Positions 1-64,000 of a stretch of 64,000 bases of DNA are shown here, in pieces. The notes beneath the pieces were generated by a model. It saw only the letters and a program-made list of their open reading frames with translations. It had not been told where the DNA came from and made no database searches. Numbering within the stretch: the first letter of the stretch is position 1; each line of letters begins with the position of its first letter. The DNA comes from Macrostomum hystrix (lineage: Eukaryota; Animalia; Platyhelminthes). The stretch covers positions 8,184,001 through 8,248,000 of the forward strand of contig CATNEN010000029.1 in assembly GCA_950097015.1 (NCBI GenBank), in the 5' to 3' direction. The position numbers were made by a program, and so were the translations under genes.

Positions 1-128
1 TTTCGAACAAAATTTGGCCGCGATTTCGAAGAAAAATACGAATAGGACATGCTACTTTAAACAAACAACAAGTTCTGGTAAGATAGGAATTGAAAGTTGA
101 GCTCTCCATTTTGTGCTCAAACCGTCAG

Positions 129-1980
129 GTGGTAAGCGGCGTGGCCAGTCTGGAGATTTTCTCGGCCAGCGTGCAAGACTCCGGGCGCTACGCTGTGCGC
201 GTCAAGAATGCCAAAGGCGAGGACGAGACGCAGTGCAAGCTGGACGTCTGCGAGAGCCGCGTCAAAATTGGCGGCACAGGTGGCGCCAGCGGCAGCGGCT
301 TCGGCGTCCGCTTCAAGGAGTCGATGAGCGTCGACCGGCTCAGCGAGACTTATTCGCGATCGCAGCGCAGCGGCGCCGGAGGCTCCTCCACCATCATTGA
401 GGAGAAATACAGCCTGCAGTTCGAGTCAACTTCCTCGTCGACAATGTCACGCTCGGAGATGCGCTCGTCCACCAGCACCACCTCCGTGAGCCGCGTGTCC
501 GAGCAGAGCAGCCGACAGAAGGCGGCGACTGCTGAAGCTGTTGACGCCGCCCCGAAGCCACCGACTTGCACGAAGAAGCTGCCCTCAGCGTTGAAGGTCA
601 AGGAGGGCGACCGGGTGGAGCTTAGCTGCGCCTTCGACTCAGCCGCCGGTGCCAGCATCGCCTGGGATCTGGACGGCCGGCCAGTGAAGGCTGAGGACGG
701 CTCGCTGGAAATTCGCACGATCGGTGGCTCTTCTAGTCTGATTCTCCTGGACGCCCTGGCTGAGGACTCCGGTCTGTACACCTGCACCTGCTCGGACGCT
801 GGCGCCTCGGACAAGACTGCCTGCCAGCTGACTGTGGAGGCTCCGACATCGGCCGCTGCTGGCGAATTGAGAATCGTGCGTCATCCGCAGTCGGTGTCAG
901 TGAAAGACGGCGACTCGTTCGAGCTAACTGTGCAAGCAACTGGAGGCGGCGTTGACGCCATCCGGTGGACGATAAATGGTCGGCCAGTATCTGCCGAATT
1001 TAAACAAGTGAGTAGAATCCGTTTGCTTTACTGTATTCGTTAGCTATCATATCAGTTGTATTAGTATTAGTAATAGCAGTTGTTGTTGAAGTAGTAATAG
1101 TGGTAGGCTAAAGGATCCCTAACTACTGCTTATAGTTGTTGTGCCGAATAAGTAGAATCAAAGCCGAATTGTTTAAAACAAATTGCATCGCAGACAGCGG
1201 ACGCATCTGCTGGTCAGTTCTCGTTAAAATCGGCCGAGGCTCTCTACCCAGACGACTCTGGGCAGTACCGCGCCGAGCTGCTGGCATCGGGTGCGGTGGC
1301 CTCCATCGTCCAGTGCTCTGTGCGGGTGACGCCGCCGCCTGACGAGCCAGACGCGCCAGTTGAACTGCTGGACAGCTTCCCGGAGTCGGCGACGATTCAA
1401 GCCGGAGCATCGGTCACAGTGACGTGCCGAGCTCGACTGTCCGGACTGACAGGTGCGTTCAAAGCGGCACTGAAAAGGCACAGACGAGAGACGCTAATAA
1501 AGCTTTATTAACGCCCGAAAAATTCCCGCAGCCACCTGGACCAAGGAGGATTCTGGCCGGTTGATTGACGACGGCAAGCGACTGCATCTGGTGTCGGCAG
1601 GCAGCGAGCACTCGTTGAGCATCTCGGCGGCGTCCGCCACCGACTCTGGACCCTACCGGGTGGAGCTGACGGGCCCAGACGGTGCCAAAGAGCTAGCCTA
1701 CTTCTCACTACAGGTGCGACTTGAACAACTCTCGTATTGTAGCTGTGTTGTGGATTGTAGCTGTGGTGTGGATTGTAGCTGTGGTGTGGATTGTAGCTGT
1801 GGTGTGGATTGTAGCTGTGGTGTGGATTGTAGCTGTGGTGTGGATTGTAGCTGTGGTGTGGATTGTAGCTGTGGTGTGGATTGTAGATGTGGTGTGGATT
1901 GTAGCTGTGGTGTGGATTGTAGCTGTGGTGTGGATTGTAGCATCAGTTAGTTACATCCGATTCATTTTCAGGTTCTGTGA
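129..1980 (+). CDS. C-terminal part of a titin/twitchin/obscurin-type immunoglobulin (I-set) repeat muscle protein; exons 129-1007, 1194-1452, 1532-1713, 1972-1980 (stop TGA)
   Basis: Four I-set Ig domains with D-S-G-x-Y-x-[CV] motifs (DSGRYAV, DSGLYTC, DSGQYRA, DSGPYRV), core Trp (IAWDL, IRWTI, TWTK) and 'RHPQSVSV' starts; canonical GT/AG joins with consistent phase; the gene starts upstream of the window. Confidence 0.8.
1736..1941 (+). repeat. 18-bp minisatellite (GTGGATTGTAGCTGTGGT)n, ~11 copies, in the last intron of the Ig gene
   Basis: Directly visible tandem array between donor 1714 and acceptor 1971. Confidence 0.95.
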
Positions 1981-3007
1981 GAGCGGTCGCGGGGAAGAGA
2001 AGGGGCAGAGGAGCAGCGGTTTTGCAGCCGGTGCCGTTAGCCGAGCCAAACACCGGAACGGACTAATTTAAACAATTTTCCTCACCCAATCATCAGGTCG
2101 CGATTTCGAGACCGTCCCGCTAAAATAAGTCAGGAGAGCAATTGTTCTCAGACAATCATTTTAGAACTAAACAATTCGTGTGTTTGTCTTCCTCTGTGTT
2201 AGAACAAGTCTCATTGTGCCTATCAAAGCTATTCGCCTATAGGCTTTAGATTTCGCTTTGACTATTCTAGGATTGCTTTTGAAGACAAAAAGTTTATTTT
2301 TATCTGCTTTGATTTTGCAATGTTTCTGTTTGCTGCATCACTTCAGTGCTAAGTTAGCGAAGAAGTCAATTAGTTTAAAATCGAATTAGATTAAACGAAC
2401 TGTCGTCCAATCATACTACTGCTAGTAAGCAAAGTGTGGCACTCGCAGCTTCAGCCCAACAATTGAGCCAGATTCGGGTAGAACCCTGTCAGCTTTTCCC
2501 CGCTTTGTTGCTTTGCCTAAAAATCGCTGACTGCCTATTAGCCTGTTACCAGCGTTATTATCAGCGTAGCACTCACAGTTTGTTAAAGTAAGTTACCCCG
2601 ATTCTTTTTTTAACGCGAACCAATTATTTTCGGACCAGCTCCGCTATATTTGATTAATTTGTTTGATTAACTAATTTTCATAACTAATATTCTGTCTAAC
2701 AATCCTAAAGTTTAGGAGTAAAATAATTTTGCTTAAATTTGATGCAGTCTCATTTTGTTACAACTGGACTTAATATCCGAGCTGTCCTCTCTTTCTCTTC
2801 CTCTCTCGCCGCCTCTCCCATCCACCCTGTTAGCACTGTTCCTATTAAACCAATTATAATAAATACTATCAATTTAAATACCGTGCACTATTTCACTCCA
2901 AAAATGTACTTTCCGCATGTCTATACTTTCAAGGCGTATAGTTGATCCATTGTATTTGGTATAGTAGGGGCAAATAGATGGAGCCACTCGGAGATTCGAA
3001 ATGATTG

Positions 3008-3580
3008 GTAGGATATTAGATGTGGTGGGAGATTAGATGTGGTGGGAGATAAGATATGGTGGGAGATTATCAATGTTAGGAAATTAGATATGGTGGGAGA
3101 TTATCAATGTTAGGAAATTAGATATGGTAGGAAATTAGATATGGTAGGAGATTAGATATGGTAGGAAATTAGATATGGTAGGAGATTAGATATGGTAGGA
3201 GATTATCAATGTTAGGAAATTAGATATGGTAGGAAATTAGATATGGTAGGAAATTAGATATGGTAGGAAATTAGATATGGTAGGAGATTAGATATGGTAG
3301 GAGATTATCAATGCTAGGAAATTAGATATGGTAGGAAATTAGATATGGTAGGAGATTAGATATGGTAGGATATTAGATATGGTAGGAAATTAGATATGGT
3401 AGGAGATTATCAATGCTAGGAAATTAGATATGGTAGGAAATTAGATATGGTAGGAAATTAGATATGGTAGGAAATTAGATATGGTAGGAGATTAGATATG
3501 GTAGTAGACTAGATGTGGTAGGAGATAGGATATGGTAGCAGATTAGATATGGTAGCAGATTAGATGTGGTGGCAGATAAG
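3008..3580 (+). repeat. 17-bp minisatellite (GATATGGTAGGAAATTA)n with interspersed TCAATG(T/C)TAGG variant units
   Basis: Directly visible tandem array. Confidence 0.93.
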
Positions 3581-4139
3581 ATTTGGTTGGTTGAGTTCGA
3601 GTGCACAGTCGGGTTAGACGGGTAGGGAGGGAATGGAATCAAGGCTCCTCCCTGACCTCCCAGCCAGCCAATCAGAGCAGGCCGTAGGGTGTCTGGCAGT
3701 CTACCGATTTGTGCTTGTAACAGCCTCGATCGCTAGGGGCAGAGCAATTGCAGTTAAGAAAGTGAGTAATGGAATAATTAATGCCTCACTGGCTGGTGCT
3801 ATTTTCTTATCCATGGCGCGCCTGCTTTCTCTGGCGCCCATAAAAAATAATCGCTTGCTTTTTTCTGCACGAGGAATTGGCAACCAAGATTCCTAGTAAT
3901 CTTGCAAGAAATCTCCATACGAAAAAACGAAGGCAGAAAGCTTAATAAATCTCAAAACTAAAAGTGTCCTGCTAGTAATTCTTTCTACAAAGAAGACAGC
4001 CTGACCACAGAGAGTACTTTAACAAAAAATTGGTAAATCGAAATCTAGGACATTATAAGGTAAGATCTAACATGCTAACTTTACTTTTAGTGAGTAAGAG
4101 TGTATGCTAACTACGAGCGTATCGGTTATATTTGAAAAC

Positions 4140-4445
4140 AATGCTGCAGCGCAATAGTCTATGGGCCTCTCGCACCAGGTTCCCTGATCTCGATTCCGCG
4201 TCGAGGCCACAATTGTTTTGGGCGCAGCCGCGGAGAGAAGGCTTAGGGGCTTGTCGTGCAAATTTACGTCCCTGAGGGCCAAACCTTCAAGGCACAGTGA
4301 AGTGTACACTGCCTGACGATGATAAATTCAAGGCAGATGTACACACCTGTGTGAGCGTGTGCCTGCGTACGGTATCTCTGCTCTGCATGAGTCAGCGAAA
4401 TGGGCAGAATTGCCTCCTCGCTGGCTGCGGGTCTAGTGTCACCAA
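4140..4445 (+). mobile_element. tRNA-headed SINE-like dispersed repeat, family A copy 1
   Basis: Near-identical reverse-complement copy at 6203-6480 and diverged copies at ~14375-14490, ~14733-14880, ~20430-20770, ~57880-57960; the 5' head has degenerate A-box and B-box (CTCGATTCC) motifs; central hairpin at 4302-4344. Confidence 0.7.
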
Positions 4446-4561
4446 ATGGTGTGCCATTGCCCGCAGCCCTCCAGCAGGCTGCAATTAATTGTCAATCATT
4501 GCAATTTATAAATAGAATTGCTACTTTGGCATTCTTCCTCCGAATAATCGAAGCATTGCAG

Positions 4562-5048
4562 ACTGGATCTGCAGCAACAGCCGCAGCAGCCGGACGCGCG
4601 GCCCAGCCTCTTACCGGTACGTTTTCGAGCCGCAGCCGCTGCGGTGGCCAGCGGGCGCGCCAACACCAACCGGACAACCAACTTTGTGGTCTCGGCGGTG
4701 ACGGCGCTCTGCTTCAACTGCCTGCTAGGCGGCGCCGCGGTGGCCCTGTCGATGCGGTCGCACAGCCTGCTGGCCAGGGCGGATCGGCACGACGCCGAAG
4801 GTGAGACAGCGATAGCCGACGCAGCCAGACGTGAAGCCGTTGCCTACGGACGTCTAGCCGGCGCACTGAGCTGCCTGGGGGTGCTCAGCACAATGCTCGG
4901 CCTATTCTACCTGTTTAGCGAGCCCAATGTCAGCCGGCTGGCTGCCTTCCTCGCCAGCTTGGATCTGGAGGGCCGGCACAGACACGGCGGCGCAGCGGCA
5001 ACCTTCGCAGGCCGAAGCAGCCTGGAGAAGTTTAGCAGGCAGCAATGA
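4562..5048 (+). CDS. CD225/dispanin (IFITM/PRRT-like) small membrane protein, 3' exon(s); 5' end not identified
   Basis: Open frame 4562-5048 with NFVVSAVTALCFNCLLGGAAVALSMRS...AVAYGRLAGALSCLGVLSTMLGLFYLF: two hydrophobic segments with the spacing and Cys position I recall for CD225; acceptor TTGCAG at 4561; possible in-frame 36-nt intron 4801-4836. Confidence 0.5.
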
Positions 5049-6202
5049 GTCACCCGGAAGCTGTGAGCGCAGATTCTCAGTCGGCACAGGCGATGATTTT
5101 TTATACGCGTCTCAAAAGCTATAATACTGTTAGCGCACTACTATGAGTAGAGCAAAACTGACGTTATTTTCGATAACAGTTTTTGAATGTAAAAGGTCCT
5201 AAAGGTCTTTAGTTTATGGTTTTTTGTCAACTTTTCTTTCCAAGACAAACTGGGCCCCGAGCAAGGACAACTTATTCACTTAATTTCCTCAGCCTGTCGA
5301 CTGGTACGCACTGCAATATCCAAGCACGCATCTTAGTGTTTCGTTTCGACCCTATTTGATGGAGTGCAAATACGCTCGAATATTTGAATTAAAGCAGTAG
5401 AACTTCACAAACCTTGTGTTTGAACGAGGCAAGACTGCGGGACTCCGTCGAAAACTGATGGTGGATGTCGTTGTTTTGTCTATGGCCGTAACCAAATGGT
5501 TACGGCCATAGATGGCACTGATGGTACTTGTGTGGCCAAAGCAAAAATTTGAGTCCAAAGAAAATAAAAAACGAAAAAGGCACGAATATGAAGTTAACGG
5601 ACCGGAGTCGCGGCGCAGTTTAAAAACTAATCTCAATGACAAGCTGTATTTGTCAGCGAAATTCGCAATAATAGCCAGCCAAGTATTACTTGCAAATATG
5701 ATACAACTTCTGCGTACATACACACATACACAAGGTGTTTCAATAAAATGTAGTTTTTAAACGATTTTGTTCATATAGCGCAATCAATAACGCAAATCAA
5801 TGTGAAGATAACTTTTCAACAAAAAGATCAGCTCTAATAAAATAAGAAGCGTTTGTCACTCATTTTAGAACTCCTAGTCATCTGTGCGGATGCAATGATA
5901 AGTCTAATTGCAGCATGCAACAAAAGAAAAACATGCATAAAGTTGACAATTAAGAATATTGCAGTCGGAAGAATAACTTGTGAATTTAAATTATCATTTT
6001 TACAACAAAAAAGCTTCTATTTTGGGATTCAAAGTTGACAAAATACGACCCAAGCCAGGAGAAGCTTTGGGCAACAGATGCATAGAACACAAAGAGACGG
6101 GGAAAGGCGGAATGCGCGGACAGAAAGTCAGAGGGGAGAAAGGCAAAGAAAGGGAGAAAGGCAGAGGGGAGAGAGATGGGATAATAGTAATAATAATAAT
6201 GG

Positions 6203-6480
6203 CACTAGACCCGCAGCCAGCGAGGAGGCAATTCTGCCCATTTCGCTGACTCCTGAGCACACGCAAGCAGATACCGTACGCAGGCACACGCTCACACAGG
6301 TGTGTACATCTGCCTTGACATTCGCATTGTCAGGCAGTGTACACTCTCACTGTGCCTTGGAGGTTGGCCCTCAAGGTCGTAAATTGCACAACAAGCCCCC
6401 AAAGAATGTGGCCTCACCGCGGAATCGAGCTCAGTGACATTGGTGCAAGAGGTGCGTTAACCGCATTGCCACTCACCCCC
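6203..6480 (-). mobile_element. SINE-like family A copy 2 (inverted relative to copy 1)
   Basis: Reverse complement of 4155-4440, including the GTGTACAC..TGTACAC hairpin and the GAATTGCCTCCTCGCTGGCTGCGGGTCTAGTG tail. Confidence 0.8.
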
Positions 6481-7598
6481 GAGAAATAGGGGAGAAAGGC
6501 GGAGGGGAGATACAAAGGCTAAAGGAAGTGGAAATTAGTGATATAGAGTCATTAGTAGACATTATTCCGAAATGACTCAGAACTTCCTGAAATCAGGAAG
6601 GATAGCCCAAATCCACGGAGTCATGATCTGTCCGGGCAGAATCGAAACACCAGCAGCATTTTAACATTCCCGAGGCAAAGAAAATAAAAAAGAGTATCAT
6701 ACAAATATTAGAAAAAGGGAGACAACAAAAAAGCCGAACACCAATGCGTGTGCTGTAAGCAAGATTTAAACTGTCAAAGCAAGCAAAGCTTAAAGCTGAA
6801 CTGAGCATATTCTTAGAAGAAAATAGAAGAAAAAGTTAGATTCTGAAAAATAAGCGAGCAATAAATGAGATTAAGACTCAAGAGTCGTCAAAAAAAGCAG
6901 ATATTTACAGAAACACAACGGGTAAGTTCGTTTATAACAATCGAATACTAGACATTAAATAATGCAACAACGAGATTATTGTTAAAGACAAACAAAAGAA
7001 TGATGCGATTATGTAAAAGAAAAGCCAGATAAGAGAGTCTAAGAGAGTATATAAATAAATTATAAATATACTTTACCGGTTCATGAGAATCTAGCAGCGG
7101 CTATTGCATAGAACAAAAAATAGTTGACAGCTTCAATGAACGATAAGGTGGATAAAAGCTACCTTAAGATAAGATAAGACAATAAAAAGGCAAAACACTA
7201 AACAATAACTAATAGCAGATTGAAAGCGATAGAGACAATTTAAAAAGCGCGAGAAGCAGCAAGAAAATCCCCCCTTTGTGTGCCTGTCCGATTCACAATT
7301 GCACGTCGCACTAGGTTATTATAAGATGACGAAGGCATTAACATATACATAGTTACTCCCGCCGTTTACCCAAGGTTTTGTAGGAATTTTTTAGATTTGC
7401 ACCAAATTATTGGCTTAACACGCATAAAATAAGGCTCAAAATTTGCCAATTTACGAAATCTATAGTTTTTGTACCATTGTGAACATTTAAACTTCGAAAG
7501 TCAATGCTAATTAGATGACGAAGCTTTTGACAATTGAATTGCAGTTATAGTTACTCTGGCCGTTTATCAGAGCAGCTAATAAAAGTGCTCAAGCGTGC

Positions 7599-9626
7599 TC
7601 AAACTAACTCGTCGCTGCAGTAGTCGCTGGATCGCCTGGGCGGTCGGGCTTTGGCCAGCGCCCTAGCCCTGCTCAGCTCCTCCTCTGAGGCCGACTGAAT
7701 TAAAAACGTCCGATTGAAGGAGCGCCAACGTCTGCACAGGCCGAAATAGGTGCGGCACTGTACGTACATGAACACTGTGCCGCCAGTGAAACCGATAGCA
7801 ACTACAACCAGTTTGGTCCAGAATGGCCACTCCAGCTTGCCCGAGTTAATCTCGGCGCTGGTCTTCTCTATCAGGACGTACAGGGACCAGATTACGCAGG
7901 TAAGGGCGATTATGTGAAATGAGACGCTGCAGATTATCTTGCGCCGCTCCAGAGAGCTCATGTCCAGTTTGCGCCACTGTGGATGTTAGAGCACAGCGAT
8001 TGCTTGGTTTGGTTTGTTGAAGACGAGATAAGCCTATTGGCTGATAGATATGCATCGAAAGAAGTTGCTGATTGACAGATTAATCTGATTGGATAATCTA
8101 ATAAACTGATTTGCTAATCGGTGAAAGTTACAGGTGATTGGTTGATAGGAGAAACAAGCTGATTTGCTGATAGGAGAAAGAAGCTGATTGGTTGATAGGA
8201 AAAAGAAGCTGATTGGTTGATAGGAGACAAAAGCTTATTGATTGATAAGAGGCAAAAGCTTATTGATTGATTGGATAAAGAAGCTGATTGTTTGATAGGA
8301 GAAAGAAGCTGATTGGTTGATAGGAGAAAGAAGCTGATTGGTTGATAGGAGAGAGAAGCTGATCGATTGACACGAGAAAAAGCTGCCGATTGACTGATAG
8401 GTGAGAGACAGCAGACAATAACGAAACTCACCTCGCTAATAGGCTTAGTAGTGACTCGCATAACAAAGCCAAACTTGCAGAGCTCGCACACTTTAATGTC
8501 TTGCGACTTGACCCAATGCTGCAGGCAGTCTCTGTGCACATATTTTAAACTTCCGGAGCACAGGCACGGTGAAATTAGAGGATTGTCGCCAGAGGGATCA
8601 TTGTCCGGGCAGTGACAGATTCGGCAGATGTCTGCCTGAGACTCGGCAGTGTCCGGCGAGTCAGTCGAGTGAATCTGATGCGAATGCTGAGCCGGCAGCG
8701 GCTGTGAATCAGGTAAAGGATAAAAACTCAAATATCCCAATGGTAGATTGTGTAAGCTTCATGAAATAGCCTTTGTTACAATTGCTTGCCTTGCACGAAT
8801 CAGTTGACGCCATGAAATTCAGCAAGATAAAAGTGTAATACGTTACACACACCAATTCGAAGATGCAGCAATAGCGCCTTGCAACAATACAGTACATCAG
8901 TAATATAAATAGCCCAGACTAGTACAGACAAACGGGAAAAGTGCTTACTACTATGCACGAGAGAGTGCTAAACTCCGGTACTTAGGCAGCTCGAGAAAGG
9001 CACCAAAAGTGACCCAGTTTTAGGAGAAGGAATAGTTGGAAATGCAAAAAAGCATATCAGAGAGACGGCTCATTGCTCATTGCTAAATCATTCAGGTAGA
9101 ACGAAAATATATAGAATTATAGCATTTGACACGATTTACACGGCATCGTGTCTAATGTCTAATATAATACGGCATCGATTTGAAAACTTACAGCACAACA
9201 ATCTGTGCCCTGACTGCGCAGATGACTGCTGAGACCGACGCCACAGCTGCCAGACGACACTAGCTGCTGCTGCTGTTGCTGAAATTCCGGCTGCTTCGTC
9301 CGGCACTGCCACACCACCTGCTGGCAACCATCGTGTTTGACGCCAACGCAGCCAGAGGCTGAGCTATAGCTGGCATCGCCGCCACAGGCGTCCAACAGAT
9401 CCGAAGTGCTGGTAGCGGCCTGCTGACTGCTTGGCAGCACAGTGGATGTGGCTCGCTCCTCTCTGGCAGCAGCTGTAGTGAGAAAACTGGCAGCGTGATC
9501 CACCGCAGTTTGACAGTGCAGGCTGCCAATAGCGGGTGTGGGTTTCAGGGCTTCGCAGCTTTGGGCGGAGCGCAACCCACTGGCTTGGTGTAGCTGGTGC
9601 TGCATTCTGTCAGTGTTTGACGGCAA
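7599..9626 (-). CDS. MARCHF8: Membrane-associated RING-CH E3 ubiquitin ligase, MARCH1/MARCH8 type; exons 9626(or 9605)-9192, 8701-8432, 7976-7599
   Basis: C4HC3 RING-CH CRICHC...[24 protein letters not shown]...CELCK, followed by [36 protein letters not shown] and [18 protein letters not shown] (two TM helices), as in MARCH1/8; phase-0 splice joins are consistent. Confidence 0.9.
8135..8400 (+). repeat. ~25-bp degenerate tandem repeat (GATTGGTTGATAGGAGAAAGAAGCT) in MARCH intron 2
   Basis: About 10 imperfect copies visible. Confidence 0.85.
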
Positions 9627-11345
9627 TGATGCTAGCTAAGAATAGGCATGCAAACAAAGCACAGCTGGCCTGGTTGGCTGAAGTAGGGGATGATAGATAC
9701 AAAAGGGTAAATAATACCTCAAATTGTGTAAAATTTTGAACATAATATATAGAGCAGCACTAAAAATAATGGATCTTTGCTTTTTATACACACTGCTCAA
9801 GTTCATAATTTAGCAATAAGCGTACCAAAGCATCCATGTAGAGCCACACTTCTACTACTAGAATTGTACAACTAATGATAGACCTAGCTATTATCTAATG
9901 CTGGTGCGTGAAAAGAAAGTGGCCATGTTGCCTTGCTACAACAAGTTTGCCTACCTTAGCAATCTAGTGACAAGAATTATGGACAACACTGGCCAAGGGC
10001 ACATCCCCACTACCCCACTATTTGAATATCCTGCAAGATCCTTAATTTTAACTAATTTAGTCATAGACTCAAAATGGTTATTTTATAGGAGCAGCCCTAG
10101 TATTGGCACTTCCTTACAAAAGCTAGTTTAAATTGTCACACATAATTTAGATAATTGTAGTTACTTAGCTAATATTTCCACTGATTATTGTTATGGTGGA
10201 ATGTTGTCTTTGTTTTTTATTGTTAATCACCTAGCTGCAATTGTGAATTTCTTTGTCTGCCAATATACTTTTTGGTAGAGTGCAGTGCCAACATTATTCA
10301 ACAGTCTACTTTACTTTATTCACCATCTGTCACCTCATTCTAAACTTATCTGGTTCTTAACCTCTGCCCTTGATCTCATGTTTTATATTGCTTTCTCAAT
10401 GGTCCACCTCTTGCCATCTAGCCTCTTTCTCTTAAAATTTATAAAATCATTTTTAATGGTTGATTAATAGGCCTAGTTTACTTTGCACTCACATACTTTT
10501 AAGATATTTATGTAGGCCTACCTTATAAATATTTCAAGTAATAGTAATACTAATATAATATTATTTAAATATTATAGTTTAATATTTTATTTCAATACTA
10601 ATTAATACTAATAAATAGGCCTAAGCCCTAGTCCGTAACCCTAATATTTTTTATTTCATGTTTTTTGTGTTGGAGTCTAACGATGGAATGCTAATAATGG
10701 ATTTAGGCCTATGGATTGATTAAATTTACTACATCATGCCTTACTGAATCAAGTTTTTAGCAAACAATTCAAAAACGTTATATATTAAATTAAGCCTAGG
10801 TCTAGGCCTATCTAAATTAAATTCGAAAAATTCTGAATTTCTGGGTAGGGCCTAAAACATTGAGAAACTCTACATATCTACTTTGAATTTATTGAAGCAA
10901 ATTAAAAACATTTATTATATTATAGTACCTATTGTTCTGAACAACATGACTACCTACAATCAATCTATAATGAAGTAGGGCCTAGGCCTAGCACAAAAAT
11001 CTGATAGGCCCCTAATGTTAATGGGTGTAATAACACTCTAGATCAGGGCAGTCAATTTGAGTCAACAAACAAAAAAAGTAATTTTGATCAGCTGAAAACA
11101 TTGTATCGTTTAGGTACAATTATCTTGTCACTTAGTAAAAACGGCATCAATTTTGAAGGACTTAGGCATTTCTAAAGGCTTCGGTTGCCTGTCGTGAAAC
11201 TCATATTTGTTTTACTGATTTTTTTCATAACGAAATGGTTTTACTGTTGGCAGTGGGTAGGGATTAGATTAATCTGGCAGTGGGTGTCAGATTAGGGATC
11301 CAGCAGTTTTTTTCTAAAAAAAAGTTTTGTAGCTTTAGTTGATAA

Positions 11346-11420
11346 GGATGGTTTGCTCAGTCGGTAGAGCATGAGACTCCTAATTCCAGGGTCCTGCAGG
11401 GATCGAGCCCTACATGTACA
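11346..11420 (+). pseudogene. tRNA-Lys(CTT)-derived pseudogene or SINE head; the anticodon now reads CCT
   Basis: GCTCAGTCGGTAGAGCATGAGACTCCTAATTCCAGGGTC...GATCGAGCCC follows the eukaryotic tRNA-Lys(CTT) sequence; acceptor and anticodon stems are mispaired and the T-arm has an insertion; T6 run follows. Confidence 0.65.
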
Positions 11421-12466
11421 TTTTTTGCGGAAATCCGCCGAGATAAGTTTAACTTCTTTAAGTCAGGATTTATTTATCTTAAAACTGAGTCAAACCGATG
11501 CGTAGGTATTTCCCACAGTTTAATTATTTTAAACATGCAAAAGAGTTTTCTTTAGTCGATAAGTTTAAAAATTGTATGTCGACCACACAGCTTTCTGTGT
11601 TCTCTGGTGCCGACATCATGCATGCATACTTATGTTAATAGACACTTTTAAAATACTTTCTTTGTACCGTTATACCGAGACTGCTTGCAGTTTCTTCTTA
11701 AAGAACCAGAAGCTTTCATCTCAATTCGTGTATAGTATAGGTGCAGTAAATACATTCTGCCGGAACTCTAGCCGATTAACATTTGGGTCCGGTGCCGGAT
11801 CTCTAGCCACTGCCTTAACGGTTCGCAGTTCGCGACAATGTTTTTTTATCAACCTGTTGGTTTTAAGTCTAGTAAAAATTAAGTTAGCTAACTACAAAGG
11901 TGCCTGCGATGAACAGCTTTATTTTTACTGCCACTGGGACTAACCAGCTGTGCCCTTGGCAGAATTTTGCACTATAGAGAAGCTACATGTATTGTTTTAT
12001 GTTATCTGATATTTACCATGAGTACAATATATTTTACTCGTAGATAACCTTTATTTGCATTGCGTGTTTTATTTGTAGTGGGCTTAATATAATACTAATA
12101 AAAAAGACAAAATCGTAATTAGCAAGCGCAAGGCGCTAGAACAAGAACTGTTCTTAAAACTTAAATTTATCTCTGTAAGCTAGATAGATGGACCGTACTA
12201 ATTACCTAAATACAACCATTGTTCGCTTCTCCATGGAGATACAAAAGAAAAATGACTAAAACTGTAACTATTTCATTTCATATCCGAACTGTTTGTATTG
12301 AGATAGACGTTCACAAAACAGAGTAATTTAGGAGGAGACGTGCTACAATACTTTATTTCAAATAGATCTGTTAGCTTTTATGGCGTCTGATTCAATAAAA
12401 TATATGTAATAGAGGAAATGCATTTGACAAGACAGTTGCACTATGCAAAATACGAAAAATGGATGC

Positions 12467-15461
12467 TTAGGCAGGATATTGATTGCGCAACAAACAAACA
12501 CACCAGTTGCCGTTATCATAATAAGATTCAATCAGTTCGAACAGCCCACAATCGGCGCACAATTGGTCCAGCTCGCCTTCGGAAAACAAATGATAAAAGC
12601 GCAGCGACTGCTCGTCGGAGCGGCCGCGCCACGGAACTAACATGTCCGACTGTTTGAACTCAGTGCCCGGACGGTGTACGTCCGAGTCCGGTTCGCGAAT
12701 CGCGTCTATCCTCGAACTGCTCCGAGTGGTCATCCAGTTCTGCATGGGTCTTTTTGTTACTTTTCTTATTTGAATTTAAATAGGCTGAGTCTTGGCCTTT
12801 ACGCCGCTGTTCCAGAGCCCAAACATAGATTAAAAGGTGAGCGCCGGGACTGGAAACCCTGCCCAACTCTCGCAGTGATGCCAATCTGCGCTCCCTAGTA
12901 CTCAGATGATGCAACACGGCGATGCAGATTGCCGCATCGAATGCGCCAGTTCGCAACGGCAATTGCAGAGCGTCGGCTTGAAACACAGGCAGGCCGCGAT
13001 TAACGCAGACGCCGCACAGTTGGATACTGCGGTCGCAGCCAATTGTCAAGATATCCCGCCTGGCCAGCATGTTCTTACCGTTGCCGCAGCCAACGTCTAT
13101 CAGAAGACTGCCGGCTGGTAGGCCCGCCAGGAAAGCGGCCACGCGTGGCCAGCGTGAGTGCCGGGTGTCGCTAAAATGGTCGGCGATGGTGTCGTACACG
13201 TTGTGAACGTAATCGCGCTCCAGGCTGGCCGGATCCAGAGAAGGCGACGGCGAAGGCTGCGTTGAAGCGACGATGCAGCTGCTGAAAATGGAAGGCGAGA
13301 CGGCATCTTAAGCTATTTTTTAAGACTTGGCTATGCTTTAAAAAGACGCAACATTCTTGAAAAGTACGCTAGCATCAAAATAATTGAACTGGAATGTAAT
13401 CAACCTGGGATTTATTCGACCTGGAATGTAATCCACCTAGAAATCAATCGACAAGGAACTCAATCGAACTGAAGTTCAATCGATCAGGAATTCAAAAGAC
13501 CTGAATATTGAACAACAGGCACTCAGGCGAACTCTAATTTACTAGATATTTAATGAATACGTTGAGCTTTAAAGTCATCTTAAGAAAGTTTCCAAGGCAC
13601 CAAGTCTCACCTGCCACAATCTTTAATACCCGCGCTGTCCTCTTCGTCGCAAATCTCGGTCAAACCGCAGCGACACGGCAGCCCTGCCGGCCTGGCTTGT
13701 CTAAACGTGAAGGACACTCGCCTGCCTCGCCTGACCAGATCGCCGTCGATTAAATCGGCCAGTCGGGCTGGCACCTCGTGGCGCCAGATCAGGCGGGCCT
13801 CCCCAGTCAGCAGCAGAGCGGATCTGGCTGGCAGAGCCAGGCTGACAGCTGATTGGCCCGGCCGGCTAAGCCGAAAAGCACAGCCGGAGCCCAGACTGAC
13901 AGCTAAGATGTAGTCGCCGAATGCGGCATGGGAATCCACATGAGGCGCTATGCCGCCGCCAGGCTCAGTACACATTGACAGTCAGCTGATCTGCTCGGGG
14001 CAGCCAGTCGGGTGTCAGACGAATTGGCCAGGGTGGAGCAGGCCGGTGGTAGCGGCCTATCAGGCAGCGGTGCCAGCCGGTTACGGCCATAGATGAACTC
14101 GTGGCCCCAGTGCAGCACTCGGCGACAGCGTAAGTGGCCAGCGGCCTCTCCCGCCAGTAATTCGGCATCAACCAGGGCTAGTAGGTCGGCCTCTTCGTCT
14201 AGAGACAGCGCGTCAAGGATCAGGCTGAGCCCGGGTGGCAGCAATGGGTCAGCAGGATTGTTTAGGACTACCTGGATGTTGTCGATTGATTTGAAAATTA
14301 TTCAAGTTTATTTCAAAGTCTCACTCACATTTTAAGCACTCTAGATCGGGCTGTCAGACGCAACTGAAAAGTTTCTGCAGTTTTACTCATATAATTGCAC
14401 ACTGCCTGACGATAAGAATATCAGGGCAGACGTACACGCCTTTACAGACGGACAATCTTGTTGAAGAATTGCCTCCTAGCTGACTCTAGGTTGACTGTCG
14501 GTAAGTCCTGCACATGCGCAAGTGCCCACAGCCTCCTGCGAATACTAATATAATTAAGAGTCGTGTCACGAGTTCGAATCCGCCGTTAAGCACAAATATT
14601 TTAGCCTATTGTGGTTAGGGCTAACCCTATACCTCTAAGGCACAGTGAGTATTTTCACTGCCTAATGTCACAATGGTACAAGTACAGGCCGTTAACATTA
14701 ATACAGGAGTGCTGTGGACACTGGCACTTTATTTGGTGACAATTCAGCCCCATTTCGCTGGCTCCTGAGCACACACTCACACAGTTGTGTACATCTGCCC
14801 TGACTTTCTTATCATCAGACAGTGTACACAATTGTCTCCTGGGGGCTGGCCCTTGATGGAGTAAATTGCAGAAAAAGCCTCAGTGTATCTACTTAAGTCA
14901 GCGTAACAGACAGAGCTACCTCTCACTGGCTTTCGGTGCAGGCGTTGCGCAAGAGAATTTACAGACAGCCAACTAAAATTGATCAACAAGCTGAACAAGG
15001 CGTACCTCAGAAGCATCTGCCATTTGCACAGCCGACAATGCCAACTCTGGATTGACAAAAAACGCGTACAGAACGGGACCAGAATCATCGTCGCTAGTTG
15101 GCCTGGAAATAGCAAGCTGGCAAAACTGCAGACTGTAAGCTGCGGCTACAGCACTGTCAGTTGACTCAAACAGCATTAAACAATGCGACTGTCCGGCTGG
15201 CTGAACTAATTTCACAATACCCTGGAGACCAAGTTTAAACAGATCCGACTGTCCGACACCATTGTGCAGGCCAGCATTGGATACTAACAAGCACTCGGTT
15301 GGCTCGGAGCTTAGCTGAGCTGGACTAATAGCCAAGGCAGCTTGATGCCATTTTCGACCAATCTTGCGTCGCTGCCTGGGACTCAGCTGTGCAAGCGGCC
15401 GGTCTAGGCCTGGTAAGCTGTGTGGCAGCTGGCTGGCCTGCAACGCAGAGTTTGATACCAT
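12467..15461 (-). CDS. ALKBH8: ALKBH8 tRNA wobble-uridine methyltransferase/hydroxylase (RRM + AlkB 2OG-Fe(II) + Zn site + Trm9 methyltransferase); exons 15461-15006, 14271-13611, 13281-12467; three apparent +1 frameshifts, so possibly a pseudogene or an assembly error
   Basis: LLVSNAGLHNGV (RRM), RRVLHWGHEFIY, DQLTVNVY-EPGGGIAPHVDSH (HxD), RRVSFTFR, CRCGLTEICD (Zn), LERDYVHNVYDTIADHFSDTRHSRWP, IDVGCGNGK (SAM motif I), ICIAVLHHL, LIYVWALEQ, RFYHLFSEGEL, YYDNGNWCV. Confidence 0.9.
14375..14880. mobile_element. Two truncated family A SINE-like copies in inverted orientation (~14375-14490 +, ~14733-14880 -) in ALKBH8 intron 1
   Basis: Both carry the conserved TGTACAC-TGCC-TGA...TCA-GGCAGA-TGTACAC hairpin and flanking similarity to copy 1. 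Confidence 0.65.
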
Positions 15462-17932
15462 CAATTATGATAATATTTAATACATAAATTATTTAAACAT
15501 TGGTAATAGATCGTTTCCGAATATCGCTTTTCTTAGAAAGCATATGGTAAAATTGATATTTTGTTATAAATTGGACTTGTTTAAATGAAGGAATATTTGC
15601 TATACCATATAAAAATTTGTTTAAATGTGTCCGCGATTTTTACAAAATAAATATAAATACAGCTGAGTTTAGCAAAAGAAAAGTGACTTGCGGTTCATAC
15701 CAAGTTTTTATACAATACTCAGAAGTGTTCTTTCATTCTTTATAAAACACAAGGAGATAAATACTGAGAGAATTCAAGAGAGAGAAGTAGAAAGTATTGC
15801 TGTACACTTGAGTTCATTGGAAAGGCTTTTGAGAAAGCTTATACTGAGAAATGCATACATATGATAAAGTAATCAGCTATAATAACTAAATATGATATTT
15901 AGACCAACTAAATACAATACTTAGACTAACTAAATATGATACTAGATAAATACACTACCGAGAAATTCTTTGATATATATAAAATACATTCTCAGAGACT
16001 ACCTAGACATTATATTAAAATACCTCTGTAAACAACTTTTGTAAGATATAAAAAATTAGAACTACCACAACTTAGGTGAAATTGTGGAATTGTGGTAGAA
16101 TAGGCCTAGAAATTAATCCTGCAAAAACTTTAGTGACATCATATCCTTAGAGTGATAGGGCCTAATTAAAGAGAGAAGCACTTGGACAACTTTGGTGGCA
16201 TCATTGGGATAAAAACTTTACTAAGAAATTAGACCTAAAACACATTGATGACTTCAAATGTTGTATTTATACAAGCTGTGATAATGATTATCCCAATCCT
16301 ATTCCTATATTAATTACTTAGGGCTTATAGGGCTTAGGGCTTAGGGCATAAGGGCTTATTTTTTTTTTTGCCAATCAGTGCCAAATGAAACCTAAACAAA
16401 GTAATTGGTAGAAGCATATACTGCAAGATACAATTGACTAGTTGGGATGAGTGAGCCAGTAATGGCCAAGAGGAGGCCGAGCGTTAGCAAGACTTGAATT
16501 GCATTTTAACACATGTCAACCAACTTTCTTGGGTGTCGCCTATACAACAATGCTGGTTTCAGACCGATTGGATGTTGTTTACTGAAGATGTGGGTAATTA
16601 AATTCCAAAAATGCGATTTTGGTCATTTTTAGTCTTTTTTCAAGGTACAAAACTGCATGGCCAGAATGTATTTGGTGTGCGATTTGAATGCAGCTTCAGT
16701 TTTTAGAAGTTCAACAGATGTGCGCACAAAATGTATATATTGAATTTTCTAAGCATCCACTTGCCCCTTAGGTGGATGCAAAAATCCTAAATTTTGACCC
16801 CCCTGGGGGCTAAAACATGCAAAATGGGATAAGTCACAACTTTTGATTGCTGCATCCGTTGGTGTTGCGCTTAGTGTTGATGAATTGCATTTAGGACCCT
16901 TTTTCATTTGATACTAGACTTGTGTACACACATTCAGTAGTTGGCCATCTGTACTAAAATATGTAACTGTACAGGTGTACATATGAGAGAAAAAGTTTGC
17001 CATTTCTGCCTTCTGCCCCTACAATGCACTTTGTTGCATTGAGCTGAAAATGGTGTCAATAGATGCATGTGGATGTTTGAAAGAGAATGACATGTCAACT
17101 TACGTGTTGTTTTCATAGAAATTGAATAAATCATGCATTTTTTCGAACCTATAAACTCAAATTTAGTAAAAATGGTGTTGCAAATTTTTTATGTACAGAG
17201 ACAAAATGTACCCAATACAATGCTGCATCAGATGAGCAGCTGCATTAGTGTTGGAAATTCGATTTTTCGAAATGGAAGGCACATTGCAGCAATTTTGACA
17301 CCCGGGGCCTATGCCAATTTCTCAAATGATTACTCATAAGATTTTAGTAATGCAATTTCTTGAAACAATTTTGGTGTTGTTGGCATAGCATTTAGAGCCC
17401 TCTTCAAAAGGACAGCATCCATGCCTGCCTGTGAACATTGATTGAGCGTCAGTTCACGGATGCAGTACTTTTAAGAGAAGCAGCATTTTCGAGTTTACTC
17501 TAATAAAATGTTGTTCTTTGCCCCAATGTCATTGAAAATGGTTTCAATAGATGCGTCTAGATGTTTCCAAGACAATGGCATGTCACTTGAAGCTGTGCAT
17601 CACATTTCAGATGTAGAGTTTTGATTTTCATTTATAAAACGTGATTTTTTCATCCACACAAATAATGCAGCCTTGAGTGAAAATTGTGCTAAAATGGTTA
17701 AGTAATCGCATGTAAGTTTCGCATATAAATTGTGTGCCCAGCATTTAAATGAATATGGTGCTTTAGTCTTGGAAAGTTTAATTATCTTATGAAGTATGAA
17801 TAGGAAGTAAGCAGTAATTAATGAAAGATCATCCTGTTTTTTGCATCACATAAATTGAAAACGAAATTTCATCAGTTGAAGTTTGAATTAGAAATAGAAT
17901 ACACAGGCTACAGCCCTCCATGCATTTGTCAG

Positions 17933-18150
17933 TGATTGTTTGTGGGGACAAGATTTCTCTATTGAGGTTTGAATGTACATAAGCAGTGTTTGTTTGTGGG
18001 GACGAGATTTCTGTCTATTGAGGTTTGAATGTACATAAGCAGTGTTTGTTTGTGGGGACGAGATTTCTGTCTATTGAGGTTTGAATGTACATAAGCAGTG
18101 TTTGTTTGTGGGGACGAGATTTCTGTCTATTGAGGTTTGAATGTACATAA
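17933..18150 (+). repeat. 56-bp tandem repeat, ~3.8 copies
   Basis: TTTGTGGGGACGAGATTTCTGTCTATTGAGGTTTGAATGTACATAAGCAGTGTTTG recurs at 56-bp spacing. Confidence 0.93.
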
Positions 18151-18692
18151 GCTGGGGCCAAGGCTTTCGCTTTTGCTTGCGGGGATTGAATGGATGGCTG
18201 TGCCGCCTGATAGATAAAAATCGAGGGGGTTCTCTCAGCCTAAGTGTCTGTGGCTTGAAGGCTCCCTTTTGTTTAATGTACATGGCCCAGCTCAGATTGT
18301 CTTATGTAAGTTCTCTCCACATGCAGTGCATAGAGGGTCCCTTTCCTTTGCATTGTTAAAATATATGGCTTATTGAAATGGGCCGTACTTTAGCAGATGA
18401 TAGAAATTTAGACTTTGATATAGTGGGGATTGATAATTAAGAAAGTTGGATGAATGATTAAAGACACTGCGCCCCCTCTCTTTATTGAAAGTTTGAGAAA
18501 TCACCAAACACCAAGAGATTTATGGTGGGTCTGGGAGAGAGAACAGAAGGGCAGGGGTCAGTCAGAGTCTTTAATAAATCTTTATCAGTACTTTGATATG
18601 TATCATGGCTCACTTATTGTATAGCCTAGTATTATACTACATATACACTACAAACTTAGGCATGTAAAAGCTAGCAATATACTAGAATTGTA

Positions 18693-19127
18693 GGTCCTAG
18701 GTCATTTCGGTGACAAGACATTTTGGTGACAACTCAAGTCATTTCAGTGACACAATTGGTCAGATTGGTGACATCTATTTTTGCACCTAAATATGCTAAA
18801 AATAGCCTTCCATTTTAACTATGCACACTTATAAAGTATTAATTAATTAATGCTATAAGTATTAATCAGAAGCTGCATTGCTCTGATTAAGTCTGGGTTT
18901 TATTTTAAATAAGTTAAATTATCAAATTATTTAATGAGTAGTCAATAGTTTTAATAGTTATTCGTTCCTAATTAAATGTGTATAATAATCATTTTTCAAG
19001 TTTTGGATTGACAAGGCGAGTGCAGGCTTTAAGCAGCTACTGGATCAAGGAAAGCTGTTTTCTCAGCATATTTAGGTGCAAAAATTGTTGTCACTGAAAT
19101 GTCTTGTCACCGAAATGACCTGGGACC
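18693..19127. mobile_element. 435-bp non-autonomous DNA transposon (MITE) with 8-bp TSD
   Basis: 41-bp TIRs GGTCC(T/C)AGGTCATTTCGGTGACAAGACATTT..GTGACAAC (3 mismatches) plus subterminal inverted segments; flanked by direct repeat GAATTGTA at 18685-18692 and 19128-19135. Confidence 0.9.
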
Positions 19128-20429
19128 GAATTGTATAAGGGGTGCTGCAAATTTTTCCAGACTATTGTTTGCGTTGAGTAAAAATTGAGTCTGATTAAAA
19201 ATCTAATTATACCTGGCCTGGCCATGGACAACATGTTTCCTTGAATTTTGTGCAGAGAAGTTTATCATAGCCTACATGAGAGATAAAGCAGGGTTTAACC
19301 TTAAAGAGCTGCATACATGATTTTTGGTATTAAGCTGCAAGTGAAGTGACAAAATTATTCAAACAAAAAAATCATTCAAAGTTTAGGGTCTAAAGAGTCA
19401 GAAGCCATTTATAATGGCTTCTCAACAAGAAGATAAAGCAGTGATACAGACATAAAAAAGTGCTCTTTATTATTTTTGTTCATGCTCTTGGTCACATGCA
19501 AGTGTTTGAGCATCTTGGACTCATTGCTGATAGTGTCACTGATGTTGCTTGTGCTTAAATACATATATCCACCTATAGCAATTGTATCAATTTTGTCTTA
19601 AAATTTTTGAGCCTAGGGATGAAAATAGTCTCAAGAGAATGATCTCAAAAACCTATCAAAGCATACTTTAAAAGTTGCCAAAGTAGGCCTAGCAAATATT
19701 GGGCAAATCCATTTTCCTATTTTTTATTCAAGCAAAGTTGGGTGTCAAATGACAAACAAACTGTCTTAATATACAATTATTTTAAGAATTTGTTTTTTTA
19801 TTTTTACTGAACATGAAAAAAAATATAAATATAACACATCTAAAAGAACCAACATTTCAGAGAATCATTTTCAAATAAATTGAACTACATGTCTGCACAC
19901 ATTAGTGCCACAGTGGATAATAGTTAAAACCAAAAGTCCAAAGACATACATTGAGATATATGTAAAATAGAAAAAAAGCTACACTAATATGCAAAAACTT
20001 AACTAAAATGTATGTGCTAAGAAATATCTGTAAGTGAAAAGTCATTTCAGTAGGCCTAAAAGAGAAAATATGGTAAGTTCATATGTAACAAATTAAAATA
20101 TACTTGTATTATCCCTAGCTAGCTAGCTAAGGTCTACCACATAGTGACTATATTTATATTAAAAATGGATAAATATAGAGTAGTTGATATAGCTAGGCCC
20201 TACCACAATTATTTAAAAAATACTTTACTATTACTTTACTTTACTATTACAATTACTTTACTATTTAAAGTAGTAAACTAATTTAGTCAAAAAAATTGCA
20301 ATCACTCAAGTGGATTGTGGCTGAAATGGACCCATTCCAAGGAATCCAAGCATGAGATATGAGATATAATCATAATGTTATTATGATCATTTTTATTTAT
20401 TTATTGGTCAGTAGTTTGTATTTAACCGT

Positions 20430-20770
20430 TTCTTTAGAGTGGTCAGTGGTCAGGTTAGTTAACGCTTTTCTCGTACCAAGGTCCCTCGCCTCAGCGAGGC
20501 CACATTTATTTGGGGCGCAGCCACTGAGCCATGGAGAGAAGGCTCGGGGGCTTGTTGTGAAATTTACACCCATGAGGGCCAACCTTCAAGGCACAGGGAA
20601 CTGTACACTGTTGACGATGAGAAAGTCAAGGCAGATATACACCTGTGAGTAGGCTTATGCGCCTGCGTTACTGTGTACGGTATCAGTGTACGTGTGTGCA
20701 GTGACTGCGAAATTGGAGTCGGCGAAATTGGCAGAACTACCTTTCGCTGGTGCCTGGCTGCAGGTATAAG
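20430..20770 (+). mobile_element. SINE-like family A copy, diverged and near full length
   Basis: Shares GAGGCCACA..GGGCGCAGCC..GGAGAGAAGGCT..GAGGGCCAACCTTCAAGGCACAG, the hairpin and the CGAAATTGGCAGAA tail with copy 1. Confidence 0.7.
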
Positions 20771-21202
20771 TGTAACTGAATGATTGCGATAGCCTGCAGC
20801 CCTCTTGTAATTTTTATTAAACGTTAATTATTTATATTCAGACACATAATACACCGTAACATGCGCAGCGCAGCTTCTTCTTCTTCTTGTGTAAATTATT
20901 ATATCACGCGAGCTTTTTTCGAATATCGAACGTCATGACTGAAAATATTTTATGATACATATTCTAGAAAAAAAATATTTATACTTTTTATTATTTATTA
21001 CAATCTTTTCAATCAACTTATTTTTTGATACGTAACCGTTGACTTAAGTACTACTCATATTTTTGATTTACGACGTACAGTGAACTTTTTCAGCGCATAA
21101 TCAAAATTTAAGAACATCTGCAACTAGCAAGATTTTAGAACTTGCTTTGAAGTTGCATTGAACTTGGTTTTTAGTTGAAGCCGAACATCATATTCATATA
21201 AA

Positions 21203-23571
21203 ATGACTTTTCTTTTGAAAAATAGTTCTGTTAAAGTACTTCAGCAAGAATATAAAAATCTAAATGACTCTCCTGTAGAGGGTTTTATTGTGCGCTTGAA
21301 GAATGATACCTATATGTACGAATGGGACGTCATCATTTTCGGTCCTCCAGGAACCCTGTATGAAGGGGGTTACTTAAAAGTAAGTAAACTATTTTACAAT
21401 TGATTAAAAACTCTTGTAACAACGAAATCGCGAATCTCTAATTAGAGATCAGAACTTAATAGAATCAGTCATCTCAAAGACAATAATATAATCTCTCTTG
21501 AAGTTGTGTAACGAAGTAACGAAGTTTAATTATGCCCATCCATTTATGAAAATTGTAATGTGTTTATAAAATCATTGGAATTTCGGTGACAATTTCAATA
21601 AATTTTCTACGCAGAACATTTTTTCGTTTTATTTGTCACAAGGCAAAGTCGATATCTGCAGCTTGATTCTCAATTGTGCAGGCTGGCCTGAAGTTTCCTA
21701 CCGACTATCCATATTCGCCGCCATCTATGAAATTTATTACTAAGATGTGGCATCCAAACATATATGAGGTGAGATTTGGTGTCTTATAAAATCTAATCTG
21801 GTTTAGAAAACTGGCATGCAAAGTCTGCGATATCTTGCTGTTCCTCAGGATGGCAAGGTGTGCATCTCGATTCTGCACCCGCCGGGCGAAGATCCAGTTA
21901 GCGGTGAGCTGCCCTCTGAGCGTTGGAATCCGACGCAGAATGTTCGCACTATACTACTCAGTGTGATTTCGTTGCTAAATGAGCCTAACACAAGCTCGCC
22001 GGCTAATGTTGACGCGTCTGTTATGTACCGCAAGTGGAAGGAGGGCAGTGACTCTGAATACACCGATATTGTGAGGTGAGAAACGTACACTGCATAGTTC
22101 ATCTCCGACCTGTTAAAGGAAGTTTCTTTAAGATGGAGAATTGGGGATATTTCAAGAAGGATGTTTTACTGAGTAACTAGCATATATTATTCAAGCTAAT
22201 CCATCTTATTGCATTTATTTTTGCATAATGTGTTACTTTTATTAGAGTCAATTATTTCGCTTAAACAATAAATTTTAGTCAGTTATAGTCTCTGACATCA
22301 CAGCAGCCAGTCTCTGACATCACAGCAACCAGTCTCTGACATCACAGCAACCAGTCTCTGACATCACAGCAACCAGTCTCTGATATCACAGCAAACAGTC
22401 TCTGACATCACAGCAGCCAGTGTCTAACATCACAGCAGCCAGTCTCTGACATCACAGCAGCCAGTCTCTAACATCACAGCAACCAGTCTTTGACATCACA
22501 GCAACCAGTGTCTAACATCACAGCAACCAGTCTCTGACATCACAGCAGCCAGTGTCTAACATCACAGCAGCCAGTCTCTGACATCACAGCAACCAGTCTC
22601 TAACATCACAGCAGCCAGTCTCTGACATCACAGCAACCAGTCTCTAACATCACAGCAGCCAGTCTCTGACATCACAGCAACCAGTCTCTAACATCACAGC
22701 AGCCAGTGTCTAACATCACAGCAGCCAGTCTCTGACATCACAGCAACCAGTCTCTAACATCACAGCAGCCAGTCTCTGACATCACAGCAACCAGTCTCTA
22801 ACATCACAGCAGCCAGTCTCTGACATCACAGCAACCAGTCTCTAACATCACAGCAGCCAGTCTCTGACATCACAGCAACCAGTCTCTAACATCACAGCAG
22901 CCAGTCTCTGACATCACAGCAACCAGTCTCTAACATCACAGCAGCCAGTCTCTGACATCACAGCAACCAGTCTCTAACATCACAGCAGCCAGTGTCTAAC
23001 ATCACAGCAGCCAGTCTCTGACATCACAGCAACCAGTCTCTAACATCACAGCAGCCAGTCTCTGACATCACAGCAACCAGTCTCTAACATCACAGCAGCC
23101 AGTCTCTGACATCACAGCAACCAGTCTCTAACATCACAGCAGCCAGTCTCTGACATCACAGCAGCCAGTCTCTAACATCACAGCAACCAGTCTCTGACAT
23201 CACAGCAGCCAGTCTCTGACATCACAGCAACCAGTCTCTAACATCACAGCAGCCAGTCTCTAAGATCACAGCAACCAGTCTTTTGCATCACAACCGGTCG
23301 CAGTATGAAACCTACAGTCTCCTGGGTCGATGCCCAGCAGTCTCTAATATGACTATAAAATTAACTTTCTCCACAAAACTCTAGAAAGCAGGTGGAAGCC
23401 ACCAAGCTGGACGCAGTGGCCGACGGTGTTACTGTGCCCACCCGTGTCGAGGATTACGTTGTAAAAGCTCGCGCCTCGCCTGTCGGATTCGACCAGGACG
23501 CTTTCGCTACCATGCAGGATATCAACTATGATGACGACGTCACCATGTACTACGAAGATGAGGACGATTGA
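21203..23571 (+). CDS. CDC34: Ubiquitin-conjugating enzyme E2, CDC34/UBE2R family; exons 21203-21379, 21682-21768, 21849-22075, 23385-23571
   Basis: [48 protein letters not shown] (catalytic Cys), the CDC34-type acidic loop [37 protein letters not shown], and an acidic C-tail (YYEDEDD*); phases consistent. Confidence 0.95.
22287..23280 (+). repeat. 22-bp minisatellite (CCAGTCTCT(G/A)ACATCACAGCA(A/G))n, ~45 copies, in CDC34 intron 3
   Basis: Directly visible; alternating variants give a 44-bp dimer in the middle of the array. Confidence 0.95.
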
Positions 23572-24720
23572 GTTTCAATATTACTGATGAGAACAAGAAT
23601 GTATAATTGCTTCGATTTTCGATTTTACTCTACGAGTTTGTCCGTTACAGAGGCTCATTAAAGTATAAATTAATACTGTGCACAAGATCTGAAATATTAT
23701 CTTCATGGCTGTCTTTCCTCGCCAATCAGATTTTTGTTTTATACTTTAAGTTTTATAATTTTTAACAAAACTGACGCCTTATCCTGTCTTTTCGTGTGTT
23801 AATTGGTGTTTATTTCTTTCAGCTGCTAAAACTATTCGCCATTCATCGGTTTTGCTTTCTTCATTTTCTAATTTTAACTTGATCTTTACCTAGCAGTCCA
23901 TCTGCAGGGGTCTGCAGGGGAACCTTCACCACGTCATTTTTTTCAGTGAACTGTCACCTACCTTTTATAAAAATTCATTGGACCGTCGATTCTACGTTTT
24001 ACATCTTTAGCTTACTCGTTATTCTCAGTACCATCGGGCAACCTTCATCTTCGTCATACTTAAAGATCTATCGTTTCGTGAATTGCACATGGAGAAGTTT
24101 TGGCACGCGAGTCTTTAGGGCTATATAGCTGCGAGCTGAAACAGGAAAGGGTGTCTTTAAACTAAGTGAAGTGATGCTAGCTGGTGGTAAGACGCGCGAG
24201 GCCATATAGGTAAATGAAAGATTGCATGCCTTGCATCGCATCACTCTGTTCAATCTGGAGTCTGTTGCCTTGTGCTTTCTGCTCAATTGGTTGAGAGAAT
24301 TGCGAATTGAGAAGCCTCTTGTAGGGCAGGAGCCTGTGAAGGGTTGGCGCGGTGCACACTTTTTGGCCTCAGCAAGAAGAGTTGGGTGCGTCCGAATACT
24401 GTGGCACATTGGAGACTCGTAAATTGCTACCGATTTCTTACACCAAGATAGAAGAGACAACTAGGGGGCTTCAATGTGAGTGTGGGTGTCTTCAATAGCG
24501 TTTGTTCGGTACTTCTACTGGGCACTGGCCGAGCGCATTATAGATTCCCATGCACTAGTCTTCATTTCTTTTCACTTAAAACGACAAGACAAGACGCTAG
24601 GGTCACGCCCAGTGCTGTTTATAAGAAACGTATGGTACTTTTCTGTAGTCCTAAGAAGAAAACTGAAAGTTAAAGCAAGCTGTGTTTATTTCGCAAACCG
24701 GGATGCGCTGGCCTACCACA

Positions 24721-27700
24721 ATGGGGCCTATCGGTAAGAAACTTCTTCGAAGTTATATATAAGTACAAATATTTCAGCGACTGACCTGTCATAAAGCATA
24801 TGGCATGTGATCTAAAAACCGGTTGAAATGGGCAGCGATGCTGAAAGATCTGATTTGAAGGCGAGAATCATCAGAAACATTTCAGTTGAATACGAGAATG
24901 GCAGAAAGATCTGATTTGAAGGCGAGAATCATCAGAAACATTTCAGTTGAATACGAGAATGGCAGAAAGATCTGATTTGAAGGCGAGAATCATCAGAAGC
25001 ATATCAGTTGAATACGAGAATGGCAGAAAGATCTGATTTGAAGGCGAGAATCATCAGAAGCATATCAGTTGAATACGAGAATGGCAGAAAGATCTGATTT
25101 GAAGGCGAGAATCATCAGAAACATATCAGTTAAATACGAGAATGGCAGAAAGATCTGATTTGAAGGCGAGAATCATCAGAAGCATATCAGTTGAATACGA
25201 GAATGGCAGAAAGATCTGATTTGAAGGCGAGAATCATCAGAAGCATATCAGTTGAATACGAGAATGGCAGAAAGATCTGATTTGAAGGCGAGAACTGTAT
25301 TAGGTCTGAATCGAAGGCGAAAGTTGCGGGTTGAACGCAAATGGTGGACAAAAGTGGGACTTGATAAAAAAAACGCATATACTCAATTTACCTGCCCAAA
25401 GTTTGAGTTTATTTCTTCTTTGCAGCAGTGGCCGCCACCTACTTCATCTTGGCTGTGTTGCAACTCGCCAACTGTCAAATACCGGAGCCATTCTGCTCAT
25501 GTGTGCCGCTAACCACCAAGTATTTCTTCACGACTCCACCAACGACAACAACTGGCACCACTACAACACAGACAAGCACTACACCGACAACTACAAGTAC
25601 TCCAAGTACAACAACTACTGTTCAAACGACGACCACCAAGAGTGAGTGTATTGCTGACAACTTATTCGAACTGTTCTGTTCTGAATGCTAAACATTGAAG
25701 TTTTAATGAAAGGATTTGACTTACATAAAGCTTATACTACATTAAGTATATTATTTGAAAAGCAGCCTAAAAGCCTAAATTTCCAGTCTGTAATATCGTG
25801 GATGGCATGCTAGACAAGACCTACATAACAGACTCAGCCATTTCCGGCGCCAGAATCGGCCCAGCGGGGGAATTCCGCATTATCAAAGGCCAGCAAATGG
25901 TTGTTAACTATATGGCTGATAACAACTGTCTCTCGGGCACGGGTGTGTACACTATTCGGCTCTGCATCGGCGGCAATATTCGATCGGCAATTGTATCATA
26001 CAGATCCGGAGACCAAGGCAGATTCGTTCCTTTGGAGGGCTCAGCTGGCAAGATGGTGGACACGTCTGGGTCCAAGTTATGCTACGATATTGGCTTTGCT
26101 GTGATGGCAGTCGCATTTCAGCCAGAGACTCTCAAGCCCAGCTCAAGTACCGATGCCGAGTACCAGGCCTACGTCAGTATTGAAGGCTGTTTTACTCCCG
26201 TGAGGAATACCTGCACATCGACCACAAGCTCTACAACAACTACTTCTACAACGCCAACTACATCCACAACGTCTAGCACAACTAGCTCGTCTACAGCTTC
26301 AACTAGCACAACTACAACACCGACTACGCCTACTACAAGCACCAGTACAACTACTGCTACTACAACAACTACAACAGGGCCATCAACTACTACATGTACG
26401 TTTTGGCTAGCTTTCGCCAAATATTCATTCATCTTGAGTATTTGGTTCATTTGGGGTTTGTTACACACCTAATCCTTGAGCTACATTATTCAGCCTTTAT
26501 TCTCCGCTTGCCTTCTGGTAGAAAGCGCTCTTAGTCTGCAGTTTGACTTCACCCTTCATTTCAGCTTGTCTCGTCGTGAACGGGATGTCCGACTTCAACT
26601 ATATCCCCCTAACAGCGGTGAAATCAGCCCTGTGGGGTCCATTCACTGGCTGGAGTGTTGAAAAGAGCGCTGTTATGCAGATCGACCTGGTTTTGGGAAC
26701 CTGCCGCTCTCCTATTCTGGTTCAAAAGGTAAAGAAAATTTGAATTAAACGATTATGATCAATACATTAACAAATAATCATAACCAAAACATGTACTTTT
26801 GTAGCTATGTTTGAGCGGAAACGTGAAGCAAGCTCACATTCTGTATCGGTCAGTTTCTACTGCGCTGTTCTCTGAGCTGGCCTCCTCGCTAGATGTGGTA
26901 TCTGACACATTGGATCTCTGCTATAGCATCAGCACTATCGTGGCCCAGTTCGCCATTTTCCCGGTGCAGCTGAAGCCAAGCTTTTCAGGAGACGCACAGT
27001 ACAACTTTTTCGTCTCAATCGATGCCTGTTTCACGCCTCTACCACCGGTGTGCTTAACAACCAGCACGACCTCTACTACGACTACTTCGCCAACGACCTC
27101 TACATCAAGTACACGAACGACGACAGCAACAACTGCTGCAACATCTACTACGCCAACAACTACCACGCCAATCACTTCAACGACACCAACTACTAGTACA
27201 ACAACAACTTCGACTTCAACAACACTAACCACTGCAGCGACTACGACACATTTACCAACATCAAGCACTTCTACAACGACGCCAACTACAACTATTAGCA
27301 CAGCGACTTCCGTGCCAATAACTACAACTACGACAAGATCTACGCCTACTACTAGTACATCAACTTCTACTACGACAACGCCCACTACTACAGCAACTAC
27401 AACGACTGTTGTACCTACTGGTAAGAAAATAAAATTTAAAAGTAGAAAGACCACTCAGCCCATATTGTAAGTATTGTCAACACGCTCGGTTTTTTCTGCA
27501 TCTCTTAAAATATTCAAACAATCGCCATGAAAATCCACATCAATGTTAAGCTTTTCCTCATTTTCTGATTAAACATCTTTCAGCATCCCGACTTGCAATG
27601 GTTCTCGTCGGGTTGTCTAGTGGCAAGAACCACCAATATAGGCTTACAAAATTTCATTATGCTACCAGTTCCACTATTAATATTTCTTATACTGTAGTGA

Positions 27701-30700
27701 TTACATAGTTCATCGTAAAGGGCGGAAAAGTTTGATCCATGTGCGGGGGAGTTTCGCGAAAATTGGTCGTTCGGTTTGGGATCTAAAATGCCCCAAAATG
27801 CCCCTGTAGTCTTCCCCGGGGGAAAAATAGCAATTTTCTTTCTACTGTTAATGCATTTTTCTTACAGTGGATTAAAAGTAGGCATGGCAGACAGGTGCAA
27901 AATAATAAACTAGGTTGTAATTCATTTTTTCCGAGAACCATTACTCGCATGTTTTATAATTAAATATATCTCGGTTTTTTAACTAGCAGTCAAAACAGAT
28001 GGACTAATTATAAGTGGCTTAAAATATATTTTTAATTTCAGTCTGCTCTTCGTTTAACGGCTTGTCAAGCAACTCCTACCTGCCAGGATTCGCCATAGCT
28101 GGAGCTGTTGTGGACCCGGTAACCGGGTATAACATGCCGAGAGTCGCTACCAACTCATTGGATATCGATCTGACAGTATTTGGCTGTCGCAGTCACACTG
28201 TATACATTGAAGAGGTAACTGGTGAGGCAAGATGCCACAAAATGTCACAAAAAATATTTTATACAGTTTCTGCTACTTTTGATACTATTCTTTTTTATCG
28301 GAACTCCATAACTTCAACCCCGACTGCAGGTGTGTCTATTGGGCAATGTGAAGCAAGCCAGCCTGCAACTGAAGCGCAGCATGAGTGGTATTTACGAATT
28401 GTCCAGTTTGTCCAGCACAATTGTTGGCGATCTACCCTCAAACAGCCTGTGCTACATAATTCAACAAAACCTAACAGCCATTAGGATTACGCCAAGCTTT
28501 ATAAAGTCATACGATAGCGCATCGGCCAATTATAAGTTCTTTTTGACAGTTGTAGGCTGCTTTGATACCCTATCCACCTGCTTACCACCGACCACAACTT
28601 CGAAATCTACAACAACATCAACTACGACTACAAAGCCTACTACTAGTACTACTACGACAGCGCTAACTACCACAAGCACTACTACCAGCACTACGAGTAG
28701 CACGACAGCGTCAACAACTACCACAACGACGCCGACTACTACAACGACATCAACTAAAACAACCCCAACAACGACTACAACAAGCGCGCCGATAACTACC
28801 ACAGGTAAACGTGAGCTGCAAGAAGATCACCTGACATTTAATAGTAGCTCGTATAAATATCGTGATAATTTTTACTGTTTAAGTTATGCAATAGTTGGAA
28901 ACCAATGCACCAATTTGTAGAAAAAAACGACAGCCAGTTCATAAATCACGAACTCATACTTAAAGTATTTTTTCTGTCCATTGCAGCCTGTCCCGTGGTT
29001 GACGGCATTCAGAATCCGCTAATCATTCCTAACTTGGATATTGCGTTTGGCGGCAGGCGGGACCCACTCACTGGCGCCTTCAGCATGCAGCCCGGCCAGC
29101 TAATGGTGATCGACATTTCGGCCAGAGGCTGCCGCTCAGCTTCGTATATCTCCCAGGTGAGTTCAATATATTTATAATATATCAGTTAATAATATACGAA
29201 TGATGCCGTGATAACTGACGACTTGTTTTAAATCTGACCCGCTTTTTAATATTTTTTTTTCTACTAGGTGTGCTTAGCTGGCAATGTTCGCACGGCGTAC
29301 GTCCTGGTCAAGGAGGACCCGTTTATCTTGGCTCGCCTCATTGACGAGTCTTTTACAAAGGTGGCCAGCAGTAGTGAAATTTTGTGCATCAATATCAGCC
29401 GATTCGGACTTGAAGTTCAGATCTCGCCCCAGTCATTTAAAGGCGCAAGTGATAGCACCTACCTGATGTACATTATGTTATACGGCTGCTTTAAAGAACT
29501 GCCATCCTCGTGTTTAACTACAACTTCGACAACAACAACTTCCACGACAACTCCCACCACTATGACGACAACCACGCCTACAACTTCAACTTCAACTTCT
29601 ACAACAGCGACCACTACACCAACGACTACTACCACGACTACTCCGACGACTACCCTAACAACTTCGACTACTGCAACAACTACAACGCCTAGTACTACGA
29701 CCACGACCTCTACAACTACAACACCAACTACTTCTACGTCTACTATTACGACACCAACTACTACAGCTACTACTACTGTTACTACTACGACACCTTCAAC
29801 TACGTGTACGATGATGATGATACACCTCACACATTCTCTAATACTCAATGAAAAATATTAAAATTTCTATATAAAATTTTATAACTAAATTTGCAGATTG
29901 CCCGATAGTGGATGGCCTGTCAAGTCAGGTATTCATTCCAAGCATGGATATCACCGGAGTGGCAATAAATGGAGCCGGTGCCTTCACCCTGTCACCCGGA
30001 GGAGCTATTCAGATTGACATCTCAGCACGAAGGTGCCGTTCAGCTGTTCGCATATTTAATGTCTGCTTGGGGGGCAATGTGGCAACAATGTCCTTGTTAA
30101 TTCAGGCCAGTGTAATCGAAAGGTACGTTGTGACTCCAATCACCGCAGTTTCAAAGTCTCCTGGGGTTTTTTGCTTCGATATCAATCGTGACATCACTGG
30201 GCTTCAAGTATCTCCTCTGACGTCGATAACCTCTGGAAGTGGCGAGTTTGTGTTCTATATGAACATGTACGGCTGCTTTACACCGCTTAATCCGGCTTGT
30301 CTGACTACTAGTAGCACTACGAGCACTACCACAACACCGTCAACTACTACGACTTCAACCACTACTGCTACCACTACTCCAACGCCCACAACAACAAGTA
30401 CAACAACTACAACCTCAACAACTACAACGCCGACAACTTCAACGACTACAACAACGCCAACTACTTCAACCACAACGACAGCACCATCAACAACCACATC
30501 AACTACCACAACAACCCCAACAACTACAACAACAACCCCCACGACAACATCGATGGCTACAACAACAACACCGACAACAATTACAACTTCGAGTACTATG
30601 ACAACAACGACATCGACGACGACAACTCCCGTGCCTACCATCTGTCCCAAAGTGAATGGGATCTCTGACGTGCGATACATTCCGGATTGGGCTATCGTTG

Positions 30701-33700
30701 GTGGAACAGAAAGGCTGGGCCAATATAATGTTCCATTTCCTCTCGGAAATTTGACGATTGATTTAACAGCTGGTGGCTGCCGCACCGATCCAACATACCT
30801 CATGCAGCTCTGCTTAGTAGGAAATGTTGCTAGGACATTGGTTTATGCTCGCGGATCTTACTCAAGCAATATATACTCCATTGTATTTGAATCAGAGCGC
30901 ACATCCGTTTCCTCGTCCGCCACACCACTTTGTATTCCACTTGGTGGTGGCATTACCGGTCTAGTAATTGTTCCAGTGGCGCTTCAGAACTCCACTTTAA
31001 CAGATACATCTTATCGCTTTTATCTGTCAATTGACGGTTGCTTTGTTTATCTCCCAAGCAATTGTTTAACCCAGCCGACCACGAGGACTACAGAGGCAAC
31101 AAGCACTACAACAACCTCGACAACTACATCAACAACAAGAACTACTTCAACGACTACAACACCTACGACCACATCGACGGCAAGTACTTCAACGTCAACA
31201 ACTGGAAGCTGCATAGTTAATGGTCTAACAAGCGGCAATTACATCCCGGCGTTCGCCATCGCAGCGCCAGGTTATAGCCCTCTGTCTGGTTTCAGTGTTC
31301 CGAGGACATCTACGAACGGTGTTTTCGTTGACCTGTCTGTTTATGGCTGTCGCTCTTCAATTTTTGTTTACAAGGTTCGTGCATCTCCGCGAAACGTATT
31401 ACTCGCACACCTCGTATAATTCAACCCACCATCGCGATAAAATACTGCTACTCATTACTTTATTTTGTTGTCTTCCATAAATATATATGTTTAATTTTTT
31501 AGATTTGCTTACTCGGTGGAAATGTACGCCGAGCGACACTGATGATCCGACAGAGTGCACTAAACTCATGGGAACCATACGCGTCACTTAGCAGCGACAC
31601 TCTTGCTCCGATATGCTACAGTCCGCCTTTGCCGATTACCGAGCTGCACGTGTTGCCACAGGAGTTTAAATCGGGTACTACTGATACCACAGCCTACATG
31701 TTCTTCATGACCATTGAAGCCTGTTTTAATGTCCTGCCAGCCGTATGCCTAACACCGCCAACGACTACCACAACAACAACAACAACACCAACAACTACCA
31801 CTGTAACGACATCAACGCCGATGAATACACAGAGTACTTCCACCACTAGTACAACCACTTCAACAACAAGGACATCAACTACTACGCCAACGACTACAGC
31901 ATCCTGTTTAGTCAATGGACTATCTGACGAACGGTATTTGCCGCGTTCCGCACTATCTGGGGCAAACAACACGGAGTCAGGCTACACGATGTCCACGGAT
32001 GGCTTCAGTGCGCTCACTATTGATTTGTCTGTGACGGGTTGCCGAGCTCCTATCGCTGTGGACAGGGTGAGCTTTCAGGGTGATGGATGTTTAAGGTCCT
32101 GAACTTCACCCTCTTATGGATATAGTCTAGCTGGTATTTAATAGTCTTTCTTTCAAAAGAAAAAAGCTGGCGAAAAGTACGTTATCAATCTAAGAAAGCC
32201 GCAACGTTAACAGAGCTATCACACTTGCCGATCGATAGTAAAAGAATGAGTTAAAGAGAGCCTAATATGCTATAATAGCTTATTGGAGTTTCAATTAACG
32301 ATATTTCTTAAATGCGTCTCCTCTTAATCAGAAGAAGTATGGTTCCTGACAACCTACGTTTTATATTTCAAAATTATGGCTCGCACAGGTCTGTCTGATA
32401 GGCAACATTCAACAGTGCAGCGTGCAGTACCAGACAGTCTATGGAGGCCCTTACCTCGCCGACGCCAGTTCGCTGCTTTTGAGGGCAATCGGAATTGGCG
32501 ACGCGCTCTGTTTCACACCGCCACTAGGTGCCTTTATCACTGGCATTAGGTTGACACCGCTGCAGCTGAAGTCTGCCTACAGCAGTGATCCAGCGTACAG
32601 AACCTTCCTGTTGGTCTATGCCTGTTTTGGCTACTTGGACAGCGCGTGCTTCACCCCGCCGACTACCACCACCAGTACTACACCGACAACTACAACACCC
32701 ACTTCAACAAGCACTACGACTTCAACTACCACTACGACTACCACACCGACAACTACAACTCGAATGACGCGTGAGTTTGCCAGTGACGAAAAGTCACAGA
32801 TGCAAGTGATTGGCGGGGTTCTAGCAGATAATGGAGGAGAACGCAATGCTTGACCAAAAAAGCTTAATGTTTGGCTGAAAAAGGAGTATTTCAACTAAAA
32901 AATATTTATACTCGTAACTGTCTTATCCACTGAATGTGAAACTGTTACTCGTATTGCTTTTGTCGCGCTATGTGGAACAGTGGACATGCAAAACGGAACG
33001 GCCCATTGAATTCTATGGCCGAGCATTTGAATTCACATGAGAAAGTAAGCCATAGACAACTCAAATTGTCATGCTATGTGGAACGATGAGCCAGTATTAC
33101 TATGAACAATGACTATATTACTATTTACAGGCAATGCAAAGCTTCAAATCCTTTAGGTTCCATCTAAAAAGCATAATAATTTGTCGCAATCCCACTAACA
33201 GTGTGTCCTTCAGTAAATGGATTGTCCAGCACGGCGTTGATACCCGGATCTGCCATCACTGGCGCCGTTTTCCAGAGCGGCACCGGCTGGAAAATGCCAG
33301 CATCCGCGCCGGGAAGTCTCAGTGTTGACATCACCGCCGATGGCTGTCGACTGCCGTTAATCGTCGACCGGGCAAGTGCTAACCGTAGAAAAACCACGCT
33401 ATTTTTAGCCACAAATACCCACTGCCTACTTCAAAATAGCTCCCAAACCAAATGACCGATTTTTGTGAAAGTCCAACATCGAAATCAAAATTATCCGCAT
33501 CGTCGCGATTCTCAGCGATTCTTGTCGAACAACCTGGTGATAAGAACAAATAAAATAGCTCAGTATAAACATCTTTGGCGAATCCACATCGGTTCAAAAG
33601 TGTAAAGATTAACAATATAATAAGTACAAAAATATACAACAATAGTAGCCAATTTGATTACTTGTGTGAGCAGAATTTTGTGAGCAGAAAATTTTTTACC

Positions 33701-36700
33701 TATATTTGTGGTTTTTGCCACCAGATACCCTGACGACGTTGAATATCTCGACGATGCCGCGATGTTATGTGATTCTGGAAATTGTCTCATCGGATAGAGT
33801 GGAAACTTTTAGCCCATGTTCTGGATTTTCATTACGATTGGTTGCATATTTTAGGAGATAGAGAAAAAAATTGGGTATTTGAAATACGTACCCCCTACAG
33901 TCTTTCTACTTTCAAATAAATTACAGATTTTGTAATATGCATAACTGTTTCAAACTAGCAATACAATAACTAGTCCAACACTGGTAGCGAATTTTCGGCT
34001 CAAATTTGAGTTTTAATTATCCACTGGCCGTTAAAAAACGTAGATAGTTTTTTACAAAGACCGAAAGTGGGTGACTAAATTATTTTATACTCATGCAGTG
34101 ACAGTATGAACACCGCAAAACAGTACTGCTAGTGGTACAGCCGCAGCTATTGCACCGCGCTTGTGTAAAGTGTGTCATTCAACGGATGTTTTTACTTCGA
34201 ATACGGCAGACGACTGTTTTAGCGGCACTTTCACGTTTTTTGAAATGGGTACCATGCCCGCGTAGAAACAATGGTCAAATTTGAAATCGGGGTTGGTGAA
34301 TTGAATTCTAGCATCCTAGTGAATCGTTTGCCGAACTCGTATATCTGCTGTCATAATTTTTTCCTATAAGCTCCTAATTAGTGCGCAGCATCGGAAAATG
34401 GTTAGCGAACATTAAATAAGTTCTAGTACTTAATTTTGCTTCATTTTAGGTGTGCCTACTTGGCAATGTGAGAAGGGCCAATCTCTTCTACCGTAGGACT
34501 GCAACTTCAGCGACGGACATCTTCGCCGACTCCTTGAGCCTGGTGGCCGAAAATTTTCAGCTGTGCTACAACCTGGGCTTCTCAGTGGCATTGCTGCAGA
34601 TTAGTCCTGTTGAGCTGCTTAGTGCTTCTACTAGCTACGAATTCTACCTTAGTGTTTACGCCTGCTTCACTCCCATTAACTGTCCAACAACGTTGACAAC
34701 TACCACCACTACCACACCAACCACCAGCACCACAACAACATCAACACCCACAACTTCTTCCGCCACAAGCACCACATCGACAACGACCTCTACAACGAGT
34801 ACAAGTACAGCTACAACACCAACAACGACAACAACAACCACTCCCACTACTACTTCAACCACAACATCGAGAACGACTAGGACAACTCCGACTACGACCA
34901 TAACAACTCCCTGTGAGCCCTTATCATTTATTTAACTAATTTACGCCGCCCAGATGATGTTTATTTTTACAGATGTTTAAAGACGTATTGGATTTTCTCA
35001 TATCAAACAATCCATGGCAGGCAAATCGATTGGCTGGTTGTCGCAGACGGGGCAGCCAATGTACCACCTAAGTAACAAATCAAAGAGGGAATTGTTTTTT
35101 TTCATTCCAGCATGCTTCGTTGATGCTATGAGCCGCTCTGATTTGCTTCCATTGTGGACTATCACTGGCGTCGGCGCCACCTACCAGGAGTTCTCTGGCT
35201 TCTCGATTCCCACCAATGGAACGCCAGGGCTTCAGATTGATCTCACGGTCCTGGGTTGCCGGTCAGCAGCAATGATTGGCCAGGTAAATTAAACATTTTT
35301 CATTATTACATTCATTTTCGAGTTTTGGTGAGGATTGTATTGAACATTTTTTTCATTGCTTAGTTTGCAATCGAAATCTACGAGTAATTAGATTTAAGTG
35401 TAAAAGTAATGACTATAGCTCGTAATTGTTTTATCTCGTGCCTTTCATCGAAACCTTTGCTTATCATTTTTAGTACACTCTATCTAACTCGATTTATTAT
35501 CACTTTCACTTGCAGCTCTGCATCGCCGGGAATGTGCAACGCGCTGAAATTTTCATCAAAGAGTCAGTGAGTGGCAGCTACCTCCTGGACTTCAGAACTC
35601 CCGGAGTGACCTCTGCCAGCGGCGCTCCCCTTTGCTATCAACTCGATAGGATCGCCGCTGCGATTCTGATCGCTCCGAAAGAGCTTAAACCGGGAGTCGC
35701 TGGTTCATTCTATCAATTCTTCATCTCACTACAGGCCTGCATTACACCGCTTAGTGGTAGTTGCCTCATTGCGCCTACCAGTACAACAACTACCACTACA
35801 ACTACCCCGACAACTACAAGTACAACAACAACTACAACGCCAACAATGACTTCAGCTACAACACCTACAACTAGTGCTACTACGAGAACCACTACAAAAA
35901 CACTCACAACAACAATTGAAACAACAACCACCTGCCTCATCGATGGCTTCAGTCAGAATGCTTTCATTCCATCGTTCGCTGTGACTGGCGCGATCTACGA
36001 AACTTTCAGCGGCTTCATAATGAAGTTTGGTGCTTCAGGTGCGCTCACAGTCGACCTCACAGTGTACTCATGCAGATCGCCGATTTTCGTTGAACGGGTG
36101 AGCCTGCTAAAGGAGAAACTATTAAAAAGCTTGTTAATGCCGTGCACAATTTTGTAAAAAAAGCACACGAGATATGCTTGTAATGTGAGTTAGCTTTTGT
36201 CAAAACGATTTCTATACCAGATTCTATCTTAAGTACGAGCCGTAGCTAGGTTTTTGGTGGGAAAAATTATGAGCGACAAAGCGACCCACATAGATAGACT
36301 GGTGATACTTATTCTACTTATGTTTAGGTGTGCCTCTCTGGCAACGTGCGAGTTGCGAATATGTTCTACGCGGACAGTGTCACTTCTGAATTGCGACTCG
36401 ACATGAACTCGCAAATGTTCGAATCTGACAGCAGCAGCTCATTGTGTTACAGTCCGCGCAGATCAGTAGCGAGGTTTGCGGTGGTTCCACTATTGCTGAA
36501 GACCGCCTCTAGTGGAGACACCAACTATGCCTTTTTTGTTCGGGTTGACGCCTGCTTCACGCCACTTCCGAGCGCATGTCTGGTGCCACCCACGTCAACA
36601 ACTACTAGTACAACAACAACCCCCACTACCATCACTACAAGTACAACTTCGACGACCACAACGCCAACTACGACAACTTCGACGACCACTACTCCAACAA

Positions 36701-39700
36701 CTTCTACAACTACATCGACCAGTACCACACTAACCACTAGTATTCCTAGTACTAGCCCGAGTACAACTTCAACTAGCACGACTCCAACGACTAGTACCAC
36801 AACAACAACGCCAACTACGACTACTACAACTTCTACTACAACTACTACTCCAAGTACGACTACTACGACCAGCACAACTAGGCCAACAACAACAACAGCC
36901 ACTTCGACTAGTACTAGTACTACTACCACTCCTGTCCCAACAAGTACGGAAAATTTATGCCAATGTACTAAATTTTCGCTTTTTTAATCTTGTAATATTG
37001 TTAATAGCACACCGAAATTTGTTAAAGTAAATCTTGTAAATCTTGCGTACTTGTTGTCTCAAGCCAGAGCTGAATCAGACAATCAGCTGAGCACGAAAAT
37101 CTGTACACCCAAACCACTATCTACACAGGATGTCCATCCGTGAATCTTCTATCATCGACCGATTATCTTCCGACGTGGGCGATCTCAGGTGGAACCTATT
37201 CGCCCACCATCGGTTACAGCGTTACCAGAGGCCAGTTTCTCACGATCGACATCACGGCAAATAGTTGCCGCACGCCGAATTACGTTTTCTCTGTGAGTCT
37301 GGCAATCTATGAAATCTGTTATTTTCTCGATTAACGCATAGTTTTTGACACTGCGCAATAACATGCCCGCGTGAAAAACCATCACAGGTTTGCGTGATAG
37401 GAGGCAACGTCAAGCAGTCGGATCTATTCTACCGAACTTCATCAGCCGGTGGATTTTCTGTGCTCTCCGATTCCCAAGCATCCTCACTCGACTCCCCCGG
37501 CGTGCTATGCTACACTATCAACTTCAATGTTCACACATTTCTGATTGCTCCGAAAGAGCCTAAGTCAAGCGACCCTTCTGCCGCGGTGTATCAGTTCTAC
37601 TTATCCATTCAGGGCTGCTTCAATCCTCTCCCTATGTGCGTACCTCCTACTTCGTCGACTACTACAACTAGTACAACTACAACGCAGACTACAACAGGGA
37701 CAACCCCGACTACTACAACTGTAACTTCAACTTGTAAGCGCTTGTGATTGAAGCGAGAGTTTTTTACTACATATTGGTGCGAATTAAAGGATCAAGAGTG
37801 TAACTCATTCACATTATTCGAGATATTACTGTATTATGGTTGGAAAAAAACTAACAAAGATTTAAATGGATTTAAATTTCAGTCTGCCCAATGGTGAATG
37901 CGCTGTCGCGACTCGACTATCTGCCGATGCAGTTCATTTCGGGTCAAGATTCATTCAACGATGCCACTGGATTCAGAATCGGTGTGACTGGCGGGGGTCG
38001 ACTGTTTGTTGACTTGACCGCCGGCAACTGCAGGAGTGCTGTTTATGTTGACCGAGTGTGTACTTTTAGTTCCATTTTTAAAACGAATTCTCATGAACTA
38101 CTACTATCCTGATGCTGATACTTTTACTACTACTGACTCAATCGCTTTCAGATCTGCTTATCAGGCAACATCAAACAGGCCACAATACAGTACAGACAGA
38201 GTGGCCTGTTCCAGACACTCACGGCCTCCTTGTCTCTCGTAAGCGATATTCTGTCAGCGGATCTGTGCTACACTTTCGGCTTCCAGGTGGCTGAATTCAC
38301 TGTGCAACCCAGGTCGTTAAAATCTTTTTCTGCGTCGAGTTTGAGCTATCAGACATACCTGGAGATTATCGGCTGTTTTGTGCCAATCAATCCGGCCTGC
38401 ATCACTACTACTACGCCGACCACAACAACTAGCACGACCACCAGTACGACGCCGTCAACTACTACAACCACATCGACTACTACTACAACGCCTACAACCT
38501 CTACAACTAGTACAAGTACTGTCCCAACGACAACTTGTAAGTGTGCTTAGATCTCCTTCAGGCTAGATAAAGATGTCTATCTGAGATATACTTAAGGATT
38601 TTCGTTATAACAAAAACGCATAATTTTTAATGAAGGAAATGTTTCTAAACCAATTTATTGTCGAATTATCTGAACACAAAGCTGCATATTTCAGCCTGCC
38701 CGGAGGTCAACCTGATGACAAGCAGCGTCTACCTGCCCAGATTCGCCATCACGGGAGGCACCTACAGTGAAATTGTCGGCTACATTTTTCCCAGCGGAAC
38801 AGCTGACTCCCTGGTGATTGACATCTCCGTGCTCGGCTGCCGCAGCGCCGCCTACGTCACGAGGGTGAGCTTGTCAAGTTAGGCTTTGAATGTCACAGCA
38901 AGCTTGGCTGACGTTTTGCCTTATGCATGTATACTTTTTACGAGCTTAGTTTCGACCAAAAACGTTTATGTTTTCAGATTTGCGTGATGGGCAACATACG
39001 GCAGGCAACAATTACCTACAAAGTGTCCGCTGCCAGCGCAACTAGTACTTTGGCTTCGTCCGAGACTGCCATAATTTCAACCGCCAGCAGATACTGTTAT
39101 TCTGTGGGATTCAATGTTTACAGTGTGTCACTGATGCCCCGATCGATGCAGCTGCCCGCAATAGCCAACTATCAGTTTTACCTTGAACTTTATGCCTGCA
39201 CAAGCCCATTGCCACCGGCATGTCAGGTACTGAGCACAAGCACGACTTCAACATCTACTACTCCAAGTACTGCAACTTCGACAATGCGAAAGTCGACAAC
39301 TACTTCAACGACTCCAACTTCAACAACAAGTTCAATGACTTCTTCGACAACGCCGACAACAACTTCCAGTACCACTACCACAATCTCTACAACACCGACG
39401 TCTACCACGACATCAACGACCACTACAAAACCCACTACTATAGCGAGCACCCAGTCAACAACAACAACAAGTAGCACTACAGCGCCAACGTCCACTTCCA
39501 GTACCACTACAACTACATCCACAATAACAAGTACACCAGCGACGACAAGCACAACAACAACTACTACTACACCCACAACTACAACTACAACACCTACAAC
39601 AACTAGTACTACACCGACAACATCAACTACTACGAGTACTACTACGAGCACAACTCCTACAACTACGTCAACTACAACAACGCCTACAACAATAACTACG

Positions 39701-42369
39701 CCGATAACAACACCCTCCACAGCAACAACTGCTACTACTAAAACGATTAGCACAACCACTACGCCAACAACTTCAACAACTACACCCACAACAACTCGAA
39801 CAACAACTATTACAACTACAGTGCCTAGTACAACTACGGTATGCGTCTGTCCAACTAACTACCAGCCAGTGTTTAAAAATGTGAAAGCTGTTGAAATGAA
39901 TCTTCGCTTTGCCAACATGCAATGGTTTAGCGACTATCGAGTGGCCGAAAGCTGGCGCTACCAGCAGCTGGCAAACTATCTAGTAGAGACGGTGATGGCG
40001 TCTGCTAGGCAGACCAGTCTGTACCAGGAGCTGCAGGATGTTGTCAATATCAGGTTCACGGAGGGCAGTGTGAGAGCCACTTTTAACTTGGTGGTTCGGG
40101 ACAGCTCTAAAAACACGGCGGCCAGTTTACTGAGCTTGCTTGAAAAGGGACTCAGCACCATGCCGTTAGGTGGCATCATAATTGACGGCATTAGCTCTCC
40201 GGGTGAGACTTTGTTGTTGTTTCTGTTCTTTTTATCTTTCGAAGAAAATAGAGGAATGTTTCAGAGAGCTGAGTGCCTGAACACTTGATGATGGGAGAAA
40301 GAGGAATGATTGCTGAAAACTATATATTATTTATCAGTTCAGACCTGGCTGCTCTTTTGATGGACGCGAAATTGGGCCACGGCTTGCATTTAAGATAGAC
40401 AAGAGCTCCAATAGAAGCTAAATATACGAGCTACATACGTATTTATTTAGCGAATTTTGTCAGGTGTGCCGTCAAAGTGTTTCGATTCGCCACGAGTCCC
40501 ATTTTTAGTACAGACGGTTCAGTGTAGTGTCAACGAGAAGGTCACGACTTTACTAGCCAAAGCTGCTACTGATCATAGCTGATCTTGAATGCTCTTGTCA
40601 ACTCTGGGTTTTAACCGCCACGAAGTTCACAAGTTTTCGCAAGACTTACACAAGAGCTCGAGCCTAATTGAATGCAACTGATATTACAGCCTGTAACTTA
40701 AACGATTAAAACATAAATGTATAGATTCACGGTGATTGCACATAACCCAGTTGGGTTATATATGTTCAGTAGACTGTACCGCCAACAGGAGGGCCACCAA
40801 ACCCCAGCTCATGCTGAGACACATTCTCCCCCAGCTAGGTGACAAGTCTGATTCGCAAGGAAGAAACAGTTTCCCTTTGTTAACAGTAAAAATACCACGA
40901 TGGGTATTTCAAATACAAACATTTTTCGTTTTTCGATGTCTCCCGAAATGCTCAACCAATGGCCATGAAAATCCAGAACGCGGGCAAAAATTTTCCGCTC
41001 TGTCTGATGAAACTGCTTCCAGAATCACAAAACATCGGCATCTTCGGGATATTCGACAATTCTCGTCGGGGTTGTCTCATGGCAAAAACTACCAATATAG
41101 TCATAATTATATGTTAATTTTTATATTATTGATCGAATATGGATTCGCCGTGTAGGTTTATATCGAGCATGTCAGTTGTCCTTGTCATCAGAGTCTCCGC
41201 TGAATATCTCGAATATGAATTCGGTTTATAGGAGCTATCATGAAGTAGGCAGTGGGTATATGAAATAGCCCCGTGGTTTTTCCCCGGGGGAAAAATAGCG
41301 TGGTTATAAGGCACCTCTACCCTGGGTCAGGTGATGAGATGCTTGGATTAGGCGAAAATCGTAGCAAATAAAAAAGTATTTTTTTATGGACTCCACATTA
41401 TGGCTTGGAAATCCGCCGACCCGCAGAGCTGACCACTGCAGGTCCGGCCTCCACTGCCGCCGTCGTCGTCACGTCGACCACTCTCGGGCTGCACGTGTCT
41501 ACAACAACAGCCGCTCAACAAGGCGGCATCGGAGCCAGCAGTGTCACTCTGATTGTGCTGGTCTGCTGCCTAGGCGGTGGCTTCCTACTGCTTCTGGCCA
41601 TCTTTATCATTGTGAGTGCCTCCCGATGGTTGCACGCTTGTATATGGCTGCAATCGGAACTCCCAGTCGGTCTTGTAGAAACCCCACTTTCTAAGAAACC
41701 GAACTCGCTCATGCGATTCGTCTAAAACAATGCTACGCCTTTTTTATATCATAAAAAGGTGAATTTTGCAAATATTTCCCCTGCACAAACATAACTGCAA
41801 ATCGAGAGCAGCACAAAAAGCTTCTTTCAGACGTGTTTTTTCATAACGAAAATGGGTTCCATGACTGCGCGGGTTATCTAAAATTATGTATGAAAAGAAA
41901 AAGAAAGATTCATTGACCCAGTTGGGCCAGATTTATCGCCAATGACTCAGCCGCAGCTATGGCGTGACACTTTCAAAAGCTGTCTACACCTGTTCAGTCC
42001 ATGGACTGGAGGGCCGCCATAGCAACCCAGCTGATGCGGGAATATATTTCACACCTGGGTGAGCTGAGCGATTGGGAATTAACTGTCTTGATCAATTACA
42101 CAAATTGTTTCTCTTGGCTAAGATTCGAACTCTCGACCTTTAGTACTAAAAGCCACCTCTAGGGAGGGACAGGTTGATAAACACCGAGGTCGGTGTTTCG
42201 CGGTCAGGCCAGAAATCTAATAACTAATTGAATCCAATCTGAAATTCCCACCCAGGTCTATGCTGTTCACATGCGGCGATTGCAAAATGGTCTCAGAGTG
42301 AAGATGAAGCAAGAGGCCAGGATTCTGGACGAGGCGCTGGACGGAGGAGCGTCAGTCGGACACCTATAG
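24721..42369 (+). CDS. Large type-I transmembrane mucin-like protein (~3,390 aa): signal peptide, 14 x [six-Cys ~150-aa domain + Thr/Ser/Pro linker], SEA domain, TM helix, short tail. Exons 24721-24733, 25426-25641, 25787-26395, 26565-26728, 26805-27420, 28042-28214, 28330-28804, 28987-29156, 29268-29805, 29897-31374, 31503-32066, 32389-32770, 33202-33371, 34450-34912, 35111-35283, 35516-36097, 36328-36943, 37129-37292, 37388-37733, 37883-38055, 38152-38536, 38695-38864, 38978-40202, 41427-41611, 42256-42369
   Basis: Signal peptide MGPIAVAATYFILAVLQLANC (an in-frame upstream ATG at 24703 is also possible); all 24 joins are phase-compatible and the exon lengths sum to 10164 nt (divisible by 3); SEA-like segment with FTEGSVRA; TM SSVTLIVLVCCLGGGFLLLLAIFIIVYAV. 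First and last exons are the least certain. Confidence 0.82.
24844..25294 (+). repeat. 59-bp tandem repeat, ~7.5 copies, in the predicted first intron of the mucin gene
   Basis: AAAGATCTGATTTGAAGGCGAGAATCATCAGAA(A/G)CAT(T/A)TCAGTTGAATACGAGAATGGCAG recurs every 59 bp. Confidence 0.95.
27520..27835 (+). mobile_element. Dispersed repeat family B (other copies ~33700-33840 on - and ~40960-41300 on +), all in mucin introns
   Basis: Shared blocks CCATGAAAATCC, TTCTCGTCGGG(G)TTGTCT..TGGCAA.AAC(C/T)ACCAATATAG and CCCCGGGGGAAAAATAGC; no coding capacity or ends defined. Confidence 0.5.
39870..40202 (+). other. SEA domain coding segment within the mucin gene
   Basis: EMNLRFANMQWFSDY...YQQLANYLVETVM...DVVNIRFTEGSVRATFNLVV: SEA-type pattern with F-x-x-G/S-V cleavage motif just before the TM exon. 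Confidence 0.75.
42110..42190 (-). mobile_element. tRNA-like fragment (probable SINE head)
   Basis: Minus strand reads GTGGCTTTTAGTACTAAAGGTCGAGAGTTCGAATCTTAG: anticodon-arm-like segment plus B-box GTTCGAATC. Confidence 0.35.
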
Positions 42370-45300
42370 TACAAAACTGATTTGAATGCACTCTCCAAGG
42401 CTCTGCCTCGTATTTTAAACTTTTTTTTTCTCCTAATCCGTTTGGTACCAAAATGTTAATTTGCGGACTTACAAGTTATATTATCTTTGACAGCGTTGGT
42501 CTGAAGATTGAATATTTTATTGTGTTCCTAAGCGAAGGGATCATACCTCGCTAATTGCTTGCATTTATGACGCAAGCAAATGCTGTCTAAAGGACTAATT
42601 ATCTTCATTTACTTGAGGTAAGAATTCGGCGGCCTTTCTTCAAATAGCTCCCTACATAGAATACTATTTCCATTTGTATCAGTGTTAATTGACTGTATTG
42701 ATTTTCGCTACCCCAAATGCAAAATTGCTTCTAGCTCTTAACTGTTTTGTCGTATGAGCGTGTGCGATCTTGGACTTAGAAAATATATACTAGATCGTTC
42801 TATGGGCCGCTGTGCAAAATATACTGAAAGTGAGAACTTTTAGTGTCGGGCCTCAACAAATAACGGACTGAATTAGCTAGATTATAAGGGCCCGTAAGTT
42901 GAAGCTGCAACCTCAGCGTGGGTCCACCAGATTTGGCTGAAAGTCGAATTAGCGAGATGAGCGCCAAATTACGACACGTTGCCGTTGGCCAGTGCATCAA
43001 CCAGTCTGCGCCGCTTATCACGGTGACAGGTACGGCCAGCATGGGGATCAGGATGGCGTGAGGATGAGGATAAAAACGACTCTGTTGGAATTTATTGAAC
43101 TGATTTGTTAAAAACACTTTTTTGAATTTCAGCAGGTACGTCACTGGCATAGATACCAGACCCGATGGAGTACAGAAGCTTTAGCAAGAGCAGCAGCAGC
43201 AGCAGAAGTCCGATTGCCAGCAGCAGTCAGAGCAGCGCATTGTGCTATAGACTCAGGCTGCTCCGGCAGACGAAGATCGAAGCTCCCCGGTTACCATGGC
43301 AACCTGCGAACAGTCGGGCGACACTGAACTAGAGCCAGAGCCAGACCACGTGAGCTAGACCTTCTAGATCACCAATCGGACTCCAGAACAGCTAAAACGG
43401 CTCGTCAGCGATCCGTTTGATCGGCAAATCCGCAAAATATCCAGCATTAGCAAGTGCGACTTAGAGATTCGCGCGAGCTGTCTTCCAGAATGTTTAGTGC
43501 GGCTAAAAACTTCTGCATTCTGCGAGCAGCCAGCCCGTGCCTCATCAGCAAATGCCGCTGCCTGCTCGGTCAGCAGATGGGCTAGGTGCTGCTGCCAAGG
43601 CTGTGAGCAAAGTTGTCCCCACAGCACTGCATGGTTTGTTATTTATTATAAGTACAGCAAACGTACGCTCTTGTGATATTGTAACATTGGAAACAAAGAC
43701 TGAATACAAAAAATCGCTTCTCAGCACATATTTTTTACGAGAAAGAATGCAATTTAAGTAACTCTATATGAATCATTTTCTGCTAAATAAGATAATGTTT
43801 CGATAACGTTTCGTGTTTGAAGTCCTTTGAAAGGCCGTTTAGTATATATGATACCTGTTTGCCGATAATTCACTATCAATCACTATGCGAGCACTCTGCT
43901 GACATACACTGGCCTGGTTAATTGCGAACCAGAGGTAGTCTGCTGGGGCGTGGCACGGAAATGAGCCTGCTTTCAGCTCTATGCCGAGGTGTGTTTGTCT
44001 AATTAAACGAAACTGGCTTGTGTCATGTCAGCCAGAATGTGATCGTGACCCCGCGACTTAACGGTTGCCGCCACGACTCTAATGAGCAGAACCTACTTGG
44101 GGTGTACCTTTGCAACCAGGCCTGAAGACGGAGAAACATGAAATGAAGCTCTTTTCTGCAGATTCGTGTTAATCGAAAATTACTTCTATTGTATGCGGAG
44201 AAATGACACTCGACTCGAGGGAAAATGGTTAAAGGCCGGTTTTTGCCTAAGCAATTACTAGTGTCAGCTTTTAAACTTCATTTATATATGTTGAGTCGGT
44301 TTTAGTATTTTAGTATGTAGTGAGATGGTTCCAATGATTCATTCATTTATCCTTTTCATATTCTGACTTCCTGTCACACATACGAGCTATACACTGGCCA
44401 GATATAGCCAATTCTGATTATTTCGAAAAAACACTATCAAACAACCGTTATGTCCAACATATTTACGAGTGCAAAGTTTTTGCCTTAGAAAGTTGGATAA
44501 ATTATCTTAATTCTCGAGTCAATTTGTGAGTCTGTTTTAAACAAATTACAAAAATGACGCAAGCTGTTAAACAATACACAAGTTATTGCCTGTTTTTAGC
44601 AATTTGGCTGTGTTTAAAGGAAGTTTTATTAACTAAAAAAACTGTTTTTATCAGCACAAATATTTATTTTATGTTATGATATTTTGCCAGTAGAAAATGT
44701 TTCTTTATTGGTACGAGTATAATCGTATTCGCGTAATTTGTTTAAAAAAGGAACTCAAATTTAGTAGTCCTCAATATGATAAAATATTTGAGTGGCAATA
44801 TAGTATTTGTGTTTTTATTCATTGTTTATTTTGATAAAAGCAGCAAAAATCACAGCTGGCTTAATCCGTTAGACATTCCATCAATAGAAACTTGGATGAA
44901 AATAGAAAATAAAAACTAGACACGAATTCTGAGTTTTGAAAATTGAATAATTCAAAGATTTATTCGAATACTGCATCAAGATCGGCAAAATGCAGCCGAC
45001 AGAAAAATGTTAAGATAAATAATAGTTTAAAAATCGTCTTAAATCAGATTTGCGAATCAGTTTTATCTTTAAGAATTAGAATTTAGAATTTGAGAATTAA
45101 AGTTTTTTTTAACTCGCTATCATATGCAGTCGAATTAAAAAAATCTATAAGTTGCCTCGACCAATCAAAATAGTGTTGTAATCAATAAAATAAATCAATC
45201 ACGTGAGAAAAATATTGATTGTGCGATTAAAAAATAAGAATTAATAGAAAGAATGGAGAACTAAAATTGGTTCGGCCTCTAAATATTAAATATAACCTAT

Positions 45301-45556
45301 CTGATTTAGTAACTACTTAGGCTGACAGCATTCTACGCATTAAACAATATGGCAATTCGATGACTTATCTTTGATGCTAGCAGCAAAAAAGGACAATTTA
45401 GAAAAAGACCTAGTAAATTTCGACCTGGCAAATCGCTTTAAAGTTAACTTAAAAAAACACAGCTAACTCACAAAAAGCACGGCTAAGTTTCTGTAGCCTT
45501 TTTGAGGAAAAAATTATTGCTACTGAGGATTTTAGAAAGTTTCAACGAATTCAAAT

Positions 45557-53298
<7,742 letters not shown>

Positions 53299-53664
53299 GA
53301 TAGCTGCAATTTTTTTGGAGCAATTCTTAAACTTTTTGTGGGGTAATTAATAGATTTTTTGTAGCATTTATTGAACTACAGTAGAAAAATATATTCTGAT
53401 TCTGTGTACTGAATGTCATGGGGACCGAGAAACGATGAATAAATCTTAGTATTGATTTTTGCCCGAAAAATTAGCGAAACAATGGCAGTATGTTTAATTT
53501 TTGTCTGACCAAAGAGGCAATAGAGTTGAGACACGGGAGAGATGAGTCAGATGTGAGATTAGACAGTTACGACACGCGAGAGATGAGACACTATAGAGGA
53601 ATGAGGCACTGAAGGAATAAGACATGAGAAAGTATTAAACAGTAGAGAGATGAGTCAGGGGAGA

Positions 53665-53912
53665 GATGAGACACGGGAGAGATCAGACACGGGAGAGATC
53701 AGACACGGGAGAGATCAGACACGGGAGAGATCAGACACGGGAGAGATCAGACACGGGAGAGATCAGACACGGGAGAGATCAGACACGGGGGAGAGATCAG
53801 ACACGGGAGAGATCAGACACGGGGGAGAGATCAGACACGGGAGAGATCAGACACGGGAGAGATCAGACATGGGAGAGATCAGACATGGGAGAGATCAGAC
53901 ATGGGAGAGATC
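53665..53912 (+). repeat. 16-bp minisatellite (AGACACGGGAGAGATC)n upstream of the CA start
   Basis: About 15 copies visible. Confidence 0.93.
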
Positions 53913-54902
53913 AGTGGATAATAAGCGTCGGAAGTGGTCCTAGGAGCCAGATTTAGGTAGCTTGGTGACCGGACCACTTAAATTGTCTATGGCCATATCC
54001 TAGTTGGTATTATCCTATAAGCTTCTAAGCCAGTTCTATCTCATCGTGAATAAGCAAAGGTTTCCAAAGGAATCCAAAGGTTCTACAAAGCTTTTAACAA
54101 TCCAGGTAGTGGTATTAGTGATTTTCTCACCTGTTTGAGTCGTTCAGTTGCGAATTGACCTGTGTCTTAACGCGTGCCCGTCTCCGCCGGCTTGAGCTTC
54201 AGTTTAGTATTGGCAACAGCGCAAGAGGAAAAAACTTTTGCTTTCAGCTTTTTATACTTTATCCAGTGCTGCCACAGGCCCAGTGGCTGCACAATGAACG
54301 GGCAGGTGAAGAGGTGACGAGGTAAACTGTGGGGGAGGTTGGAGAATTGCTTCTTGCTGGTTTGGGACAAGAGAGTCGGATAGGTGAGTAGTGCAATGAG
54401 GAGGGACGGCTCTGATTGGTCAGGTTTGGGAAAGGTGAGAGAAGGATGACGGACGAGCTGGTCCGCCACAAGTTGGCCTTGAACTTGGGTCTTCCTTGGC
54501 AACAGAGCATTACATGCCTCCGCTTTAAGGCTGCACACGTCAATGCATGAGCAAATGAATGACGCGAAGCCATTGTGGATGCGCTTTAAGTGCTTCATTG
54601 AAAAATGGTTTCTTCCCTTGGGTAAAAATTTAGTTTACTTAGTCCAATGTGTTTTGAGGGATTGCATAGTGCTGTTTTATCGTACGATATGACATGTAAA
54701 AATATTTATATGTCCGAGAATCTGGTGTTTTTCCGAGAAGTAAAATAATTTTATTTATCGGCTATATATATTAAGCAGTTAGCAGGGAAATGTACTCGCA
54801 AGTTAAAGTTAAGTGTGCTTTCACTAGCTTTTTTCCTAAAAAACTAATTCTTGTTCGGAATTCCAATAGGAAAAGCCTCTTTATCCTCTAACTGCAGGTA
54901 CA

Positions 54903-57162
54903 GGACACCCCTGCTCATTGCATGGAGTGGACACACCTGCCTTTATTCTCTCATTGCAGGGAGTGGACACACCTGCCTTTATTCTCTCATTGCAGGGAGT
55001 GGACACACCTGCCTTTATTCTCTCATTGCATGGAGTGGACACACCTGCTTGGTCCTCTCATTGCATGGAGTGGACACCCCTGCTTGGTCCTCTCATTGCA
55101 TGGAGTGGACACCCCTGCTTGGTCCTCTCATTGCATGGAGTGGACACACCTGCCTTTATTCTCTCATTGCAGGGAGTGGGCACACCTGCCTTTATTCTCT
55201 CATTGCATGGAGTGGGCATACCTGCCTTTATTCTCTCATTGCAGGGAGTGGACACACCTGCCTTCATTCTCTCATTGCAGGGAGTGGACACACCTGCCTT
55301 TATTCTCTCATTGCAGGGAGTGGACACACCTGCCTTTATTCTCTCATTGCAGGGAGTGGGCACACCTGCCTTTATTCTCTCATTGCAGGGAGTGGACACA
55401 CCTGCCTTTATTCTCTCATTGCAGGGAGTGGACACACCTGCCTTTATTCTCTCATTGCATGGAGTAGACACACCTGCTTGGTCCTCTCATTGCATGGAGT
55501 GGACACCCCTGCTTGGTCCTCTCATTGCATGGAGTGGACACCCCTGCTTGGTCCTCTCATTGCATGGAGTGGACACACCTGCCTTTATTCTCTCATTGCA
55601 GGGAGTGGACACCCCTGCTTGGTCCTCTCATTGCAGGGAGTGGACACACCTGCCTTTATTCTCTCATTGCATGGAGTGGACACACCTGCCTTTATTCTCT
55701 CATTGCAGGGAGTGGACACACCTGCCTTTATTCTCTCATTGCAGGGAGTGGACACACCTGCCTTTATTCTCTCATTGCATGGAGTGGGCACACCTGCCTT
55801 TATTCTCTCATTGCAGGGAGTGGACACACCTGCCTTTATTCTCTCATTGCATGGAGTGGACACACCTGCCTTTATTCTCTCATTGCAGGGAGTGGACACA
55901 CCTGCCTTTATTCTCTCATTGCAGGGAGTGGACACACCTGCCTTTATTCTCTCATTGCAGGGAGTGGACACACCTGCCTTTATTCTCTCATTGCAGGGAG
56001 TGGACACACCTGCCTTTATTCTCTCATTGCAGGGAGTGGACACACCTGCCTTTATTCTCTTATTGCAGGGAGTGGACACACCTGCCTTTATTCTCTCATT
56101 GGAGGGAGTGGACACACCTGCCTTTATTCTCTCATTGCAGGGAGTGGACACACCTGCCTTTATTCTCTCATTGCAGGGAGTGGGCACACCTGCCTTTATT
56201 CTCTCATTGCAGGGAGTGGACACACCTGCCTTTATTCTCTCATTGCAGGGAGTGGACACACCTGCCTTTATTCTCTCATTGCAGGGAGTGGACACACCTG
56301 CCTTTATTCTCTCATTGCAGGGAGTGGACACACCTGCCTTTATTCTCTCATTGCAGGGAGTGGACACACCTGCCTTCATTCTCTTATTGCAGGGAGTGGA
56401 CACACCTGCCTTTATTCTCTCATTGGAGGGAGTGGACACACCTGCCTTTATTCTCTCATTGCAGGGAGTGGACACACCTGCCTTTATTCTCTCATTGCAG
56501 GGAGTGGGCACACCTGCCTTTATTCTCTCATTGCAGGGAGTGGACACACCTGCCTTTATTCTCTCATTGCAGGGAGTGGGCACACCTGCCTTTATTCTCT
56601 CATTGCAGGGAGTGGGCACACCTGCCTTTATTCTCTCATTGCAGGGAGTGGGCACACCTGCCTTTATTCTCTCATTGCAGGGAGTGGACACACCTGCCTT
56701 TATTCTCTCATTGCAGGGAGTGGGCACACCTGCCTTTATTCTCTCATTGCAGGGAGTGGGCACACCTGCCTTTATTCTCTCATTGCAGGGAGTGGACACA
56801 CCTGCCTTTATTCTCTCATTGCAGGGAGTGGACACACCTGCCTTTATTCTCTCATTGCAGGGAGTGGGCACACCTGCCTTTATTCTCTCATTGCAGGGAG
56901 TGGACACACCTGCCTTTATTCTCTCATTGCAGGGAGTGGGCATACCTGCCTTTATTCTCTCATTGCAGGGAGTGGGCACACCTGCCTTTATTCTCTCATT
57001 GCAGGGAGTGGGCACACCTGCCTTTATTCTCTCATTGCAGGGAGTGGACACACCTGCCTTTATTCTCTCATTGCAGGGAGTGGGCACACCTGCCTTTATT
57101 CTCTCATTGCAGGGAGTGGGCATACCTGCCTTTATTCTCTCATTGCAGGGAGTGGGCATACC
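54903..57162 (+). repeat. 36-bp satellite (GAGTGGACACACCTGCCTTTATTCTCTCATTGCAGG)n, ~60 copies, with a 35-bp variant (CTGCTTGGTCCTCTC) near its left end
   Basis: Directly visible 2.26-kb array; it generates the spurious long ORFs in the track. Confidence 0.97.
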
Positions 57163-60100
57163 ATTTATTGCCCATTGGAAGATATAATCGAAACGCAAGC
57201 GCCAGATTAGTCTAGATTTTTTTAAGACTAGAATTTTAGGGAAAAAACATGATGCGCGTCAGTATTGGATAGGAATACAAGAATGCATTTGGTAAATTAA
57301 AGTTCATTCAGCCCTGTTAACAGCCAAAAAATCATTTATTCGATAATAAAGGGCTGCAGTTCTCTGTGTTCTATATTGTCATAATAAATTTGCATGAACA
57401 TTTTCCTGATTTAGCGAACGATCTCCGAAGCCCAGAAAGTTAATAATTTTCCGGCACTGACAACCGAACCAGAGAATGCAAATTTATTGGGAATTCGATT
57501 AAGAAAATTTCCTGCCTTTTATGGACCATTGCTATGGCAAGGCAGTCGCAAATTAATTGGCTCGCATGGATTCGCAGCCATTTTAGGCGGGAAGTGAATT
57601 AATTTATTGTTTGCTTCTAGAAGCAACTGAGCAGAACTGAATTGAAAACAGAAACTGTTTTCTTCTGGACTGTTTCCTGTCTTAAACTGATCAATGAAGA
57701 AACTCCTAATTATTCACAATGCTTCGTCAAAGAAGCGAGATTTGAGCAGATAAATTGATTGTTTCATTTTTTTGCTCTTGTACTCGTACTTACCTGTGAT
57801 CGGCTGTATGTACACGTCGGATGGTCACAATACGATAACTCGAATGGCCAAGCTATTGGCTTGCACGCAGATCTATGTCTCGCAATGTGTGAGTGGCAGA
57901 GAGCTATCTAAAGCGTTTGCCTCTCGCACCGAGGTCCCTGAGCTCGATTTCGCGGCTCATAATATGAAGCTATTTATTTCATTTTTACTTGGATTTATCC
58001 AAACCGAACAATTTTAATCCAAGTGGTTGGAGGTAACAACATGATCATTTGGTATCAAAACTGCGATTATGATTAGCTATAGTTATCAGGTATGTTGTAT
58101 AACACAGAATATCCAGTAAATGCCACGTAACCAATAGCAACTACTGCAATGATATGCTTTTTGCGAGATATTGCTCAATTTTTGACGATTAAATTTATCG
58201 TCAATTTGCGGTCGGCGATGTAAATAAACCTAAACCGTAGATTCCTCATTTTGAAAGTTAGTTGAAAGCGTCAGTTTTTAAAGATACTAGTGAAAATAAC
58301 ACCATGCAATGAAGTCTTAAACTACAATGTGACTGGATGGCTAGTGATTTGAATATCTGTTCTACCAAAACTATCGTGTTTTGTTATCCACGTTATCTAG
58401 CTCGTACATGCAGTGTTTAATTATCAAAACTAATGTGATGGCGTGTAATCCCTGCACTACCAGATCGACGAGGTCAGTTGTGTCCAATCTTAGATTTGGC
58501 ATTGTTTTAGCTTGACAATACTACTTTCAGTAGAATAAAAAAACGACCCAAAATACCTTTTTATATATGCGATGTACGAGTAGCAGCTACCTTTGGGGTA
58601 TTAGAATAATTAAATTAATTGCCCTTCTCTGGTCCCCTCCCTATCCCTGCACGATGACTCATCCCTGCATGAGCTTTCATTAATCATATTTTTACCAGGC
58701 ACGCACCCACCCCACTCCCGTCCCAATTAACCAATCACCACACGACGCGATCGTTCTGGAGAGAGAGTCTCGTACTACCTCGTGCTACCCTGGTTCTACA
58801 ATTTGTTCTACCTGGTCGTTCCTTGGCTTTCCAACCGGTCGTCACCTCTACCGTTTCTTCCTTGCGAGACTAATGTACATCGAATTTATGCATATGATTA
58901 GCTAGGGCTTGCACTCAAAGCGACACGAAAGCTGAACCTTAACCAGCTGTGATTGCGTCATTCATGGGGCCTGGTAATTAGGAGTTAACCATTTTCATTC
59001 ATAAGGACGTAGGTTGTTTCAGCCGGACACTCCCGACCTGGGGTTGGGCACTCTGGCTTTGCTGCATCCCTAAGAATCCCCTATGCAAAAGTCCTCTCTC
59101 TTTACTTGCTGAATCATCTATACTCCCTAAAAATTCCTATCTTTGACCATGGAGATTGGGAATGAGACTAATGTTCATTCTCTTTTAGAGTAGAAGCCCC
59201 ATTTCGTCAGGGTCAGCTAATGAATGCGTTCAGTAGGAAGCTTTGTTTTTTAAAGTAATTAAGCGAAGGCAAGCGAGTTTAGCTCAAATATTACGTCTGA
59301 CGTGACCTTTAAGGTTTCATAATTTCGACTTTATGAATTTTTAGTCTATACATTAAAAAATTTACTTACTTCACGTTTTATTTCCTACTTACTATTATCT
59401 ATCTATCAGTATCACTCTTCTCTTTCTAAGCGTTTATCCATTCAGTTTCCGTTAAACTCCGAAAAAACGGCGCAGCGTAAATTTAAAATTTTGATTTGTA
59501 ATGAAATTATTGGTCGGTGGTCGCCATTTAAAATGAATTGTAAATCGTTTTGAAGGGCTGCAGCTTAATGTAATATAATTAGTAATAGGGCCTACTTCTG
59601 TTATATAAATTACGCCGCTTTGCTGACGCACGCGCTTACAATATAGAGCAAGATTAGTTAAAGGTGGTTATATTAATTATAATCTAATGTTCGAATATTC
59701 TAATTATCTAAACTTAGTGGCTAATCCCGATGCGCGCGCGCGTGTCAGAAAACCGGTTGCAACTGGTGTCACTTTATATTTAACTTGTCAAGCGTAGATT
59801 TAACAAATACTAAATACATAATTAATACAAACATCCGTACGAAAATACCGGTAATATGAGAAGATGATTTAGCATAAATTTAGTTGTAATAACAGTACAC
59901 AAGAAATATTTTGATTTTACTAACAATTTAAAATAGACGAATTATTTCATTACATCATCCTCCTCAACAAAAGTCAATGTCCTCATTGAAAATAACAATA
60001 AATAACGTACATATGGCATTACAATGACTTCAATACATAGCTTCATATCGCGATTATACTACTAGCAGTACAAATACAAGGTTCGATAATATATACTCTA

Positions 60101-60900
60101 CACGAAGCAATAGATATCACGCGACAACACCGTTCAACAGATACCGAGCAACACAAGACGAACAGCACAAAATGTACGCTTGGAAGCGGGGACTGCGAAA
60201 CTGACCAACAAGAACCGACAAGAACTTGGGCGATCGAAAGCTGCACCACGCACCGAAAAGACGGGGTAGCTTCGAATCCCTAAGCCTCAGCGAGCCTCAC
60301 AAAACTCTACCGAACCAACCTGCCGGGCGATGACAAGGAGGACATTTCAATGCCTCCTGCATGCCTGGCTGTGGCAGCGGCTAGAAGAAAACCACGACAA
60401 ACTACTAAACATAACAGTAACTATGACAACGCGGATACAGTATAAAATACAAAATTGCAAAGTCTAAAAATACAGTCAATACAGTCTACAGGTTTCTTAC
60501 GGTAGAAATAGACATTTAATGGATAACGAACATCACGACAAAACTTAAACACGATCAAACTTCGACTAGTTATTTGGATTCATTCGACATCAACAATAAC
60601 GAGGGAATAGTCAGTGGTAAGTCCATTCACAAACAATAACTCATTGAAATGCGCAAAATTGTGTAAACGCAAGAAAACATATACAAAACTTAACATTTGA
60701 AAAACACGATTTTGACGAGTAACAACTAATCATATTGGGACTTTAAAATGCATTGATCACGAATGGCGGTAAATTTTATTGCAAAGCAACCGATACACTT
60801 AAGGATATTGGAAGTGCAAACAGAAGATAAATAACTTCGAGATACAAGCAAACGAAAGAACTTTATTGCAGCGAAAAGCATTCGATTGACGACATATTGT

Positions 60901-61698
60901 TTAAATGTTAACGCATACGCATGGAAAATTAAAAAGTGCAATCAACCGAAAGTTTACTTGTAGCTTATAGCAACACAGTCGGGCATCTGAAATAAAATCT
61001 GCATTAATTTCGGCCATAGCGACATAATTTTTTATTAGATGAATACCTCTGGCAAGCAAGAGACCTGGGACATGGTGATTTGATTCAACAATGCCTGGAG
61101 CAAGTGATTGATCAGGAAGTTTTGGCTTAATAGAAATATCAAGAGTCTGGCCTGGTGGCACAGTTGTAGTTTCGGCCACAACAAGGACTTGAAACCTTGG
61201 GACTTCCATGGTTTTCCGAGTTGGAATTGATTTGTTATGAGCATTGAAAGTAATAATACCTTGTGCTGGGTGGATAGAAACATCAAATTGCTTTAAGAAA
61301 TCTAAACCTATAATTACATTGTGCTGGATATTGCTACAGACATATACTTCATGTGCTAAATTGAGTTGGCCAAATGAAAAGGTAACTTTTTTCTTTCCTA
61401 AAACCTTTAATTCTTCGCCATTGGCAACTGTTAACTGAACTTCTGCCTTGATAAGATTTAGTCTAGGTTGATTAAGGACATCAGTTGAAATGATTGTGAC
61501 ACTAGAGCCTGTGTCTATTAGGCAAGGTATTTTTTTAGACACTACAATTGCATTTACATATATAGCATTATTAAAATCAAGATTTACATTAAGGATTTCC
61601 CCAGCTCCTTGCTTTTGGTGATCAGCTACAGTGGTGGGGCAGTTGGCACTCTTAGCTGGAATCTGCCCCGTGATCCAGCTCGATTGGCGTTTGGGCAA
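60901..61698 (-). CDS. pro: Retropepsin-type aspartic protease, truncated pol, in the -1 frame relative to gag
   Basis: CLIDTGSSVTII catalytic motif, flap LTVANGEELKVLG, VIIGLDFL; then a TTTVPPGQ..LLLARG segment of the kind found between PR and RT; similarity appears to end near 61030. Confidence 0.88.
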   Translation of the reverse strand: MPKRQSSWITGQIPAKSANCPTTVADHQKQGAGEILNVNLDFNNAIYVNAIVVSKKIPCLIDTGSSVTIISTDVLNQPRLNLIKAEVQLTVANGEELKVLGKKKVTFSFGQLNLAHEVYVCSNIQHNVIIGLDFLKQFDVSIHPAQGIITFNAHNKSIPTRKTMEVPRFQVLVVAETTTVPPGQTLDISIKPKLPDQSLAPGIVESNHHVPGLLLARGIHLIKNYVAMAEINADFISDARLCCYKLQVNFRLIALFNFPCVCVNI

Positions 61699-62948
61699 TT
61701 CCTATTTATGTGCCCATGTTGACCACATCCATAGCATTTCCCTTGGTTCCTGCTCTGGTGCAGTTGGCGCTGTGGCTGGTTCAGTAGTGCTGGTTGATAA
61801 GGCCTTGTGTTTACAGCTGTTTTAGCAGTTGCTTGTATGTGGTTAGATTGAGAGTCTATTGAATTGCATTGCTGACTTCCCATATGTGGGTAAATTGGCT
61901 TAGTGTTTCTTATTATATTGCTTCTTTGTGCACTATGTGTAGATAGACTTTGAAGTAGCAACTGTGTCTCTCGAACTTGTTGTGCCAGCTGTAGAGCTTG
62001 TTCTGGTGTCTCAAGGTGCAATTGGTTAGACAAATACTCTGTTACCTTTAAGTCACCAATACCTGCAATAAATTGGTCAAGCACCATAGTTTGGACTACT
62101 TCACTATTGGCATTTTCTGGATAAGCTTGAATGGCTAGATTTTGTAAGTTTGTCAAGAATTGCTCAAATGTTTCATTAGGCTTCCTAGTTAGGGTCCGAA
62201 CTTCTCTTCTAAGAACAATACTAGTTTTCTCACCTTGTCTACTCTTTAAAAATTGCACACATGAGTCATAGGTAGCATTTGGCAGTTGTTCAAGAGGTGT
62301 ATCTAGAGGCATACTTGCTGATGCACATGCATTTGCCAACCAGGCTCTATAAGAACTAAAGACTGGACCTAAGAAAGCAACAAGTGTTTGAATTTTGATA
62401 GCATCAGTCAAGCTAGGGAATCTGCAAAGATAATTATCGATTCTAGCAATGAAATCAGAAAAATCTTCCTTGCCATTAAATGGTGCTGGCTTAGGCACAG
62501 GAGGAATCTGGTAAGATGTTGGCATAGGCTCAATGCTAGTGTGCTTTTGTGCTTGAAAAACTTGAGGCACTGGGCCTAAGAAAAGGCTAGGATTGGTAGC
62601 ATTGGTTGGCTCTGAATTGGCAATACATGATGCTTCATCTAAAAATGGATTAGTGCTTCTTGATGGATTGTGGTTTATCCACTCTTGAACTCTCATATTT
62701 TCTTGTGCAGATGATGATGGAACATATGGTTCTCTATGACCATAATCTATATGGAAAGGATTTGTTTGTATTGTTGGTTCAGTTCTATTGATTTGTTCTG
62801 GTGGGTTAAAGAATGAATAGTCTGCATTTGGGTTTGACTGGAAGTCACCAGATTGGCCTGGCCAAGGGTTGGATTGAATTGGCACAGGTGCTCTCTGAAC
62901 TGATCGATTTCTTAATTCAATTGTGTCCATTAAGTGTTGAGACATCAC
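61626..62948 (-). CDS. gag: Retrotransposon Gag with C-terminal CCHC zinc knuckle
   Basis: 440-aa ORF: PAPFNGKEDFSDFIARIDNY, capsid-like RKPNETFEQFLTNLQNLAIQAYP...DQFIAGI, and CYGCGQHGHINRNC (CX2CX4HX4C). Confidence 0.92.
   Translation of the reverse strand: MMSQHLMDTIELRNRSVQRAPVPIQSNPWPGQSGDFQSNPNADYSFFNPPEQINRTEPTIQTNPFHIDYGHREPYVPSSSAQENMRVQEWINHNPSRSTNPFLDEASCIANSEPTNATNPSLFLGPVPQVFQAQKHTSIEPMPTSYQIPPVPKPAPFNGKEDFSDFIARIDNYLCRFPSLTDAIKIQTLVAFLGPVFSSYRAWLANACASASMPLDTPLEQLPNATYDSCVQFLKSRQGEKTSIVLRREVRTLTRKPNETFEQFLTNLQNLAIQAYPENANSEVVQTMVLDQFIAGIGDLKVTEYLSNQLHLETPEQALQLAQQVRETQLLLQSLSTHSAQRSNIIRNTKPIYPHMGSQQCNSIDSQSNHIQATAKTAVNTRPYQPALLNQPQRQLHQSRNQGKCYGCGQHGHINRNCPNANRAGSRGRFQLRVPTAPPL
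61636..61695 (-). promoter_or_regulatory. Predicted -1 programmed ribosomal frameshift signal (slippery heptamer + H-type pseudoknot)
   Basis: C CCA AAC in the gag frame, 8-nt spacer, stems AGCUGGA/UCCAGCU and GGGGCAG/CUGCCCC, located in the gag/pro overlap. Confidence 0.8.
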
Positions 62949-63340
62949 AAATGAAATGTAAAGCTAAGATCTTTATTTAACTTAACCTATTAAGACCAAA
63001 CGTTCTATGATTGAGTTTGAAATGTAGTTTGAAACAAAATAAATTATTAGGTAAATACCAAAGGAGAAATAAGTCATTAATGAGATCTAGGCCTAGTTAA
63101 ACTGTAGTTGCAACATGCAATAGGGCCAACAATCAAGAGACTAGCTTTAGACTAACTGAGATTTAGTGAGACAATATATAACCAGAAAATACAGATAAAG
63201 TGTATGCCTATGTAGATATTAACAAATTTCGATATCAGAGAAGAGATTACTCAAAACTATATACAAAGTAAATGAATATGAATCCAGATTATATTAAAAT
63301 AGCTAATAGATTCCAGCAGAGTCTAACATTTAGAGTATGG

Positions 63341-63357
63341 TCCTGGCGTGGTCGCCA
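63341..63357 (-). promoter_or_regulatory. Primer-binding site, tRNA-Arg-like
   Basis: TGGCGACCACGCCAGGA 2 nt after the 5' LTR; complementary to a tRNA 3' end ...UCCUGGCGUGGUCGCCA, resembling tRNA-Arg(TCG) ends as I recall them (assignment is inference). Confidence 0.7.
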
Positions 63358-64000
63358 TTTGTAATGAAATTATTGGTCGGTGGTCGCCATTTAAAATGAA
63401 TTGTAAATCGTTTTGAAGGGCTGCAGCTTAATGTAATATAATTAGTAATAGGGCCTACTTCTGTTATATAAATTACGCCGCTTTGCTGACGCACGCGCTT
63501 ACAATATAGAGCAAGATTAGTTAAAGGTGGTTATATTAATTATAATCTAATGTTCGAATATTCTAATTATCTAAACTTAGTGGCTAATCCCGATGCGCGC
63601 GCGCGTGTCAGAAAACCGGTTGCAACTGGTGTCACTTTATATTTAACTTGTCAAGCGTAGATTTAACAAATACTAAATACATAATTAATACAAACATCCG
63701 TACGAAAATACCGGTAATATGAGAAGATGATTTAGCATAAATTTAGTTGTAATAACAGTACACAAGAAATATTTTGATTTTACTAACAATTTAAAATAGA
63801 CGAATTATTTCATTACAGATTCATGCTGCTTTTTGCTGGACACCGCGCTTATGGCACTGAATCGCGCGATATGTATCTTCCACGGACAAATAATTAGGAC
63901 AGAAGGGACTTTGTATATGTAGACAGTACAGATCCGGAGTATTGTATCTAATTCATTATCTCAGCGCCTCCATCTGGCAAACTAAAAAGAGCAGTGATTT

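What the first reader, a model, noticed from the sequence alone, without database searches (positions are those of the whole stretch)
24721..42369. Giant cell-surface mucin with 14 divergent copies of an unrecognised six-cysteine domain
Seen: 14 modules of ~140-150 aa start near 25787, 26565, 28042, 28987, 29897, 30643, 31210, 31905, 33202, 35111, 35933, 37129, 37883 and 38695. Consensus: C-x2-V-[ND]-G-L-S-x3-Y-[IL]-P-x2-A-I-x-G...[ILV]-D-[LI]-[TS]-x2-G-C-R-S...V-C-L-x-G-N-V...L-C-Y...I-x-P-x2-L-K...Y-x-F-x-L-x-I-x-[GA]-C-F-x-P-L-x3-C. Six Cys are kept in each while the intervening residues differ strongly, and every module is followed by a Thr-rich linker. Known: known SEA transmembrane mucins mostly have one long PTS region rather than beads on a string. 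Inference: the N- and C-terminal Cys and the 'I-x-P...L-x-I-x-GC' ending recall the discoidin/F5-8C beta-sandwich, so this may be a diversified lectin-like array on a glycosylated stalk (glycocalyx, adhesion or microbe recognition). This is the best candidate for an undescribed system in the window.
Basis: partly seen in the sequence, partly recalled or inferred. Interest (0 to 1): 0.85.

Follow-up and report, generated by a model that had tools for sequence, protein, structure and literature searches.

The report
Flatworm membrane mucin with discoidin beads
A Macrostomum flatworm gene encodes a giant membrane-anchored mucin whose threonine-rich stalk carries 14 very divergent copies of a known fold (discoidin, F5/8 type C); the fold is not new, but this bead-on-stalk membrane protein and its invariant two-cysteine tip appear in no paper I could search.

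Summary
Observation confirmed. The 25 exons give an intact 3,387-aa frame: signal peptide, 14 six-cysteine modules (134-142 aa, median 32% identical) on Thr/Ser linkers, SEA domain with a G-S cleavage-type motif, one transmembrane helix, short tail.

The module is not a new fold. Pfam misses it, but a confident model (pLDDT 95.7) matches discoidin/F5-8C domains (Z 11.7). Two-cysteine relatives sit as beads in another animal's gel-forming mucin, a known lophotrochozoan trait.

M. lignano has an orthologue (modules 68-82% identical, same order) and a paralogue (37-52%). Modules group by position, not by gene, so this is an old, stable array, not a fast-diversifying receptor. Sugar binding is unsupported.

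The scan noted discoidin-bead mucins elsewhere in this genome (unchecked notes), not this gene.

Verdict: new variant of a known kind, interest 0.4.

The parts
24703..42369 (+). Whole gene, 25 exons, 3,387 aa from ATG 24721 (3,393 aa from the in-frame ATG 24703); type I membrane mucin
   Evidence: M. lignano orthologue models span leader to tail
24703..25475 (+). Signal peptide, split over exons 1 and 2 (inferred from hydropathy and the orthologue; no dedicated predictor run)
25488..25538 (+). 17-aa N-terminal tip peptide with a CxC (C28, C30); identical in the M. lignano orthologue and paralogue; 7 of 17 codons differ from the paralogue, all silently
25789..26214 (+). Module 1 (no intron)
26567..27053 (+). 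Module 2 (phase-0 intron between Cys2 and Cys3)
28044..28581 (+). Module 3 (split)
28989..29513 (+). Module 4 (split)
29899..30300 (+). Module 5 (no intron)
30643..31065 (+). Module 6 (no intron); modelled, discoidin/F5-8C fold
31210..31748 (+). Module 7 (split)
31905..32649 (+). Module 8 (split; seventh Cys absent from the orthologue)
33204..34683 (+). Module 9 (split; GC donor)
35113..35764 (+). Module 10 (split)
35933..36579 (+). Module 11 (split)
37131..37639 (+). Module 12 (split)
37885..38400 (+). Module 13 (split)
38697..39223 (+). Module 14 (split)
39224..39838 (+). Longest Thr/Ser/Pro stalk segment (205 aa); all linkers together 1,190 aa, 80% Thr+Ser
39839..39874 (+). Second CxC (C3169, C3171) just before SEA; kept in the orthologue and in a distant paralogue (P0005)
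39884..40198 (+). SEA domain; G-S-V cleavage-type motif within 40055-40081
   Evidence: Pfam PF01390 32.5 bits, cut-off 26.4
41549..42267 (+). Single transmembrane helix across exons 24 and 25; near-identical to the orthologue
42268..42369 (+). 33-aa cytoplasmic tail and stop

Best explanation
A single Macrostomum gene encodes a type I membrane mucin for a cell-surface coat. Shown: leader, 14 modules on Thr/Ser linkers, SEA, one transmembrane helix and tail in one intact frame; the module models as a discoidin (F5/8 type C) beta-sandwich; its nearest non-flatworm relatives are two-cysteine beads of a gel-forming mucin; module order is fixed across species and across a gene duplication. Inferred: the linkers are densely O-glycosylated and form a rod of roughly 300 nm (about 0.25 nm per residue, own knowledge). 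SEA self-cleaves at G-S and acts as a force-release joint, as in vertebrate membrane mucins. Cys1-Cys5 is the usual discoidin disulfide tying both ends of a module together, so each bead hangs sideways off the rod; Cys2-Cys6 and Cys3-Cys4 are flatworm additions that stiffen it. The beads most likely act as low-affinity, multivalent contact points that bind neighbouring mucins or secreted mucus and so organise and hold the coat. The gene probably arose when [bead + Thr-linker] exon units from a gel-forming mucin were joined to a SEA-transmembrane anchor and duplicated in tandem long ago.
For: Gene model and splice sites. Module alignment. SEA. AlphaFold pLDDT 95.7. Foldseek top hits muskelin discoidin and factor VIII C2, E about 1e-4 to 4e-4. 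VIA Z 11.7, rmsd 3.2 over 121 residues to neuropilin-1 b1, tied with factor V C2 and discoidin I at 11.6. Atlas TM 0.67-0.68 to F5/8C clusters. A window-only profile found P0011 among 1.84 billion proteins (E 6.6e-5). Its contig holds about 15 such beads plus canonical F5/8C, TIL, VWC and cystine knot. Reciprocal profiles score 10-54 bits against shuffled maxima of 3-5. The relative models at Z 16.0 to neuropilin-1 b1 and keeps only Cys1 and Cys5. PMC4948705: F5_F8 domains are characteristic of lophotrochozoan mucin-like proteins. Orthologue and paralogue keep module order and the internal intron positions checked. Phase-1 introns precede 10 of 14 modules.
Against: No expression, localisation, glycosylation, cleavage or binding data. 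The fold rests on predicted models, and module 6 was modelled with an alignment that included the distant relatives. Disulfide pairs are inferred; I could not read model coordinates. The ligand is unknown. The VWD end of the distant mucin lies off the contig and was not seen. The origin scenario has no rooted tree behind it.
Confidence: 0.6

Rival explanations
1. Multivalent lectin or microbe sensor: each bead binds a different foreign glycan (CBM32- or discoidin-like), and the stalk presents them to capture or hold off microbes.
For: The fold is shared with CBM32, discoidin I and F-type lectin. Loops on the presumed ligand face differ between modules (18-24% identity) but are kept between species (64-80%).
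Against: Loops on the opposite face behave much the same (57-81% between species), so there is no face-specific signal. There are only 7 Trp and 4 His in 1,940 module residues, none conserved. Best structural matches are protein- and lipid-binding animal domains, with CBM32 lower. No hypervariability between species.
Confidence: 0.2
2. Purely structural beads: the modules have lost ligand binding and serve as disulfide-locked, protease-resistant spacers; barrier and lubrication come from the O-glycans alone.
For: Conserved positions are mostly Cys, Gly, Pro and hydrophobic core. The long binding loops of canonical F5/8C look shortened: 141 vs 154-160 residues and a two-residue Gly-Asn turn between strands. 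Net charge is near zero in all modules.
Against: Position-specific identity of each module has been kept through a gene duplication whose silent sites are saturated, more order than interchangeable spacers need. No homogenisation among copies.
Confidence: 0.15
3. Several genes or a partly decayed locus rather than one giant protein.
For: The NCBI annotation splits the M. lignano paralogue into two genes, and that contig shows frameshifts in modules 6, 7 and 9. No transcript evidence was obtained.
Against: One uninterrupted frame with matching phases over 25 exons; one leader and one transmembrane helix; UniRef models of the orthologue run from leader to tail; silent-only changes in the tip peptide.
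Confidence: 0.05

Closest known systems
SEA-type membrane mucins (MUC1, MUC3, MUC12, MUC17)
   Same: Signal peptide, Thr/Ser/Pro-rich stalk, SEA domain with G-S motif near the membrane, one transmembrane helix, short tail (family description in PMC9578598).
   Different: The stalk is cut into short linkers by 14 folded discoidin-type beads. No EGF domains, only a lone CxC before SEA. It has a conserved CxC tip. [quoted passage not shown] Common descent was not tested.
Lophotrochozoan gel-forming mucins / hemolectin-hemocytin type with F5_F8 domains (PMC4948705)
   Same: F5/8C-fold beads within Thr-rich regions; the nearest non-flatworm relatives of the module lie in such a gene, with TIL, VWC and cystine knot.
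   Different: No VWD, C8, TIL, VWC, CysD or cystine knot here; the protein is membrane-anchored. Beads have six Cys instead of two and fall below Pfam detection.
F5/8 type C / discoidin domain (PF00754): neuropilin b1, factor V and VIII C2, DDR, CASPR2, discoidin I
   Same: Same beta-sandwich over the whole module (Z 10.8-11.7, about 121 of 141 residues), with terminal Cys pair.
   Different: 8-15% identity in structural alignments, no Pfam hit, shorter binding loops, four extra Cys.
Macrostomum lignano UniRef models A0A1I8HA14, A0A1I8G2V1, A0A1I8HYN9 (orthologue); A0A1I8FZS0, PAA49141.1 (paralogue); A0A1I8IX78 (short paralogue)
   Same: Same modules; orthologue and paralogue share order and tip peptide; SEA-transmembrane end in the orthologue and in A0A1I8IX78.
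   Different: Partial automatic predictions with generic or wrong names (membrane-associated, ZP, PKD, REJ, CUB); no paper found.

Membership tests
SEA-type membrane mucin | N-terminal signal sequence and single-pass type I topology | tested here: met
   Hydrophobic leader and one strong 19-residue segment, mean hydropathy 2.94; kept in the orthologue
SEA-type membrane mucin | Extended Thr/Ser/Pro-rich region | tested here: met
   1,190 linker residues, 80% Thr+Ser, but in short pieces between folded modules
SEA-type membrane mucin | Membrane-proximal SEA domain | tested here: met
   PF01390 32.5 bits, cut-off 26.4
SEA-type membrane mucin | Autoproteolysis at the G-S motif | tested here: inconclusive
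   G-S-V present and kept in the orthologue and P0005; cleavage itself cannot be shown
SEA-type membrane mucin | Dense O-glycosylation and glycocalyx localisation | not testable with these tools
   Needs glycoproteomics and imaging
SEA-type membrane mucin | Common descent with vertebrate MUC1/MUC3-type genes | not tested
   No SEA phylogeny was built; convergent assembly is likely
F5/8 type C (discoidin) domain | Pfam PF00754 match above the gathering score | tested here: not met
   No hit for window modules 1, 5, 6 or 11 second halves; one half-bead of the distant relative gives 23.2 bits vs 28.2
F5/8 type C (discoidin) domain | Discoidin beta-sandwich fold over the whole domain | tested here: met
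   Predicted model pLDDT 95.7; Z 11.7, rmsd 3.2, 121 aligned
F5/8 type C (discoidin) domain | Cys at the domain start and in the last strand (terminal disulfide) | tested here: met
   Cys1 and Cys5 invariant, and the only two kept in distant relatives; the bond itself is inferred
F5/8 type C (discoidin) domain | Sequence continuity with recognised members | tested here: inconclusive
   Strong link to two-Cys beads, but only weak links from those to canonical F5/8C
CBM32 / discoidin-type lectin | Conserved sugar-binding His/Arg/aromatic residues on the loop face | tested here: inconclusive
   No conserved Trp or His; the one conserved Arg lies in a loop inferred to be on the opposite face; no residue-level superposition was available
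Gel-forming mucin / hemolectin / SCO-spondin | VWD-C8-TIL units and C-terminal cystine knot, secreted | tested here: not met
   Only four mature-ectodomain Cys lie outside the modules; the protein ends in SEA, transmembrane helix and tail

The most novel reading that the evidence does not exclude
The invariant N-terminal CxC peptide and the CxC beside the SEA domain are a disulfide clasp. They either close the roughly 3,100-residue ectodomain into a giant loop or link the tip of one molecule to the tip or base of another. That would make a membrane mucin that polymerises covalently into a tethered net, something normally reserved for secreted gel-forming mucins, and it would have been assembled in flatworms independently of vertebrates.
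Probability: 0.2. Interest if true: 0.7.

Novelty: new variant of a known kind. Interest (0 to 1): 0.4.

Why it matters
It shows a SEA-anchored membrane mucin design in a flatworm, although the literature places that design in vertebrates (PMC9578598), and suggests it was built with beads taken from secreted gel-forming mucins. It defines a discoidin subfamily that Pfam misses, so such beads are probably under-annotated in invertebrate mucins. It gives a concrete, RNAi-testable candidate for the surface coat of a model flatworm. The invariant tip peptide is a small, sharp target for asking whether a membrane mucin can cross-link covalently.

Tried and rejected
New fold: rejected by structure. 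Pfam, PDB-sequence and phage searches of modules were blank. ESM Atlas feature searches gave nothing usable. The search for homologous proteins was blank or self-only; it sees only proteins of similar length, so this says nothing about longer kin. JGI metagenome scans were blank. P0010 (bacterial VCBS repeat protein) is a spurious hit: local domain scores under 6 bits. UniRef names ZP, PKD, REJ and CUB for the M. lignano models are not supported by Pfam for the models scanned. Concerted evolution or hypervariability was rejected by the tree and per-segment identities. dN/dS against the paralogue failed because silent sites are saturated, and no orthologue DNA was available. The spliced model was built only inside scripts; all database searches were made exon by exon by reference and the joined-protein search was left out. 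Two papers (PMC2042186, PMC5326570) were not held.

Full report
Observation. The region holds one gene on the + strand. I fixed 25 exon boundaries by hand and checked them in a script. All acceptors are AG; all donors are GT except one GC after 33371. The frame runs 3,387 codons to a stop at 42369. Six cysteines, a Gly-Asn pair and one Pro are invariant, while pairwise identity is only 22-43%. Linkers total 1,190 aa and are 80% Thr+Ser. A profile of the modules finds nothing else in the window. After the last linker come a SEA domain above Pfam's cut-off with a G-S-V motif, one transmembrane helix and a 33-aa tail. An in-frame ATG at 24703 may be the true start. Ten modules are preceded by a phase-1 intron and eleven are split by a phase-0 intron between Cys2 and Cys3, which fits tandem duplication of a module-plus-linker unit.

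Source and close relatives. A profile made only from window exons, scored against 1.84 billion proteins, returned 11 hits. Eight are Macrostomum lignano predictions. Three are partial models of an orthologue, the longer ones running from leader to tail; modules are 68-82% identical in the same order, SEA 74%, and the transmembrane segment differs at one residue. A paralogue on an M. lignano contig has modules 1-9 in order with one extra copy of module 4, at 37-52% identity and with internal introns at matching places. A shorter paralogue has six-Cys modules without Thr linkers in its predicted model, then a SEA-like region and a hydrophobic segment. In a tree of 36 modules, copies group by position rather than by gene, mostly with strong support. 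The subtypes are thus older than the duplication and have not been homogenised.

What the module is. Pfam and PDB sequence searches are blank. AlphaFold2 on module 6 with a 35-row alignment gave pLDDT 95.7 and a mainly-beta fold. Foldseek's best hits are the muskelin discoidin domain and factor VIII C2. The exhaustive aligner ranks neuropilin-1 b1 (Z 11.7, rmsd 3.2, 121 residues), factor V C2, discoidin I, CASPR2 and DDR1 at the top, with CBM32 modules at 10 or below. The Atlas gives TM 0.67-0.68 to F5/8C clusters.

The bridge. One further hit, P0011 (E 6.6e-5), lies on a 107-kb contig of an unnamed AT-rich animal in an ENA assembly. Walking about 50 kb of it showed roughly 15 related beads between Thr-rich stretches. 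It also holds a canonical F5/8C (35.4 bits, above cut-off), TIL, VWC and a terminal cystine knot. That is the C-terminal part of a gel-forming mucin or hemolectin-type gene; its VWD end was not on the DNA read. Reciprocal profile tests link all 14 window modules to these beads (15.8-46.2 bits, shuffled maximum 3.0; reverse direction 10.5-53.5, shuffled maximum 5.1). The bead models at pLDDT 92.9 and matches neuropilin-1 b1 at Z 16.0. It keeps only Cys1 and Cys5. Lang et al. 2016 (PMC4948705) state that F5_F8 domains are characteristic of lophotrochozoan mucin-like proteins. So discoidin beads in a mucin are known. What I found in no paper is their transfer to a SEA-transmembrane anchor and the six-cysteine form.

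How it most likely works. Steps here are inference from anatomy and family knowledge. The linkers become O-glycosylated and stiff, giving a rod of about 300 nm. The Cys1-Cys5 bond joins both ends of each bead at one pole, so beads hang off the rod with the usual ligand face pointing away. The extra pairs, probably Cys3-Cys4 on neighbouring strands and Cys2-Cys6 at the base, harden it. SEA should self-cleave and release under force, as described for vertebrate membrane mucins (PMC9578598). Since the relatives serve in secreted mucus, the simplest role is multivalent, low-affinity binding to neighbouring mucins or mucus that builds and holds a surface coat (0.6). A lectin or microbe-sensing role is possible (0.2). 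Against it, no Trp or His is conserved, both faces of the module diverge alike, and nothing is hypervariable between species. Inert spacers (0.15) and several genes (0.05) remain.

Right after the leader lies a 17-residue peptide with a CxC (25488-25538). It is identical in the window, the orthologue and the paralogue, whose modules share only 37-52%. Seven of its 17 codons differ from the paralogue, all silently. A second CxC precedes SEA and is kept even in the short paralogue. These are the only four cysteines of the mature ectodomain outside the modules. A CxC pairs poorly with itself (own knowledge), so they probably bond to each other or across molecules. It is the most novel reading left open (0.2).

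Comparison and membership. It works like a SEA-type membrane mucin and meets the sequence criteria I could test. Descent from the vertebrate genes was not tested, and PMC9578598 says that class emerged in vertebrates, so convergence is likely. The modules are structural members of the discoidin superfamily but fail the Pfam family threshold. It is not a gel-forming mucin.

The spliced protein was assembled only in local scripts; database searches were made exon by exon by reference, and the joined-protein search was left out. A frameshift in a paralogue module was read through with X. No contig looked human. Earlier scan notes mention discoidin beads on Thr-rich strings and a mucin-SEA-transmembrane stalk elsewhere in this genome; they are unchecked leads, and none covers this gene.

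Verdict. A real, conserved gene; known fold; known bead-in-mucin theme; undescribed membrane-anchored arrangement with an unexplained invariant tip. New variant of a known kind, interest 0.4.

Noticed in passing
window 25488-25538 and 39839-39874: Invariant 17-aa CxC tip peptide and a second CxC before SEA; the only mature-ectodomain cysteines outside the modules. Unexplained.
   Followed up: partly
L001, L006, L007, L008 (ENA ERZ25069853, contig ctg28616l, record 3904-53122): Unannotated gel-forming-mucin-type gene of an unnamed animal with about 15 two-Cys discoidin beads; one bead recurs three times nearly unchanged, and beads continue after the TIL/VWC block up to the cystine knot.
   Followed up: partly
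L004 2058-11268 (M. lignano NIVC01003964.1): Paralogue with a near-identical extra copy of module 4 placed between modules 1 and 2, and frameshifts in modules 6, 7 and 9 (assembly error or decay); annotated as two genes.
   Followed up: partly
P0005, P0007, P0008: M. lignano predictions with about four six-Cys modules lacking Thr linkers, then CxC and a SEA-like region; P0005 continues into a hydrophobic segment and a longer tail. Possibly a receptor-like relative.
   Followed up: partly
L005 379-624 (ENA ERZ27264358): 668-bp metagenome contig with a module-4-like first half after a Thr-rich stretch; probably another macrostomid.
   Followed up: partly
window 24843-25294: 61-bp tandem repeat, 7.4 copies, 98% matches, in intron 1 of the gene.
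   Followed up: no
window 33371-33372: The only non-GT donor of the gene is GC, at the phase-0 position shared with other modules.
   Followed up: yes
window 87-1950 (+): Ig-domain exons that look like a titin/twitchin-type muscle protein (read by eye).
   Followed up: no
window 7600-9640 (-): RING-CH (MARCH-type) E3 ligase-like exons (by eye).
   Followed up: no
window 12470-15470 (-): ALKBH8-like gene: RRM, AlkB and methyltransferase exons (by eye).
   Followed up: no
window 21179-23570 (+): CDC34/UBE2R-like ubiquitin-conjugating enzyme ending about 1.1 kb upstream of the mucin (by eye).
   Followed up: no
window 46089-50944 (-): Alpha-carbonic-anhydrase-like exons with repeat-filled introns (by eye).
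   Followed up: no
Not studied.
   Followed up: no
window 54914-57162: 36-bp tandem array, 63 copies, open in several frames on both strands; looks like a satellite rather than a gene.
   Followed up: no
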